Below, one piece after another: positions 1-64,000 of a stretch of DNA of 64,000 nucleotides. Both the position numbers and the translations under genes were made by a program. Position 1 is the first letter of the stretch, and every line of letters starts with the position of its first letter. Where the stretch lies: NCBI GenBank assembly GCA_964353745.1, contig CAYGWD010000001.1, forward strand, positions 3,440 to 67,439. Direction: 5' to 3'. The notes under the pieces were generated by a model. That model made no database searches, was not told the DNA's origin, and was given only the letters and a program-made list of their open reading frames with translations. Origin of the DNA: an uncultured archaeon (lineage in GTDB: Archaea > Aenigmatarchaeota > Aenigmatarchaeia > Aenigmatarchaeales > Aenigmatarchaeaceae).

Positions 1-97
1 CTTTATCAAGAACACTGGACACCTTTCTCTCACTCATTCTAATTCTTGGTAAAGTAAATGTTTAAATGTTTTAGTGTTCTATTTATTTTAGATATTT

Positions 98-409
98 ATG
101 CCAGCAGGAAATACTTTTCCAAATTCTGCTTTAGAAGGTTTAAAACCTAAGCCAAATGTAATCTATATTCCTAAAAAGGAGGATGAATATTCTGCAAAAT
201 CAATACAACATGATAATGTTACGCATTCTGTTTCTATGGCATATTTAGGATATGGTGGTAGAGTTCCAGTAAAAGATGTTGTTAGGTCTCATGTAAATGA
301 AGTTTTTGATGAAATGAGAAAAAATGGCTATAAATCACCATTAGTTTGCCTTGTAGAAAGTGCTATGTGGTCAGATACTCTTATGACTCACCATGAAGAA
401 AGTTGTTAA
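98..409 (+). CDS. hypothetical small protein (103 aa)
   Basis: Intact ORF. An AT-rich TATA-like tttaaat lies about 30 nt upstream of the ATG. No motif recognised. Confidence 0.35.
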   Translation: MPAGNTFPNSALEGLKPKPNVIYIPKKEDEYSAKSIQHDNVTHSVSMAYLGYGGRVPVKDVVRSHVNEVFDEMRKNGYKSPLVCLVESAMWSDTLMTHHEESC

Positions 410-450
410 AAATCATTCTTAGTATCTTTATTAATTATCTATTCTGTGTC

Positions 451-516
451 GCCCTCCCCGTCATCGGTGAATAGCATGAACTGTGCGGAGGGCAGGATTT
501 GAACCAGCGCACACGG
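451..516. repeat. tRNA-3'-end-like element, copy A
   Basis: 7-bp inverted repeat GCCCTCC...GGAGGGC closes a 29-nt loop and is followed by AGGATTTGAACCAGCGCACA. The reverse complement reads GGTTCAAATCCTGCCCTCCGCA, a typical T-arm plus 3' acceptor strand, but no matching 5' half exists. A paralogous copy lies at 5408-5472. Confidence 0.5.
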
Positions 517-1164
517 TTTTCACAAACAATTTTTTATTATTCTTTTTATTTAGGGGAACAAATAATAATATGTGATCAGATGAGGATGAAACTTGTTTTC
601 CCGTTGGTAGCAGTTTTCGCGGTCATAGCTTTAGCCATATTCAGCTATATGGACGAGACATTGCTAGGGATAATAATAGCCGTTGTGATGTTCGTATGGC
701 CGATACTGTTCTTTATTTTAACAAAGTTCATTGAGAACCGCGGCTCTGGGGCAAAGGAAGATAAGAGAGATTTGAAACAGGACATTATTGATGGAGTAGA
801 AGGAGATTCAAAACCTTCAAAAGAAGTTGAGAAAGAAGAATTTATTGTACCACAGAAAAAGGACGCCAACATAGGAATCGCAAAAGAAGAGTTGGAGAAA
901 TTGAAAGGGGCCTCAGATTTGTTGGACGAGGAAAAGAAGGATGGGATGTTGTCTGAGGACGCTTACAACGAAATGAAAAAGCAGAGCAAGGAAGCAATAG
1001 AAAAATTAGAAGAGGAGATAGCAAAGGCCTCTGGAGAGACTGGGGACAAGAAAGTTTATTGCAAAAAAGGCAAGCACTACATTTCTGTGAGGGATTGCCT
1101 ACCTTCGAAAATAGATGGCTATGTCATCTGCCAGGAGCACAACGAAGAGATAAGGGCTGAATAG
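499..1164 (+). CDS. membrane-anchored coiled-coil protein with C-terminal Cys/His cluster
   Basis: Two N-terminal hydrophobic helices, then a K/E-rich coiled-coil stretch. C-terminus reads YCKKGKHY...CLPSK...CQEH. Confidence 0.4.
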   Translation: MNQRTRFSQTIFYYSFYLGEQIIICDQMRMKLVFPLVAVFAVIALAIFSYMDETLLGIIIAVVMFVWPILFFILTKFIENRGSGAKEDKRDLKQDIIDGVEGDSKPSKEVEKEEFIVPQKKDANIGIAKEELEKLKGASDLLDEEKKDGMLSEDAYNEMKKQSKEAIEKLEEEIAKASGETGDKKVYCKKGKHYISVRDCLPSKIDGYVICQEHNEEIRAE

Positions 1165-1165
1165 G

Positions 1166-1585
1166 TCAGCATTTTATAGCCAAGCCATGTCTTTTAGTTC
1201 GTTCCACTTCACTTTTAGGATGTAATTCGTTTCCTCTTGGTTCATGAAGTTCACAAATTTTGCATACTGAAGTTCCTATCTCGAACTCACTTTTAAATCT
1301 TTCTCTGCCTGCTTCGCTTATAGTTTTTTTCTTATAACCTGTGAAATGGCAAAGAACTGCCACTTGTTGTGGGTTATATTCATCACGCATGAAATGCATC
1401 TCAGCATAATTTATAGGAAAAATCCCTGACTTTCTTACCTTTTCATTTTCACAAGCATAAACCTCGAAAAAATTACTCTCGCTTAAAGCTTGACATGATG
1501 GTAACATCATTAAAATTATGTCGGATGCAGCTCCAGCCCCAACAGCATATGCACAATTTCCCCATGTTTGTTCCTGTTTAGTCAT
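1166..1585 (-). CDS. hypothetical protein (139 aa)
   Basis: Intact ORF in the island. No recognised motif. Confidence 0.35.
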   Translation of the reverse strand: MTKQEQTWGNCAYAVGAGAASDIILMMLPSCQALSESNFFEVYACENEKVRKSGIFPINYAEMHFMRDEYNPQQVAVLCHFTGYKKKTISEAGRERFKSEFEIGTSVCKICELHEPRGNELHPKSEVERTKRHGLAIKC

Positions 1586-1658
1586 TTCACCACAACTCTA
1601 AATAGAAAGATAAAAAATTTAAACTCATTGCCTCTCTACCGTCAAACTATGAAAAGCG

Positions 1659-2036
1659 TTAATATTCTTTTATTTTTGCATGCGCTTTAGAAAAACTGGT
1701 AGTAACCGCCATGTCGGTCATTCTCCTTCTGTAACACGGATCATTCTGTAATCTTCCAAGAATTCCTACGTTAATATCAAAACGTTCTCTATGAAGTTCC
1801 CGTCTTTCTCCGTGCCTCAGCGCCTGTTCTTGCAAGTTCATTCTGTACCTCCACGACCTCCTAAAAGGTATATTTAATTCCACTGCAGGTGTTACTTTGA
1901 GCCTCTTTGCAGGTAGTTTAACTTCATAACTTGCATCTTCAGTCCATGGAATTTCAACAGACATAAAAACACTATTAAAGATATAGTTAGAAGAAATATA
2001 AATCCTTATAGAAAGATTAGCTTTGTTCAAGCTCAT
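1659..2036 (-). CDS. hypothetical protein (125 aa), translationally coupled to upstream 340-aa gene
   Basis: ATGA start/stop overlap with the 2033..3055 ORF. Confidence 0.4.
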   Translation of the reverse strand: MSLNKANLSIRIYISSNYIFNSVFMSVEIPWTEDASYEVKLPAKRLKVTPAVELNIPFRRSWRYRMNLQEQALRHGERRELHRERFDINVGILGRLQNDPCYRRRMTDMAVTTSFSKAHAKIKEY

Positions 2037-3055
2037 GCATTAAGACTTTTTTGTTTCTCTGTGAGCTTGTTTATTTGTTCTTTTAGTTCTTTTTCTATAC
2101 TAACTCTCTCTTCTTCAAAGTCTATCCTGCTTATCGCATAGTGCGGGTTCCAATTACAATGGCATAAATCAGTTATGCCATATAGAATTCCTTTTCTTCC
2201 TTCCTCGATAAGGTTTTTAATTATGTCCTTTCTTTTGGTCTGGTCTCTAGGGAAGTTCTCCGTTCTTCTGTATTCAGGTTTCCATCCTCTCCTAGCGATC
2301 AAGAGTTCTATTTTTGACAGGTTGCTGTTTTCAAAGTCTTTTTCTAAGGTCTTTTTTTGTTTTTCCAGCCAGATTTCCGGCAACCAATCGGCAACAGGTT
2401 TTGGAACATCTAAAATAGAGATGGTCTCGCACCCTTGCTCGCCCCTATCCTCTGCATATCTTATATTGTCTATGAACATCTGGGATTTTGGAACCTTTTC
2501 CAGAGATGTAATAATCCTTTCGTATTGTTTGTCAAAACATACTGCTTGCTCTTCTAGAATTTTTTTCTGTGTCTCCAGTTCCTTTGTGTCTGTCCTGTCA
2601 AATCTTACTAGGACCTCGTCGCCGGTATAATGAGTTGAAACATAACCTTTTTCTTCCAAATCTCTTACATAATCTCTTGCTCTGCCGAAATTAACTGTCT
2701 GAATGTTGCCTATGAATTTTAAAAGTTTTATTTGTTTGTCCAGAGTCTCTGTCATTCTTTTTCTGTCGTATACATCAATCTCTGCACTGCTTTCACCATG
2801 AATTAGATCAAATACTGTACAAGCCTCTAATGGAAGCGTATTTGACTTTTCCAAAACATCTGCCATCAGGTTCCTGGCGTGAAACGCAGACACGTCACCA
2901 TCGAAGCTATAAACTATTTTAGGTCTCGTCTCGTGTTCAACAATTTTAGCAGTAGCATTTTCCATTTTCCCGACTATTTTTTGATAGTCCTCAAGCTGTT
3001 CTTTGATGCTTTCCATCAAATATGTCAGCTCTATCTGAGGTTTAGAATTTTTCAT
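2033..3055 (-). CDS. hypothetical protein (340 aa), coiled-coil rich
   Basis: Long intact ORF. No integrase, nuclease or NTPase motif recognised by eye. Confidence 0.45.
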   Translation of the reverse strand: MKNSKPQIELTYLMESIKEQLEDYQKIVGKMENATAKIVEHETRPKIVYSFDGDVSAFHARNLMADVLEKSNTLPLEACTVFDLIHGESSAEIDVYDRKRMTETLDKQIKLLKFIGNIQTVNFGRARDYVRDLEEKGYVSTHYTGDEVLVRFDRTDTKELETQKKILEEQAVCFDKQYERIITSLEKVPKSQMFIDNIRYAEDRGEQGCETISILDVPKPVADWLPEIWLEKQKKTLEKDFENSNLSKIELLIARRGWKPEYRRTENFPRDQTKRKDIIKNLIEEGRKGILYGITDLCHCNWNPHYAISRIDFEEERVSIEKELKEQINKLTEKQKSLNA

Positions 3056-3211
3056 TATTATCGTATTTTAATACGAAACTTAAAGATTTAAACTTGATTA
3101 GAAACTATCCTATAATTTTATTATGGAGCAATAAGATTATGATTTGTCAACTATATCCAATATTTTTTCATTTCTTATATAATTACTAAAATAATATTAA
3201 TTTTTTAATCC

Positions 3212-3505
3212 CTAAGATCTTTTCGTGTGATAATTGTATAATGCTTCTTCGCCTAATCCTGTAATATAAATACCAAATGAATTTTCAACAATATAATTAG
3301 CATGCGTTAACCTCAGTAAGAAACCTGCATCAGTTTTTCCTCTTGAACCTGAAACTTTGTGCAGCTTACTTCTTGAAGATCTTGAAGGTTCGTAGATTTT
3401 TCTGCGCTCTTGCAGATGTTCCAATATCCTTACCTCTGTCTTGAACAACCTATCAGGTCTGTATGTGCTTGTCGGTTCGTTGGAAGTACCGTCAACCCAT
3501 ACCAT
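3212..3505 (-). CDS. hypothetical basic protein (97 aa)
   Basis: Intact ORF flanked by repeated sequence motifs (see findings). Confidence 0.3.
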   Translation of the reverse strand: MVWVDGTSNEPTSTYRPDRLFKTEVRILEHLQERRKIYEPSRSSRSKLHKVSGSRGKTDAGFLLRLTHANYIVENSFGIYITGLGEEALYNYHTKRS

Positions 3506-3728
3506 ATCAAATATATCAATAAATAGAAATTTAAATCTGTAATCTTATTACCCAGCAATAAGACTATCCTATAATTGTTCTCTATGTTTTTTAACTTTCT
3601 CAGATAATGTGTAGGCTTTCTTTGCTACCTTGTTCTTCTTCCTTAGAGATTTGATGCCAACCCAACCAATCAGAGCGTTTGTCTTACTGTTAGTGAAAAC
3701 CTTATTTTAATACCACCAATAATTAAGT

Positions 3729-4895
3729 ATGTCAATAGAAGTTTTATCATCCATATTTCTGGCAGCATCATTGTTCAGCCTTTTCTATGCCCTTAACTTT
3801 AAGAAACCTAGTCCACCAAAAGAACCAAAAGTCTTGCCAAAGGTCAGCGTCATGACATATGCCTACATCAACGACTGGGCAGGAAATGTGATAAAGAGGA
3901 AGATAGAAAACTTCCTTGATCTGAATTATCCGAAAGACAAGTATGAGATAATAGTTTATGACAACGGGTCGACTGGCAGAACTTTAAAGATATGCAAGGA
4001 ATACGCAAAGAAAGGTCTGATAAAGCATTACAGAAGCGACAAGGGTTACAACAGAAAGGGTTTGGTCCTTGACGACGTGATAAGGGATGTCGCCAAAGGA
4101 GATATAATCGCTCTTACTGATCCTGATGGAATATGCGAAAGGGACTGGCTGATGAAACATGTCTGCAACCTGATGAGCAGCAAAAAAATCGGAGCTTCCA
4201 TAGGAATGGTTTTCTGCGGCAACTGGTACAAAAACTTTTTCACTAGGATGAGAGCAATCGAGGATGTTTGGATGATTGATGTCGCATCCTTGGGAAGAAT
4301 AAGTGATGTGCAATTCATTTGCGGTGCCAACTATTCCTTTAAGAGAAAGGCATGGAAGGATGCCGGTGGTCATGGCAAAACACTTATCGAGGACGCAGAA
4401 ATAGCTAACAGGCTGCAGAAAGGCGGATGGAGGATAGCTGTTACTGATGCTGCCGTATGGCAAGAGGAAGTAGAGGACATATATGATTTTTTCATACAGA
4501 GATTGAGATGGTACAGCACTCCTATGGGTATTATCTTTCGCGAGAAGAAAACTATTTCAACAATCTTGTCTATCAGCCCTTGGTCGATACAGACTGTAAG
4601 TCTGTTCTCGCTGATTGCCTTTATTTTTGCAAATAACTTGCCATTGCGCATCTTCTCTCTGGCTCCATTTTTAATCTCAATCCTAGCTCTTGTCATAGGA
4701 CTGGTCAAAATGAAAGAGAAAAAGTTCATTCCGTTCATACTGCCCTACTTGACCTTTGATGCCGCAGTGTCTCTTATCTGTTTTATAGCGGCAAAAATTC
4801 TAAACATACTAAAGAAAGAGGTCAGATGGGAAAGGCTATCAAAGTGCAGATACTATCACAACGGAACCAAAATAAAAATTAATAGTGGCTATTAG
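3729..4895 (+). CDS. family-2 glycosyltransferase with processive-type QxxRW motif and C-terminal TM helices
   Basis: YDNGSTGRT (DxD-region), DPDG, and QRLRW followed by four hydrophobic helices. This resembles cellulose/chitin/hyaluronan-synthase-like GT2. Confidence 0.7.
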   Translation: MSIEVLSSIFLAASLFSLFYALNFKKPSPPKEPKVLPKVSVMTYAYINDWAGNVIKRKIENFLDLNYPKDKYEIIVYDNGSTGRTLKICKEYAKKGLIKHYRSDKGYNRKGLVLDDVIRDVAKGDIIALTDPDGICERDWLMKHVCNLMSSKKIGASIGMVFCGNWYKNFFTRMRAIEDVWMIDVASLGRISDVQFICGANYSFKRKAWKDAGGHGKTLIEDAEIANRLQKGGWRIAVTDAAVWQEEVEDIYDFFIQRLRWYSTPMGIIFREKKTISTILSISPWSIQTVSLFSLIAFIFANNLPLRIFSLAPFLISILALVIGLVKMKEKKFIPFILPYLTFDAAVSLICFIAAKILNILKKEVRWERLSKCRYYHNGTKIKINSGY

Positions 4896-4945
4896 GAAGC
4901 TTTATCAAGAATATCTTTTGGCATTATAATCATTTTACGATTCTT

Positions 4946-5368
4946 CTATTTTACTGGTTCATCAAAAGTCTCTAAAACACTCTCAACATTTCTCAATATG
5001 TCTTTAAATTGTTGGGTTGACTCTTTACCTATTATTTCACCGCTTTCTAAACCAGTATAAACTTTTACACATTGACTCCAAACATTCACTTCGACATTTT
5101 TTAGAATAGGTATTTTAACTTCAACAACATCAATATCTTTCTTTTTAACTTTTCCTCTATAAGATTCTGATAATTTAGTATATATTTTTTCTATTAAAGT
5201 TTGTCGCCTTTCTTCGCTCAAATCTTCACATGGTATAGGAAATCTACTTTTTTCAGTAGGTATTCTTTTTAAACGATTATACCTTACAGATCCTTCTAAA
5301 CCTATATCATTATCAACGAAGTATTTTCCAGCTATCTGAAAACAACTGTCAGAAAGTATTTTTGACAT
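4946..5368 (-). CDS. hypothetical protein (140 aa)
   Basis: Intact ORF. No motif. Confidence 0.35.
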   Translation of the reverse strand: MSKILSDSCFQIAGKYFVDNDIGLEGSVRYNRLKRIPTEKSRFPIPCEDLSEERRQTLIEKIYTKLSESYRGKVKKKDIDVVEVKIPILKNVEVNVWSQCVKVYTGLESGEIIGKESTQQFKDILRNVESVLETFDEPVK

Positions 5369-5407
5369 GTTATTATAGAGGATAGTAAATTTTAAATGCT
5401 TATTGCC

Positions 5408-5472
5408 GCCCTCACGTCTGCTGTGAAGAACATCCTATGTGTGGAGGGCAGGATTTGAACTAGCGAACATCA
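5408..5472. repeat. tRNA-3'-end-like element, copy B
   Basis: GCCCTCA...GGAGGGC stem with a 28-nt loop, followed by AGGATTTGAACTAGCGAACA. The 18-nt core GGAGGGCAGGATTTGAAC is identical to copy A and the flanks are about 65 percent identical. Confidence 0.5.
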
Positions 5473-5901
5473 ACCTAACGCTACTAGAATAGCACCAACA
5501 ACCATCAAAGCAGTTCCTATCGCTATCTTCAAGCTAACCTTCTCTCCAAGTATGAGGAAAGCTAGGATTATGACAAAAACTATGCTCAGTCTATCTATGG
5601 GAGCAACCTGCGATGCTTTGCCAATCTTTAGAGCAAGAAAATAAAACAGCCACGACAACGCTCCTGCTATGCCACTTAAAAATATATAAGACAGTGCTTT
5701 GGAATTGGAAAATATTGTTGTCATATTCTCTATTTTTCCTGTAAATGCTATAACCATAACAAGAAACCCAAACATTATGCCTGCTCTTATCATAGTAGCC
5801 GCGTTAGCATCGATTCCTTCCAAACCGATTTTACCGAATATCGCCACCAATGCAGCCATAGCTGCCGACAATATAGCAAATATCAACCAAGTGTAATCCA
5901 T
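5470..5901 (-). CDS. EamA/DMT-family small membrane transporter
   Basis: 143 aa with four hydrophobic helices. The pattern is EamA-like: FGKIGLEG...GIAGALSWLFYFLALK...PIDRLSIVFVIILAFLILGE. Confidence 0.55.
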   Translation of the reverse strand: MDYTWLIFAILSAAMAALVAIFGKIGLEGIDANAATMIRAGIMFGFLVMVIAFTGKIENMTTIFSNSKALSYIFLSGIAGALSWLFYFLALKIGKASQVAPIDRLSIVFVIILAFLILGEKVSLKIAIGTALMVVGAILVALG

Positions 5902-5905
5902 ATCA

Positions 5906-7192
5906 TCATTTTATTTTCTCTAGTTTCTTGATGCCGTTCATGTAGGGCCAGAGTGTTTTCGGAATTAGCACGGTTCCGTCTTTCTGTTGGCATTGCTCTA
6001 TCAAAGCTACCATTGTCCTTGACGTCGCTATGGCAGTATTATTCAATGTGTGGACAAATCCTTTTGGAGCCTGACCTTCCTTATCCCTGTATCTTAAATT
6101 CAATCTTCTAGCCTGATAGTCTATGCAATTGGAGTTCGAACCTACCTCACGATAAACTCCGTCAGACATCCACAACTCAACATCATAAGTCTTCGATGAG
6201 ACGACGCCAGTCTCGCCTGAGCATAAAACTATTGTTCTGAAGTGCAGGCCTAGATTCTTGTATAGCTCCTCGGAATTCTTTTGCAACTCCTCATGACAGT
6301 CCCAGGAATCTTCAGGCAGGCAGAAGATGAACTGCTCTACCTTGTTGAACTGGTGCATTCTGAACAATCCCTTGGTGTATTTGCCATGAGCTCCTACCTC
6401 TTTCCTGAAGTTAGTCGAGAAGCCGACAATCTTCAGAGGCAAATCTTTTTTATTCAAGACCTCGTCCTTGAGCATGGCTCCTATCGGATGCTCTGCTGTT
6501 GCAACCATGTATGCATCCTCGTTCTCAATCTTATACATCACGTTCTCAAAATCAGACAGATCAACCATGCCGCTATAAGGCTCTCTTCTGAGCATGTGCG
6601 GCGGGTAAATGAACAAATAACCTTTTTTAATCAAGAGTTCTATTGCATAATTTTGCAGAGCTCTGTCCAGCAACGCCAAAGGACCTTTCAAATAGAAGAA
6701 TCCCCTGCCTATGACCTTCTCTGCTCTTTCATCGTCTATCAATCCAAGATTCTTGAGAATGTCCAAATGGTTCTTTGGCTCGAAATTAAATTTAGGCGGC
6801 TTGCCATACTTTCTTACCTCTACGTTTCCCGTTTCTCCCCTTGCAATAGGAACAGACTCATGGAGTAGGTTGGGCATTCTCATTAAAGAAACATCAATAT
6901 TATCCTTTAGCTTAATAACATCTTCTTCCAATGTATTGATCTTGTTAGGGATTTCCGAAGCTTCCTTGATTTTGTGGGAAGCGTCCTTGCCATCTTTCTT
7001 TAACTTTGCTATCTCCTCTGACACTATATTCCTGTCATGCTTTAACTTCTCCAGCTCTTGTAGCTCTTCTCTATACTTTTTGTCATTGATTACCAATTCC
7101 TTCAGAAGCTTTAACTTCTCTTCGTCTCCTCTCTTCTTTAAGTTCTCTTCAATGATATGAGGGTTTTCCCTTATTATTTTTATGTCAAGCAT
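5906..7192 (-). CDS. serS: seryl-tRNA synthetase
   Basis: 428 aa. N-terminal coiled-coil arm. Class-II motifs including FSTNFRKEVGAHGKYTKGLFRMHQFNKVEQ and GFVHTLNNTAIATSRTMVAL. Confidence 0.9.
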   Translation of the reverse strand: MLDIKIIRENPHIIEENLKKRGDEEKLKLLKELVINDKKYREELQELEKLKHDRNIVSEEIAKLKKDGKDASHKIKEASEIPNKINTLEEDVIKLKDNIDVSLMRMPNLLHESVPIARGETGNVEVRKYGKPPKFNFEPKNHLDILKNLGLIDDERAEKVIGRGFFYLKGPLALLDRALQNYAIELLIKKGYLFIYPPHMLRREPYSGMVDLSDFENVMYKIENEDAYMVATAEHPIGAMLKDEVLNKKDLPLKIVGFSTNFRKEVGAHGKYTKGLFRMHQFNKVEQFIFCLPEDSWDCHEELQKNSEELYKNLGLHFRTIVLCSGETGVVSSKTYDVELWMSDGVYREVGSNSNCIDYQARRLNLRYRDKEGQAPKGFVHTLNNTAIATSRTMVALIEQCQQKDGTVLIPKTLWPYMNGIKKLEKIK

Positions 7193-7221
7193 CTATTCAC
7201 CTCTTTATATTTTTTAGGTTT

Positions 7222-8064
7222 GTGTTTAAATCTTTTAGTTTTTATTTAATTTTCATGAAAACGATTGAGCAGCTGATGAAAGATGGCTTGATAAAACAAT
7301 TTGAAAATAATTTTCCAGAGAGCCAATATTCAGCGGTTAGGAAAACATTTGAGGATGAGAAATTTGTAAACAAACACAACGGGCAGATTCCGCTGCTAGA
7401 GACGAGGCGACTCTGTCAGACTGGAAGCTCTAAGGATAGCATCAACCTGCTTGATTTGGGTTGCGGTACTGGCAATCAAATAGAATATTCTACATGGTTA
7501 GAAGGCGAATGGTCGACCGGACTTGATATTTCCAAAAGAATGTTAGAAAAAGCTGCTGATAAACTAAGGGGAACATGGGGTAAATGGAGATATAAGAAAG
7601 CAATTGCACTTGTCCATGCAAACATGAGTGATTCATTAAAAAATGATTTCTATGCACTCTTAGACAAACCTTATCTCGTAGATAGGCTAAGGCCAAAAAA
7701 GGCTGAGAAATTTAAAGCGATTAAAGATAGAAAAATTGCTGAAGTCAAAGAGATATTCAAAGGCAAATCAGGCAAGTACTTTGACATCATAACTTCCAAT
7801 CTTTCATTCCCAATTTATACGCCTCCCGAGAAGATAGAAGGTGTTGTTAAGTTTTACACTGAACGGTTGAAACCTGGCGGTTTGTGGCATATGTCGTATG
7901 CATTCGACCATGAAAATGTAGAAAAAGATAGCATATGGTTCAGCCACGACCCAGAAGCAATAAAAAGAGTCATGGAAGACTACAACATGAAATTGATAAA
8001 AGATAAAAGTAATTGCCTGCATTGTGAAGTATCTGTTGAACAGATTTATAGGTCAGATAATTAA
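7222..8064 (+). CDS. class I SAM-dependent methyltransferase
   Basis: Motif I LDLGCGTGNQ. Rossmann-type spacing. Confidence 0.55.
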   Translation: MFKSFSFYLIFMKTIEQLMKDGLIKQFENNFPESQYSAVRKTFEDEKFVNKHNGQIPLLETRRLCQTGSSKDSINLLDLGCGTGNQIEYSTWLEGEWSTGLDISKRMLEKAADKLRGTWGKWRYKKAIALVHANMSDSLKNDFYALLDKPYLVDRLRPKKAEKFKAIKDRKIAEVKEIFKGKSGKYFDIITSNLSFPIYTPPEKIEGVVKFYTERLKPGGLWHMSYAFDHENVEKDSIWFSHDPEAIKRVMEDYNMKLIKDKSNCLHCEVSVEQIYRSDN

Positions 8065-8092
8065 AAGGATTGCCTTCGCAAGAAAATTTTTT

Positions 8093-8356
8093 CTATACTA
8101 TGCAACTACCGCAGAAATTATAATAACCACCATAAACAGTTATAGATTTCTCATTCAGTTCCTTTACAGTGCTCCAACCGTAACGAATTGAATAGGCCAA
8201 CCTCGAAATACCATGCTTTGGAAAGCCTTTCTCTTCTAATTCTGTTTTTAATTTGTAGAACTCGCTCATTCCAGACTTGACATCATTCTCGCCTTTTGGG
8301 CGGCAAAGCTTATCATCAACTATTTTTAGTCTTTCACGAATTTCTTTTATCTTCAT
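8093..8356 (-). CDS. hypothetical protein (87 aa)
   Basis: ORF only. Confidence 0.25.
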   Translation of the reverse strand: MKIKEIRERLKIVDDKLCRPKGENDVKSGMSEFYKLKTELEEKGFPKHGISRLAYSIRYGWSTVKELNEKSITVYGGYYNFCGSCIV

Positions 8357-8466
8357 AAATATCCTATAAACGGGAAAAGATTTAAAATTATCTACCCGTA
8401 TGCAGTTAATTTTTTTGTCGAAGTACCTAATAAGTTTTTTAAACTCCGGGGAGATAGTCTTACTTA

Positions 8467-8829
8467 ATGCCTAGAAAAAAAAGTAATGTTGAATTGATTG
8501 AAAAGCTCCCGGTTATAAAAATTACAGCTGGAAACAAAATTAAAGAGGCTCCAACAGAGATAGCCTTTAGTTCAGAGAGTCTAGATTACGGAATAACGGG
8601 AGAGATTGACCTATTGCTGGACAGGGAAGGCTATGACTGCAAAAAGCTTAGGCTTACGAGTGTGGAAATTAAAACTCAGGTTGTAGGACATCGCGAAGGT
8701 GGAATATGCATATATGATGGAGAAAAAAGGAAGATTGATTATTCTTTAAAATATGATGGTCGGCTTGATGAGAAAACAAAAAATGGAATAGTGAATATCT
8801 TGAAGAGCGTTCCTAACGTAAAAATATAA
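8467..8829 (+). CDS. hypothetical protein (120 aa)
   Basis: ORF only. Confidence 0.3.
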   Translation: MPRKKSNVELIEKLPVIKITAGNKIKEAPTEIAFSSESLDYGITGEIDLLLDREGYDCKKLRLTSVEIKTQVVGHREGGICIYDGEKRKIDYSLKYDGRLDEKTKNGIVNILKSVPNVKI

Positions 8830-8852
8830 AGTTTAGTTTTCTTTCTAGTTTT

Positions 8853-9161
8853 ATGAGGAAGATAAAGGTTTTAAGCGATAGGTTTGTTGAAGTAATGACC
8901 TCTCATGAGATGATAAAAGCATTTGGAGAAAATGTAGCCTATGTAATGAGAAATGGAAATTTGTATGTGAGTGAGGAAAGTATTTTAGATGAAGTTAGAA
9001 AATTTGAAGAGCATTTATCACTCGAAGAGATAGCCGAAGATGTGTATAGAAAAGTAAGATTAGCTGAAGCTAACAGGAGGTATAAAACATCGCACACGCT
9101 CTGGGATGAGGTTAACAGAGCTAAATGCCCACTTAAATTGCTTGGCGAGTTCACCGAGTAA
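8853..9161 (+). CDS. hypothetical protein (102 aa)
   Basis: ORF only. Confidence 0.3.
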   Translation: MRKIKVLSDRFVEVMTSHEMIKAFGENVAYVMRNGNLYVSEESILDEVRKFEEHLSLEEIAEDVYRKVRLAEANRRYKTSHTLWDEVNRAKCPLKLLGEFTE

Positions 9162-10206
9162 TTGCCGCGTTCTTGACTGTTTCATACAGTTCTTTTGCTT
9201 TCTTATTCTTCTCAAAATATTCTCTGATTGGTTCTAACAGTTCATCCAAAGCCTCTATGGTTTCCTTCTTCAAGTCCAAGGGATGCAACTCTCCCTCTCT
9301 GTAAGTCTTTTCTAGTTCTTCATAGCTTTGAATTTCTAAATCTGTTTTGTCCTTCCTCTTGATGACTCTTGATTTGAACTTTCTAAGAATTATATATTTC
9401 CAAATCTCCAGTATTGGGTTACCTTCAGCCTCCTTAGGTTGGCAGAAGGCACCGTTTATTTTACTTCCTATCTGCTCCTTGTTATCGTGAATGAACACAG
9501 CGCTGCCAGCAATAGACTTGCTCATCTTGGCTTCCGCGGGTCCCATTCTCTGGCCGCCCTGCAAACCTATCAACAGATGATGCATGGCAGCAATCCTTAT
9601 GCTGTTATCAATCTTTGGCGCGACCTCTCTCGTTAATATCATCGCTTTGCGTTGGTCCATCCCAAGCTGTAAAATATCTGCCTCTATGTAGAATGGATCA
9701 TAAGCCTGCATCATGGGATACAGAACCTGAGCAACATACTGCATCTCTCCCTCCTCTCTGCCCATTATTGTTCCAGCTCTTATGGCCCTCTGAATCGTTG
9801 TCAGCTTTGAGATGTTTATGACGTTCTTCCAGTATTCAGAATCTTTGGCTAAATCTGATGCCCACAGAACCTTGACTTTCTTTGTGTCAACGCCGCAAGC
9901 CTTGTAGCCCTCGATAAAATACTCTCCAGTCTTTCTTATCAAATCCAGATTTCCCCCCATCTTGTTGTTTATCCATGCATACCAGTCTGCCAGTAGAATT
10001 ATGAAATTAACGTTAGCCTCGAACAAGTCATTAATCTTAATTTCTCTTAAAACTCCAGATCCTATGTGCATAAGTCCTGATGTTTCGAATCCATCGTAAG
10101 CTGTTATTTTTGTTTTCGTCTCTAACAGCTTTCTCAAATCCTCTACGGTAACGACCTCTTCTATCGGTGCTCTTGTTATTAAGTTTATTCTGGTCTCTAT
10201 GTCCAT
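9151..10206 (-). CDS. tyrS: tyrosyl-tRNA synthetase, archaeal type (TrpRS not fully excluded)
   Basis: Class I HIGH-like GFETSGLMHIGSG and KMSKS. IILLADWYAW, GNPILEIWKY and ELHPLDLK track blocks of Methanocaldococcus TyrRS. Confidence 0.75.
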   Translation of the reverse strand: MDIETRINLITRAPIEEVVTVEDLRKLLETKTKITAYDGFETSGLMHIGSGVLREIKINDLFEANVNFIILLADWYAWINNKMGGNLDLIRKTGEYFIEGYKACGVDTKKVKVLWASDLAKDSEYWKNVINISKLTTIQRAIRAGTIMGREEGEMQYVAQVLYPMMQAYDPFYIEADILQLGMDQRKAMILTREVAPKIDNSIRIAAMHHLLIGLQGGQRMGPAEAKMSKSIAGSAVFIHDNKEQIGSKINGAFCQPKEAEGNPILEIWKYIILRKFKSRVIKRKDKTDLEIQSYEELEKTYREGELHPLDLKKETIEALDELLEPIREYFEKNKKAKELYETVKNAAITR

Positions 10207-10255
10207 GTTAATGCCTAATCATATTAACTGAAAAGAATATTTAAATTCTATAATG

Positions 10256-10951
10256 TTAACTAATTACCGTTCCGCAATGCTTTCCTTCCACAGCTCTTAT
10301 AATTTCTTCTGGATCGCTACCATTTATGAAAACTGTTTTTATCTTGGCTTTTTTTATTAATCTAGTTGCTTTCAAGTCGAAGAATCTGTACTCGCCTGGA
10401 ACCTGAAGGTTTTTCATCATTATCTTTTCAAATCCGTTGTAACTTAGTTCATCGAACTTCTTTGCATTAGGGTCTTTTTTCGGATCATCAGAGTATACTC
10501 CATCAACGTTGGTAGCATTTATCAGCAAATTAGCTTTTATAGCTTGAGCAAATAGAGCTGAGACGTAATCAGTCGAATTACCTGGATGGATGCCGCCACA
10601 AACCAGAATCTTCTTTCCAAAGCTCTTCTTTAAGTCGACAACATTCCTTATAGATTGTTTGTAGGCATCATTCCCCAAAGCGGCTATGAGAACAAAGGCA
10701 TTCAAATGAGTGCCTTCGATTCCTATCCAGTCTAACAAATCATTGCTTGGTTTAAATTTTTTTGCAATGTCCCTGTATTGTCTGCTGGTTTTTCCTCCTC
10801 CGCAAACGACAACTAGCCTATGCCCCGCTCTCTTTAATCTTTTCAGGACTTCTGCATATTTTTTAAAATTTTCAGAATCAAGCTCTTTAGTCAGCAGAGA
10901 CCCACCAAGAGAAATTACAATTCTCATAGTTATTTTATTATGAATATTCAT
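10256..10951 (-). CDS. pyrH: uridylate (UMP) kinase, archaeal
   Basis: Amino-acid-kinase fold. RIVISLGGSLL and VVVCGGGKTSRQY. About 230 aa, typical of archaeal PyrH. Confidence 0.7.
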   Translation of the reverse strand: MNIHNKITMRIVISLGGSLLTKELDSENFKKYAEVLKRLKRAGHRLVVVCGGGKTSRQYRDIAKKFKPSNDLLDWIGIEGTHLNAFVLIAALGNDAYKQSIRNVVDLKKSFGKKILVCGGIHPGNSTDYVSALFAQAIKANLLINATNVDGVYSDDPKKDPNAKKFDELSYNGFEKIMMKNLQVPGEYRFFDLKATRLIKKAKIKTVFINGSDPEEIIRAVEGKHCGTVIS

Positions 10952-11006
10952 ATATCAACTTGACGCAAAGTACTATTATAAATATTTTAAATTTTATTAA
11001 ATTCTC

Positions 11007-11660
11007 ATGGACAAGTTCGAGTGCTGGCTGCCAAGTTGGGATTACCTTTATAATTCTTGCAAGGAAGTAGTTAAAAAAATGAAAAAAGACGAATTCAAAC
11101 CAGATTTTGTAGTAGCACTTTCTAGAGGAGGTTTCGTACCTGCAAGGACTATTTGTGATATGCTTATAATAAAGGACTTGGTCTCCATAAAAGTTGACCA
11201 TTGGGGAATAACAGCTACCCCGGACGGAAAGGTAAATATAAGGTATCCGCTAAATGCTGATTTGAAAGGAAAAAGAGTTCTTCTTGTCGATGATATAACA
11301 GACACTGGAGAGAGTATGATTGCATCTAAAGGTTATATAAAAACTCTAAATCCTCAAGAGATAAAAACTGCTGCTGCTTTGCATATAAGAACATCAAAGT
11401 TAAAGCCTGACTATTACGGCGAGGAAATAGACTGGAAATGGGTTATATTTCCATGGAACTATACAGAAGATATGTGCAACATAGTGCCAAAAGTTCTTGA
11501 AAATAAAAAACCAAAAAGTTTAAAAGAAATAAGGTATGGGTTAAAGGAACATTTTAAAATAGATGTTTATGAAGGGGCTGTTCTTGAAATATTAGATGAG
11601 CTAAAGGAAAGAAATGTAGCGGCCTATGATGGCGGAGGCTGGTTAAAGGCTAAACCTTAG
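11007..11660 (+). CDS. purine phosphoribosyltransferase (HGPRT/XPRT-like)
   Basis: PRTase type I motif RVLLVDDITDTGESM. VVALSRGGFVPAR. Confidence 0.65.
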   Translation: MDKFECWLPSWDYLYNSCKEVVKKMKKDEFKPDFVVALSRGGFVPARTICDMLIIKDLVSIKVDHWGITATPDGKVNIRYPLNADLKGKRVLLVDDITDTGESMIASKGYIKTLNPQEIKTAAALHIRTSKLKPDYYGEEIDWKWVIFPWNYTEDMCNIVPKVLENKKPKSLKEIRYGLKEHFKIDVYEGAVLEILDELKERNVAAYDGGGWLKAKP

Positions 11661-12432
11661 CGTTCTTCAGAGCTTCTTTGCAAATGCATTTTCTATCTTC
11701 AGGAATATTATTGACAACTTCTTTTATTATATTATTTATCTTTTCCTGGCTTTCCTTCATTGTCTTAGCTATTTCATCAAATGAAACCGGTCTTTCAGAA
11801 AAAGAGTCATAGTCTGTGACAGTAGCTAATATGCCAAGGCAAATTTCTCTTTCCCTTGCCAAGATTGCTTCTGACACACCTGTCATTCCTATTATGTCCG
11901 CAAAATTCCTAAACATCTTGCTCTCTGCTCTCGTAGAAAATCTCGGACCTTCTATACAGACATAAGTTCCTTTGTCATGATATCTTATTCCCAAATCTTT
12001 ACACGTCATAATCAATGCTTTTCTTATCTCCGAACAAAACGGGTCTGCCAACGAAACGTGAGTCACATCACCGGTGTTGTAGAACGTGTTCATGCTCTTT
12101 CTCCAGTCTATGAACTGGTCTGGTATCACTATGTCCCCAGGCTTATAGTCCTCTTCCAAAGAACCGACGGCACAGCAAGAAATAATTCTCTTTACACCAA
12201 GATTTTCAAAACCTGTAATATTTGCTTTAAAGTTCAATTCGTGCGGAGGTATCTTATGACCTTGACCATGCCTTGACAGAAAAGCAATCTTCCTACCATT
12301 TATGTTGCCTGTATGGAAAACGTCGGATGGATTACCATAGACTGTCTTTATAGGAACCTTAAGTACATTGCTTATCATACTCGCATCATAAAGCCCTGAA
12401 CCGCCTATGATGCCTATTTCAACCTTCTCCAT
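11650..12432 (-). CDS. mtnP: 5'-methylthioadenosine / purine nucleoside phosphorylase
   Basis: IGIIGGSGLYD N-terminus. PNP/MTAP family length (260 aa). Conserved C-terminal region. Confidence 0.8.
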   Translation of the reverse strand: MEKVEIGIIGGSGLYDASMISNVLKVPIKTVYGNPSDVFHTGNINGRKIAFLSRHGQGHKIPPHELNFKANITGFENLGVKRIISCCAVGSLEEDYKPGDIVIPDQFIDWRKSMNTFYNTGDVTHVSLADPFCSEIRKALIMTCKDLGIRYHDKGTYVCIEGPRFSTRAESKMFRNFADIIGMTGVSEAILAREREICLGILATVTDYDSFSERPVSFDEIAKTMKESQEKINNIIKEVVNNIPEDRKCICKEALKNAKV

Positions 12433-12491
12433 AAATTTAATAATACATAAAAGGATATTAACTTATCTGGTAAAACATTGGTTAGAATAAC

Positions 12492-13736
12492 ATGAAAATA
12501 AAATGTCTGGGCGGTTTCAGGGAAGTTGGAAGAACCGCTGTTCTAGTGGAAGGTAAGGAAAATGTCCTGCTCGATTACGGAATGGAGGTAGAAACTGGCA
12601 AGCTGCCCAACCCTGTTAATAAGGTGGACATTGCTATTTTAGGCCATGCGCACCTCGACCACAGCGGTTATTGCCCTGTAATTTATAGAAAGTTCAAGCC
12701 GCCTATTTACTCGACTATCGCAACTTTTGAACTTGCCCATCTGCTCTTGAAAGACAGCATCAAAGTCGCGAAGTATAGGGGCCTTGTCAGACGCTTTGAA
12801 AAAAACGACATTGAGAAAATGAAGAATCATGAAGTGATAGTAACCTACGGCCAGAAGATCGAAGGAGATAATTTTTCTTTGGACATATTTGACGCTGGCC
12901 ATATACCTGGAAGCATGGCGCCTTTGTTGGAGATGGGAAACAAAAGAATACTTTATGCCTGCGACTTTAATACTAATCCGTCACGCCTGCTGAACGGGGC
13001 AAGCATAGACGCCAAGGATGTGGACGTCTTAATAATAGAGAGCACTTATTCTGAAAGGAACCATTCCCCGAGAAAGGAAACCGAGAAAAAGTTCTTTGAA
13101 GCTGTTGAAAGCACTATCGCCAATGAGGGAGTGGCGGTGATACCCTGTTTCGCTGTCGGAAGGGCAGCAGAGATACTAATGATATTGAAAAGTTTCAATC
13201 CAAAGTTTCCTGTTTATCTTGACGGCATGGCAAAGACTGCCTCTCAACTGGCAATGAAATACCCTGAATTTATCAGGGACCCCAAAGCCTTGAAAAAAGC
13301 CTTGAATATTTCTCGCCTCATATGGGATGAAAAGGATAGAAAGAAAGTGGTAAAAAAGCCTTGCGCTATTATTTCATCCAGTGGAATGCTGGAAGGAGGA
13401 CCGTCTGTCAGTTATATAAAATATTTGTATAATAACCCTGAGAGCTCTGTCATATTCACTGGGTTTTTGATTCCTAATACTGCTGGAAGGGCGCTGGTGG
13501 AGACTGGTAGGTTCGTCACGGAAGGGTTTGACTTGAAAATAAAGATGGGTATTCATCGATTTGATTTTTCTGCCCATGCAGGTCGTGATGATTTGTTTAA
13601 ATTTGTTGATGAGATCAATCCTCAGAAAGTTATTTGCTTGCATGGAGACAATTGCGAATGTTTTGCCAAAGAACTTGGAGAAAAAGGATTTGATGCGATC
13701 GCTCCAAAGAATGGGGATATAGTTGATATTGATTGA
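12492..13736 (+). CDS. beta-CASP metallo-beta-lactamase ribonuclease (aCPSF2 / RNase J-like)
   Basis: MBL motif HAHLDHSG, later D and H motifs, and a 414-aa size matching short archaeal CPSF homologues lacking KH domains. Confidence 0.75.
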   Translation: MKIKCLGGFREVGRTAVLVEGKENVLLDYGMEVETGKLPNPVNKVDIAILGHAHLDHSGYCPVIYRKFKPPIYSTIATFELAHLLLKDSIKVAKYRGLVRRFEKNDIEKMKNHEVIVTYGQKIEGDNFSLDIFDAGHIPGSMAPLLEMGNKRILYACDFNTNPSRLLNGASIDAKDVDVLIIESTYSERNHSPRKETEKKFFEAVESTIANEGVAVIPCFAVGRAAEILMILKSFNPKFPVYLDGMAKTASQLAMKYPEFIRDPKALKKALNISRLIWDEKDRKKVVKKPCAIISSSGMLEGGPSVSYIKYLYNNPESSVIFTGFLIPNTAGRALVETGRFVTEGFDLKIKMGIHRFDFSAHAGRDDLFKFVDEINPQKVICLHGDNCECFAKELGEKGFDAIAPKNGDIVDID

Positions 13737-13794
13737 CGGCTCTTATTTGGAAGAGTGGAATAAGGATAAATAATTCTTTCAATTAAAAGATTAT

Positions 13795-15054
13795 ATGAAC
13801 TTTGAAGAAGAATTTCAAACATATATTAAAAATTCTCCTAAAGTCAAGACAACTGTTCATTGGTGGGACCTATATAATGGGCATTATGTAGAATTGACTT
13901 CTGATATACAAAAGCAATTATTTCATGAAGCTATCAGCAAAAGTGGGTCTTACACTTCATTGGGCAAATCTCTAAATAAACCTAGAAAAATAATATCAAA
14001 TTGTTCAAAACTGATTCATAGACCGAATGTTTTATTACTGAAAAAATTATGCGATTATATTGATTTTTCTAGAAGTGAAATTGAAAGAAATATATTAAAT
14101 ATCGGCAAATCACATTTCAAACCAAATCTTCCATTTAAACTTCATAATGAAAGCGGCGTAGAGATAAGAGCTGCATTTCTTTCTGACGGTCATGTTCCTA
14201 AGAATCCGACTTCATGTCCTGTATATTCAGCATCAGAAATGGATCTTCAAGAAAGATTGATTGAACTTTGCAAGATTATATTTGGAGAATTTAACTGTGA
14301 AATAAAGTATGGGCATAAAGCATTAGAAACAAAATTCCCTGCTGTTATAGGCACCGCATTGGAACTTGGTGGCGTGCCTAGAGGAGATAAACGAATTGTC
14401 AATTGCTACGTACCTAAGGATATATTAACTGGAGAAGATAAATTAAAGCGGATATATCTAAGTAGAGTTTTCGACGATGAAGGAGATGTCTACTTTGATA
14501 AACATGGCAAAAGAGCTGTCAGATTAACTAGGACTGTTAGCATAAATAATTGTAAAGATACTTTTAAATTAAATCAAGGAAAATGGACACCATGCAATGT
14601 CTCTAATGCTCCAATAAGCAACTTGATAAGAGGCGAACAACTTCTCTTAAGAAGACTAAGAATTGATGCCAAAATCTACAATGAAGGCTTCTATAGATCT
14701 AGAAAAGATAAAATTACCACAAAATGGAGAATTCAAATCGGTCAGCAAGACAGTGTTAAAAGATTTGAATCAGAAATAGGCTTTGGTTTAGAAGCAAAAC
14801 GAGACAAGTTAAAGAAATTGGTAAATTCTTATGTAAAGAGAAAACTTCCTAACAATTGTGGGAAGAATCTTGTAATGGAAGTTGGTAGAAAATATTATCA
14901 GAGGAACGGGTTTTTTCGCTATAGAGATTTAAGCAAAGATTTTGTAAGCATGAAATTCTCCTCAAACTTCGCTGGAAGCCATTTGAAAAGCCTACTAAAT
15001 GAGGGTAAAATCAGAAAAATTGAACGTGGTAAATATGTTATTAATAGACGGTAG
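13795..15054 (+). CDS. hypothetical protein with two degenerate LAGLIDADG-like motifs and a C-terminal winged-helix-like tail
   Basis: Candidate motifs are AAFLSDGH (about aa 123) and LSRVFDDEGDV (about aa 212), roughly 90 aa apart. C-terminus is [20 protein letters not shown]. The ORF overlaps the rtcA start. Confidence 0.4.
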   Translation: MNFEEEFQTYIKNSPKVKTTVHWWDLYNGHYVELTSDIQKQLFHEAISKSGSYTSLGKSLNKPRKIISNCSKLIHRPNVLLLKKLCDYIDFSRSEIERNILNIGKSHFKPNLPFKLHNESGVEIRAAFLSDGHVPKNPTSCPVYSASEMDLQERLIELCKIIFGEFNCEIKYGHKALETKFPAVIGTALELGGVPRGDKRIVNCYVPKDILTGEDKLKRIYLSRVFDDEGDVYFDKHGKRAVRLTRTVSINNCKDTFKLNQGKWTPCNVSNAPISNLIRGEQLLLRRLRIDAKIYNEGFYRSRKDKITTKWRIQIGQQDSVKRFESEIGFGLEAKRDKLKKLVNSYVKRKLPNNCGKNLVMEVGRKYYQRNGFFRYRDLSKDFVSMKFSSNFAGSHLKSLLNEGKIRKIERGKYVINRR

Positions 15055-16033
15055 TTATGGCGAATCCGGAGGCCAAATATTGAGAACTTCTGTTGCTTTG
15101 TCAGCAATTACAGGAAAGCCTTGTAAAATTTTTAATATAAGAAAGAATAGAGAGAATCCTGGTTTGAAAGCTCAGCATCTTAAAGGAATAGAAGCCGCAG
15201 CTGAAATATGCAATGCCGAATTAAAGAATGCTAAGATAGGCAGTGACTGGATAGAATTCGTACCTAAGAAAATCAAAAGTGGTAATTTTTCTATAGATAT
15301 TAAAACTGCAGGCTCGTTAACATTGTTTCTCCAAACAATAATCCCTGTATGCATCCATGCCGATAAAGAAATTAATTTGGAAGTGATTGGCGGAACCGAT
15401 GTTGAATGGAGCCCTAACGTAGAATATTTCCAGGAAGTTTTTTGTAGAAATGTTGAAAAGATGGGTGTTGAAATAGAATCAGAAATATTAAAATACGGTT
15501 TCTATCCCAAAGGCGGAGGAAAAATCAAAGTTAGAATAAAACCATGCGATAAATTAAAGCCTTGGGTTTGTTTGGAAAGAGGTAAAGTAAATAGATATGA
15601 CATTAGAAGCATTGTCAGCAAATCTTTGGAAAGAGCTAAAGTAGCGGAAAGACAAATCGAGGGTGCAAAGAAAATAATACCCAAGTTTGATTGCGAACAT
15701 TCAGAGTATGTGGAAGCTCTATCGCCTGGAACAGCAGTTCATATACATGCTCATTGCGATAATTCGGTGTTAGGCTCTACGTTTTTAGGCAGAATTGGTA
15801 AACCTGCTGAAAAAATCGGCGAGGAATGTGCAAGATTCTTAATGAAACAGATAGAATCTAATGCATGCTTGGATGAGCACATGGCAGATCAAATCCTCCC
15901 TTATCTAGCATTAGCAGGCAAATCAAAAGTTTCTGTCGCTGAGATTACAAATCATTGCAGAACAAATATGTGGGTTATAGAAAAATTCTTACCAGTGAAG
16001 TTTGAAATAAATGATAGAATAATATCAGTTTAA
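15035..16033 (+). CDS. rtcA: RNA 3'-terminal phosphate cyclase
   Basis: Hallmark [27 protein letters not shown]. The ORF opens at 14999 but the internal Met at 15035 matches family N-termini. Confidence 0.85.
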
Positions 16034-16641
16034 CTGCAAGCTCTTGTTTTCTTGGTTGTCTGAGAGCATCCGCTTGGGCTGCATTTCCTTGACCAATAGC
16101 AGGTTGTGCAGGTACCATCACTCTCACAGTTTGTTACCCACGAACCACAAGTGCAGACAGGTTGATTGTTGAAAGAACCATTGCTAACAGTACAGGTTAT
16201 GGGAAATGATGACTGATCGCCTAATTTTGCATCTTTGATTTCTAAATAGCAACTGCCAACGCTTTTTACTTTGAACGTTAAAGTTGCTATTGAAGAACTT
16301 CCTGTGAAACCGTTGTAAGGACTCTTTGCAGAGTATGCAGCCTCATAATAGCTATTAATATTATCTATCCATTTCATTGAATCAAACCATAAGTTTTTTG
16401 TATTCACCTTTGCACTAACCAAATTTAGTAAACTATTATTCCAATAAAGTTTAAAATCGAAACCATAGAGGTTAATTACGTTATCAACCTTTACATCAAC
16501 AGTGAAGTTGCTGCTTGGCGTAAGATTCGAATTAACAACGCTAGAAGGATTCACATAAATCGTTGCAGCAAAGGCCGTGTTAGCAAAAAGGGTAGACAGG
16601 AGAATTGAGATTAAAAATATTTTTGATTTCATCATGTGCAC
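16030..16641 (-). CDS. secreted cohesin-like domain protein with Cys-rich C-terminal tail
   Basis: Signal peptide with AFA cleavage-like site. Beta-sandwich pattern FTVDVKVDNV...ATLTFKVKSVGSCYLEIKDAKLGD...VSNGSF typical of type-I cohesins. C-terminal tail has 11 Cys. Confidence 0.55.
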   Translation of the reverse strand: MHMMKSKIFLISILLSTLFANTAFAATIYVNPSSVVNSNLTPSSNFTVDVKVDNVINLYGFDFKLYWNNSLLNLVSAKVNTKNLWFDSMKWIDNINSYYEAAYSAKSPYNGFTGSSSIATLTFKVKSVGSCYLEIKDAKLGDQSSFPITCTVSNGSFNNQPVCTCGSWVTNCESDGTCTTCYWSRKCSPSGCSQTTKKTRACS

Positions 16642-19600
16642 CTCTTGTTGAAGTTGTTAGACAATATTATGGCATCTAAAATATTTACTATTCCATCACC
16701 ATTTATATCGCCAGTTGAAGTCTTTTTGTTGAAGTTGTTAGACAATGTTATGGCATCTAAAATATTTACTATGCCATCACAATTTATATCGCCTAGACAG
16801 TTACAAGGCTTGGTGACTATGACTCTTACGCTCGCTGGGTCTACTCTTGATAGTGCATCTGTCCACCAATCATTGCCTGTGTTGCCATTGTTGCCTGCAT
16901 CCTGACCTAAATCCCTCTCGTGTATCCAGAACATTATTCTTTGATTTCCTGTTGTTGACCTATAAAATGAAGCTGGAGCTTGACAACTCACAACAATAGT
17001 TTCTCCCATATCTAATATACCATTTGGAAAGTCTTCACTCGCTACTGTACAACTAACTCCTGTTGGGCATTGACTTGGAGGTGCATGAACGCAACCATCG
17101 CTTCCACTGCCTCCGTCGTAAAAAGCATTTATTCTTCCTTTATTATCTCTTGTTCCCAACGGATTGTTATAATCTGAAACATTCCAAAATTCAACACCTA
17201 CATACCAATTATTTTGTGCATGCCATCCAGTATTAAGTATAGAAACGTTAACAACTATAAATGAAGTGTCCCAAATAGAAACATCACCACTAGTAACTCC
17301 ATTTACATTTACATCATTTATATAAGAATCATAAGTAACATCACATTGACATAGTCCTCCACAATGATAATCTCTCATTTGATTTGCACTATTGTATGCT
17401 TGAAGGAAAGGTGCCCGACAAGCTACTGCATAATTAGGCACTGCTGCAGTGTCAGGATAACCTCCGTCATAGCTTTCACATGTTTCTTTTCCACTAGCTC
17501 TTATTGCTAATATATTATTTATTGCATTTGCTCCATTAACTCTTCCGTGGCCTTCAATGCTAGTTCCATAACCGGCAGGTTCTGCACCTTCTATTAAAGC
17601 TTTTCTTATGTCACAAACACTTGCAGTAGGATATGCCTGGAACATTAACGCAACAGTTCCTGAAACATGAGGAGTTGCCATACTAGTTCCACTTTGTGCA
17701 TGGTATTTATCATTTCCACAAATATCAAACCAAGTTGCCTCTCTTCCTTGAGAAGATCTTGCAGCACAAATAAATTCTCCAGGAGCAGTTACATCAGGCT
17801 TTATAGTACCTTGAGGTGCTGGTCCTCTACTGCTGGAAAAGGATACAAAGTCTTTTGTTCCTGGAGTATTTTTTATGAAGATATTTCGATAAGTTTCACT
17901 GTCTTGAGTCCAAGTTCCAGTGCAACCGGTAGTATCTGGAGTTCCACATCTATAAGGCCATCCTATTCTATCTTCAATGTTACAATCTTTTGGTGCCCCA
18001 TTACATCCTACCCAAGCATAGCAATGTTGGATTTCATGGCCCCAACAACCGCTACACTCGCTTTGTGGTTTGTCCGGATAACAAGTCGTTGGACCGATTC
18101 CATCGTAAAATAATCCGCAACCACACCAACTACAACCTAACTGATTTTCACATCCGTTTCTATTAAGAGGATCAAAATCGTTACAAACTTTAGGAGTACC
18201 TGAACATGAAAAAGTATTCGTGCGTGAGTTGTACCATGGTTCAGGATCACCAGGACAACAACCCCAACCGCCTTCGTTCTGATGAGAACGCAATAAAATT
18301 TCAAAACCTACATATGGTCCTGCAGCGAAATTTTGAGAAGCTAAATTCCAAAAACCATCACCATTACCTCTACCATTTGGATCCCACCAAACATCTGTTG
18401 CAGAATAACAAGGTCTGTCTTTGTGTTCACTTTCTAAATTAAAATTAATGTTAGCAGGCCATGAGCTTGGTTGTAATGTTAAATGAACACCTGTTTCCTC
18501 AGTTAAAGGAAAATCGTCTATGCTATCCAAATCTGTTATAATAGCGCCTGCATTATTGGTAAATTGACTTACAACTTCAGAATTAACATTTATATTTAAT
18601 TTATTTCTATAAGGAATTTTATCATTTAAAAACATTAATGAATTATAAACATTGTTTGGAAAATCTTTTTTTACTGTTGAACCTACTGCAATAACTCCAT
18701 CTATACATGCAGGATATAGTGTAGCAACTGCTGGGCCATCATTTCCTTGAGCAGCTACAAACACTACTCCATGACCTAGAGCACTAATGATAGCATTGTA
18801 CCTTCTTAGATCATCTCCAAACAAATTTAAACCTCTACATATATTTGCATCTGAAGGTCTACCAGAACTGTAGCTAATCACGTTAACATGCTGTGCTATT
18901 GCTTGCTCTATAGCATCTGCAATCCAAAGTGAATTTGTTGTACCATCGTCCTTATAAACCTTCCAAATATACAAATCAGCTTTTGGAGCAACTCCTTTGT
19001 ATTTTCCGCCAGACTCAGAACCGTTACCTGCAGCTATTCCTGCACAATGTGTTCCATGAGCGCTTTTATCTGTATATGAAGTATGTCTGTCGGTTGTTGT
19101 GTCGTTCCAAAATTTAATTCTTCCTGCAAAATCTTTATGATTGTCTATACCTGTGTCTATCATTGCTATTCTTACACCTTCGCCAGTTAAATCACTCCCT
19201 AAATAATTATAAGGTAATCCCATAGAACTTACAGAATCGTTTAAAGCAGGTTTATCCATTACCACATCTCTAACATAAAATCCAAGTCCTCTTAAAGTTT
19301 TTGTTAAACTTTCATAGTTTTCATTTGGTACTTCAATAAGAGATGTAGCATAATCAGGATCATTAACGTAAACTGATGCATTATATTCTTTTACAATTTC
19401 GTCTAAAGGTAAGCTTGAAATTTCTTCATATTCTACACTTAATGATTTTGAAAGAGTTTGCGATAAAACTTTTGGTGATGAATAAACACTATTCCATTTT
19501 TCAGGTTTGAAAAGAAATTGTGAATAATTTTCCAATGGTGGCAATATTTCTATATAAGAATTATTTGTTTCTATTTTTTCTGCCCCTAACATTGAAAAAG

Positions 19601-19658
19601 CTGGAGAGATAAATAAAGGTAACAAAAATATTATTAAAAAAATAATTTTTATTTCCAT
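16632..19658 (-). CDS. S8 subtilisin-like serine protease with large Cys-rich insertion and C-terminal tandem dockerin
   Basis: Signal peptide. Catalytic motifs D (IAMIDTGID), H (HGTHCAG), N (AAQGNDGP) and S (GTSMATPHVSG). About 280 aa inserted between the N and S motifs. C-terminus is DINCDGIVNILDAITLSNNF...DINGDGIVNILDAIILSNNF. Confidence 0.85.
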   Translation of the reverse strand: MEIKIIFLIIFLLPLFISPAFSMLGAEKIETNNSYIEILPPLENYSQFLFKPEKWNSVYSSPKVLSQTLSKSLSVEYEEISSLPLDEIVKEYNASVYVNDPDYATSLIEVPNENYESLTKTLRGLGFYVRDVVMDKPALNDSVSSMGLPYNYLGSDLTGEGVRIAMIDTGIDNHKDFAGRIKFWNDTTTDRHTSYTDKSAHGTHCAGIAAGNGSESGGKYKGVAPKADLYIWKVYKDDGTTNSLWIADAIEQAIAQHVNVISYSSGRPSDANICRGLNLFGDDLRRYNAIISALGHGVVFVAAQGNDGPAVATLYPACIDGVIAVGSTVKKDFPNNVYNSLMFLNDKIPYRNKLNINVNSEVVSQFTNNAGAIITDLDSIDDFPLTEETGVHLTLQPSSWPANINFNLESEHKDRPCYSATDVWWDPNGRGNGDGFWNLASQNFAAGPYVGFEILLRSHQNEGGWGCCPGDPEPWYNSRTNTFSCSGTPKVCNDFDPLNRNGCENQLGCSWCGCGLFYDGIGPTTCYPDKPQSECSGCWGHEIQHCYAWVGCNGAPKDCNIEDRIGWPYRCGTPDTTGCTGTWTQDSETYRNIFIKNTPGTKDFVSFSSSRGPAPQGTIKPDVTAPGEFICAARSSQGREATWFDICGNDKYHAQSGTSMATPHVSGTVALMFQAYPTASVCDIRKALIEGAEPAGYGTSIEGHGRVNGANAINNILAIRASGKETCESYDGGYPDTAAVPNYAVACRAPFLQAYNSANQMRDYHCGGLCQCDVTYDSYINDVNVNGVTSGDVSIWDTSFIVVNVSILNTGWHAQNNWYVGVEFWNVSDYNNPLGTRDNKGRINAFYDGGSGSDGCVHAPPSQCPTGVSCTVASEDFPNGILDMGETIVVSCQAPASFYRSTTGNQRIMFWIHERDLGQDAGNNGNTGNDWWTDALSRVDPASVRVIVTKPCNCLGDINCDGIVNILDAITLSNNFNKKTSTGDINGDGIVNILDAIILSNNFNKRCT
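16635..16800 (-). other. dockerin type-I duplicated Ca-binding segments (domain of the S8 protease)
   Basis: Two 69-nt DNA copies, about 95 percent identical, at an 81-nt period, encoding DINxDGIVNILDAIxLSNNFNK twice. Confidence 0.75.
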
Positions 19659-20302
19659 TTTGTATCCTTTCCCCTTTTTAGTAATTTGTTTGCATTATAA
19701 ACTCCAGAAGCAAGCCAAGCTGGAATATGTTCGATAATACCTCCACCTACATTACGCCAAGCTAAGGTATTTTGTTGATAGCCTGTTAAAGCTTCATGAT
19801 TAACTTCTATTAAATCCTGTGAAAGTGGAAAATATTGCGCTGCATAATCTGCGGCATGATTTACTGGTGGTGCATAACTAAAAGGATTGATGTTACCAAA
19901 ATCAAACAGAGGTTTGCCTGTAAAATTCCCAGTATTAGCGACTCCTGTCGGCATTCCTGATGAAAAATCAAGTGGACGTTTAGAAATTTCTCTTTCAAAA
20001 TCAAATCTATAGTGTGCAGTTGTTAAACCCAAAGCTAAAGAAATTAGAGATGGTATTGCTATAGATAATATAGTTCCTTTATGCCTTCCTATCACACTAC
20101 TGCTGGTTGGATCATTAACGAACATATAACTAACTTTTTCTCCAATCTCATCTATTCGTTTATTTACTTTACCTAAAGTATCTTTTATTTTATAAATTGT
20201 AGATTGATTTGTCATTCCTAGCAAAGACTTTTCACCTTCTTCACTTAATCTGTAATAATCAGCTATTTCGTCTCTAGAACCATATTTTAGCATATTAATC
20301 AT
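19649..20302 (-). CDS. hypothetical protein (217 aa), first gene of the protease operon
   Basis: Overlaps the protease start by 10 nt. Central hydrophobic segment. G/N/F-rich region. Confidence 0.4.
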   Translation of the reverse strand: MINMLKYGSRDEIADYYRLSEEGEKSLLGMTNQSTIYKIKDTLGKVNKRIDEIGEKVSYMFVNDPTSSSVIGRHKGTILSIAIPSLISLALGLTTAHYRFDFEREISKRPLDFSSGMPTGVANTGNFTGKPLFDFGNINPFSYAPPVNHAADYAAQYFPLSQDLIEVNHEALTGYQQNTLAWRNVGGGIIEHIPAWLASGVYNANKLLKRGKDTKWK

Positions 20303-20411
20303 TATAACCTTATTTAAAAACTATGGATAAAAAACATTTAAAAGCAATATTATATTTAAATCTAACTACGACTATTGCATAATTTTTATTAAGAACTCAA
20401 GCCGAGTTAAA

Positions 20412-20888
20412 TCAGTAAATCTTGATGTTTTTCTCTTCTTTTTTCTTAATTTCCTTTTTCGGCATTACAACCTCTAGAACACCGTTTTCAAACTTTGTTT
20501 TTACTCCTTCAGTTTTAACTTCTTCTGGCAAATTCATAACTCTGCTGACAGAGTTAAAACCTTTTTCCATCCTGAAGAATGTTTTGTCCTTATCGATTGA
20601 TTGTCTCTTCTTCTCAGCAGATATGAAAACTGCTCTTGGTGTAATTTTTAGTTTTATTTCGTCTTTAGAAAAAATAGGAAGCTCTGCTCTCAACACCAAT
20701 TCTCCATCTGTTTCTCCTATTCTAACTGGTATGAATCTTGATTCAAAATCTGGAACTTTAATTAGCTTGTCTAAATTCAAAAAAGGTTTCCTAAAAACTT
20801 CTTGCATGTTTCCAAAGAAATCATCCTGCATTCCCCTAAAATCATCAAGAGGTTCTTCAAACCAAAGTAATGACCTTTTCTTAGCCAT
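20412..20888 (-). CDS. small heat-shock protein (Hsp20/alpha-crystallin)
   Basis: ACD pattern VRIGETDGELVLRAELPIFSKDEIKLKIT...ENGVLEVVMPKKE. Confidence 0.8.
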   Translation of the reverse strand: MAKKRSLLWFEEPLDDFRGMQDDFFGNMQEVFRKPFLNLDKLIKVPDFESRFIPVRIGETDGELVLRAELPIFSKDEIKLKITPRAVFISAEKKRQSIDKDKTFFRMEKGFNSVSRVMNLPEEVKTEGVKTKFENGVLEVVMPKKEIKKKEEKNIKIY

Positions 20889-20982
20889 AATTACACCTAG
20901 TTAGTATATGCGTACACCAGAAATATTTAAACTTATATGATGACAGGCTCTGTTAAGGAATAAGTTAGAATTTATAGAATTA

Positions 20983-23748
20983 TCATATATCTGTAAATTT
21001 CTCTTCTTCAACATTATTGGTCTTTCTTGCCAAGCTTTCCAAATAAGAGGTCTTCTTATGATTGTTAGTTTTCTTAGAAATTTTTCCTAGGTAATAGCTT
21101 ATCTTGGTTCTTTGCAAGAAAATGAAGACACAGGCGATTATTGCAACCACTATAACTATCACAGTGGTTAAAATGGATGTTTGAACTGGCGCTGTAACAG
21201 TTGTCTCTCCTCTATTCACGGTACAGCTCTGCGACTCGCTAGGCTTACCGGCTGTCGTGCCGCAGCTGTTAGCATCAGTGCATGTCCTAGTCTGTTGACT
21301 GTTTGCACAGGCAGACCAATCCCCGCATGTCCAAGACTCTGTGCATGCAGCAGGCGTTTCAGGGATTATGGGTGCGCCGCCTGTGGTTCCTATGACGAAC
21401 ACAGACAGGCCTGGTGAACTTACTTTGTAAAATACTTCTCTATCGTCTTCAGATACTTTAACTGCGCTCAAATCATTCCATTTATTGTTTGACCACCTGT
21501 AAAGAGTAATGTTAGAAGCGCTAATATTGTTATTCGTCAGCCATGTCTTGTTGACGGCAAAAGAAATATTAACTACTCTAATGTCAGAATCTGTAAAGTT
21601 TAGTTTATCCACGCTAATGTAATTATAGACCTTTCCGTCGATATCATAAGGAACTGATGATGGCAAATTTGCTAATTTCAAGGTCATTATCTTTATGTTT
21701 GCCACATTGTTTACAACTGTAATATTCAATCCTCTTATTGCCACGTCCTGATATCTTGCTATTTTTGCAATCAGCTTTCCGTCTGTCGTGAGATAGTTTG
21801 CTGTGATGTTTGCTTTACCGACTGCAAGGTTGATGTAAGTAACCATGCCTGTTGATGTAATGCCGCTAATTGAAGACCCGCTTGTGGTAGTTGTGGGTGT
21901 AGCCGCAGCAGTTACTACTATGACCACTGTATATATGCTTGAATTAGCAGACCAATTTTCTCCTGCTGTGGAATTTAACATATAGGTATAAGTACTCGCC
22001 GTTGACTGTGTATAAGCAGAAAAACTTGTGGTACCATTAGCGAGGCTAACAAAACTTGTATCTCTCCAAAAACTATAATTGACATCCGCATCACCACCAT
22101 TACTTTCTAATGGTGTTATGCTTGCAGTGTTTGGTAATGTAACATTAGAACCTGATATTGAACCTGTAGTTGCACCCTTGCTTATGTTCCACCATAGGAA
22201 AACAACAGAACTAGCTGAATAATTTTGATCAGCAATAACGGATGCGTTGAAATAATTATTATAAGCACCCCATTGCCTTATATCATTTGCTGTTGATGAA
22301 GCACTAACTAACGATGTTCCGTTTCTCCATATCGTAACGTTTGCTCCTGTTATGTTAGCTACAGCTGTGGCATTAATTGTAGAATTAGGATAGGTTGATG
22401 TTATGTTGTTTATGGTTCCATTTAAGTATAGTATTACCGAAGTTGCTGCTAGATTAATAGTAGCATTCAAATTAGTAGAAGAAGCTGAGTAGTTTTCACC
22501 AGTATCATAAACTGCAGTAAAGTTATGGAGTCCTCCTCCCCACAAATTTGTATTATTACAAGAAGTTGCTCCAGAACATATGCTTAAACTATTTCTATAA
22601 ATATTAATAGCTAATCCTGTTACATTTATAACTGCTGTGATATTGAGAGTAGAATTGGGATAAGTTGATGTCCAGTTTGCTTGTGTTCCATTTATAAATA
22701 GATTTATTGAAGTTGGTCCTTTAGACACATTAAACCATAGGAAAACGTTAACGCTGTCCGTATAATTATCATTACCAAGAACCCGGGCAGTGAAATTATT
22801 GTTAGAAGCATTCCATTGCGAGATGTTCCATGCAGTGCCAGTTGCATTACTTATTAAAGTTCCACTTCTCCACAATTGAACATAAAGTCCAGAAACATTA
22901 GAGACTGCCGTGACGTTTATCGTGGAATTGGGATAGGTTGATGTTATATTCGCTACTGTATCATTTAAATACAAAGTGGCCAAAGTCGCCGCTTGTGCTA
23001 TATAAATTATGACAGGACTTGATGCGTTCATATTGCCCCTTGTATCATTGGCATAGGATTTCCATTGCCATATTCCTGCAGGCAGAACTGCTGAATAATT
23101 ATAAATTCCTCCACCATAAGTGGGAGTCGTCGAAGCATTGGAGTTAGACCAGTTCCCTTCTATCAAAACTGTTGATATGTCCACATTGTCTGCCCAAGTG
23201 ATATTGAATCGAGACGGCGTTGATGAATAGATTAAAGGTGTAACATTTGATTGTCCAGACCATGTTGGATACGTAGTGTCATTAACTGTCACAGAAACAT
23301 TAGTAGAATTATAAACTCCAGCTGTATCTAAGGTTGAAACATTAAAATTATATGCAACGCTTGCATTCGAAGGTACAATTACATTTATAGAAAAGTATTG
23401 CGTGTCGCCTCCGCTGACAACAAAGCCTGTTTCTGTTGTATTAACCCAAGAGACTAGCTGGCCAGCACTTGAAAAAATCGTACCGCTTGCCGTTGTTGTA
23501 TTGCTAGCGGCTATAAAACCAAAACCGGCTGGCAGGGTTATATTAACTTGAGTTATATTCCCAGTTGCATTGATATTGACGATGGTAAAGTTTAGAATTT
23601 GATTGGTTGTGCTTGCATTTACATTAGTCGGGTTTACGTTAGAAGTAAAGGGTATGCTAAACACCGGCAAAACAAAAATCAAAATCAGTGCAATTGCTAA
23701 GAGTACTGCAAAAGATAATCCTATTTTAACAAACCCTTTCCTATTCAA
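20983..23748 (-). CDS. large membrane-anchored surface (S-layer-like) glycoprotein
   Basis: Signal/TM at N-terminus. Dozens of N-x-S/T sequons. Three tandem roughly 90-aa repeats (STYPNSTxNxTAV...WRxG). A Cys-rich module, then a C-terminal TM helix plus basic cytoplasmic tail. Confidence 0.65.
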   Translation of the reverse strand: MNRKGFVKIGLSFAVLLAIALILIFVLPVFSIPFTSNVNPTNVNASTTNQILNFTIVNINATGNITQVNITLPAGFGFIAASNTTTASGTIFSSAGQLVSWVNTTETGFVVSGGDTQYFSINVIVPSNASVAYNFNVSTLDTAGVYNSTNVSVTVNDTTYPTWSGQSNVTPLIYSSTPSRFNITWADNVDISTVLIEGNWSNSNASTTPTYGGGIYNYSAVLPAGIWQWKSYANDTRGNMNASSPVIIYIAQAATLATLYLNDTVANITSTYPNSTINVTAVSNVSGLYVQLWRSGTLISNATGTAWNISQWNASNNNFTARVLGNDNYTDSVNVFLWFNVSKGPTSINLFINGTQANWTSTYPNSTLNITAVINVTGLAINIYRNSLSICSGATSCNNTNLWGGGLHNFTAVYDTGENYSASSTNLNATINLAATSVILYLNGTINNITSTYPNSTINATAVANITGANVTIWRNGTSLVSASSTANDIRQWGAYNNYFNASVIADQNYSASSVVFLWWNISKGATTGSISGSNVTLPNTASITPLESNGGDADVNYSFWRDTSFVSLANGTTSFSAYTQSTASTYTYMLNSTAGENWSANSSIYTVVIVVTAAATPTTTTSGSSISGITSTGMVTYINLAVGKANITANYLTTDGKLIAKIARYQDVAIRGLNITVVNNVANIKIMTLKLANLPSSVPYDIDGKVYNYISVDKLNFTDSDIRVVNISFAVNKTWLTNNNISASNITLYRWSNNKWNDLSAVKVSEDDREVFYKVSSPGLSVFVIGTTGGAPIIPETPAACTESWTCGDWSACANSQQTRTCTDANSCGTTAGKPSESQSCTVNRGETTVTAPVQTSILTTVIVIVVAIIACVFIFLQRTKISYYLGKISKKTNNHKKTSYLESLARKTNNVEEEKFTDI

Positions 23749-23839
23749 GATAACACCTTTTTATGATAAAGATAATTAAAAAACCTGCATATAAAGGTTT
23801 CTTCTAAGCCGGCTTTGTGTAGATAGTAAAAATGAAGCT

Positions 23840-23900
23840 TGACTTTATACACAACCTAAGGACTTTTTACACAAAAGATACTTGTTACACAAAGCTTTCT
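23840..23900. promoter_or_regulatory. candidate operator: three direct TxACACAA repeats in the divergent intergenic region
   Basis: tttatACACAAcc, ttttACACAAaag and gttACACAAagc at about 20-nt spacing, between the surface-glycoprotein gene and the agl-type cluster. Confidence 0.3.
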
Positions 23901-23947
23901 AAGCCATGAAAAGAAGAGATTTATTCTAAGAAATGTTATTTAATTAA

Positions 23948-25108
23948 ATGGAAATACCTTTTTTCAAAGAGGACCTTATAAGAAAGGGGCTCTTAGTCTT
24001 CATAGCATCTTTATCCGGAGGCATAGTGGCTTTTTTTGCTAACCTGATTATTGCTAATATACTCCTCCCGACATCCACTTATTCATTTGGCATGTTCAAG
24101 ACCATCATCTACTTGTTCACTTTCCTGCCCAGCATAATAGATCTTGGAATAAGCACCAGCTTGACAAAGTATGTGGCCGAGTTCAAGGAATACGGCAAGA
24201 AAAAACACGTGATAAGGTGGTTTTTGAAAATTAAGTTTGTAACTTATGTTTTTTTGATTTTGGCAATTTTCTTGTTTAAGGATTATATAGCCTTTTACTT
24301 TACAAAGGACGTTTCCAATAACTATCTTGTCATTGCTGGCACCTTTTTGGCAATTTCTTCATTTTTCACAACTTTCAATGCTATTGTGCTCGGACTGAAA
24401 AACTTCAAGCTCTTTAGCCTTTCCCTGTTCCTTGGTTCCACTTTACCTGCTGTTTTTGCTGTATTGTTAAGCTCTTTTGGAATCTTCTATATGACTTTAG
24501 GTTGGGGGATTGGGTTTATAGCGAGCAGTATGCCTAACATTTTATACCTATTTAGAAAAAGAATATTCAGTGGTTATAGAAAAGTTGATGTTAAGAAGCT
24601 GTTCTTTAGATTTAGTCTGCCTATATTTCCTATAGAACTAACTGGAGCTTTGTTCGGCTCAATAGTGCCTCTTCTGAGTTTGTTCTTCTCCCAGAAACTC
24701 ATAAGCTATTACTCCTTTGCATTTATGTTTTATTGGGCAGCCCAGTTGGTTCCAAGCTCTTTGTCATCGGTCATGTTTCCAACAATATCTGGATTGAGCG
24801 GTTTGGGGAGGCATGAAAACGCGAAGAGCATCCTAAGAAAGACCTTTCTCTATTACGGTTTGTTCGCGGTGATAGGTTTTATCTTCGTATTATTATTTTC
24901 AGACTGGTTCATAAGTGTTGTGTCAGCGAACTACTTGCCTAGTTTGTATATGTTCAAGATAATTGTCTCTTTGAGCTTCTTGTTCGGCTTTAATATTATT
25001 TATGCAAGCTACCTAAAGGGTCTTGGAAAGGTCAAGAAGTATGCCTTGTTTGTGCTAACCCAGAACATTATATTGCTATTGATAAGCTTCTTTATACTGA
25101 GTATCTGA
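23948..25108 (+). CDS. polytopic membrane protein, Wzx/AglR-like (MOP superfamily) flippase candidate
   Basis: 386 aa with about 10 hydrophobic helices. LTKYVAEF-type segment. Located immediately upstream of aglB. Confidence 0.45.
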   Translation: MEIPFFKEDLIRKGLLVFIASLSGGIVAFFANLIIANILLPTSTYSFGMFKTIIYLFTFLPSIIDLGISTSLTKYVAEFKEYGKKKHVIRWFLKIKFVTYVFLILAIFLFKDYIAFYFTKDVSNNYLVIAGTFLAISSFFTTFNAIVLGLKNFKLFSLSLFLGSTLPAVFAVLLSSFGIFYMTLGWGIGFIASSMPNILYLFRKRIFSGYRKVDVKKLFFRFSLPIFPIELTGALFGSIVPLLSLFFSQKLISYYSFAFMFYWAAQLVPSSLSSVMFPTISGLSGLGRHENAKSILRKTFLYYGLFAVIGFIFVLLFSDWFISVVSANYLPSLYMFKIIVSLSFLFGFNIIYASYLKGLGKVKKYALFVLTQNIILLLISFFILSI

Positions 25109-25163
25109 GAAAATTATATCTTTTTATATTTGCCACTCCAAATTTTGTTATCAAAGTGGTTTA

Positions 25164-27254
25164 ATGGATTTTAGACTGAAAAAATACTGGTATGTTTTTG
25201 TATTGCTGCTTATAGTGTTATTCTCTTATTATATAAGGTCACTGAATATAATCCCAGATAGGCTGCTTTCATTTGACCCCATTTTCCAATATAGGTTCAC
25301 AAAATATCTGGCTGATTGGGGCCATATGCCAGTTTGGGACGAGCTGACATACTATGTTGGCAGGCTGGCCGACTTCTCTGAGACACAACCCTTTATGTAC
25401 TATGTGACTGCCTTGGTTTACTGGATTTTCGCACCATTGTGGAATTTGAGTTTAATGACTGTGGCATCTTATATGTCTGCCATTTATGGAGCTCTGATAG
25501 TCATCCCATCATTCTTGCTCGGAAAGGAACTCTCAAACAAATATGGCGGATTGATGGCAGCTGTTTTGATGGGGACCGCGCCACAGATATTGACAAGAAC
25601 TTTCGGAAGCTCATATGATACTGACCAGGTTGTAATGTTTTTTCTAATTCTAACCCTATATTCAGGTTTTATATTATTGAGAAGGAGAACTATACCTAAT
25701 TTTTGCCTGGCTTTGATAAGTTTTTCAGGATTCATGCTCACTTGGAAGTTCTTCCCATACGCTTACATGATACTTGGCGCCTCGGTTGTAATCTATTTCC
25801 TAATAAACATACTTTTTGAAATAAGAGCGAAGAAAAAGTTTTCTGAAAAGGTTAAAAACAGTTTTAATAACATCAAGCCACAGATAATTGCTCTGATTGT
25901 TTTGCTTGTTGGAATTTTTATAGTAGGCGTACTAAGCAACACCAATGTAATCGTTAGTTTCTATGACTTGTTAGGCTTTGCACAAAGCGCAGAGAAATGG
26001 ATAGTGAACATTTCTATTGCAGAACTACAGCCATTCAGTATTTTCAACTTGGAAGGTTGGATCACCGCAATGGGAAGATTCATCTCAGGAGACATAATCA
26101 TAGACATGCTGGTATTTCTGCTTTTCGTGATATTCCTTGCCTTTGGAATTTTTACTAACATGAAAAAAAAGGATGCGATAGTAAGCTCCTTCCTAATCAC
26201 GCTATTCTTGATAGCTATATACACATCATTCAGAGGTATACGTTTTACAGAGTACACCGCATCCTTCTTTATAATACTGGTTTCAGTAGGTTTTGGAAGC
26301 CTTGTAGAATTCGGTAAAAAAGATGTCTTATACAAAAGTATCTTCTTAGGCTTTGGTATTCTGATAATTCTTTTTGCTCTAAACATCAGTTTTCAGCTTG
26401 GAAAGAGTCTAGGGCCTGATGTGAACTCCAACTGGGACAATGCATGGACCTTCCTCAACACCAAAACTCCAGAACTTTCCATTGTGGGCACTTGGTGGGA
26501 CCCTGGTCACATGATAACAGGCCTGGCCGAGAGGAGAGTTTTTGCAGATGGAGCCCACTGTGAAGAAGGCAACGACAATCAAAACGCATGCCTCTATACG
26601 ATTAATGATAGGATAGCAGACTTGGGAAAGATAATGGTGACTTCAGATGAGAACGAGTCCTTAAGTCTGATAAGAAAATATCAGGGCGATTCACCAAAGG
26701 TTTATTGGATTGCTTCTGACGACTTGATAGGAAAATTCCAATGGTTGCAGTACTTTGGAACAGGATGCGATGCTAGAACAGATCAGAATTGCCCGCTGTA
26801 CATGCAAATACCTGAAAACTCACAAGGCAGGTTGGCTGATAACAACGGTAACCTGGTTTTCAGAAGCTACCCACTAGGGCAACAGACACAAATCCTAATT
26901 TATAACAGCCAAGTACCTATACCCATCTACATACAAGGAATAAACGCTGTATTGTTCGATGAATTCATTGTTTATAATAACACGCAACCTATCGCCATAA
27001 GGTTCAACGAAACTGAAAAAAATGCTCTTGTAACCAGTCTCAAACCTTTAGAAAGTCAATTGAATGTCAGGTTTTCCAATCAAACAATACCAATGACTGT
27101 TTGGATACCGAACTTCTATGATTATATTGTGGTGATACCGCCTACTCTCAGAAATTCTGTGTTCACCAAGATGTTCATGCTGGAGGGCCAAGGATTAGAT
27201 CATTTCAAAGAAGTGTTTAGGAATGAGCAAGTTAAAATATACGAAGTGGTATGA
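25164..27254 (+). CDS. aglB: archaeal oligosaccharyltransferase AglB/STT3
   Basis: About 13 N-terminal TM helices then a soluble domain. WWDPGHMITG in the place of the canonical WWDYG catalytic motif. Confidence 0.7.
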   Translation: MDFRLKKYWYVFVLLLIVLFSYYIRSLNIIPDRLLSFDPIFQYRFTKYLADWGHMPVWDELTYYVGRLADFSETQPFMYYVTALVYWIFAPLWNLSLMTVASYMSAIYGALIVIPSFLLGKELSNKYGGLMAAVLMGTAPQILTRTFGSSYDTDQVVMFFLILTLYSGFILLRRRTIPNFCLALISFSGFMLTWKFFPYAYMILGASVVIYFLINILFEIRAKKKFSEKVKNSFNNIKPQIIALIVLLVGIFIVGVLSNTNVIVSFYDLLGFAQSAEKWIVNISIAELQPFSIFNLEGWITAMGRFISGDIIIDMLVFLLFVIFLAFGIFTNMKKKDAIVSSFLITLFLIAIYTSFRGIRFTEYTASFFIILVSVGFGSLVEFGKKDVLYKSIFLGFGILIILFALNISFQLGKSLGPDVNSNWDNAWTFLNTKTPELSIVGTWWDPGHMITGLAERRVFADGAHCEEGNDNQNACLYTINDRIADLGKIMVTSDENESLSLIRKYQGDSPKVYWIASDDLIGKFQWLQYFGTGCDARTDQNCPLYMQIPENSQGRLADNNGNLVFRSYPLGQQTQILIYNSQVPIPIYIQGINAVLFDEFIVYNNTQPIAIRFNETEKNALVTSLKPLESQLNVRFSNQTIPMTVWIPNFYDYIVVIPPTLRNSVFTKMFMLEGQGLDHFKEVFRNEQVKIYEVV

Positions 27255-27282
27255 GCTTCTTATTTTGTAATGATGATGAACT

Positions 27283-27939
27283 ATGAAATGCAATATTATA
27301 GCAGTTATACCAGCTTATAACGAAGGTAAGAAAATAGCGAATGTTGTCAAGGGTGCTAGAAAGTATGTTGACAAAACAATTGTTATCGATGATCATTCTT
27401 CAGACAATACTTATGAAATTGCTCGTAAGTGTGGCGCAGAAGTCATAAGGCTGGAAAAAAATAATGGAGTTGGATTCGCAACAAGAGTTGGCATAAAGAG
27501 AGCTCTATCATTAAAACCTAAGATTGTAATATTCCTTGATGGCGACGGCCAGCACGACCCAAAATACATTCCCTATTTCTTAAAGGCCATAGAGAATGGA
27601 GCTAACTATGTTTATGGTTATAGGGATTTGTCAAATTATCCGATGAGCAGAAGGTTGGGAAACTTTGGGCTCACAACCCTGATAAATCTAATATGCCGCA
27701 AAAACATAGCAGACGCAGAATGCGGCTACAGGGCCATTGATGCAGAATCTCTTAAGAAGCTGAATCTAAGGGCTAAAAGATATGAAAGAGAAATGGATTT
27801 TATTTATGAAGTCTGGAAAAACAAGTTAAAGGTCGACCATGTGAACATTATAGTTTCTACATATTATCCGAAGTATGCGGTGGTTAGGGGTTTTATGAAC
27901 TTCTTTTTCTTCATAAAGAGAAGAATAGGCAATTCATAA
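27283..27939 (+). CDS. GT2 glycosyltransferase, dolichyl-phosphate hexose synthase-like
   Basis: IAVIPAYNEG, IDDHSSDNT and FLDGDGQHDP. 218 aa, soluble DPM1/GtrB-like. Confidence 0.7.
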   Translation: MKCNIIAVIPAYNEGKKIANVVKGARKYVDKTIVIDDHSSDNTYEIARKCGAEVIRLEKNNGVGFATRVGIKRALSLKPKIVIFLDGDGQHDPKYIPYFLKAIENGANYVYGYRDLSNYPMSRRLGNFGLTTLINLICRKNIADAECGYRAIDAESLKKLNLRAKRYEREMDFIYEVWKNKLKVDHVNIIVSTYYPKYAVVRGFMNFFFFIKRRIGNS

Positions 27940-28908
27940 TTTTACAAGCCCGTAAAAGAAACCAACAAAACAAACTATTGTTCTAATAAACAAAATTATA
28001 AATGCGTAAAAGAACTGAAGTTTTTCTGTTTTAAACAGGAATCTAAAAAATTTATAATAGACAAAGTAGAACAAGATTAGACTTGCTATAGAAACATAAA
28101 GTAAATTTGAGTTAAACATGCTTAACAGTAGGGTAAGCAGAAAAATCGACATGAAGAAAGATGCCATAGGTATCTCTTTACCAGTATAGCTCTCTCCCAA
28201 GATTTTTTTCGGAAACTTTTTGTACATCAAGATTCTCCAGTAAGCTCTCCAATACTGGCTTCTAAGATATTTTTTCAGGGAATCTGGATGAGGATGCCAA
28301 ACAAACATTTTTTTATCAAGTATCAGCTTGTATTGTCTGGATATTCTAAATGATAGTTCAGGATCTTCACCAGAAGCTGTTAAGAACTTTTCATCAAAAC
28401 CACCAAACTTCAGAAATATATCTCTCTTGTAAGCACAACAATAAGTCCCTAGAAAGTCCGTGAACCTTTTCTCCTTTTCATGCCTGAATCCTATCTCATA
28501 GCCAACATACCTTGCTATCAAGCTTTCCTTATTCAATGTTCTGTAAGTTCCTCCTACGCCTGCGATATCATATTTCTTAAAATCATCTGAAACTCTCTTT
28601 AGCAAGTCTTTTGAAACAATGCAATCAGAGTCCGTGAAAAGAATTATATCTCCTCTCGCAGCCTTGGCACCAAAGTTTCTCTGTGTGGCTGGTCCCGCAT
28701 GTTTTCTGGCAAAGACTCTTACATTCTTAGTCTGTTTTAATATCTTTACCGTATTGTCCTTAGAGCCGTCGTCCACAACGATGACTTCAAATTGATTTTT
28801 AGGAAAAGCAGAGTTCAAGACAGATCTTAGAGTTTCTGCTACTGTTTTTTCTGCGTTGTACGCCGGTATAATAACAGAAATTTGCATAATTATGATTATC
28901 AAGAGCAA
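27934..28908 (-). CDS. GT2 glycosyltransferase with C-terminal TM helices
   Basis: ISVIIPAYNAEKT, VVDDGSKDNT and FTDSDC. Confidence 0.7.
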   Translation of the reverse strand: MLLIIIIMQISVIIPAYNAEKTVAETLRSVLNSAFPKNQFEVIVVDDGSKDNTVKILKQTKNVRVFARKHAGPATQRNFGAKAARGDIILFTDSDCIVSKDLLKRVSDDFKKYDIAGVGGTYRTLNKESLIARYVGYEIGFRHEKEKRFTDFLGTYCCAYKRDIFLKFGGFDEKFLTASGEDPELSFRISRQYKLILDKKMFVWHPHPDSLKKYLRSQYWRAYWRILMYKKFPKKILGESYTGKEIPMASFFMSIFLLTLLLSMFNSNLLYVSIASLILFYFVYYKFFRFLFKTEKLQFFYAFIILFIRTIVCFVGFFYGLVKL

Positions 28909-28918
28909 GATAAATAAA

Positions 28919-29947
28919 TTATGAACCCATGAAATTGTTCAAGTCATCTTTAAATTTGGCTATGATAACATCCCAGTCAAAATTCTTTCTGACGAACTCT
29001 CTTCCTCTTCTTGCCTTTTCCTTGTCAGGATTTTTCAATGCCTTTAATATCTGTTTCTTGAAAATTCCATTATCCTCTGTTGGAAAACTGTACACATAGT
29101 CTGAAAACAGGGAAATATCACCGATTGTATTGCAGATAGTTGGTATGCCTGCTGCCAAGTATTCTCTCACTTTGATAGACGATCTATATTGATTGGCAAA
29201 ATTATCCCTCAGATAGTTTACCGCAACACTAGCCTCTGATATAATTTGTGGTATGCTTTCATGCTCAACATAACCGAGAAACTCCACAGCGTTGGATATT
29301 CCCATTTCTTCAGTCAAATTTTTGAAGTATTTTAAATAAGGACCGCTACCTATAATCTGCAATTTAACATTTTTTTCTTCCTTTAGAACTTCCTTAAAGA
29401 CCTTAAAGATGACGTCCACATCCCAAGCAGCTGGGCCCAGGTATGCCGCATAAACTATCTTTTTTTGCTTTGAAGGTTTCCACTTTATGTTCTTAAACAA
29501 TGAAAAGTCTATGCCCTGAGGAAGAAATATTATCTTTTTCTCCGGTATTCTTAGATTTTTAATTATGTAACTTTTTAGATTGGGAGTGTGCGTCGTAACG
29601 ACGTTAAAAAACAAAGGGAAAATCTTGTCGTTGAGAATCATTAGGTATTTCATCAAGATTCTTAAATAGCCCTTACCCCTGTCCCAGTAACCCCATTCAA
29701 GGTCGTCTATGTCTAAAATCAGAAAATCATTTTTGAAGAATTTTCTAAACAAAGAAGGTATGCATGAACCCCATAGAGTCTTCGATGCAAAAACAACATC
29801 AGCATGAGAGAAAAACTTCTGCCTTTTCGTTTCTGCAATCTCAACCTTATAGCCTAGTTTTCTTAGAGATTTGGCTATCCCCAATAACCTCAAACCTGTC
29901 CCAGACTTGATGCTAACAGAAGGTATTATTAAAATTTTCATATCCAA
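28919..29947 (-). CDS. GT4-type (GT-B) glycosyltransferase
   Basis: C-terminal EYLAAGIPTICNTIGD block typical of GT4/GT1. Confidence 0.6.
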   Translation of the reverse strand: MDMKILIIPSVSIKSGTGLRLLGIAKSLRKLGYKVEIAETKRQKFFSHADVVFASKTLWGSCIPSLFRKFFKNDFLILDIDDLEWGYWDRGKGYLRILMKYLMILNDKIFPLFFNVVTTHTPNLKSYIIKNLRIPEKKIIFLPQGIDFSLFKNIKWKPSKQKKIVYAAYLGPAAWDVDVIFKVFKEVLKEEKNVKLQIIGSGPYLKYFKNLTEEMGISNAVEFLGYVEHESIPQIISEASVAVNYLRDNFANQYRSSIKVREYLAAGIPTICNTIGDISLFSDYVYSFPTEDNGIFKKQILKALKNPDKEKARRGREFVRKNFDWDVIIAKFKDDLNNFMGS

Positions 29948-31386
29948 CCTTCTTTTTTCCTTCTTCTGTAGGCGTTCATAAGCCTTAAAAGGTGCAAGAA
30001 CTTGTCTTTAGAGGAAAGAGCGTTTTTCAACATTAAAGAAATGTATTCTGGCCTGGTATAGTAACTTGAATAGGCTTCTTTGGCTAGCCTGTTTATTTCT
30101 TCTGCTGGAAGATGAGGCAGATTGACGCCAGCACTATAGAAGCTGTCCCTATCGCACCAATTTCCTATTAACAGCTTTCTTTTTTCAATTGTTTCGTAAT
30201 AGGGCGCTCCTGGCAATGGAGTTGCAATGGCGAATTGCGTGAACTCGCCATTCAGTTCAAAGGCAAAATCTATGGTCTTTTTAATGGTTTCTAATGTATC
30301 CCACAAGAAACCGATCATGAAACAATTATGCAAATATATTCCATACTTCCTAGCTTTCATCACGCCTTCTCTTATTTGCCTGGTCGTCATGCCTTTCTTT
30401 ATTTTTATCAGCACGTCATCATCTCCAGATTCCACACCAAACAAAATCTTTACGCATCCTGCATCGGCCATAGCCTTGCACAATTGATCGGTCATAAGAT
30501 CAGGTCTAGACTGTGGTTGCCAAGTCAGGTCCAAACCTTCTTTTTTGAAAAGCTTGCAAAGGTCAAAGACCCTTTGTTTGTTAACTTCAAACGTGTCATC
30601 ATCATATCTTATCTCTTTAACCCCAAACTCATCAACCAGGTATTTGGCTTCTTCAAAAGCCCTTTCAGCGCTCTGAGCCCTCCATAAATGAGAATAAATT
30701 GTATTTGGGAATGTACAGAATACGCATTGGGCGTAGCATCCTCTAGAAGAAATGGTGGTTGCGCAAGGTAGTCTTATGAAAACTGTTTCAACGAACTTTT
30801 TCAGGTCAATCAAATCGAAAGCAGGAAATGGCAGCCTGTCCAGATTCTTTTCAAGTTCAAAATCCTTATTCATTCTGACTTTTCTGCCTTGCTTGTAATC
30901 CAAACCCTTGACTTCGTTTAGTTTGTCTTTTCTCATACCATCCACTAGCCATGGCAGTGCATAGTCCCATTCCCTTCTTATTATAAAATCCACATTCGGA
31001 TTCTTTATAAACTGTTTATGCAGAGGAGTAGCAAACGAACCTACCCAAAGAACTTTGCTGTTAGCCTCTCTTGCCACTTTGCTCAGATATTCATCAACAT
31101 CAAGCCTTACGTGCTGAATATCGAACACAGTTAAATCTGGAGAAATCCTTCTAATCTCTTGCGCTGTTTGCGCTGTTGTTTTTCCTTCAGACTGGCTGTG
31201 CATGTAGTAGACATTGATACCATTGTTCCTTAGAATCTGAGCACCAATTAGATTGAGATAGGAATAAGTCATCTCACCCGTGACTGTCTTGGACGGATGT
31301 CTTCTGCCTCCTGTCCTCAACAACTGTTTCGGATTCCATTTAATTGCCGGTGGCGATTCTATAAACAAAACTTTCATGTTTAACAC
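29938..31386 (-). CDS. B12-binding-domain radical SAM enzyme (paralogue 1)
   Basis: Rossmann-like N-domain, then SSRGCYAQCVFC (CxxxCxxC). Confidence 0.75.
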   Translation of the reverse strand: MLNMKVLFIESPPAIKWNPKQLLRTGGRRHPSKTVTGEMTYSYLNLIGAQILRNNGINVYYMHSQSEGKTTAQTAQEIRRISPDLTVFDIQHVRLDVDEYLSKVAREANSKVLWVGSFATPLHKQFIKNPNVDFIIRREWDYALPWLVDGMRKDKLNEVKGLDYKQGRKVRMNKDFELEKNLDRLPFPAFDLIDLKKFVETVFIRLPCATTISSRGCYAQCVFCTFPNTIYSHLWRAQSAERAFEEAKYLVDEFGVKEIRYDDDTFEVNKQRVFDLCKLFKKEGLDLTWQPQSRPDLMTDQLCKAMADAGCVKILFGVESGDDDVLIKIKKGMTTRQIREGVMKARKYGIYLHNCFMIGFLWDTLETIKKTIDFAFELNGEFTQFAIATPLPGAPYYETIEKRKLLIGNWCDRDSFYSAGVNLPHLPAEEINRLAKEAYSSYYTRPEYISLMLKNALSSKDKFLHLLRLMNAYRRRKKEGWI

Positions 31387-31441
31387 TTTTTATTGCTGAT
31401 TTTATAAATAAAGTTAAGCAATCAAATATTTAAATTAAAAA

Positions 31442-33877
31442 TTATGAACTGTAATGAATTATTCTTTTTATATTTTCCAAGGAAAGATTTCTAGGTCTTA
31501 GATTTCTTAATAAATAGCTGGGTCTGAAATAAAATTCTCTATAAGCTTTTCTTTTCATTTCTAGCAATAGCTCTGGCGTCAGTTCTCCTAATTTAAACTT
31601 TTTAGGTTTATCATAATGTCCTGAGAACTTAACATTCCAATCTTCTAAAAGTTCACCTTCTCTCTTAATAAGATCATAAACTCTTGTGCCTACAAAAGGT
31701 GTTAATGTAGTAAACTGAGCAAATGTTGGGTCTAATTCTTTAGCAAAGTCTATTGTCTCTTGCATAGTTTCTCTATTTTCACCTGGAAGACCTAAAACAA
31801 AGAAGGCGGTTGACTCTATGTCAAGTTTTTTACAAAGTTCAAATGTTTTCTTAACTTTATTGAGGTCTAATCTCTTGTCAATCGTTTTCATTATGCGTTT
31901 TGAACCTGTTTCAACACCAAATGCTACTCTTATGCATCCTGCTTTTTTCATCTTCTTAAGAGTTTGATAGTTTACAAATTCTGCTCTTAAACCATTGGGA
32001 AAGAAATGCGGAAGATTTAATTTCTTTTTAAGAATAAGGTCATAAATTTTATTTACTCTTTCTAACGATAGGTTAAAAATATCATCATATATTGCAATTT
32101 CTTCTACATTTATGTCATTAATAAGCCATTCCCATTCTTTAACAACGTTTTCAGGACTTCTTGCTCTCCACATATATCCAAACAATCCTTTGAAACAATA
32201 AATACAATTGAAAGGACAACCACGACTATTTCCACTCCAAACAGATTTTCCTTTTCTTCTCACATAAATTATATGATTAGGAACTTCACAACAATAGATT
32301 TTACCAAGATAATTCTCTTTAGATGTATGTTTACGCCTGCCATGCTTATCAATATAATTAATTACTGGCATATTTTGTTTTTTATTAAAAATTATACGAT
32401 AGCAAGGGAATTGAGATTTTATTGTTTTGCCTTTAATTTTTCCTATAGAATTGTTTAGTTTATTTTTAATATTCCCACTCCAACCAACTTTTAGAAGTAT
32501 CTCTTGAATGTCGTCAATCAATTTTTTAGAAGTAGTTATATACTCAATTTCTCCAATTTTTGATATATATCCATCGCCTAAAACAAGTGCATCTAATAAA
32601 ATTTTAAGGTAATTAGTTGAAAGTTGTTTTATTTCTTTTGGAACGAATTTATCTTCAGCATGACCAAACTGTTTTAGATAGCAGCATAATTGTTTGTTTG
32701 AAATAAAAAATCCTTCTATAGGATGCTTATAGTATTTATAACCCAATTTTTTAATACAGTCTTCCATTTTTTTATAGGATTCTGTTCCGACTTTCTGCGA
32801 AATTTTAACAATCCAAGAATTATTACTTTTTTTATGTTGAACTGAACCTTCACTAAGATAATAACCTAGAAATTCTAACCATAAGCCCATTGGTATTATT
32901 TTTCCCTCTGATTTTCTAATTTTATTTATTGGGTTAAATTCATGGAGAACTTCTGGTAATATAAAATAGTCTTTTTTGTCTCCCAACCATATGGCATCTT
33001 TTTTCATCCGAAAATCATTCTTATTCATTAAAATAGAGACATCTATTAGTGTAAATTTATTTGGGCGTTTTGACCTTAATCTAACATATAGTTTGTGATT
33101 TGGCGTAACTAATAAATTGATTTGTTTACATTCTATTTTACACATATCACCATTATAGTCATAAGACATTAATTTTGATGGTTTTTGATATTCTAAATTA
33201 TGATTTTCAGGATTGAGAGTAGCTATCTCATTTTCATAGGTTAAATCTTTAAAAAGTTTCCATCCATCTTCTGTTAGAACTTCTGTTTGGTCGTCATAGC
33301 ATGTCATAATTCCAGCGCCACGTTTATGAGGATGCGGTACAAACCATGTATATTTTTCTAATGGTGGAAATAAATGATAAGCAGGGAAAGGTAAAGAATC
33401 TAAATCTTTTATAAGTGGTCTTGGTTTAGTAACTATGATTCTGTTTCCATATTTGAATGCAATACCTTTTACATTTTTTAGATTTTTTTTGTTTTCTATA
33501 TTTTTAATTAATTCAGATGTTGTAATTTCTCCTTCACCTATGACAACATAATCTATATCTGCTATTTCTAATAATTCATGGGATTGACATGTTGGATGTG
33601 GACCTCCCATCATAATCTTTATATCTGGATTATATTGTCTTGCTTTTTTTACTAATTTCAATGAGCCTGCTATGGTTAACGTCGTTGCTGTTATACCTAA
33701 AACTTCATTTTCCTTAACTGATTTTTTGAATTTTTCATCCGACTCAACATTCAAATCAACAACGGAAACTTCATGTCCATCTCTTTCTAAAACAGATGCT
33801 ATATAACCCAAACCTATATTTATAGTCTTAACTGGTTCAAAACAAGAATAATTGGGACTTACTAACAGAACTTTCAT
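31442..33877 (-). CDS. B12-binding-domain radical SAM enzyme (paralogue 2) interrupted by an intein
   Basis: The 811-aa ORF has extein ...GAGIMT | intein | SRGCPFNCIYC. The spliced product would be 453 aa with a junction IMTSRGC matching the paralogues. Confidence 0.75.
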   Translation of the reverse strand: MKVLLVSPNYSCFEPVKTINIGLGYIASVLERDGHEVSVVDLNVESDEKFKKSVKENEVLGITATTLTIAGSLKLVKKARQYNPDIKIMMGGPHPTCQSHELLEIADIDYVVIGEGEITTSELIKNIENKKNLKNVKGIAFKYGNRIIVTKPRPLIKDLDSLPFPAYHLFPPLEKYTWFVPHPHKRGAGIMTCYDDQTEVLTEDGWKLFKDLTYENEIATLNPENHNLEYQKPSKLMSYDYNGDMCKIECKQINLLVTPNHKLYVRLRSKRPNKFTLIDVSILMNKNDFRMKKDAIWLGDKKDYFILPEVLHEFNPINKIRKSEGKIIPMGLWLEFLGYYLSEGSVQHKKSNNSWIVKISQKVGTESYKKMEDCIKKLGYKYYKHPIEGFFISNKQLCCYLKQFGHAEDKFVPKEIKQLSTNYLKILLDALVLGDGYISKIGEIEYITTSKKLIDDIQEILLKVGWSGNIKNKLNNSIGKIKGKTIKSQFPCYRIIFNKKQNMPVINYIDKHGRRKHTSKENYLGKIYCCEVPNHIIYVRRKGKSVWSGNSRGCPFNCIYCFKGLFGYMWRARSPENVVKEWEWLINDINVEEIAIYDDIFNLSLERVNKIYDLILKKKLNLPHFFPNGLRAEFVNYQTLKKMKKAGCIRVAFGVETGSKRIMKTIDKRLDLNKVKKTFELCKKLDIESTAFFVLGLPGENRETMQETIDFAKELDPTFAQFTTLTPFVGTRVYDLIKREGELLEDWNVKFSGHYDKPKKFKLGELTPELLLEMKRKAYREFYFRPSYLLRNLRPRNLSLENIKRIIHYSS
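32228..33301 (-). other. intein (358 aa) with LAGLIDADG homing-endonuclease domain
   Basis: Block A CYDDQTEVLTEDGWK. Block B VTPNHKLYV. LAGLIDADG-like LGYYLSEGSV and LLDALVLGDGYI. It ends VWSGN followed by the +1 Ser. Confidence 0.7.
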
Positions 33878-33942
33878 TTTATTTCCTCATACCTTTCATT
33901 CTAAAATAATTTAATATTATCTATTTTTTGAATCGTCTACTA

Positions 33943-34845
33943 TTATCTTTTCACTCTAATTTTCCAACCTTCTTTTGTTGATTTCTTATGTAACTTTCCT
34001 TTAATTACTCCGAAAAATGAAAAGAACCAATAAAGTATGACACCTAAGAATATTCCACCAGCTCTTCTTATACTATAAAACATAGCGGGTAAATAGAAAT
34101 CAAACAATCCTCCTCTGTATTCACCGTAACTTTCTTTTATCTGTCTTCTTGCTATTTCACCCCTGCTTTTTATTCTTATTAAATCTCTAGGTGTAGATGG
34201 ATATCTGCTAAGCACGGTACCAAAATGTAGAAAATCTTTAGTTGGTATCAATACTTCATATCCATTCTTTCTTAATTGTATTGATCTCTCTCCATCATCA
34301 CACAACGTGAGTTGATCACCAATGAGTGCTTTCTTTCTGAACATGTTTACAAAGAATGGATATTTATTGTCTCTAACATAGAATTTTCCATTTACATTCT
34401 TAGCGTATTTCATAATTTTGTATTCATGAAGGAATTGATTCATGAAGTTGTCTCCAACTATGAGTAACGATGCTCTTGAAGTATCTGCTGGTCTGTAATC
34501 TGCAATTCCACCAACCTTAGGATCTTTGAAATAATCTACTATTCTTTTAAAGTTTCCTGTTGGTTGCAAGAACCAGTCAGCATCATGTATCAGAATTATA
34601 TCTCCTTTAGCTTCTCTTATCAATTTAGAAAGCATTTTTGCTTTTCCTTCTCTTTCATTGTTCTTTATTATCCTAGCAAATTTAAATTTTCTAACAATAT
34701 TTTCTGTCTTATCAGTGCATCCATCAAGACCTACAAGAACTTCTAGATTAGGATACTCATGCTTTTTTATGAATCCCAATGGTTCCAAAGCATTAGCTAT
34801 TACCTTCTCTTCATTGTGCGTTGGAATAAGTACTGACACTTTCAT
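33943..34845 (-). CDS. GT2 glycosyltransferase with C-terminal TM helices
   Basis: VSVLIPTHNEEK, VGLDGCTDKT and IHDADW. Confidence 0.7.
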   Translation of the reverse strand: MKVSVLIPTHNEEKVIANALEPLGFIKKHEYPNLEVLVGLDGCTDKTENIVRKFKFARIIKNNEREGKAKMLSKLIREAKGDIILIHDADWFLQPTGNFKRIVDYFKDPKVGGIADYRPADTSRASLLIVGDNFMNQFLHEYKIMKYAKNVNGKFYVRDNKYPFFVNMFRKKALIGDQLTLCDDGERSIQLRKNGYEVLIPTKDFLHFGTVLSRYPSTPRDLIRIKSRGEIARRQIKESYGEYRGGLFDFYLPAMFYSIRRAGGIFLGVILYWFFSFFGVIKGKLHKKSTKEGWKIRVKR

Positions 34846-34858
34846 ATTATCAACGTCT

Positions 34859-36322
34859 TCATGATAAAACAGCTGGAACTTTATAGATCCCCCATCTTAG
34901 ATTATTTAACTCTACTACCTTTTCCAACTCCAACTTGCTAAAGCGATTCTTTACAATAGGATCGTTTTGGTTTTCTGCAGCAAAATCAATTGGACTTATA
35001 ACGTATGATACACCATTTTCTGCAAGATATTCTACGAATTTCTGAGGATCATATATATTAGATATTCCTACATTTATTATACCAGTAATATCAAACAAAT
35101 AACGATTGGATTCCCATTTCAATATTCCGAGCTCACCTACACCAACAATTTTATTTTCTGGAATATTATGATTTATCCATTCTGCCATTTGGAAATAAGA
35201 TTCCAGTCTGCCATTCAAATAATTTAGTTTTCCATTAAGAATCAAATATTGTGATGCAATAATTATTATCATTATGATTGAGAATTTTATGATAATTTTC
35301 TTTTCTATTTTTAATCTGTCAAATAAAAGGAATGCACTGATTATCAGGAACGGTATAAATAGTGTGATATATCTGTAAGCATTTGAAGATAATACAAGTA
35401 ATACATGGACAAAAATTATTATGATCCACCAGAGATGCATTACGATCTCGTTTTTCATTAACTCCTTTCTATTTATGAAAAATGCTAAAGAAAGTATGGC
35501 TATACTGAAAAATATAGGATCCATACTTATAGTTTCTAGAATAAAATTATATGATAGTTTCAATGGTCCTATTGACATTGCAGTTGTTCCAAAAGCTATG
35601 CGCTTAGCTAAGAATGATGTAGAAAATATTGAACCTTCATTCACATAAGTTAAAATCAACCATGGAGACACTATTATTAAAAACAAAACTAGGTTAATAA
35701 TTCTCATTTTTATATTCTCAGATAATTTCATTTGTTTCGTATCAACGAAAAATCTATGGGCTATTAGCAACAAGAACAAGAAACCGCCTTCTGGTCTTGC
35801 AAGGAATGCAAAACCGCATGATAAAGCTGAGAGATTATATTTTTTGGAAATGTAAAGGTACACTGATAACAAAGATAATGTTATGAATAGTACTGTATCT
35901 ACAGCAGATGCTGAAAATAAATTAATCCATGGGTTTACTGCAACTAAGAATGATGCTATAATCGCGATATTTTCATTCTTAGTTAATTTATTCATCAGAC
36001 TGTATACCAGCAGAATTGTTATTGCTGTTAGTATCAAGTCGATAATCTTTGAAGCTAAAAATAAATTATTACCACCGAACAACAGGTATGGAACTGACAG
36101 TATAATGGACCATAATGGTGTTGATGCAGAAGAGAATCCTTTTCCATTGTAATTGAATCCTTTTCCTTCTGCAAGATTTCTTGCATACACGTAATTTACA
36201 TAAGCATCATCGCTCAGAGTATCCCGGAAGCTTGGTATACCTAGTTGGATGACTATGGCTAGTAAAATAAACGCAGACAAAAGCCTGTGATGCCTTTTAC
36301 TGAAACCAAATTTCATATTCAA
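34859..36322 (-). CDS. GT-C fold membrane glycosyltransferase (ArnT/PMT_2-like)
   Basis: First periplasmic-loop motif DDAYVNYVYARNLAEGKGF followed by more than 10 TM helices. 487 aa. Confidence 0.55.
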   Translation of the reverse strand: MNMKFGFSKRHHRLLSAFILLAIVIQLGIPSFRDTLSDDAYVNYVYARNLAEGKGFNYNGKGFSSASTPLWSIILSVPYLLFGGNNLFLASKIIDLILTAITILLVYSLMNKLTKNENIAIIASFLVAVNPWINLFSASAVDTVLFITLSLLSVYLYISKKYNLSALSCGFAFLARPEGGFLFLLLIAHRFFVDTKQMKLSENIKMRIINLVLFLIIVSPWLILTYVNEGSIFSTSFLAKRIAFGTTAMSIGPLKLSYNFILETISMDPIFFSIAILSLAFFINRKELMKNEIVMHLWWIIIIFVHVLLVLSSNAYRYITLFIPFLIISAFLLFDRLKIEKKIIIKFSIIMIIIIASQYLILNGKLNYLNGRLESYFQMAEWINHNIPENKIVGVGELGILKWESNRYLFDITGIINVGISNIYDPQKFVEYLAENGVSYVISPIDFAAENQNDPIVKNRFSKLELEKVVELNNLRWGIYKVPAVLS

Positions 36323-36422
36323 CCTTCTTTCTTTGTAATCTTATTATCTTAACGAAATATTTGAAACTATATTTTTTATTGACATATAATAGATTATAAA
36401 AAAACTATTTAAATAAAATCAT

Positions 36423-37952
36423 TTAAGTCAAGTCTTTGAATTTTATCATCCAACTTTGGCTGCGATCTTCTATATATTTATCCAAATATTTTTTAACCAT
36501 TTTCCATTCAGGTGCCAAAGAAAATAGTTTGCGTTTGAACCTAAATTTAGCATCTATCTTTAATAATAAAAATATCAGTCTCTGCCATATCTTAAGTCCC
36601 CTATCAGCATAATGGTACCCAGCAAGAAATTGAGATAACATTGTTATTACTTTAACAGTATCTCTGAATTTTTTTCCTCCCCATGGTGTACTAAATGTCA
36701 AATAATTATATTTCCCCCATTCTTCCAAGCTTGCAGGAGGTTTAAATCCATTTTTTGTAATATAATTCATTAGGTATGTCCCTGCAAAGGGTGTGAATAT
36801 GCTTATGTATTCGAATTTATCAGGAAATATTTTATTTATTTTTAGCATAAGGTCTACAGTCCTATAAAGGTCTTTAACAGTTTCAGTTGGGAGTCCCATC
36901 ATAAAATAAAACTTTGCCTTTATACCATGCTTTTTGCATTTTCTTGTAGTTTCAATAATCTGCTCGATTGTAATGTCCTTTCTCATGAAATCCAGCATTC
37001 TCTGAGAGCCTGACTCTGCACCAAAATGTAATGACACGCATCCTGACTTTTTCATTTTTTCTATGAAGGCATCATCATAATTAGCAAAATAATTCACTCT
37101 ACAACTAGCAGAAGACCATTTAAGATTCATTTTTTCTTTTATCATCAAATCAAATATCTTTTCAGCGCGTTCTTTGCTTACAAAGAAATTCTCGTCTGCA
37201 AACACTATTCCTTTCAAATTATATTTTTTCTTTAATATTTTCAATTCTTTTACAACTCTCTCTGGTTTGTAAGCTTGCCAACCTCTATGGCAATCTGATG
37301 CTGTACTGCAAAATCCACATCTATGTACACAACCTCTGCTTGAGAAATACCCTGTATATCGTGTTGCAATATCTTCTGGTGTAACTTCACTATCTTTTTT
37401 AATAATCATATATCTTTTCATATCTAGGGCGTCATAGTCAAACATTGGAAAATTATTGATATCCTCAAGCTCTCTATCAGAATTATGTATTATCTCTCCG
37501 TTTTTCTTAAAGGAAAGGCCTTTTATTCCTTCCAATGATTTTTTTGATTTCAATGCTTTGGCTAATTCTACTACAGTTTTTTCTCCAGGACCCCTAACAA
37601 TTATATCGACTAAAGGGTGTTTTAATGTCTGCTCTGGTGAGCTAGTTGGATGCGCTCCTCCCCATACCAACGGTAAATCTGGATATTTCTCTCGAATGTT
37701 TTGTGAAACAGCAAGATTATCGTATATAGGAGAGCCTGTCATGCAAGTCAACCCTATGAATAATGTGTTACTTCCTATTGAAGACATTATTTTTTTAAGA
37801 CTTTGTTCTATTGTGGCCTCATTTACTATATTTACTGAGAATTCAGCCTTCTTTAGACAACCTGATAAAGCAATAAGCCCAAACGGTAATTGAAAATTTT
37901 TTATATTCAGTCTAAAACCATTAGGAGCGTAAAGTATAACATCGTATGGCAT
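36423..37952 (-). CDS. B12-binding-domain radical SAM enzyme (paralogue 3)
   Basis: FSSRGCVHRCGFC. Confidence 0.75.
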   Translation of the reverse strand: MPYDVILYAPNGFRLNIKNFQLPFGLIALSGCLKKAEFSVNIVNEATIEQSLKKIMSSIGSNTLFIGLTCMTGSPIYDNLAVSQNIREKYPDLPLVWGGAHPTSSPEQTLKHPLVDIIVRGPGEKTVVELAKALKSKKSLEGIKGLSFKKNGEIIHNSDRELEDINNFPMFDYDALDMKRYMIIKKDSEVTPEDIATRYTGYFSSRGCVHRCGFCSTASDCHRGWQAYKPERVVKELKILKKKYNLKGIVFADENFFVSKERAEKIFDLMIKEKMNLKWSSASCRVNYFANYDDAFIEKMKKSGCVSLHFGAESGSQRMLDFMRKDITIEQIIETTRKCKKHGIKAKFYFMMGLPTETVKDLYRTVDLMLKINKIFPDKFEYISIFTPFAGTYLMNYITKNGFKPPASLEEWGKYNYLTFSTPWGGKKFRDTVKVITMLSQFLAGYHYADRGLKIWQRLIFLLLKIDAKFRFKRKLFSLAPEWKMVKKYLDKYIEDRSQSWMIKFKDLT

Positions 37953-39353
37953 TTACTTTCCCCTCATTTCAAATGATACTATACCCTCGAAACCTTTCCA
38001 GTATTTTCGTATCGTATCCAACGAGTTTATTTTTAATAACTTGTTCAGAAAGAAATTTGGTCTTAGATAGAACTCTTTATATGCTGTTTTTGCCCATTTG
38101 TCTGAATTCTTCACAAAGAATGGTATCCTTTCGTCTGTTTTTCCTAGCATAAAATTTAGCCAGTAGTCTTCTTTAACTATTCCTCTTTTCAATGCATGGT
38201 TAAACAAATCAGTTTTTGGTAAAGGCGTTGCAACAGTGAACATTACCCAATCTGGATCCAGTTTCTTGGCAAAATTTATTGTCTGTCTTATTGTTCTCGC
38301 ATTCTCTCCAGGATAACCTATGATGAAATAAGCAAAAGTTTCTATGCCAATCTTCTTGGATAGCTTGAATGATTCTTCGACTTTCCTAAGGTCTATTCCC
38401 TTTCTCATTATTTTCAATATTTCGGAGTTTCCACTTTCAACACCATACCTCAATCTTATACATCCCGATTTTTTCATGAGTCTTAGCATCTCTTCGTCAA
38501 TACAATCTGCTCTTGTTGGAGATTCCCAAGATATGTCAAGACCTCTAGATATTATTTCATTACAAATTTCTGTTATGTGGTTCTTGCTGAAAGTAAGAGT
38601 ATCGTCATAGAACATGATTTCCTTTACTTTAAATTTTTCAATGCAATGCTGCATCTCATCAACAACTTTTTCTGCTTTTCTAAATCTATATTTCTCATCA
38701 GATGGACCTTTAAAACAGAAACCACATCTGAAAGGACAGCCTCTGCTAGTTATCATAGTAGTAAATGGATGCTTTGCTATAACACACGAGTATTTATCAT
38801 GTGGCATTAGATGCCTCGCAGGAAATGGCAATGAATCTAAATCCTCAACTATTCTCCATCCGTTCATCTTAACATCTTTTCCCTTCTTCCATACAAGTCC
38901 TTTAACTTTAGAAATTCTTTTCTTTTCAATTGAATTAACAAGATCAAGAATTACATTTTCCCCTTCTCCATATACTCCATAGTCTATGTAAGGAAGTTTG
39001 ACTGTTTCTTGTGGGTATACAGAGATATGTGGACCTCCAATGACTGTAGGTATGTCTTTGGATACCTCTTTGGTAATCCTTGCAGCTTCCAGTGCCCCTC
39101 TTATGTTAGGTGTCATCGCTGTTATGCCAACAAGGTCTGGATTGGCTTTGGCTATTTTTTCCTTTGTCTCTTGTGTTGTGAGATTAAGTGCTTGACTGTC
39201 CAATATAGAAACCTTATGGCCATTTTTCTCAAGAACCGCTGCTATATAGCCAATCCCTAGAGGAGGATATATACCCTGTACCTTGTTTATTGATTCTGGC
39301 AACCTTGTGTTTATGTTTTCTCTGTCATGATGCCTTATGAGCAATATTTTCAT
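37953..39353 (-). CDS. B12-binding-domain radical SAM enzyme (paralogue 4)
   Basis: ITSRGCPFRCGFC. Abuts paralogue 3 with no gap. Confidence 0.75.
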   Translation of the reverse strand: MKILLIRHHDRENINTRLPESINKVQGIYPPLGIGYIAAVLEKNGHKVSILDSQALNLTTQETKEKIAKANPDLVGITAMTPNIRGALEAARITKEVSKDIPTVIGGPHISVYPQETVKLPYIDYGVYGEGENVILDLVNSIEKKRISKVKGLVWKKGKDVKMNGWRIVEDLDSLPFPARHLMPHDKYSCVIAKHPFTTMITSRGCPFRCGFCFKGPSDEKYRFRKAEKVVDEMQHCIEKFKVKEIMFYDDTLTFSKNHITEICNEIISRGLDISWESPTRADCIDEEMLRLMKKSGCIRLRYGVESGNSEILKIMRKGIDLRKVEESFKLSKKIGIETFAYFIIGYPGENARTIRQTINFAKKLDPDWVMFTVATPLPKTDLFNHALKRGIVKEDYWLNFMLGKTDERIPFFVKNSDKWAKTAYKEFYLRPNFFLNKLLKINSLDTIRKYWKGFEGIVSFEMRGK

Positions 39354-39422
39354 TATTAATTTTATTGATTTGAAGCTTAAATATAATAATAAGATTAAAT
39401 ATGATCAGGAGGAACCTTAAAT

Positions 39423-40433
39423 ATGAAAAGAGAAAAGATAAAAGGTTTTCTTAAACTGATGAGACCAAAACAATGGTTTAAATCCTTATATGTAATATTT
39501 GGTGCTGCACCTGCAATATTCCTAACACCCCCAGATATTCTGTTGATAGTATGGCTACTATTCTTGTGCTTGGTGAATCTCATACTCTTGCAAGGTTTCA
39601 TTTATACTATAAATGATATTATTGATGTTAAAGAAGATAGGGCACATCCTAAAAAGAAGTACAGACCTATTGCAAGTAATCTTATTTCGAAGAGAGAAGC
39701 ATTTGCATTCGCATCAATACTGTTAATGGTATCATTAGTATTGGCATACTTACTTGGAACTATAATATTTCTGCTAGCAATTTCGATTATTATAATAAAC
39801 CTTCTATATACTCTACCCCCTATAAGACTAAAGTCAAGATTTATTCTAGATATATTATCAGCTGGCCTTAACTTTCCGTTAAGAGTAACTGTAGGTTGGT
39901 TTCTTTTTGAGCCGTTTAATAATTCAAGATTATCGATAAGCTACGACATCATAAGAACTACAATAGATTCAAAATCAATTCAATCTATATTCTTCAAGAC
40001 TCAACCAATGATAATAGAATTTACAACAAATTTTTCCAGTGTAACATTAGCATATGCATCAATGGTCCTTTTCACATATTTTTTAGCAATATTCTTACTA
40101 TCATTAAAAAGACTCGCCGAAATAATGTCTATAAGAAATGCAGTAAAGGTAAGAGGAGTACTAGAGAAATACAACACAACCTCACTAAAGGCAATAGCAT
40201 TGTTCTCTTTTCTTTTAGCTATAGCATCTTCTATAGTTCTCGCCATTAGCCTGAAACTTATACTAATCTTCCTTGTACCTATCTTAATTTTTGGTATGGC
40301 CTGGTACTATAGACTTACGATAAAGAAACCTTCTCTTGTAAGACAACCAGAAGAGATATTTACAAAGATGAGAAGATTCTTACTACTTGGTCTGGTATTC
40401 ATAATTCTGACATTCATTCTTTTGTTTATTTAG
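39423..40433 (+). CDS. UbiA-superfamily prenyltransferase / polyprenyl-phosphate transferase
   Basis: NDIIDVKEDRAHPKKKYRPIASN (NDxxDxxxD) plus 8-9 TM helices. Confidence 0.7.
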   Translation: MKREKIKGFLKLMRPKQWFKSLYVIFGAAPAIFLTPPDILLIVWLLFLCLVNLILLQGFIYTINDIIDVKEDRAHPKKKYRPIASNLISKREAFAFASILLMVSLVLAYLLGTIIFLLAISIIIINLLYTLPPIRLKSRFILDILSAGLNFPLRVTVGWFLFEPFNNSRLSISYDIIRTTIDSKSIQSIFFKTQPMIIEFTTNFSSVTLAYASMVLFTYFLAIFLLSLKRLAEIMSIRNAVKVRGVLEKYNTTSLKAIALFSFLLAIASSIVLAISLKLILIFLVPILIFGMAWYYRLTIKKPSLVRQPEEIFTKMRRFLLLGLVFIILTFILLFI

Positions 40434-40555
40434 ATTCCTAGAATCTTGTATATTTTTGTTCTACCAAGCGGGTAAAGGGAATATAAGATGGATGTCTGAT
40501 ATAAAAGAGCCTATAAATCCAGCTCCTCCTGTTACTAAAACTTTTGTAATAAAAA

Positions 40556-41653
40556 TCACTTCCTAATGTTACTAAAATAAGATTCATTCTTTAGTTTTAT
40601 GTTCAACTTGTATTTATCTATGAAGTAGTTGATTATTTCATTGAAAATGAAATCCAAATCCTTTGTGACTTTCCATTCAGGATAATCGTTCTTAAGTTTT
40701 GATATGTTGGATATCCACCATATGTGGTCGGACTCTCTTTCTTTTCCTTCCTCCCATTTCAAGTCTATTCCTGTTTTTGCCTTGATGGCATCGATTGTCT
40801 CGAAAATTGATATGGAATTGTCTCTTCCTCCCCCTATGTTGTAAACTTGGCCATATATTCCCAGAGGATTTGGTTTTGGTTTTCTAATAAAATTATACAG
40901 GGCTGCAGCAACATCAGAGCTGTGTATCTGGTCCCTTACTCTATAACCTCCACCAAATATTGTATATTTCTTTCCGAGGAGAGCGCATTCTATTATGAAC
41001 GGCAGATAACCGTGCATCTCAACAGCCTTAGAGTGTTTGCCTGTCAAGCAACCTCCTCTGAATGTCGCTGTCTTCAAACCATAATTAATTGCATACTCCT
41101 GCGAATAAAGGTCAGCAGCAGCTTTTGACACGCCGAATGGCGTATGGCCGCACCTGTCTATAGGCAATTGTTCGTCAAAGCTATCTATCGCAGTATTTTC
41201 AAATCTCTTACCAACGATTTTGTAATTAAAATAGTTTGGATAGTCACCATATACCTTGTTGGTCGACATGTATGCAAATGGTATGCTCGGATTAAGATTC
41301 CTTACAATTTCCAAAAGTAGCAACGTACCATAAGCATTAATCTGAAAGTCCTCCATGGGTATCTCTAGACTTCTAGGATGCGATGGTTGGGCTGCGAGAT
41401 GTATCACGGCATCAACTCTTTTTATTATATCTTCCATTGTTTCCTTGTCTCTAATATCAGCCTCTACGAGTTCAATTTCTTTTCTTCTAAAAATATCATT
41501 TTCATCAAGATTAGTCTTTATACTAGCATCATCACCAAATATTTTCCCTCTCATATTGTTGTCTACACATACTACTTCACATTTTTGATTAACCAGCAAT
41601 TCGCAACAAGCACTGCCTATAAGACCCGCTCCACCAGTGACCAAAACTTTCAT
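40556..41653 (-). CDS. NAD-dependent epimerase/dehydratase (extended SDR)
   Basis: VLVTGGAGLIGS Rossmann motif. YxxxK region. Confidence 0.7.
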   Translation of the reverse strand: MKVLVTGGAGLIGSACCELLVNQKCEVVCVDNNMRGKIFGDDASIKTNLDENDIFRRKEIELVEADIRDKETMEDIIKRVDAVIHLAAQPSHPRSLEIPMEDFQINAYGTLLLLEIVRNLNPSIPFAYMSTNKVYGDYPNYFNYKIVGKRFENTAIDSFDEQLPIDRCGHTPFGVSKAAADLYSQEYAINYGLKTATFRGGCLTGKHSKAVEMHGYLPFIIECALLGKKYTIFGGGYRVRDQIHSSDVAAALYNFIRKPKPNPLGIYGQVYNIGGGRDNSISIFETIDAIKAKTGIDLKWEEGKERESDHIWWISNISKLKNDYPEWKVTKDLDFIFNEIINYFIDKYKLNIKLKNESYFSNIRK

Positions 41654-42777
41654 TTAATCAAGCCTCCAAAGTATTTTTTCCTCTCCACCTCTGCCTGACC
41701 AAACTTGTCTACAGTATCAATATCCTGGGACCATTTAATCAATTCTTCTATACCCTTATTGAAAGTGAAACTAGGTTTGAATCCCAAGTCTTTCTTTATC
41801 TTTGAAATGTCAGCAAAATCATGCCTATTGTCCCCGACTCTAAATTCTTCTGTTATTTTTGGTTCTATGTCCGACCCTAAAACATCAGCAATTGTTTTTA
41901 CAACGTCTATCAAGCTCACCGGAACGCCTGTACCCACGTTATAAGAGTCTGTTTTGCTTCCCTTTTCCAAAGCCAAAAAAATTGCATTGGCAAAATCCTT
42001 GACATAAACATAGTCCCTAAGCTGCTTTCCGTCTTCATAAATTATAGGTTGATTATTATTCTTAATTCTACTTATAAAGATCGAGCAGACCCCTGTGTAC
42101 GGGTTGTTAAGGCTCTGCCTTGGGCCATAGCATGAGAAACCTCTGAGAGCAGTTGTAGGTATTTGAAAGGCATTGCCGAACATCATTGCTATTCTTTCTG
42201 TGCTGTATTTACTCAAAGCATAAATGGAAAGGTTTTGCGGCGGCTTATCTTCTTTTATTCCTACCGGCTCCATTTCTTCATTACAACACGGACAACGCAA
42301 CTCCCATTCTTTGTTTTTTAATTGCTCTATTGTTCTCTGCTCAGGATAAACAACTCCGTGCGTCTTGCATTTGTAGGAGCCCTCGCCGTAGATTGTCTTT
42401 GAGCTAGCAACTATTATTTTTTTAATGTTCTTCTTAATTTCAGGATTGTTTAACAATAATTCATATAGCATTGTTGTTCCGATTACGTTTGTGCTAAGGT
42501 ATTTCAAAGGCTGGTACATACTTTGCCCAATACCCGTAGAAGCGGCAAGATGAACTATTGCATCAATGCTTTCTAAAGATTTTTTCCATAAATCCATGCT
42601 AGAAATATCACCTTTGATGAATTCTGCTTTGTGATTGGTGTAATCTGGTTTTTTTCCGCCATGAATTTGCACATCAAGATTGTCTAGAATTCTTACTTCA
42701 TGACCTTTTTCTATTAACAAATCTGTGACATGGCTACCTATAAAACCTGCACCGCCTGTTACCAATACTTTCATCAA
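41650..42777 (-). CDS. NAD-dependent epimerase/dehydratase with Cys-cluster insertion
   Basis: VLVTGGAGFIGSH and YALSK. About 45 extra residues containing CKTH...CPCC between the SS.TIYG and YxxxK segments. Confidence 0.7.
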   Translation of the reverse strand: MMKVLVTGGAGFIGSHVTDLLIEKGHEVRILDNLDVQIHGGKKPDYTNHKAEFIKGDISSMDLWKKSLESIDAIVHLAASTGIGQSMYQPLKYLSTNVIGTTMLYELLLNNPEIKKNIKKIIVASSKTIYGEGSYKCKTHGVVYPEQRTIEQLKNKEWELRCPCCNEEMEPVGIKEDKPPQNLSIYALSKYSTERIAMMFGNAFQIPTTALRGFSCYGPRQSLNNPYTGVCSIFISRIKNNNQPIIYEDGKQLRDYVYVKDFANAIFLALEKGSKTDSYNVGTGVPVSLIDVVKTIADVLGSDIEPKITEEFRVGDNRHDFADISKIKKDLGFKPSFTFNKGIEELIKWSQDIDTVDKFGQAEVERKKYFGGLIK

Positions 42778-43736
42778 GTCACCTGAATTTTTTTATCTAA
42801 TGTGACAACTATTTTATCCATATATCTAGGATCTATTTCTCCAGTTGCCCAGTTAAATGGATAATGTGTTTTCTGAACACTCCTTATGTGTTTGTAGTTT
42901 GTAAAAGGATTTAAATATCTCTCTTTATTAACTACTTGACGCTTTTTTAAGCAATGCGGTATTCCAGTTATGGCTCTGCCAAAATAATATAAAAATGTGA
43001 AAGGATTTTTTATCTGAATTAAAAATGAAAATAAATATATTGGAGTGAATATCAACACATTGCTTAAGCTGTAAAATGTCCATAAATTCCATAAGTTATT
43101 TCTCATGCTGTAAGAATACCAAACCTTCCAATTTATTCTTGCTTTCGATGTATTAGGTTTATGGAATGTAATCGCTGTTCTTAACCTTTTTATTCCATAA
43201 CCTAGATTGAAAACTCTTGCTGTTATTTCTTCTTCTTGCGCATAAAGAAAATAATCAGAATCGTATAAAGTTTGACCAGCTTCCTCAATTATATCTTTTC
43301 TTATGGCAAAGCAACCATTTGTCATAAACAAGTAATCGTCAGGAGTTTCAAATTCGCAATCAACCCAACCGTATTTTGACCAGTGAAGAAAATAAGGGCA
43401 TACAATTCCAGCCTTTGGGTTTCTTTCAAATTCTTTAATGACCTCCTCTACCCAGTTTTTAGACAAGGTCATATCGCTTTCAACTATTCCTACATATTTT
43501 CCTTTGGAATTTTTAAAACCAACATTAGCCGCAAAACATAAACCTTTATTCTCAGGTAAAATAATTAACCTAACTTTAGGAAATTTTTTTCTTACCATTT
43601 CTATTGTCCCATCTGTAGAATTATTATCAACCACTATTATCTCATCGGGTTTTCTAGTTTGCTCAAGTATAGACTCTAAACCTTTTTTTACATCATCCTT
43701 TCTATTATAACTTATGAGAACCAAACTCATTTTCAT
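42774..43736 (-). CDS. GT2 glycosyltransferase
   Basis: MSLVLISYNRKDD and IVVDNNSTDGT. Confidence 0.65.
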   Translation of the reverse strand: MKMSLVLISYNRKDDVKKGLESILEQTRKPDEIIVVDNNSTDGTIEMVRKKFPKVRLIILPENKGLCFAANVGFKNSKGKYVGIVESDMTLSKNWVEEVIKEFERNPKAGIVCPYFLHWSKYGWVDCEFETPDDYLFMTNGCFAIRKDIIEEAGQTLYDSDYFLYAQEEEITARVFNLGYGIKRLRTAITFHKPNTSKARINWKVWYSYSMRNNLWNLWTFYSLSNVLIFTPIYLFSFLIQIKNPFTFLYYFGRAITGIPHCLKKRQVVNKERYLNPFTNYKHIRSVQKTHYPFNWATGEIDPRYMDKIVVTLDKKIQVT

Positions 43737-45257
43737 CTAAATTGCCTCTAATGTTTTCATCCATTGATTTTTGCATTCTTGTATTTGACCATCGAAATAT
43801 ATTTTTACCATCTTCCACTCTGGAGCAAATTTGAAGAATTTATGTTCCCATCTGAACTTTGCATCAAGTTTCAAAATTTCAAAAACTATCTTTTGCCATA
43901 TTTTACTATATCTTTCTCCCTTTTGATAACCCAATAGGAATTGGCTTAACATGGAAATTGTCTCGGTTAAACTTATAAATTCAGAAGTCCCCCACGGTTT
44001 ATTGTATGTCAAAAAATTATAGGTACCCCAACCTTCTAAAGTTTCTGGTGGCTTTAGACCATGTTTTATACTTTCTTCCATCAAATCCGTTTTTGCATAA
44101 GGTGTATATATCAAAACAGGATGCATCGTCTCTGGAATTATTTTATAAACTTCATTTAAGACATCTATTGTTTTGTATAAATCTTTAACAGTTTCTCCTG
44201 GAAATCCCATCATAAAGAAAAATTTAGCTTTTATTCCATGTTTTCTGGATTTCTTAGCACATTCGATAATATCGCTAACCTTTATGTCCTTTTTCATATA
44301 ATCAAGCATTCTTTGAGAACCTGACTCAGCCCCAAAAAATAGTGATGTACAACCAGCTTTTTTGAGTTTGTCTATAAATTCGTCGCTATAATTAGCAAAA
44401 TAATTACATCTGCACATTGCCCCCCATTTAATATTTAAATTTTCTTTTATCATCAAATCGCATATCTTTTCTACTCTGTTCTTATCTATAAAGAAATTGT
44501 CATCTGAAAATACCACTCCATTTATTTTATACTCCTTAATTAATATTTTCAATTCTTTTATTACTCTTTCTGGTTTGTAACTCAACCAATGTTTTCCATA
44601 AAATGAAGAGATAGCGCAAAAACCGCAACGGTGAAAACAACCTCTACTAGAACAATAACCAATTGATCTCGTTGATATGTCGTCATAAGTTAATTTATCT
44701 GAATCAACTTTAGTTATGTACTTTTCCATATCGAATGCTTCATAATCTAGCATAGGAAATTGGTTTATGTCAACAAAATCTGCATCAGGGTTATTAATGA
44801 TTTTACCATTCTCTTTATAGGTTATTCCTTTTATGTTCTTCAAAGATTTTTTATTTTTCAAGGCCTTAGCCAATGCTAGAATCGTTATCTCTCCAGGGCC
44901 TCTGACGATTATATCAATCAAAGAATTTCTTAGTGTTTGTTCTGGCAACAGCGATGCGTGAGATCCTCCCCATACGATTGGTAAGTTCGGATATTTTTCT
45001 TTCACTTTTTTAGAAACCAAAAGACCATCATAAATTGTTGTGCCTGACATGGAACCTATTCCAAAAAATATTGTATTATTACCTATAGAATCTAAGACAA
45101 TTTTTATATTGTCTTTTATGTCGAGCTCATTGACAATTTTTACCGTGCAGCCTGCTTTCTTTAAGCAGCTTGATAAAGCCATTAAACCCATAGGCATTTG
45201 TAAATTAGACTCTATTTTGAAACCATTTGGTGAATATAAAATAACATCATACTTCAT
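43737..45257 (-). CDS. B12-binding-domain radical SAM enzyme (paralogue 5)
   Basis: CSSRGCFHRCGFC. Closest in sequence to paralogue 3. Confidence 0.75.
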   Translation of the reverse strand: MKYDVILYSPNGFKIESNLQMPMGLMALSSCLKKAGCTVKIVNELDIKDNIKIVLDSIGNNTIFFGIGSMSGTTIYDGLLVSKKVKEKYPNLPIVWGGSHASLLPEQTLRNSLIDIIVRGPGEITILALAKALKNKKSLKNIKGITYKENGKIINNPDADFVDINQFPMLDYEAFDMEKYITKVDSDKLTYDDISTRSIGYCSSRGCFHRCGFCAISSFYGKHWLSYKPERVIKELKILIKEYKINGVVFSDDNFFIDKNRVEKICDLMIKENLNIKWGAMCRCNYFANYSDEFIDKLKKAGCTSLFFGAESGSQRMLDYMKKDIKVSDIIECAKKSRKHGIKAKFFFMMGFPGETVKDLYKTIDVLNEVYKIIPETMHPVLIYTPYAKTDLMEESIKHGLKPPETLEGWGTYNFLTYNKPWGTSEFISLTETISMLSQFLLGYQKGERYSKIWQKIVFEILKLDAKFRWEHKFFKFAPEWKMVKIYFDGQIQECKNQWMKTLEAI

Positions 45258-45314
45258 TTTAAATCACTTTAATTAAATAAACTGTTAATAATGTTTATAA
45301 ATCTTATAAATGTT

Positions 45315-46250
45315 TTATTTTTTAAATTTACCGTTTAAAATTCCTATAGAATAAGGAAAGATTAATATCCATCTAGCTATCCAACGAGGAAATGCTTTTC
45401 TAATTGATTTAAAGAATATTATCCAATAAAATAAAGTCCCTATGTAAATTAGAAATGCTAGTGAAAAACAAAGATATAAATTAATAAAATATGTGAATGG
45501 GGTTATTAAACCTAAAAAAGCAATTAGTGGTAGCAGCATGGTATAATAATATAACTGATCCTTTACTTTTTCTTTATCCATCATAACAGTTATTCCATAC
45601 CCCATATTAATTGCTGTTTTCCATAATCCTCTAAAACTTGTTTTATATTGATGGTAAGCTTTTATTTCTTCATCAAACCAAATTTTATAACCTCTATCTT
45701 CTATTTTTTTGCTTATAATCACATCTTCTGCATTAACTAACTCTAAAGAAGGCCAGCCACCAATTTTTCTTAAAGCATCTGTCCTAAAGTAAGAATTACC
45801 GCCAATAACTCCATTTGTATAGCCTGTTTCTAGCGTTTCAACTATATACCACAAATGATGCAAATGAGCTACCCAGTTCTTTTTACCACCCATCGGATGT
45901 CTGCCTGTTCCAGCAGCAACTTCTGGATGATTTTTAAAAACTTTTAGAATGTTTTTTACCCAATCTTTATCTAGAACGCAATCTGCATCAGTAAATGCTA
46001 TATATTTAGTCTTGCAATTTCTTAATGCAGTATTTCTTTGATTATAAAGTGCTTTACCTTTACTAATTATTACACTTACTCTATGTTTTCTCACAATGGG
46101 TATAGTTGTATCATTCTCATCATATACGACAACATAAGTATCGTCAGCTTTTACAGACTGTTTTTTTATACTGTCCAAACATTTCCCTATGGTATTTTCT
46201 GCATTTTTTGCACATATGGCAATTGTTAAATCTGATACCATATTATTCAT
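45315..46250 (-). CDS. GT2 glycosyltransferase with C-terminal TM helices
   Basis: LTIAICAKNAENT and FTDADCVLDKDW. Confidence 0.65.
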   Translation of the reverse strand: MNNMVSDLTIAICAKNAENTIGKCLDSIKKQSVKADDTYVVVYDENDTTIPIVRKHRVSVIISKGKALYNQRNTALRNCKTKYIAFTDADCVLDKDWVKNILKVFKNHPEVAAGTGRHPMGGKKNWVAHLHHLWYIVETLETGYTNGVIGGNSYFRTDALRKIGGWPSLELVNAEDVIISKKIEDRGYKIWFDEEIKAYHQYKTSFRGLWKTAINMGYGITVMMDKEKVKDQLYYYTMLLPLIAFLGLITPFTYFINLYLCFSLAFLIYIGTLFYWIIFFKSIRKAFPRWIARWILIFPYSIGILNGKFKK

Positions 46251-46280
46251 GTTTTAAATTCTGAAAAGCTTTTGATTTTT

Positions 46281-47309
46281 TTACGCATAATACAACCTCA
46301 GGCAGTTGTCGCACCTCTGTTTTCCGTCCTGCTTCGCTAAATTTTTCCTAAATGTCTGGAATCTTTCATTGTTCCATATATCCTTCAAAGGAGTTTTGAA
46401 TGCGTTGCCAAAATCTAATCCTTTTTCTCTTACTCTGCAACAAGGTATTATTGTGCCATCAACTAATATACTCATGCCCTGATATAGTTGTTTGCATGCT
46501 AACATCTTAGTAGAAAATTGGACTTTCTTTGAAGGTGAGAACTCATTGGAATTCCTCTCGACATTAGAATTATTCTCATCAAAGAACCAGTTGTCTGCCA
46601 AAGGAATGAATGGGACACTGAATGTTATGCCGTCAAAACCCATGTTTTTTGACATCTTAATCGCATCGTTGACTTGATATTCGTTGTGCTTCATTATTAT
46701 GAACTGCCAGAATATCAATGGGTATTTCTTTCTTCTTTCCTTTTTAATTCTTATGAGCTTTCTTATGTCAGGAATCACCTTGTTAAAGTCCCCGCCGGCT
46801 CTGTATTTCGAGTATGTGTAATCAGTCGTGCCGTCAAGGGCTACTACCAATATTTGCGGCGGATGGTCTATTATCTTCTTGACATCAAAAGTCAAATTGA
46901 AATTGCTCTGCACGACAGAACCTATCCTGTTATTATTGAGGTAGTCAATCATCTTGAATATCTCAGGATTTAAAAAAGGCTCTCCATTCAAACCGAAATA
47001 TACAGTAAAGATGTAATCCTTTACCTGCTCGGTTATGCTTTTAAATTCTCTAAAAGACATATTTTTCTTGTCTCTCTTTGATGTGTGAATTATCGTAGGA
47101 CATGAAGGACATCTTAGATTGCATGTGTTGTTCGTCTCTATGTCGAGATATTTCGGATAACTATATAATGAGGTTCTTTTAGTTCTCATCTCAATGTTTG
47201 ATAATGTAAGATTGAGTAGTTTTTTAATAGTCATATTTTTGAAGAACAAAGTTCCATCATATTTAATCGTGAATCGTACGTCTTGAAAGTTCATTTTATC
47301 ATCAACCAT
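46281..47309 (-). CDS. radical SAM enzyme with C-terminal SPASM/twitch domain
   Basis: CNLRCPSC (CxxxCxxC). C-terminal LVDGTIIPCC...GN...IW...C.NC pattern. Confidence 0.7.
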   Translation of the reverse strand: MVDDKMNFQDVRFTIKYDGTLFFKNMTIKKLLNLTLSNIEMRTKRTSLYSYPKYLDIETNNTCNLRCPSCPTIIHTSKRDKKNMSFREFKSITEQVKDYIFTVYFGLNGEPFLNPEIFKMIDYLNNNRIGSVVQSNFNLTFDVKKIIDHPPQILVVALDGTTDYTYSKYRAGGDFNKVIPDIRKLIRIKKERRKKYPLIFWQFIIMKHNEYQVNDAIKMSKNMGFDGITFSVPFIPLADNWFFDENNSNVERNSNEFSPSKKVQFSTKMLACKQLYQGMSILVDGTIIPCCRVREKGLDFGNAFKTPLKDIWNNERFQTFRKNLAKQDGKQRCDNCLRLYYA

Positions 47310-47527
47310 ATTCTATAGCATTTATCACATAAAAGTTTATTTCTTGTAGGTTCATGACACCACCAACAATAATGCATTCCCTTGTAAAATTTCACTTTCT
47401 TTCTCAATCCCATCCTCTTCAAAAAACTATCGTATTTATCCTCTAAAATATTAAGTATTTCAGGTTTAGCTGGATCTCTCATTTTTATCACTTCGCCTCG
47501 AAGTTCACGATATGCTTCTTTAAACAT
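47291..47527 (-). CDS. small Cys-rich (zinc-ribbon-like) protein, 78 aa
   Basis: C-terminal CWWCHEPTRNKLLCDKC. Overlaps the SPASM rSAM start by 19 nt. Confidence 0.35.
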   Translation of the reverse strand: MFKEAYRELRGEVIKMRDPAKPEILNILEDKYDSFLKRMGLRKKVKFYKGMHYCWWCHEPTRNKLLCDKCYRIWLMIK

Positions 47528-47544
47528 TTGTTACAATTTGAATT

Positions 47545-49047
47545 TTAAGTTCCTGGAACAAATACGTGATCTTGATTTCTTTTTTTAAGGAGAACCTTAA
47601 CTTTTTTAATTGTATAAAAAAATCCCTTCCCTTTTAAATATCTAAACGCACGCGATGGAGATTTGAAATAATTTTTAAATGCACTGAATGTCCATTCTTT
47701 TTGCATTTTTATTGATATAGCTTCTATTTCTTCTTTTTTCAACCAAGGATAACTTACAGGAGATGAGAAAGAACCATCATACTCAGTCCAATCCTTAGCT
47801 ACCAACCAACCATTTTTTTTTGCCTGATAATAGAAAGGTGTTCCTGGAAGCGGTTGAGCAGTATATATCTGAGCAGAGTCTAGGTCTAGATCTATCATTA
47901 ATTTTAATGTTCTTTCAAGGCTCTCTTTGTTATCCTGAGGCAAACCTACTATGAAATCCCCATGCGTATAAACTCCATATTTCTTACACATTTTAACAAA
48001 TTTTCTAACCTTTTCTTCACTCACCCATGCTTTATTTATATTTTTAAGAGTTTCAGGATTGGTACTTTCAACACCAAATTTCAGGCCTATAGCACCAGCT
48101 TTGACGAGAAGTTTCATAAGTTTTTCATCAATGTGAATAGACCCCATAAAGGCCCAAGGAATTTTTAATTTTCTTTTTAATATTTCATTGGCAAAATCTA
48201 CCATTCTTTCTCTATCGAAAGTCATTATATCGTCATCAAAATATATTTGTTTAGCCCCATGTTTTTCTTTAACATATTCCATTTCATCAACAATATTTTT
48301 TACTGACCTCTTCCAGTAAAATCCTGAAGGCCAAAATACTCTAACATTACAATAAGAACACATGAAAGGACAACTTCTTGAAGTTACTATATGAATTGTC
48401 GGTTTTCCTGCAATCTCAAAATCATGATAATGTTCACATGGTAAATCTTCTCTATCAGGATAAGGTAAAGAATCGAAATTTACAAATTCCATTTTAGCTT
48501 TGGATTTTTTTATTGCTCTTCCTTTACGATAATATAAATTATATACTTTATTTACGCTACCATTAGTTTCTATAAACTTTAATAAAGGTAGTCCGTAATC
48601 GCCTTTAATAACATAATCGATAAAACTATATTTTTTCATGACTTCGACTGGCAGACCAGAAGCATGTAAGCCTGTAATAATTAAAGTAAATTTTGATTTC
48701 TTTTTTAATTCTCTTAAAATATCCATACAAAGAGAAAAAGATATTGTAGGTAATTCAACAACCATCAGACCAGGTTTAAAATCTTTAACTGCTTTTATGA
48801 AATCTTCTTCGTTGTAATCTCTTGCTTGGGCGTCTATTGCTTTTATAGTTTCCTTGGTGTCCCTTTTTAAGATAGCAGAAGCATAACCTAAAGACCATGG
48901 ATATGGCGTGTAATGATCTTTTACCTTGGTTGCATTTTTTCCTCCAAGAGAATATGGTATACGCATAGTACAACCAAATCTTCCATAAGAAAAATGTCTA
49001 TTCATATCCTTTATGTATGCCGGACTGTTTGTAAGCAATATTCTCAT
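47545..49047 (-). CDS. B12-binding-domain radical SAM enzyme (paralogue 6)
   Basis: VTSRSCPFMCSYC. Confidence 0.75.
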   Translation of the reverse strand: MRILLTNSPAYIKDMNRHFSYGRFGCTMRIPYSLGGKNATKVKDHYTPYPWSLGYASAILKRDTKETIKAIDAQARDYNEEDFIKAVKDFKPGLMVVELPTISFSLCMDILRELKKKSKFTLIITGLHASGLPVEVMKKYSFIDYVIKGDYGLPLLKFIETNGSVNKVYNLYYRKGRAIKKSKAKMEFVNFDSLPYPDREDLPCEHYHDFEIAGKPTIHIVTSRSCPFMCSYCNVRVFWPSGFYWKRSVKNIVDEMEYVKEKHGAKQIYFDDDIMTFDRERMVDFANEILKRKLKIPWAFMGSIHIDEKLMKLLVKAGAIGLKFGVESTNPETLKNINKAWVSEEKVRKFVKMCKKYGVYTHGDFIVGLPQDNKESLERTLKLMIDLDLDSAQIYTAQPLPGTPFYYQAKKNGWLVAKDWTEYDGSFSSPVSYPWLKKEEIEAISIKMQKEWTFSAFKNYFKSPSRAFRYLKGKGFFYTIKKVKVLLKKRNQDHVFVPGT

Positions 49048-49067
49048 TTAATACACCTCACTCACAT

Positions 49068-49763
49068 TTATTTAATTGCATATAAAAGCAATGACCTTCC
49101 TAAGCTTTGAAAACCAAAAATGCCGAATAAAAAATTATAAGGTAATCCGACCGGAGCGAATCTTATTTTTTTAAACCCTATATTTGAAATTAAGTATTTT
49201 AACTTTGGCTTTGTAAACCAATGTAAATGTTCTACCTCATCTCCATACTTTTCCCAATGCAAAATATCTATGGGGTCACCTTTTAGCATTTTTATTCTAT
49301 TTGAAAATCTAGCAAAGTTAGGAATATAAATTATAACTCTTCCGCCTCTTTTTAATAATCTATGTGCTTCTTTTAGAATTGATACTGGATCTATTAAATG
49401 TTCCAATATGTCGGCAAATACGGCTACATCAAAACTTTCTTTTCTTAGCGGTAATGGAACTTTGTTCAAATCCCACTCTATGGTTTTTATACCTTTCTTT
49501 TGCACACTCGATAAAGCAACTTTAGATACATCAATACCGGTAACTTCACAGTTTTTCTCCAAAAAAAGTGAAGCTACGGTTCCATCACCGCATCCAAAAT
49601 CTAAAACCTTTGAATTTTGCGGGATTAAGTTAGCTATTGCTCCATTATTAGAATATTTTATTAATAATTTTGGGACCGATGGATTAATGGGCGGTACTTG
49701 AGTTTTTATTCTCTTCTTCCAGTATTTTTCATAATATTTATTTAAAGTTTGTATATATACCAC
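49068..49763 (-). CDS. class I SAM-dependent methyltransferase
   Basis: VLDFGCGDGTV. Confidence 0.65.
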   Translation of the reverse strand: MVYIQTLNKYYEKYWKKRIKTQVPPINPSVPKLLIKYSNNGAIANLIPQNSKVLDFGCGDGTVASLFLEKNCEVTGIDVSKVALSSVQKKGIKTIEWDLNKVPLPLRKESFDVAVFADILEHLIDPVSILKEAHRLLKRGGRVIIYIPNFARFSNRIKMLKGDPIDILHWEKYGDEVEHLHWFTKPKLKYLISNIGFKKIRFAPVGLPYNFLFGIFGFQSLGRSLLLYAIK

Positions 49764-49827
49764 CTAAATTACGATATTGTTGGATTATTTAAAATGTATT
49801 TTTAATTATTAATTCACCTTTTTAATA

Positions 49828-50532
49828 TTAATTTTTCACCCTGCAAACTATGAAAAATAAGTTATTATAGTCTTTGTCGAAATTAAGTTTTTTTATGTCT
49901 TTAATATTAACATTTTTAATGTTTTTATCCAGATAATCTTCCATAACAAAATAAGGCACAAATCCGCCTAAGAGGTGTATAATCTCCAATCTCATCACAA
50001 GTTTAGGGTTTATACCATCACCTAATCCTCTAAACTCTACTATCTCAAAATACTTTTCCAGCTCTTTCCTAATTTCTTTTTCTATGAACTCATGCTTGTG
50101 GAATATCGGAGTCCTGTTCAGACATCTTAATGTCGCCTCATGATCAGGGGTAGTCAATATTAATAATCCATCGTCTTTGAGCATTCTTCTGGCATTTTTA
50201 ATATATGTTCTATAGTCATCTAGATGTTCTATAACCTCAAAAGATAACACGACATCGAACTTGTCTTTTGATTTGAAAGAGCATGCGTCTGCCACTTTGA
50301 ATATTGCTTTCTCAGACGCAAAATGAGAATTTGCATATCTTATTAATTTTTCATTGATATCGATGCCTGTATAACTTTTTATGCCATTATTAACTAAGAA
50401 ATAACCGCTTTGCCCTAGACCGCAACCCATGTCCAATATAGTTTTGCCTTCGCAAAGTTTGCTTATATGCTTGAAATTCCTCAAGCTGTCAACTAGATTG
50501 TTTGAAATCATCATGTTTTCTATTTCATTCAC
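49828..50532 (-). CDS. class I SAM-dependent methyltransferase
   Basis: ILDMGCGLGQSG. Confidence 0.65.
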   Translation of the reverse strand: MNEIENMMISNNLVDSLRNFKHISKLCEGKTILDMGCGLGQSGYFLVNNGIKSYTGIDINEKLIRYANSHFASEKAIFKVADACSFKSKDKFDVVLSFEVIEHLDDYRTYIKNARRMLKDDGLLILTTPDHEATLRCLNRTPIFHKHEFIEKEIRKELEKYFEIVEFRGLGDGINPKLVMRLEIIHLLGGFVPYFVMEDYLDKNIKNVNIKDIKKLNFDKDYNNLFFIVCRVKN

Positions 50533-50652
50533 CTAAAAAATATGATTTTCTTATTTCTGCTTCTTTAATCTTTGTAAAAATTTTGGTATATGTTTTTCCT
50601 CGTTTTTACTTACAAGTATCAGACTGACTTTCAATCCTATCAACTCATGATT

Positions 50653-52122
50653 TTAGAGTACTTTAAGTACTGCATTGTCTTGATTCTGATAAACTATGCT
50701 AAAGCTATTGTTAGCATTTAATGTTGTTTTAACAAATTGATAGCTAAAGACTGCAGCTAAGTTTGCATGCGGCACAATATAACTCTCTGAAACAACACCA
50801 CTCCATATAACTATGTAAGAAACATTGTATTTCTTTAATATGCTATTAATATACGTAGCATTATCTGTAGTCATTATCTTATCGAATTCCACAATTTGTG
50901 TCCATATATCTTTCCTGTCGGCATAGTTTCTTAAACTACCGCTATAAGTTGTGAACACTGATGCATCTTTCGGTGTATTACTCTTTACCCATTCCAGTGC
51001 TTGTACATAGCTCTGCGGAAATCTTACAGATTCAGAGGTTGCTAATCCAATGGATATACTTGAATAAAACGCAAAAATCACAATCGGCACTAATAAAATC
51101 ATTAAATATTTATTTTTTTCTTTAAGCTTATACAAGAAATAACCTCCCATCAAAGCTAACTGAGGAAACACTATCATAAGATATCTATCTTCTGCAATCA
51201 CTTTCCCTAAGCTGTACAATGTTAAAAACATCGCTAAAAATATAAGAAACAATAATGCTGACAATTCTATTGATTTAGGGTTCTGTCTTCTATCAAAAAA
51301 TATGTAAAGTGAACCGAATATGCCAACAACTAATGGTATCCACCCAAAAGCTGATATAAAGTAATCAAGAGTCAAGAGCGGTGATGTAATTGATGAGCCC
51401 GGCCCTATCCAACCTGCAGCATAAGATGTTGTAGGAACTAACATGTCAATAACTATAAAATGCGGGTAATTGAAAATCAATGTATTTCTTACTATATAAG
51501 GCATTATAACTATAATTGAAATTCCTAAAGCCAAAAGTGCCAATTTGAATTGTTGCTTATCTTTCTTAAAAATGTAAAGACATGCCGAATAAAATGCAAA
51601 AATCATAATAATGTAGAAAGTGCTAACTTTTGCAAAATAAGATATACCTATCATAGAGCCTAGCACAATTGACTTTTTCTTGGAATCTATGTTTACAGCC
51701 ATATATGTGAGTAAAGCTGAGAAGAAGGCAGTCGGCACATCAACATATGCTAACAATGACATACTAGTAAAGATCGGTATTAAAAGAAGAATTGCCACAG
51801 AGAATATCCCAACATAGATGTTTATTTTCTTACCAATAAGATAGACTAGCACCAATGTTAAAAAACCAAAAATTGCTGTAATCATTTTTGCTATTGAAAG
51901 TGATGTACCGAATATTAAAAATAAAATACTATAAAGAAGTGGTATAAATGGTGGATCTAAAGTCGGTACAAGGATAAGTTTAGCTAATTGCTCGCCTGAA
52001 TAAATATACCCTGCTTCGTCCTCACCAAGAAATGCAGTTTTAGAGGCTAGATGCATATCGAAAATTCCAAGCACTGTAATTATCAATAAAAATGCAAGTT
52101 CTATTTTTTTATTTTTATTCAT
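50653..52122 (-). CDS. GT-C fold membrane glycosyltransferase (ArnT/PMT_2-like), second copy
   Basis: EDEAGYIYSGEQL loop motif. More than 10 TM helices. Confidence 0.55.
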   Translation of the reverse strand: MNKNKKIELAFLLIITVLGIFDMHLASKTAFLGEDEAGYIYSGEQLAKLILVPTLDPPFIPLLYSILFLIFGTSLSIAKMITAIFGFLTLVLVYLIGKKINIYVGIFSVAILLLIPIFTSMSLLAYVDVPTAFFSALLTYMAVNIDSKKKSIVLGSMIGISYFAKVSTFYIIMIFAFYSACLYIFKKDKQQFKLALLALGISIIVIMPYIVRNTLIFNYPHFIVIDMLVPTTSYAAGWIGPGSSITSPLLTLDYFISAFGWIPLVVGIFGSLYIFFDRRQNPKSIELSALLFLIFLAMFLTLYSLGKVIAEDRYLMIVFPQLALMGGYFLYKLKEKNKYLMILLVPIVIFAFYSSISIGLATSESVRFPQSYVQALEWVKSNTPKDASVFTTYSGSLRNYADRKDIWTQIVEFDKIMTTDNATYINSILKKYNVSYIVIWSGVVSESYIVPHANLAAVFSYQFVKTTLNANNSFSIVYQNQDNAVLKVL

Positions 52123-52169
52123 TTTCTCATCCTATTAGTTTTATAATCTAAAGTTTAAAAGCATTATAA

Positions 52170-53582
52170 TCATGAAAAATAGTCTAAAAATGATTTGAAG
52201 CCGAACAACTTCCTTTTAATGTCGGAAACACTTCTTATGTTTGTTATCATCCTAAATATTTGATTTGGTCTCAGATAAAACTCCTTGAGAGCCTTGTCTA
52301 TGTAATGATCAATCTCCTTCTTTGAGAATTGCGGATAGTTTAATATGGTAACCTGTTCCTTTTCAGGGGAGACCCATTCTGTCCAGTCTTTGGGAACCAA
52401 GTAGCCATTTTGTTTTGCCCACTCATATATTGGCGTGCCGGGATAAGCTGTTATGCCACTAAACTGGGCAGTATCCAGAGGCAAGCTCTTGGCAAAATCG
52501 ATAGTCTTCTGTGCTTCCTTTGGGGTCTCGCCTGGGAATCCGAACATGAAACAGCCATGAAGTATGAAACCTAATTTATGTGCAGCTTTGCTAAATCTTT
52601 TACTTTGCTCGATTGTCACTCTTTTACAAACTGCATCCAAGCACCTCTGATTTCCACTTTCATACCCGATCATCAACATTCTGCAACCCGCTTTCTTCAT
52701 TATAGGCAGCAATGATAAATCAATGTCAACCCTTACGTTACAACTCCACTTTATATTAAGTTTTCTCCTTTTCAGCTCATTGCAAAATTCTTTAACGTGC
52801 TTTGGGGATGCTGTGAAAGTGTCTGTCTCAATCATGAACTCTTGAATTTGCGGAAAGAGTTGCAGGTCATACTCGATTTCGTCAACAATGCTTTCTGCAG
52901 ACCTGGGCCTGAAAATTCTTTTGAACAGTAAAGGGGTGCTGACGCAAAATGTACAATAATTAGGACAACCTCTGCCAGTTATCAGAGTTATGAACGGATA
53001 CAATTTTCCAGGGTCTGGATAATCTTCTATTTTAATGTGATGCCATGCAGGAAAAGGCAATTCGTCTACGTTCTGTATAGGCGGTCTTGATTTGTTCCTG
53101 TATATTTTATTATTTTTTCTGTAAGCAATGCCTAAAATTTTATTAATGGCTTTTTTATTTGCCAAGTCACGCAAGGTGTAATCGAATTCGCCGTAAGCTA
53201 CAACATCTATTAGTCTGTCTATCTTTAACGACTCTTCGGGCAAAGCAGAAACGTGAGGACCAATCAAAACAGTCATTATCTTTTTGTTCTTTTCCTTAAT
53301 CAATCTACCATGGTGTATGTCGCTATATATCGACGGCGTGGTGCAATAAATAACAACCATCTCTGGATTGAAATCCAGAACTCGCTTTACCAAAGCTTTT
53401 TCATGGATGTCGTGAGTGGTGGCATCAATGAACTGCACCTCATGCCCGTCCATTTCAAGAACAGCAACAGCAGTAAGGAAATATTCCGGATGTCTGAAAC
53501 ATCTACTACGGCTCTTGGTATACCAGCGAGCAGACTTTGAAAAATCCTTGCCATAGCTTGGAATTATAGCCGAGACTCTCAT
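52170..53582 (-). CDS. B12-binding-domain radical SAM enzyme (paralogue 7)
   Basis: ITGRGCPNYCTFC. Confidence 0.75.
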   Translation of the reverse strand: MRVSAIIPSYGKDFSKSARWYTKSRSRCFRHPEYFLTAVAVLEMDGHEVQFIDATTHDIHEKALVKRVLDFNPEMVVIYCTTPSIYSDIHHGRLIKEKNKKIMTVLIGPHVSALPEESLKIDRLIDVVAYGEFDYTLRDLANKKAINKILGIAYRKNNKIYRNKSRPPIQNVDELPFPAWHHIKIEDYPDPGKLYPFITLITGRGCPNYCTFCVSTPLLFKRIFRPRSAESIVDEIEYDLQLFPQIQEFMIETDTFTASPKHVKEFCNELKRRKLNIKWSCNVRVDIDLSLLPIMKKAGCRMLMIGYESGNQRCLDAVCKRVTIEQSKRFSKAAHKLGFILHGCFMFGFPGETPKEAQKTIDFAKSLPLDTAQFSGITAYPGTPIYEWAKQNGYLVPKDWTEWVSPEKEQVTILNYPQFSKKEIDHYIDKALKEFYLRPNQIFRMITNIRSVSDIKRKLFGFKSFLDYFS

Positions 53583-53635
53583 TTTATCTACACCTTAGAT
53601 TATAATATCAGGATTATTTATTTAAATTAGAAATT

Positions 53636-54679
53636 CTAGACGTGTTCCAATACCCTCTTAAGGCCTTCGTCTATCTTTATTGTGGGTTCGTACCCGAGCA
53701 ATTTCTTGGCCTTTTCTATATTGGGGCATCTTCTTTTCGGATCGTCTTTTATGTTATAATGAGCTGGCTGTGAGTTGATCTTGATTTCTGATCTAGAACC
53801 TGTAGTTTTTATTATTTTCTTGGCCAAGTCTAGAATTGTAATTTCTTTGTCATTCCCTATGTTTATTATTTCCCCATCTAAGCCATCAGTTAAAAGTAAT
53901 TTAAATAAACCAATCATGGTGTCCACGACATAGCAAAAGCTTCTGGTTTGTTTTCCATCCCCAAATATAGTTATAGGCTCGTTAGCTTTGGCCTGTCTGA
54001 CAAAATTAATCAGCGCCCTACCATAAGTCGTTGCCAAGCCTGAGTCAAGCCGATCCCCAAAAGTATTGAATATCCTAGCTATTCTTACCGGCACTCCATG
54101 CTTTTTCCAATAATAATAGGTGTATGTTTCTGCAACCCTCTTTCCCTCGTCATACATGGCTCTTGAACTGGTGGTGTGTATTATGCCGTGAAACGTCTCT
54201 GGTGTCGGTATCACATCGTCTGGCGGATTGCCGTATATCTCGCTCGTGCTCGTCAAAAGAAAGCCTTTAATTTTATTTTTAATTCCCAATTCTAACATCT
54301 TCTTTGTCGCTATGACAGAAGAGTCCAATGTTTCTATGGGATGCTCAAAATAAACCATCGGCGATGCTATGCATGCCATATGTATGATGTAATCAATCTT
54401 CTCGTCGGCGTTGTAGTTCAAGATGTCGTCCTGCACGAACTTGAAGTTCTTTTTGCTCAATAGGTGGCCTATGTTTTCTTTGGTTCCCACAATTAGGTTG
54501 TCGACACAGATTATGTCAGCGCCAAACTCATTCAACACGTCGCAGAACCAGCTTCCCAAAAAACCTGCTCCGCCTGTCACAAGGAACGTGTGCCCTCTTA
54601 TCTTGTCTTCAAACTCGCTCAAGTTATCAACAATCTCTTTCAAGTCTTTTTTTATTCTTTCATTAATCATGTCAATCAA
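53636..54679 (-). CDS. UDP-glucuronate decarboxylase-like extended SDR (UXS/ArnA-C type)
   Basis: FLVTGGAGFLGS and the UXS-like catalytic block MYDEGKRVAE. Confidence 0.6.
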   Translation of the reverse strand: MIDMINERIKKDLKEIVDNLSEFEDKIRGHTFLVTGGAGFLGSWFCDVLNEFGADIICVDNLIVGTKENIGHLLSKKNFKFVQDDILNYNADEKIDYIIHMACIASPMVYFEHPIETLDSSVIATKKMLELGIKNKIKGFLLTSTSEIYGNPPDDVIPTPETFHGIIHTTSSRAMYDEGKRVAETYTYYYWKKHGVPVRIARIFNTFGDRLDSGLATTYGRALINFVRQAKANEPITIFGDGKQTRSFCYVVDTMIGLFKLLLTDGLDGEIINIGNDKEITILDLAKKIIKTTGSRSEIKINSQPAHYNIKDDPKRRCPNIEKAKKLLGYEPTIKIDEGLKRVLEHV

Positions 54680-55527
54680 TCTCTAAACACTTCGTGGCTC
54701 TTCTCTAAAGCTATCTTATAGCTCTCTGGTTTTCCAATATCTATTCTGACTTCATTTTCTCCTATTTCTTTTGCATAAACATCGTGATTATTATTTATCA
54801 TTTCCTGTATGGCGTCTGTTAGTTGCTTTTCCTGGTTGACCCCAAGGGAGATTTTCTCTATTGCATTGAATATTTCAGGACTAAAAATATATATGCCAAC
54901 TGCTGTCAAGTTTGAAAGCGGCATCTTGGGTTTCTCAATTATATTTGTTACCTTATACAGGTCTGTACCAATGAGATTGCCTACAATGACTCCGAATCTT
55001 TCAGGATTGGGAACTTTTTCAGCAGAAAGAACAGCCTTAGCGTTGAATTTCTCAAAAGTGAGTATGATATCTTTAATAAAACTATAATTAGGAGAGTGAA
55101 TGTAATCGTCGCCTGCCCATACTATGAAGTTGTCAGAACCAACAAAGGATTTAGCCCTGTAGACAGCGTCCCCAAAACCAATCGGATATGGCTGGTTCTT
55201 CCAGATAATCTCTGAATTTTCTAGCATGTTATAGAACTTTTCCAAATGCTTTGCGGCATTGTTGTTTTTGCTCTTTAAATATTGTAGGTAAGCTATGTCG
55301 GGTGTGAAGTGATCCTCTATGCTTCTCTTGCCTCTGCCTACGATAAAGCAGAATTCTCTGATTCCTATGTTATAGAGCTGTTCAAAAGAAACTTGAAGCA
55401 ATGGTTTAACTAGAACCTCGTCGCCTTCCCTATAAAATATGGGAAGCATCTCTCTAGGAAATTCTTTTGTGTAAGGCAAAAATCTTGTTCCCAAACCTCC
55501 TGCTGTTATTACCGCTTTTTTTATCAT
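54676..55527 (-). CDS. galU: UTP-glucose-1-phosphate uridylyltransferase-like sugar nucleotidyltransferase
   Basis: KAVITAGGLGTRFLPYTKEFPREMLPI. Confidence 0.7.
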   Translation of the reverse strand: MIKKAVITAGGLGTRFLPYTKEFPREMLPIFYREGDEVLVKPLLQVSFEQLYNIGIREFCFIVGRGKRSIEDHFTPDIAYLQYLKSKNNNAAKHLEKFYNMLENSEIIWKNQPYPIGFGDAVYRAKSFVGSDNFIVWAGDDYIHSPNYSFIKDIILTFEKFNAKAVLSAEKVPNPERFGVIVGNLIGTDLYKVTNIIEKPKMPLSNLTAVGIYIFSPEIFNAIEKISLGVNQEKQLTDAIQEMINNNHDVYAKEIGENEVRIDIGKPESYKIALEKSHEVFRD

Positions 55528-56438
55528 TCTCTGACACCATATTTTTTCTTCATAATTTCATTAACATGCTCTATAGCCTTGAGGAAAACAGGGTCATGAT
55601 CAAGATTTTTTTCCACATGCCTTATCATTGCTCTCAAATCCTTGGGAAAGCATTTGCCACCGAAAGCCTTGCCACAAACAGTTCCATACTTTCCTATTCT
55701 CTTGTCCAGACCAACTATGTCAGCGACTTTTTGCCCGTCTATTCCCATTTTTTCACATATCTGATATAGTTCATTGAAATATGATATTGAAGCTGCTAGA
55801 CGAAGATTGTTAGCATATTTTATTATCTCTGCTGTCTTATAATCTGTTCTTATAATCGGTGAGTTCAAGTGCTTTAACAAATTTTCAACTTCATCCCCGA
55901 ATTTCTTATTGCTGCCTTCTCCTATGACTATCTTGTCCTCTGTTTTGAAGTCTCTCTTGAATTCTGGGTCGTCAGTCCAGCTGTGAGCTATCTCTGTCAG
56001 GAATTCTGGCATAAATATTACACCGAAATCAATGTTGGCTTTCTTTCTCGAATGCTTTTCTAAGTTAGGTATTATAATAGACTCCGTGGTTCCTGGAACC
56101 ATTGTTGACTTGAAAACAAAAACATGAGATTTGCCCTTCTTGGATAGAACCTTGGACAAATCCTCTGACACCTTTTCTATAAAACTCAAATCAATGCCTT
56201 CCTCGGTTGAAGGTGTAGGAACTGCTATAAAGGAAATGTCAGTATTATTTAATGCATATTCCAAATTGTCTGTGGCATCAAATCCTTCAGATTTTATTTT
56301 TTCAACAGTGCTCTTGTTGATATCATAGAAAATTACTTTATTGCTTTCCAAAAACCCTTTTCCTACTATTTGACCAACGACCCCAGAACCGATTATGCTA
56401 ATTCTTTTCATTTCACTACCTTTCATTAAATAAGTCAA
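55524..56438 (-). CDS. UDP-glucose/GDP-mannose dehydrogenase family protein, short form lacking C-terminal UDP-binding domain
   Basis: N-terminal ISIIGSGVVGQ. Catalytic-Cys motif GGKCFPKDL. The ORF ends about 40 aa after it (304 aa versus the typical 430 or so). Confidence 0.6.
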   Translation of the reverse strand: MTYLMKGSEMKRISIIGSGVVGQIVGKGFLESNKVIFYDINKSTVEKIKSEGFDATDNLEYALNNTDISFIAVPTPSTEEGIDLSFIEKVSEDLSKVLSKKGKSHVFVFKSTMVPGTTESIIIPNLEKHSRKKANIDFGVIFMPEFLTEIAHSWTDDPEFKRDFKTEDKIVIGEGSNKKFGDEVENLLKHLNSPIIRTDYKTAEIIKYANNLRLAASISYFNELYQICEKMGIDGQKVADIVGLDKRIGKYGTVCGKAFGGKCFPKDLRAMIRHVEKNLDHDPVFLKAIEHVNEIMKKKYGVRE

Positions 56439-56511
56439 AACCGTATATATATCTTACCTTTATACTACCTAATCCGATAAATATTTAAATATTAGTCAAG
56501 ATAGCATTATC

Positions 56512-57300
56512 ATGAAAGAAAAGATTTCTGTAACAATTGATAGCAACGTATTGAAAGAGATAGAGCCTTTGATAGACGGTATAAAGATACGAAACAAATC
56601 GCAAGCAGTAGAGTTTTTGCTCAGAAAAACTCTTTCTGAAAATAGAAACGCTGTGATACTGGTTGGAGGCCCTGAAGACAAACTAAAAATCAACGGAGTA
56701 TTAAAGCCGTTGGTAAAAATAAAAAATAAAACTGTCATAGAGCATATGATCGATAATTTCAAGAAATACAAATTTTCGAACGTCTACATAGTAGGTAGAA
56801 AAAACATCTTAAGCGAGATTTTCAAAACAATCGGGGACGGCTCATCATACGATGTTAACTTTAATTATGTTGAAGAGAAAGACGAAAAATCCGTGACTCT
56901 GCAGGATTCTGCTAGAACCCTAAAGCTATTGAAAGGAAAAATAAAATCACCGTTCATTTGCTCCTACTGTGATATAGTATTTGACTATGACCTCGATGTA
57001 ATATGGAATTTCCACAGCAGCAACAAGAATATGGTTACTAGTTTGCTAAAGACCACACAGACGCCTAGGAAATGGGGAGTAGTAACTGTCAACGGCAATA
57101 AAATAATGAAGTTTGTAGAAAAGCCGAAGAATGTCAACTCTAATTTGGTCTACACAGGAATTTTCATCTCCGAACCTGATATACTTGAAATTCCCGGTAA
57201 CTCTTTAGAATACGAGATATTTCCGAAACTGGCAGAGGAAGAGAAGTTGGCAGGATATATATGTTCCGGAAACAGCAAACACATACATGAAAAAAATTAA
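56512..57300 (+). CDS. ribbon-helix-helix domain fused to a degenerate sugar nucleotidyltransferase-like domain
   Basis: N-terminal ISVTIDSNVLKEIE...RNKSQAVEFLLRKTL is CopG/RHH-like. It is followed by VILVGGPEDK...LKPLVKIKNKTVIEHMI, an NTP-transferase fold lacking the canonical GxGTRL. Confidence 0.45.
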   Translation: MKEKISVTIDSNVLKEIEPLIDGIKIRNKSQAVEFLLRKTLSENRNAVILVGGPEDKLKINGVLKPLVKIKNKTVIEHMIDNFKKYKFSNVYIVGRKNILSEIFKTIGDGSSYDVNFNYVEEKDEKSVTLQDSARTLKLLKGKIKSPFICSYCDIVFDYDLDVIWNFHSSNKNMVTSLLKTTQTPRKWGVVTVNGNKIMKFVEKPKNVNSNLVYTGIFISEPDILEIPGNSLEYEIFPKLAEEEKLAGYICSGNSKHIHEKN

Positions 57301-57332
57301 ATAGGTCAAAGCTAATATCTCAAGGGATAAAA

Positions 57333-57866
57333 ATGAAAATAATGGTAGTCGGAGTTGGCAAGCTAGGCTCTCAAGTGGCCTTTCTAGCTCTGCTAAGGCT
57401 AAGACCACAAAAACTGATACTTTCTGATGTAAAGGATTTGTCTGGGGATATTTTGGATTTACAACATGCATGCAAAGGCTTGAACATAAACACTGATATA
57501 ACAGAGAAAAAGGAGCCTTGTGATTTTATAATAATAACAGCAGGCACGGCGAGGAATGAAAAAATAAAAACTCATGAGGAGCTCTTCAAGATAAACACGC
57601 CTCTCATGAAAGAGCTAATCAAAGAACTGAAAGGCTGCATCGAAAAAGACACGAAGATAATAGTCATGACAAATCCCGTGGAAGAAATGACAAAATTAGT
57701 CAAAGAAACTCTTCCTGAGAATTTTGTGGCAAACCCAGAGAAGATACTCATGAAGATGAGGGATAACAAAGAACTTGGCTGGGAAATCGTTTCAACAAAA
57801 GGCTATAGCAATTTTGGCCCGGCTGTTTCCGCAATATTACTGATTGAAGAAATTAATAAAGCCTAA
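57333..57866 (+). CDS. LDH/MDH-like NAD-binding domain protein (177 aa, lacks catalytic domain)
   Basis: MKIMVVGVGKLGSQVAF, DLQH, IIITAGTARNEK and IVMTNPVEEMT follow the L-lactate/malate dehydrogenase N-domain. The ORF stops before the catalytic His region. Confidence 0.5.
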   Translation: MKIMVVGVGKLGSQVAFLALLRLRPQKLILSDVKDLSGDILDLQHACKGLNINTDITEKKEPCDFIIITAGTARNEKIKTHEELFKINTPLMKELIKELKGCIEKDTKIIVMTNPVEEMTKLVKETLPENFVANPEKILMKMRDNKELGWEIVSTKGYSNFGPAVSAILLIEEINKA

Positions 57867-58910
57867 TCATCTAGCTTTGGCAAACTTTACCGCTCTATCC
57901 AGATCTTCTACGATGCCAACCGCAGTTTCAACGTTGCAAGGATTCTCTCCCTTGCCTTCAAAGAAATCGACTGCTCTTTGCTGATGAAATCTCATATGAT
58001 TATCATCAACGCTATCAATCTTTTCCATGTTTCCATTTTGGTAGACGAATACAATACTCTGACCTCTAGGTTTATTTGGCATTGGTTCGAAAATTCCCCC
58101 AACAGTTACAAACCTTTCTTCAACAAGCATTACTCTGTATCTTTCGTCTGGATTTTTAATGTTATATTTAGGCAATTTATCAGAATCTGGTAATCTAACA
58201 TCAGTGTTTCCTATCATTGAAGTAAAGAAATGAACAAAAGAGCCGTCCTTTGCCCTGTAGTCCAGTAAAGCTTCGCCTTGGTCCTCCACAACATTACCAT
58301 TGGATAACATCATAGGTCTAAAAACAGAATTTGTGATTTCCTTTATTCTTCTGTCACCACCAGAACCGACAACACACGTCTCCATGTGTGTTCCTTCATA
58401 ACCGAATGCTCCCAATTCTTTATCAAGGAATCTTCCTTTTTCAACATCAGGGATTCTATTCTTACTAAATTCAATTGAAATTGATGGTCTTTTCATTTCA
58501 AACTCTTCTACATATTTTCTGATTTTTTGTGTAACTTGGGAAGACATATAATTTTCGTTAACAACTAACTTTGCTTTTTCAAACTTTTTCTCTAGCATCC
58601 TTAACTTTTCTGTTTCTGAAGGCATACAAACTGGTTTTTCAACCAGTATTCTAGCGGCAGGGTACTGCGAAAGAATTTCTTTAACAACGCTAAAATGAGA
58701 ATCGGTCGGTGTTGTCACATCAAAATAATCCGGCTCTGGACCGCACATCAGCATCTCTTCCAGACTCCTGTAAAAATACATTTGCGAAGTTTGAAATTCT
58801 TTTATTTTTTGGGGGTCGTTATCAAATACCCCTATCATTTCTGCTTCTGGAAAAGTATTTTTGTGAATTCTTGCGGCATTTCCATATCCTATTACATTTT
58901 TTGTTACCAT
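57867..58910 (-). CDS. Gfo/Idh/MocA-family NAD(P)-dependent oxidoreductase
   Basis: N-terminal Rossmann VIGYGNAARIHK...IGVFD. EKP helix motif. Confidence 0.55.
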   Translation of the reverse strand: MVTKNVIGYGNAARIHKNTFPEAEMIGVFDNDPQKIKEFQTSQMYFYRSLEEMLMCGPEPDYFDVTTPTDSHFSVVKEILSQYPAARILVEKPVCMPSETEKLRMLEKKFEKAKLVVNENYMSSQVTQKIRKYVEEFEMKRPSISIEFSKNRIPDVEKGRFLDKELGAFGYEGTHMETCVVGSGGDRRIKEITNSVFRPMMLSNGNVVEDQGEALLDYRAKDGSFVHFFTSMIGNTDVRLPDSDKLPKYNIKNPDERYRVMLVEERFVTVGGIFEPMPNKPRGQSIVFVYQNGNMEKIDSVDDNHMRFHQQRAVDFFEGKGENPCNVETAVGIVEDLDRAVKFAKAR

Positions 58911-58946
58911 AGTTATATTAAAACAGAAAACTTTAAATTACTTTTG

Positions 58947-59918
58947 TCAGAACAACAGGTCCCCATCAAACCAGATTTCTTTAGGCGTTAAGAAGGATGC
59001 TTTTTTACCTAAAAACTTTCCTGCAAACAAGGTCATTTTAGAGTAAAATATCTTTGGTTCGAAAAATCTCTTAATTTCATTGTCATATTCTTTAAAATTA
59101 GGAAAGTTTTTCAAGAGAAAGTTGCAAGCTGTTAAACCCCAGATAACACCACCTCTAGAGGTTGGTTTTGTCAAACCTATGGCATCTCCGCAAAGAGCAA
59201 CTCTTCCTGCTTCCGCATTAACCAATCCTTCAGGTATTATGTGCGAATAAATTTTCTGAGGTTTAATTCTTTTAGACTTGCAAAATTTATTGAACTTATC
59301 CTTTGCTTTGTCCAAATCTTCTAATAAACCATATTCAATGCTAGAACCCCTAGGTATAACCCAAGCAAAACCGTTCTCAGAAGGGTAAACATCAACAAAG
59401 TTCGATTTATTCTTTTTGCTTTTGTACGTGTATATTCCTAGCTTATACTTTGGCTCCTTGATACCAACTGATCTTCTCACGATTGAGTTGAAACCATCAC
59501 AACCTATTAGGTAGTCAAACTCATATACCTTGTCAGCTAGTATCTGCGGTTTCTTATCCTTGAAAAAATAAACTTTCTTTACCTCATTGTTAAGAAGTAT
59601 GTTTGCTCCACTCTCCTTTGCAAGCTTTGAAACGTATTGATCCAACAATTTCCTATTCATGACAAGCATTCGAGGATGAAACTTTAGCTTGACATCTTTG
59701 TTTGGAAAATGAACTATGGCTTCGTCAATGAAATTCTCTATCAACTTCTCATTCTTTGGTATGAAGTTCCAAATCCTCTCGGATATCAAACCCGAGCAAG
59801 GTTTCTCTCCTATTACTTTGTTCTTTTCAAAGACAGTAACATCGTTTTCCTTGGAGAGTTTCCAAGCTAAGAAAGAACCGTTAATGCTGCAACCAACTAT
59901 GCCTACTCTACTTTTCAC
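58947..59918 (-). CDS. geranylgeranyl-reductase-family FAD-dependent oxidoreductase
   Basis: GIVGCSINGSFLA dinucleotide-binding motif and the GGR-like KPCSGLIS. Confidence 0.5.
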   Translation of the reverse strand: MKSRVGIVGCSINGSFLAWKLSKENDVTVFEKNKVIGEKPCSGLISERIWNFIPKNEKLIENFIDEAIVHFPNKDVKLKFHPRMLVMNRKLLDQYVSKLAKESGANILLNNEVKKVYFFKDKKPQILADKVYEFDYLIGCDGFNSIVRRSVGIKEPKYKLGIYTYKSKKNKSNFVDVYPSENGFAWVIPRGSSIEYGLLEDLDKAKDKFNKFCKSKRIKPQKIYSHIIPEGLVNAEAGRVALCGDAIGLTKPTSRGGVIWGLTACNFLLKNFPNFKEYDNEIKRFFEPKIFYSKMTLFAGKFLGKKASFLTPKEIWFDGDLLF

Positions 59919-59961
59919 AAGTTCTATTTAATTTTAAATACTTTTATATCATATCTATTTT

Positions 59962-60786
59962 ATGAATTACAAACTGATGGCGCTAATCCCTATAATTATT
60001 CTGATTATAAGTGCTATTTACCTGTTTTTCCTAATAGAGAACAATCAGATATTGTTGGATATAGACTTCAAGGGAGGAACACAAATATTCGCAGAGTCTG
60101 ACAAAGCAATAGACGCGAATGCATTAAAAGATGTGTTAAAGCAGTATGATGCTAACGTTAGGGTTGCAAGAAGTATAACAAACTATGCTATTTTTATTGA
60201 TTTTGACCCTAGCATAAAACCTGAAAGCGTTCTAAGCACTTTACAAAAAAATAATTATGATTTTAAAAGCTATTCCGTGCAAACAATAGGACCTGTTCTA
60301 GGCTCTAGCTTCTTTCAGCAGGCATTAATCGTATTGGCTTTTTCTTTCTTATTAATGGCTATTACAGTTTTCATAATGTTTAGAAACCCAATGCCAAGCA
60401 TTTTTATGATTTTAACAGTGCTTGCAGATTTAACAGAGACTGTAGTGCTTATGCAAATAATCGGGATAAAGCTTTCTATAGCAACTTTTGCAGCCTTACT
60501 ATTATTGATAGGTGCCGCGGTAGGAGATAATGTAATGTTCACAACAAGACTTTTGAAAAGCAACCCGAAGGATCATGATACGATAATTAAAAAGACTTTC
60601 AAAACCGGTATCACTATGTTTGGCGCTGTTCAGGTTGCTTTTGCATCCTTGCTCTTAATATCCGGTTCTGCCGTGATAACCCAGATAGCTGCCATCTCTA
60701 TAATTGGAGGAACCTTAGACCTTATGAATTCATGGGCATTAAATCTTGGTTTGCTGATGTTGCACATAAAGAGGAAGATTAAATGA
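59962..60786 (+). CDS. secF: protein-export membrane protein SecF
   Basis: N-terminal TM, periplasmic DFKGGTQIF, and a six-TM C-terminal core. ATGA overlap with secD. Confidence 0.8.
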   Translation: MNYKLMALIPIIILIISAIYLFFLIENNQILLDIDFKGGTQIFAESDKAIDANALKDVLKQYDANVRVARSITNYAIFIDFDPSIKPESVLSTLQKNNYDFKSYSVQTIGPVLGSSFFQQALIVLAFSFLLMAITVFIMFRNPMPSIFMILTVLADLTETVVLMQIIGIKLSIATFAALLLLIGAAVGDNVMFTTRLLKSNPKDHDTIIKKTFKTGITMFGAVQVAFASLLLISGSAVITQIAAISIIGGTLDLMNSWALNLGLLMLHIKRKIK

Positions 60787-62699
60787 AACTTGATTTTTTA
60801 AAACATTTGTTAAGAGAATGGAAAGTTTCGCTAGTCTTGATATGCGTGATAGGCTCGCTCATATTAATAGCGCCTAATCCCTTTTCAAAGGGTGTTGTTG
60901 TCACATCAATAACCAGCACCTCTCCTCTTTTAGGAAAATTACAAGTTGGGGAGGCAATAACATGGGCGAATGAAAAAGATATAAATTCCCCTGAAGACCT
61001 TTTGGCGTTTGAAAATTTTACAGGGACCTTTAGATTCATGCACTCTGGAAAATTAGATTTGGCATATCTAGACGAATCTGGCTTGGGGATATCTGTTGTC
61101 AAAAAGCCTACTTCCAACATACAGTTCGGCATGGACCTGATCGGAGGAACAAGAGTCCTATTAAAGCCTAAGGGCGTTGTAAGCGACGCAGTTATTCAAC
61201 AGATCATAAGCATACTAGAGACAAGGATAAACGTTTTCGGTTTGAAAGAGGTAACGTTCCAACCAATAAAAGACTTCTCCGGTAACAGTTACATACAAGT
61301 AGAAATGGCTGGCGGTTCAAGGGAGGACATGGAAAATTTATTGGCAAAGGAAGGCAAGTTCGAAGGCAAAATAGAAAGGATAGTCAGTCTTAAAAACAAC
61401 ACTGGCTCCTTTTTACTAAATGGAAAAACATATTCCCTGAGGATTGATAATAATAACACCTACATTGGCAACATCTCATTAATCGGGAACCAAACAGTTA
61501 AAATTGATAATATAGATGTCCAGAATTACAACATGACCAATGATACTGCTGTTATAATGCTTACCGCATTCACGGGAAGCGACATTCAGTCTGTCTGCCT
61601 GCAAAACCAGCCTGGAATCTGCACAAACCAGATTATAAAAAGTGGCAACGGATGGGAATTTAATTTCCAGGTATTCATAACTCAAAGAGGTGCCGAAAGA
61701 TTCGCCAACCTGACAAAAGATATGAATGCCATTACAGATCCTAGCAGCGGAACAAAATATTTGGACGGCAAAATTTATCTTTTCTTGGATGAAAGTTTAG
61801 TAACATCTCTCTCAATAGCAGCCGACCTGAAAGGCAAAGCTTATACAACTCCTGCAATAACCGGCTTCAGGACAACAAGAGACGATGCCTTGAAAGAACA
61901 ATTAACACTAGAAGGTATTTTACAATCCGGTTCATTGCCTGTTAGCTTGGAAATAACAAGGATTGATCAGATATCACCCGCTTTAGGAGAAGAATTTATC
62001 AATGCAACTATACTTTCCGCTTTAGTCGCTGCCCTGGCAGTTTCTGTTATTCTTTTTATAAGATATAGAAGCTTTAAGATTTTGATACCGAACATGCTCT
62101 GGAGCTTTTTTGAAATAGTATTAACCCTAGGTGCTGCAACATTAATAAGATGGACTATCGATTTGTCCTCCATTGCTGGATTAATAGCAGCAATAGGCCA
62201 AGGAACAAACGATCAGGTTATGATTATCGATGAGGCAATAGAAGGCGGAACCGGAGAAGAGAATAAAATCTTCACGATAAAAGAAAGACTAAAAAGAGCG
62301 TTCTTTATTGTTGTTGGCTCTGCTGTTGTTATAATGATGTCTGTCGTGCCTATGATATTTATTGGCATAGGAGTTATGAAGGGATTTGCCATAACAACTT
62401 TGCTAGGAACTTTTATCGGAGCTATTTTAACGAGACCAGCATTTTCATTAGTAGCTCAGAAAGTATTGGAAGGCAGGGTTGAAAAGAAGCTAGAAAAGAA
62501 AATCGAAAGCGACGCAAGCAAAAAAATAGTTGAGCCTGAGAAAGTAAAAGAGGAGATAATAAAGAAGGAATGGAACAAATTGTTGGATATGGCATCGAAA
62601 GAACTGTACAACAGGCCCTTTAACGAATTAGCAGCTGAAGAAAAGGCGGAAGTTAAGAAAATATTATCAGAAACCGAAGAAAAAGAAACTAAGCATTAA
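60783..62699 (+). CDS. secD: protein-export membrane protein SecD
   Basis: Large periplasmic domain. Conserved IDLSSIAGLIAAIGQGTNDQVMIIDE TM core. K/E-rich C-terminal tail. Confidence 0.8.
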   Translation: MKLDFLKHLLREWKVSLVLICVIGSLILIAPNPFSKGVVVTSITSTSPLLGKLQVGEAITWANEKDINSPEDLLAFENFTGTFRFMHSGKLDLAYLDESGLGISVVKKPTSNIQFGMDLIGGTRVLLKPKGVVSDAVIQQIISILETRINVFGLKEVTFQPIKDFSGNSYIQVEMAGGSREDMENLLAKEGKFEGKIERIVSLKNNTGSFLLNGKTYSLRIDNNNTYIGNISLIGNQTVKIDNIDVQNYNMTNDTAVIMLTAFTGSDIQSVCLQNQPGICTNQIIKSGNGWEFNFQVFITQRGAERFANLTKDMNAITDPSSGTKYLDGKIYLFLDESLVTSLSIAADLKGKAYTTPAITGFRTTRDDALKEQLTLEGILQSGSLPVSLEITRIDQISPALGEEFINATILSALVAALAVSVILFIRYRSFKILIPNMLWSFFEIVLTLGAATLIRWTIDLSSIAGLIAAIGQGTNDQVMIIDEAIEGGTGEENKIFTIKERLKRAFFIVVGSAVVIMMSVVPMIFIGIGVMKGFAITTLLGTFIGAILTRPAFSLVAQKVLEGRVEKKLEKKIESDASKKIVEPEKVKEEIIKKEWNKLLDMASKELYNRPFNELAAEEKAEVKKILSETEEKETKH

Positions 62700-62747
62700 A
62701 TAATGATAAAGGAAAAATTTAAATTCGTTTTTCTCTAATTATTTATT

Positions 62748-63020
62748 ATGAATAGCTTTCAATTGGAAAGCCTAGTAAAGGTTAAAACCATAGAACAAGT
62801 TAAGAAGCGCAAACCTGGCAAGCCACTTTACAGTCTAAGGAGTTCGGAATGTTACGCTAATTTTCCAGTGCCAACTGAAATTACTGGTATGATAAAGAAA
62901 ATAGAAAACGGAAAATACTTTGTTCAAGTTGGAAATTATGTGGATGGAAAATTTATGCTTTCTGGCAGAACATTAACCTTTACCGAAATTTATATGTCCA
63001 GGTTTGCTAGATTAATCTAA
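62748..63020 (+). CDS. hypothetical protein (90 aa)
   Basis: ORF only. Confidence 0.3.
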   Translation: MNSFQLESLVKVKTIEQVKKRKPGKPLYSLRSSECYANFPVPTEITGMIKKIENGKYFVQVGNYVDGKFMLSGRTLTFTEIYMSRFARLI

Positions 63021-63089
63021 TTTTTTACAGTTTGGAATAAATTTGTTAGCGTTAAATTTCCAGAGTTTATTTTAATGCACCTGTGAAGT

Positions 63090-64000
63090 TTATTTGCTCA
63101 AATCAACTGTACTTCCCATCGAACCTGAAGCAGAAAAATACAGCCTGCCTGAGCATTTTGGGCATTTACCGCTCAAGGTCGGCCTTCTGAAATCCCAACC
63201 ACAGTCAATACATGTAACTGACTCGAACTTCTTTAGAACGGTTTCATCAGGCGAAGCTTTCTTAGCGCCGTTCATTATGTCAAGGAGATTTGTCTGTTTG
63301 ACGCCTTCTATTAATTCAGACGAAGAGACGCCACAGACTTCAAAGATTCTTTCCAATGGCGGCAACAACTGGTTGTAAATATAATACTCAGGGTCTATCT
63401 GCAAATTGTTTTCTTTTACAAAATCAGGGTCTTCGGCCCGCTTTGAGAGCAATTGATTACCTTTTATTATGACATAGCCTAATCTCTCCCCTATCATAGA
63501 CCTAGTCTTGTCCCTTTTCATAATCTTCTTGGCAAGTTCAACATGAGGTTGAATGCCGTCATAAGATTCTAAAGATTTGGTAACTCCTTTTACAATAGTT
63601 AGTTTTTCCAAAGGTATTTCACTTTTAGCCAGCTTTTCTATGATTGTTCTGACATACCTTGAAGCTTTTTTCACGTTCTTTTCCTTCAAAATTATATTGA
63701 GAACTTCGAGAGTCGTTTCCGATGTCAAGTCGCACCAGTCCCTCCTAACAGTCTCTATACCTTTCATTTCCATTTTGTCCGACCACTTCTCTCCATCTTT
63801 TTCAAAGCACCAACCAGCATACCTCTTCTTGGCCTCAATCAAAAAAGTTTTGAAGACCTTTTCAAATTTCAAATCCAAACCATACATGCTATCAGAAATA
63901 AATTTCGAAATTTCCTTGCCGAGCTTTTCTGACTCGTCCTCATTCTTAACATCAGATTTTATAAATACGGAATCAGTGTCCGCATAAATAACTTTTACAG
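63090..64000 (-). CDS. polB: family B DNA polymerase, C-terminal (palm/thumb) part; 5' end lies beyond the window
   Basis: KKRYAG and KGIETVRRDWC thumb motifs. C-terminal CIDCGW...CPKCSG Zn finger. In-frame translation of 63888-64000 upstream of the annotated Met gives VIYADTDSVF (motif C, YxDTDS). Confidence 0.8.
   Translation of the reverse strand, partial: VKVIYADTDSVFIKSDVKNEDESEKLGKEISKFISDSMYGLDLKFEKVFKTFLIEAKKRYAGWCFEKDGEKWSDKMEMKGIETVRRDWCDLTSETTLEVLNIILKEKNVKKASRYVRTIIEKLAKSEIPLEKLTIVKGVTKSLESYDGIQPHVELAKKIMKRDKTRSMIGERLGYVIIKGNQLLSKRAEDPDFVKENNLQIDPEYYIYNQLLPPLERIFEVCGVSSSELIEGVKQTNLLDIMNGAKKASPDETVLKKFESVTCIDCGWDFRRPTLSGKCPKCSGRLYFSASGSMGSTVDLSK

What the first reader, a model, noticed from the sequence alone, without database searches (positions are those of the whole stretch)
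32228..33301. LAGLIDADG intein inserted precisely at the radical-SAM cysteine motif of a B12-rSAM paralogue
The 31442-33877 ORF is 811 aa, whereas its paralogues are 466-509 aa. The extra 358 aa starts with Cys (CYDDQTEVLTEDGWK, intein block A) and contains block B TPNHKLYV. It carries two LAGLIDADG-type motifs (LGYYLSEGSV, LLDALVLGDGYI) and ends ...VWSGN followed by the +1 Ser. Removing it recreates IMT-SRGCPFNCIYC, identical in register to ITSRGCPFRCGFC and the other paralogue motifs. Inteins are mostly known in replication and repair proteins. One sitting in the active-site loop of a glycan-pathway rSAM enzyme is unusual. It means the enzyme is only active after splicing. The penultimate residue is Gly rather than the usual His.
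Basis: seen in the sequence. Interest (0 to 1): 0.75.

Follow-up and report, generated by a model that had tools for sequence, protein, structure and literature searches.

The report
Homing-endonuclease intein splitting a radical-SAM enzyme
One of seven cobalamin-type radical-SAM genes in an archaeal glycosylation gene cluster is interrupted, just before its iron-sulfur cysteine motif, by a genuine self-splicing intein carrying a homing endonuclease; this is a clean example of a known kind of selfish element in an uncommon host gene, not a new kind of system.

Summary
ORF 31442-33877 (-) encodes 811 aa. Residues 193-550 (window 32228-33301) are an exact 358-aa insertion between invariant Thr and Ser of ...GIMT|SRGCPFNCIYC.

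Three full-length orthologues at 78-80% identity lack the insert, one of them in a syntenic cluster. The insert belongs to a large intein family. Its members lie end to end in unrelated host proteins and in at least 588 viral contigs.

Across 152 members, Cys1, block-B His, the C-terminal Asn and a Ser/Cys/Thr at +1 are essentially invariant. The penultimate residue is Gly or Ser and never His, so that feature is a family trait and not a defect.

An AlphaFold model (pLDDT 95) matches full-length LAGLIDADG inteins best (TliVMA, PI-SceI, PI-PfuI). The endonuclease acidic residues are conserved.

At least eleven other proteins or loci, most of them confirmed cobalamin-type radical-SAM proteins, carry the same family at the same site, including two paralogues on one contig. 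A second, unrelated intein family sits before the third Cys of the CX3CX2C motif in other radical-SAM proteins.

An intein in a radical-SAM enzyme is already known (P. abyssi MoaA). Verdict: a real intein, a new member of a known kind. Splicing and homing are inferred, not shown.

The parts
31442..33877 (-). Precursor ORF of 811 aa (94.3 kDa): B12-binding domain, then intein, then radical-SAM core
   Evidence: Pfam B12-binding covers residues 18-123, Radical_SAM 551-712 and LAGLIDADG_3 427-476.
33302..33877 (-). N-extein, 192 aa (B12-binding domain plus linker), ending ...KRGAGIMT. Thr192 is invariant in the host family.
32228..33301 (-). Intein, 358 aa (42.0 kDa): a Hint splicing domain with an inserted LAGLIDADG homing endonuclease
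33254..33301 (-). Intein block A, CYDDQTEVLTEDGWKL. Cys1 is the presumed first nucleophile.
   Evidence: Among 152 family members: C1 in 151, and T6, L9 and T10 in all 152.
33083..33124 (-). Intein block B, QINLLVTPNHKLYV (Thr66-x-x-His69)
   Evidence: T66 in 145 of 152, H69 in 152 of 152.
32843..32881 (-). First LAGLIDADG helix, WLEFLGYYLSEGS, with catalytic Glu151
   Evidence: helix 138-151; 138 Glu and 8 Asp of 152
32567..32608 (-). Second LAGLIDADG helix, LKILLDALVLGDGY, with catalytic Asp243
   Evidence: helix 229-243; Asp in 144 of 152
32228..32311 (-). Intein blocks F and G, YLGKIYCCEVPNHIIYVRRKGKSVWSGN. Cys337 occupies position F:4. Also here: the block-F His343, invariant Trp355, penultimate Gly357 and terminal Asn358.
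31442..32227 (-). C-extein, 261 aa plus stop codon: the radical-SAM core, starting at the +1 Ser
32195..32227 (-). SRGCPFNCIYC: the +1 Ser followed by the CX3CX2C iron-sulfur cluster motif (Cys at +4, +8 and +11)
   Evidence: (S, R, G and the three Cys are invariant)

Best explanation
The 358-aa segment is a class 1 intein that carries a LAGLIDADG homing endonuclease. It sits in a cobalamin-type (class B) radical-SAM gene of an N-glycosylation-type cluster. The organism is an uncultured archaeon; seryl-tRNA synthetase similarity suggests an Aenigmatarchaeota-like DPANN lineage.

Proposed mechanism, all steps inferred. The gene is translated as a 94-kDa precursor. Cys1 undergoes an N-S acyl shift, assisted by Thr66 and His69. 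The N-extein is then transferred to the +1 Ser. Asn358 cyclises, probably helped by the block-F His343 in place of the missing penultimate His. An O-N shift restores a normal Thr-Ser peptide bond. The products are a 52-kDa enzyme reading ...GIMTSRGCPFNCIYC... and a free 42-kDa intein.

The free intein would cut intein-less alleles at the DNA that encodes T|SRGCP and copy itself in by repair (homing). The target encodes the most conserved stretch of the host family. This would explain why the same site is occupied in diverged radical-SAM proteins and in two paralogues on one contig.

The insert separates strand beta-1 from the cluster loop, so the precursor is probably inactive until spliced.

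Shown here: the exact insertion, empty alleles, family homology, conservation of catalytic residues, the fold, and recurrence of the site. Inferred: splicing, endonuclease activity, homing, and inactivity of the precursor.
For: - **Exact insertion.** The insert is a single 358-column gap between invariant Thr and Ser.
- **Empty alleles.** Orthologues P0121, P0122 and P0123 (453-455 aa, 78-80% identity) lack the insert. The syntenic locus L001 has the empty site ...ATAATGACA|AGCAGAGGGTGCCC.
- **Family homology.** 307 homologues at 35-45% identity cover the whole insert. They lie in dCTP deaminase, MCM, ThyA, ThyX, methyltransferases, glycosyltransferases, peptidase C1, RuvC and others.
- **Junctions.** In 90 of 90 parsed homologues the insert starts with Cys, ends with Asn, and is followed by Ser (50), Cys (31) or Thr (9).
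- **Conserved residues (n=152).** C1, H69, W355 and N358 are invariant or nearly so. E151, D243 and K271 are kept in about 91-96% of members.
- **Fold.** The AlphaFold model has pLDDT 95.1 and pTM 0.93. The best Foldseek PDB matches are the TliVMA intein (E = 2.8e-15), PI-SceI, PI-TkoII, PI-PfuI and the PhoVMA intein, followed by I-DmoI and mini-inteins.
- **Same site elsewhere.** The same family at the same site is seen in P0242, P0243, P0244, P0246, P0247, P0248, P0251, P0252, P0312 and loci L170 and L216. P0242 and P0246 are 4.4 kb apart on one contig.
- **One lineage.** Nine of the ten same-site inteins group in one neighbour-joining clade of ten.
- **Penultimate Gly is compatible with splicing.** A phage intein with a penultimate Gly splices completely, and a block-F His can take over the role of the missing His (PMC5050341).
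- **Position in the host fold.** The insertion point lies right after strand 189-192, at the start of the cluster loop, in the model of orthologue P0121.
Against: - There is no experimental evidence for splicing or cleavage.
- The curated Hint profiles score below their cut-offs, and a PDB sequence search finds nothing.
- The canonical penultimate His is absent.
- No closely related occupied allele was found. The nearest same-site inteins are only 44-51% identical, so recent homing cannot be shown.
- The other six B12 radical-SAM paralogues in the window are uninvaded even though they share the S/T-RGC motif.
Confidence: 0.9

Rival explanations
1. It is a decayed intein. The insert derives from an intein but no longer splices, or splices poorly. 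The gene would then be a pseudogene, tolerated because six uninterrupted paralogues sit nearby.
For: The penultimate His is missing. The window holds six uninterrupted B12 radical-SAM paralogues that could mask loss of this one. Nothing has been tested experimentally.
Against: The reading frame is intact over 811 codons. Every catalytic position matches the family consensus: C1, T66, H69, C337, H343, W355, N358 and the +1 Ser. The Gly/Ser penultimate residue is found in 148 of 152 family members, which sit in essential genes such as terminase, MCM and RNA polymerase. A Gly-penultimate phage intein splices completely (PMC5050341).
Confidence: 0.06
2. Splicing is intact but the endonuclease is inactive. 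The element would be fixed and immobile, kept only because imprecise loss would destroy the enzyme.
For: Many inteins carry degenerate endonucleases (established knowledge). No recently transferred copy was found: the nearest same-site intein is 51% identical. Paralogues in the same window are uninvaded.
Against: Glu151, Asp243 and Lys271 agree with the family consensus. The endonuclease domain is modelled with high confidence. The distribution is sporadic: the three closest full-length orthologues are empty, while another contig has two occupied paralogues.
Confidence: 0.25
3. It is a class 3 intein, in which the block-F cysteine rather than Cys1 starts the splicing reaction.
For: Position F:4 is Cys in 126 of 152 family members, and it is Cys337 here.
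Against: The defining Trp-Cys-Thr triplet is absent. Position B:12 is Leu, Met or Ile, and G:5 is Cys or Ser. Cys1 is present in 151 of 152 members. Cys is the second most common residue at F:4 in inteins generally (PMC4031507).
Confidence: 0.03
4. The 358 aa are a native accessory domain of this radical-SAM subfamily.
For: None was found beyond the in-frame continuity of the ORF.
Against: Orthologues at 78-80% identity lack the segment exactly. The same segment occurs in dozens of unrelated protein families and in viruses.
Confidence: 0.01

Closest known systems
Full-length LAGLIDADG inteins with solved structures: TliVMA and PhoVMA inteins (7qsu, 7qst), PI-SceI (1vde), PI-PfuI (1dq3), PI-TkoII (2cw7)
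   Same: The two-part architecture is the same: a Hint splicing domain interrupted by a double-motif LAGLIDADG endonuclease. These are the best structural matches. Cys1, block-B TxxH, the terminal Asn and a +1 nucleophile are shared.
   Different: Aligned sequence identity is only 9-18%. The host genes are a V-ATPase, ribonucleotide reductase and DNA polymerase. The penultimate residue here is Gly, not His, and F:4 is Cys, not Asp.
Pyrococcus abyssi MoaA intein (PMC10663303, PMC3922620; citing Callahan et al. 2011)
   Same: It is an intein in an oxygen-labile enzyme. From my own knowledge, MoaA is a radical-SAM enzyme, so a radical-SAM host is not unprecedented.
   Different: The host subfamily differs. 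In Pab MoaA a Cys-3 to Cys1 disulfide traps the precursor. Here the N-extein has no Cys near the junction (residues -7 to -1 are RGAGIMT). The Cys-3 geometry resembles the second site I found (CxxxCxx|C). I could not verify the MoaA insertion point because the paper is not held.
Mycobacteriophage Bethlehem gp51 (RDF) intein and other phage class 1 inteins lacking the penultimate His (PMC5050341)
   Same: It has a penultimate Gly and is phage-associated. It splices fully, and changing Gly to His slows splicing. This supports the view that the Gly here is functional.
   Different: The host gene and intein lineage differ. I made no sequence comparison with it.
Inteins clustered at ATPase P-loops of replication proteins (PMC4760082)
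   Same: The principle is the same: inteins sit in the most conserved cofactor-binding motif of the host. Related but non-orthologous hosts carry inteins in the same functional domain, at independently acquired and mostly different insertion points.
   Different: The motif here is the radical-SAM iron-sulfur loop, not a P-loop. The main text of that survey does not mention radical-SAM hosts.

Membership tests
Intein (class 1) | In-frame insertion in a conserved host protein whose homologues lack it, with precise boundaries | tested here: met
   a single 358-column gap, and orthologues at 78-80% identity without it.
Intein (class 1) | Cys or Ser at position 1 (block A) | tested here: met
   (Cys1). 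Cys in 151 of 152 family members.
Intein (class 1) | Block B Thr-x-x-His | tested here: met
   T66 in 145 of 152, H69 in 152 of 152.
Intein (class 1) | C-terminal Asn followed by Cys, Ser or Thr at +1 | tested here: met
   N358 in 152 of 152. The +1 residue is Ser here. In 90 homologues it is Ser 50, Cys 31, Thr 9.
Intein (class 1) | Penultimate His (G:6); common but not obligatory | tested here: not met
   Gly 134, Ser 14, Cys 3, His 0 among the counts printed for 152 members. Splicing without this His is documented (PMC5050341; references in PMC4031507).
Intein (class 1) | Hint (hedgehog/intein) fold | tested here: met
   model pLDDT 95.1, with matches to whole inteins, mini-inteins and the hedgehog autoprocessing domain.
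Intein (class 1) | Score above the curated cut-off of intein profiles (Pfam Intein_splicing, TIGR01445) | tested here: not met
   17.6-18.5 bits against 35.8, and 19.8 against 24.5. The family is too divergent for these models.
Intein (class 1) | Protein splicing activity | not testable with these tools
   Requires expression and detection of the 52-kDa and 42-kDa products.
LAGLIDADG homing endonuclease (double-motif, intein-borne) | Two LAGLIDADG helices, each ending in a catalytic acidic residue | tested here: met
   (PF14528, 41-44 bits against a cut-off of 22.5), 44, 51: E151 and D243.
LAGLIDADG homing endonuclease (double-motif, intein-borne) | Site-specific cleavage of the intein-less allele, and homing | not testable with these tools
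   There is only indirect support: a sporadic distribution and a recurring site.
Class 3 intein | Trp(B:12)-Cys(F:4)-Thr(G:5) triplet | tested here: not met
   B:12 is Leu, Met or Ile. F:4 is Cys. G:5 is Cys or Ser.
Class B (cobalamin-dependent) radical-SAM enzyme (the host) | N-terminal B12-binding domain plus a radical-SAM core with CX3CX2C | tested here: met
   both Pfam domains score above their cut-offs, and the motif is restored on removing the insert. The nearest solved relatives are a radical-SAM core domain protein (9ccb), AprD4, TokK, CysS and TsrM. No NCBIfam equivalog cut-off is reached, so the substrate is unknown.

The most novel reading that the evidence does not exclude
The radical-SAM cluster loop may be a general intein hot spot, and the inteins there may act as conditional switches. 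Two unrelated intein families occupy two points ten residues apart (x|[S/T]RGC and CxxxCxx|C) across several radical-SAM subfamilies, and the second family also occurs in NifU and SufB. The family studied here is cysteine-rich at its active site: Cys1, Cys at F:4, and often Cys at G:5. It abuts the three cluster-ligand cysteines. Splicing could therefore be gated by redox state or iron-sulfur availability, so that the oxygen-labile enzyme matures only under reducing conditions, as proposed for the P. abyssi MoaA intein.
Probability: 0.12. Interest if true: 0.6.

Novelty: new member of a known kind. Interest (0 to 1): 0.35.

Why it matters
The finding adds a well-supported intein insertion site in cobalamin-dependent radical-SAM enzymes. 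The library I searched (25 papers mention both 'intein' and 'radical SAM', none of the abstracts or passages I read describes this) appears to know only the MoaA case.

It shows that a large, mostly virus-borne intein family with a ...W-x-G-N C-terminus also colonises archaeal glycan-biosynthesis genes, and that it can occupy several paralogues in one genome.

There are two practical points. Genome annotation will misjudge the length and domains of such genes. Anyone expressing this enzyme should remove the intein or allow for splicing.

The recurrence of two intein sites in the iron-sulfur loop parallels the known clustering of inteins at P-loops. It gives a testable system for redox-conditional splicing.

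Tried and rejected
- A sequence search of the PDB with the intein gave only a chance hit.
- A scan of species-representative genomes with the full ORF found nothing. Repeating it with the window's seryl-tRNA synthetase gave the taxonomic hint.
- A viral scan with the single intein sequence found nothing because the tool picked unconserved peptides. The alignment-based scan worked.
Only 2 of 120 matches were real, so prevalence cannot be estimated.
- Rfam found no RNA genes in the window.
- The supplementary tables of the Novikova survey and the Callahan 2011 paper are not held. I could not check whether a B12 radical-SAM intein is already listed, or where exactly the MoaA intein sits.
- I searched with the second-site intein hoping to reach Pyrococcus MoaA by name. 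It returned SplB-like radical-SAM, NifU and SufB hosts but no named MoaA.
- I compared DNA at the site among the window's paralogues (10-15 of 24 core bases identical). This suggests why they are uninvaded but does not prove it.
- I rejected the class 3 mechanism, the native-domain reading and the bacterial intein-like domain reading. A bacterial intein-like domain would lack the endonuclease, the conserved +1 nucleophile and the conserved-site insertion.
Full report
**1. Observation**

The ORF lies on the minus strand at 31442..33877 and encodes 811 aa. Window 32228-33301 (-) translates to 358 aa, starting CYDDQTEVLTEDGWK and ending VWSGN. The N-extein is 192 aa and ends ...KRGAGIMT. The C-extein is 261 aa and starts SRGCPFNCIYC.

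Pfam places a B12-binding domain at residues 18-123, a Radical_SAM domain at 551-712 and LAGLIDADG_3 at 427-476. The window holds six further uninterrupted B12-binding radical-SAM paralogues of 466-509 aa and one SPASM radical-SAM protein. Around them are glycosyltransferases, methyltransferases, sugar epimerases/dehydratases, a PMT_2 protein, a flippase-like protein and an STT3 (AglB-type) oligosaccharyltransferase.

**2. The segment is an insertion, not a native domain**

A search with the spliced extein returned 4665 relatives at E <= 1e-20. The 120 best listed are all 331-500 aa. The closest are P0121, P0122 and P0123 (453-455 aa, 78-80% identity, full coverage).

In the alignment the extra segment is one uninterrupted 358-column gap between ...GIMT and SRGC.... 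Thr, Ser, Arg, Gly and the three Cys around the junction are invariant in 42 host-family members.

P0121 lies on a 49-kb contig (L001). Its neighbours mirror the window: a B12 radical-SAM gene, GT1, GT2, STT3 and a flippase. Its DNA shows the empty site ...GGCATAATGACA|AGCAGAGGGTGCCCTTTC. The window has ...GGAATTATGACA|[intein]|AGTCGTGGTTGTCCTTTC.

**3. The segment is an intein of a large mobile family**

A search with the 358 aa alone found 307 proteins. The 120 best listed have E-values between 1e-48 and 1e-75 and typically cover 100% of the query at 35-45% identity. The segment is embedded in unrelated hosts: dCTP deaminase, MCM, thymidylate synthases ThyA and ThyX, Gp37-type proteins, DNA and small-molecule methyltransferases, glycosyltransferases, peptidase C1, RuvC, PAPS reductase, QueC, sugar epimerases and others.

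Both boundaries could be parsed by pattern in 90 of these proteins. In all 90 the segment starts with Cys and ends with Asn, and the next residue is Ser (50), Cys (31) or Thr (9). The flanking host sequence is unrelated from case to case.

In an alignment of 152 family members the following are invariant or nearly so:
- Splicing residues: C1 (151), T6, L9, T10, T66 (145), H69 (152), W355 (152) and N358 (152).
- Endonuclease residues: E151 (138 Glu plus 8 Asp), D243 (144) and K271 (139).
- Penultimate residue: Gly 134, Ser 14, Cys 3, and no His among the counts printed.
- Block F position 4: Cys 126, Asp 19.

A profile built from this alignment matches the window segment end to end (E = 5e-133) and matches nowhere else in the window.

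The curated Hint profiles are too distant. Pfam Intein_splicing and TIGR01445 score below their cut-offs, and a PDB sequence search finds nothing.

Structure fills that gap. An AlphaFold model built from the family alignment has mean pLDDT 95.1 and pTM 0.93. Its best Foldseek matches in the PDB are whole LAGLIDADG inteins: TliVMA (E = 2.8e-15), PI-SceI, PI-TkoII, PI-PfuI and PhoVMA. These are followed by the free-standing LAGLIDADG enzyme I-DmoI, then by mini-inteins and the hedgehog autoprocessing domain.

**4. The odd features are family traits and are known variants**

Published work shows that a mycobacteriophage intein with a penultimate Gly splices completely, that changing Gly to His slows it, and that a block-F His can substitute for the missing His (PMC5050341). 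His343 is present here.

Cys at F:4 is the second most common residue at that position in inteins (PMC4031507). The class 3 signature (Trp at B:12, Cys at F:4, Thr at G:5) is absent, because B:12 is Leu/Met/Ile and G:5 is Cys/Ser. With Cys1 invariant, a class 1 mechanism is the economical reading.

**5. The site recurs**

An exhaustive HMMER search with the whole 811-aa protein found the identical protein (P0241). It also found radical-SAM proteins that align in one colinear stretch through extein, intein and extein.

Their sequences show the same family at the same point:
- P0242 ...VMT|C..N|SRGCPYHC
- P0243 ...MIT|..|SRGCPYKC
- P0244 ...IWS|..|SRGCPARC
- P0246 ...TIT|..|SRGCPYNC
- P0247 ...MIS|..|SRGCPNNC
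- P0248 ...FLT|..|SRGCPFTC
- P0251 ...IAT|..|SRGCPYAC
- P0252 ...IWA|..|SRGCPYRC
- P0312 ...TFT|..|SRGCPMGC

Two more examples turned up in metagenome contigs, L170 and L216. Not every host was confirmed as a B12-type enzyme: P0312 shows only the cysteine motif and no host Pfam domain, and L170 and L216 were identified from the junction sequence alone.

P0242 and P0246 are two paralogues 4.4 kb apart on one 113-kb contig, again in an STT3/glycosyltransferase cluster. P0251 sits in a contig that looks viral.

The same-site inteins are 40-51% identical to one another and include the window intein's three nearest relatives. In a neighbour-joining tree, nine of the ten group in a clade of ten (no bootstrap). 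This suggests a site-specific lineage.

P0282, which has a CX3CX2C motif but no Pfam radical-SAM hit, carries the family at the equivalent point with Thr at +1 (GFL|..|TRGCSRQCDFC). P0310 has a similar junction.

The family is very common in viruses. At least 588 IMG/VR loci match it over its full length, in genes that, judged from the residues flanking the junctions, look like terminase, portal, MCM-like, RNA polymerase, methyltransferase, anaerobic ribonucleotide reductase and peptidase genes. None of the best 80 is at an SRGC site.

**6. A second site in the same loop**

P0354 and P0376 are B12 radical-SAM proteins. They carry a different 472-aa LAGLIDADG intein between the second and third cysteine of the motif (SRGCPYSCIF|C...N|CADH), so the +1 nucleophile is itself a cluster ligand.

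Relatives of that intein sit at the same CxxxCxx|C point in SplB-like radical-SAM proteins (P0386, P0388, P0390) and in another radical-SAM protein (P0394). They also occur in NifU-like and SufB proteins.

The radical-SAM cluster loop is therefore hit by two unrelated intein lineages.

**7. Where the insert sits in the enzyme**

A model of the intein-less orthologue P0121 (pLDDT 91.4) places the junction (T194|S195) directly after strand 189-192, at the start of the loop that carries C198, C202 and C205. This agrees with the established radical-SAM architecture, in which the cluster loop follows beta-1.

A 42-kDa domain at this point very probably prevents cluster assembly until it is removed. 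This is an inference.

**8. Organism and host function**

The window's seryl-tRNA synthetase is 83% identical to that of an uncultured archaeon and 80% identical to that of a Candidatus Aenigmatarchaeota genome bin. The next hits are Bathyarchaeia at about 60-74%. Overall G+C is 35.6%, the intein is 27.6% and the exteins are about 31%.

The host enzyme reaches no NCBIfam equivalog cut-off. Its nearest solved relatives are a radical-SAM core domain protein (9ccb), AprD4, TokK, CysS, TsrM and OxsB. Its substrate is unknown. A role in modifying a glycan or lipid carrier is inferred from the gene cluster only.

**9. Comparison with what is known**

Inteins are strongly biased towards replication, repair and nucleotide-metabolism proteins, and they cluster in cofactor-binding motifs (PMC4760082). 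The main text of that survey does not mention radical-SAM hosts.

An intein in MoaA of Pyrococcus abyssi is described as a redox trap, formed by a Cys-3 to Cys1 disulfide (PMC10663303, PMC3922620). That MoaA is a radical-SAM enzyme is my own knowledge. Its Cys-3/Cys1 geometry would fit the second site described in section 6, but I could not verify this.

I found no paper describing an intein in a B12-dependent radical-SAM enzyme. The library I searched is incomplete.

**10. Verdict**

This is a real, well-formed intein and very probably a functional one. It is a new member, and probably a previously unlisted insertion site, of a well-known kind of element.

Its sense of rarity is somewhat overstated, and the Gly is not an anomaly within this family.

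Interest is moderate. The most novel reading still open is a redox-gated or iron-sulfur-gated switch, and more generally a hot spot for inteins in the radical-SAM loop.

Noticed in passing
P0354 and P0376; P0386, P0388, P0390, P0394: A second, unrelated LAGLIDADG intein (about 472 aa in P0354 and P0376, with a helix-turn-helix region in several members) is inserted between the second and third Cys of the radical-SAM CX3CX2C motif, so the +1 Cys is a cluster ligand. It occurs in B12-type, SplB-like and other radical-SAM proteins. Relatives sit in NifU-like and SufB proteins.
   Followed up: partly
L002 10001-12517 and 16921-19260 (JGI 3300033153, contig Ga0366824_1000591): Two B12 radical-SAM paralogues 4.4 kb apart on one contig both carry the same-family intein at the same T|SRGCP site (the inteins are 51% identical). 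They lie in an STT3/glycosyltransferase cluster that also holds a 400-aa LAGLIDADG_3 ORF at 2932-4134.
   Followed up: partly
window 13795-15054 (+): A free-standing 419-aa ORF with two LAGLIDADG-type motifs (IRAAFLSDGHV, YLSRVFDDEGDV; Pfam LAGLIDADG_3 27.8 bits). It has no Hint blocks. It lies between a beta-CASP RNase gene and RtcA and overlaps the start of RtcA by 56 bases.
   Followed up: no
window about 23900-54700: A cluster of roughly 30 kb of glycosylation-type genes with seven B12-binding radical-SAM paralogues, one SPASM radical-SAM protein, several GT2/GT1 glycosyltransferases, methyltransferases, four sugar epimerase/dehydratase genes, a UbiA prenyltransferase, a PMT_2 protein, an STT3 oligosaccharyltransferase and a flippase-like gene. 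That is an unusual density of class B radical-SAM enzymes for a glycan pathway.
   Followed up: partly
L004 (GCA_006243145.1, VAPA010692874.1) 8001-10499 and flanks: The same-site intein-bearing radical-SAM gene P0251 lies in a contig with many small unannotated ORFs plus AAA_24, ERCC4 and AAA_25 genes. The contig looks viral and also carries glycosyltransferase, aminotransferase and further radical-SAM genes.
   Followed up: no
L086-L165 (IMG/VR): The intein family (C-Y-D..T-E-[VI]-L-T ... W-x-G-N) is abundant in viral contigs, with at least 588 loci. Judged from the residues flanking the junctions, the hosts look like terminase, portal, MCM-like, RNA polymerase, DNA methyltransferase, anaerobic ribonucleotide reductase and peptidase C1 genes. 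L129 carries two copies.
   Followed up: partly
window 16632-19658 (-) and 20983-23748 (-): A 1008-aa subtilase (Peptidase_S8) with a C-terminal dockerin domain lies next to a 921-aa ORF that has no Pfam match.
   Followed up: no
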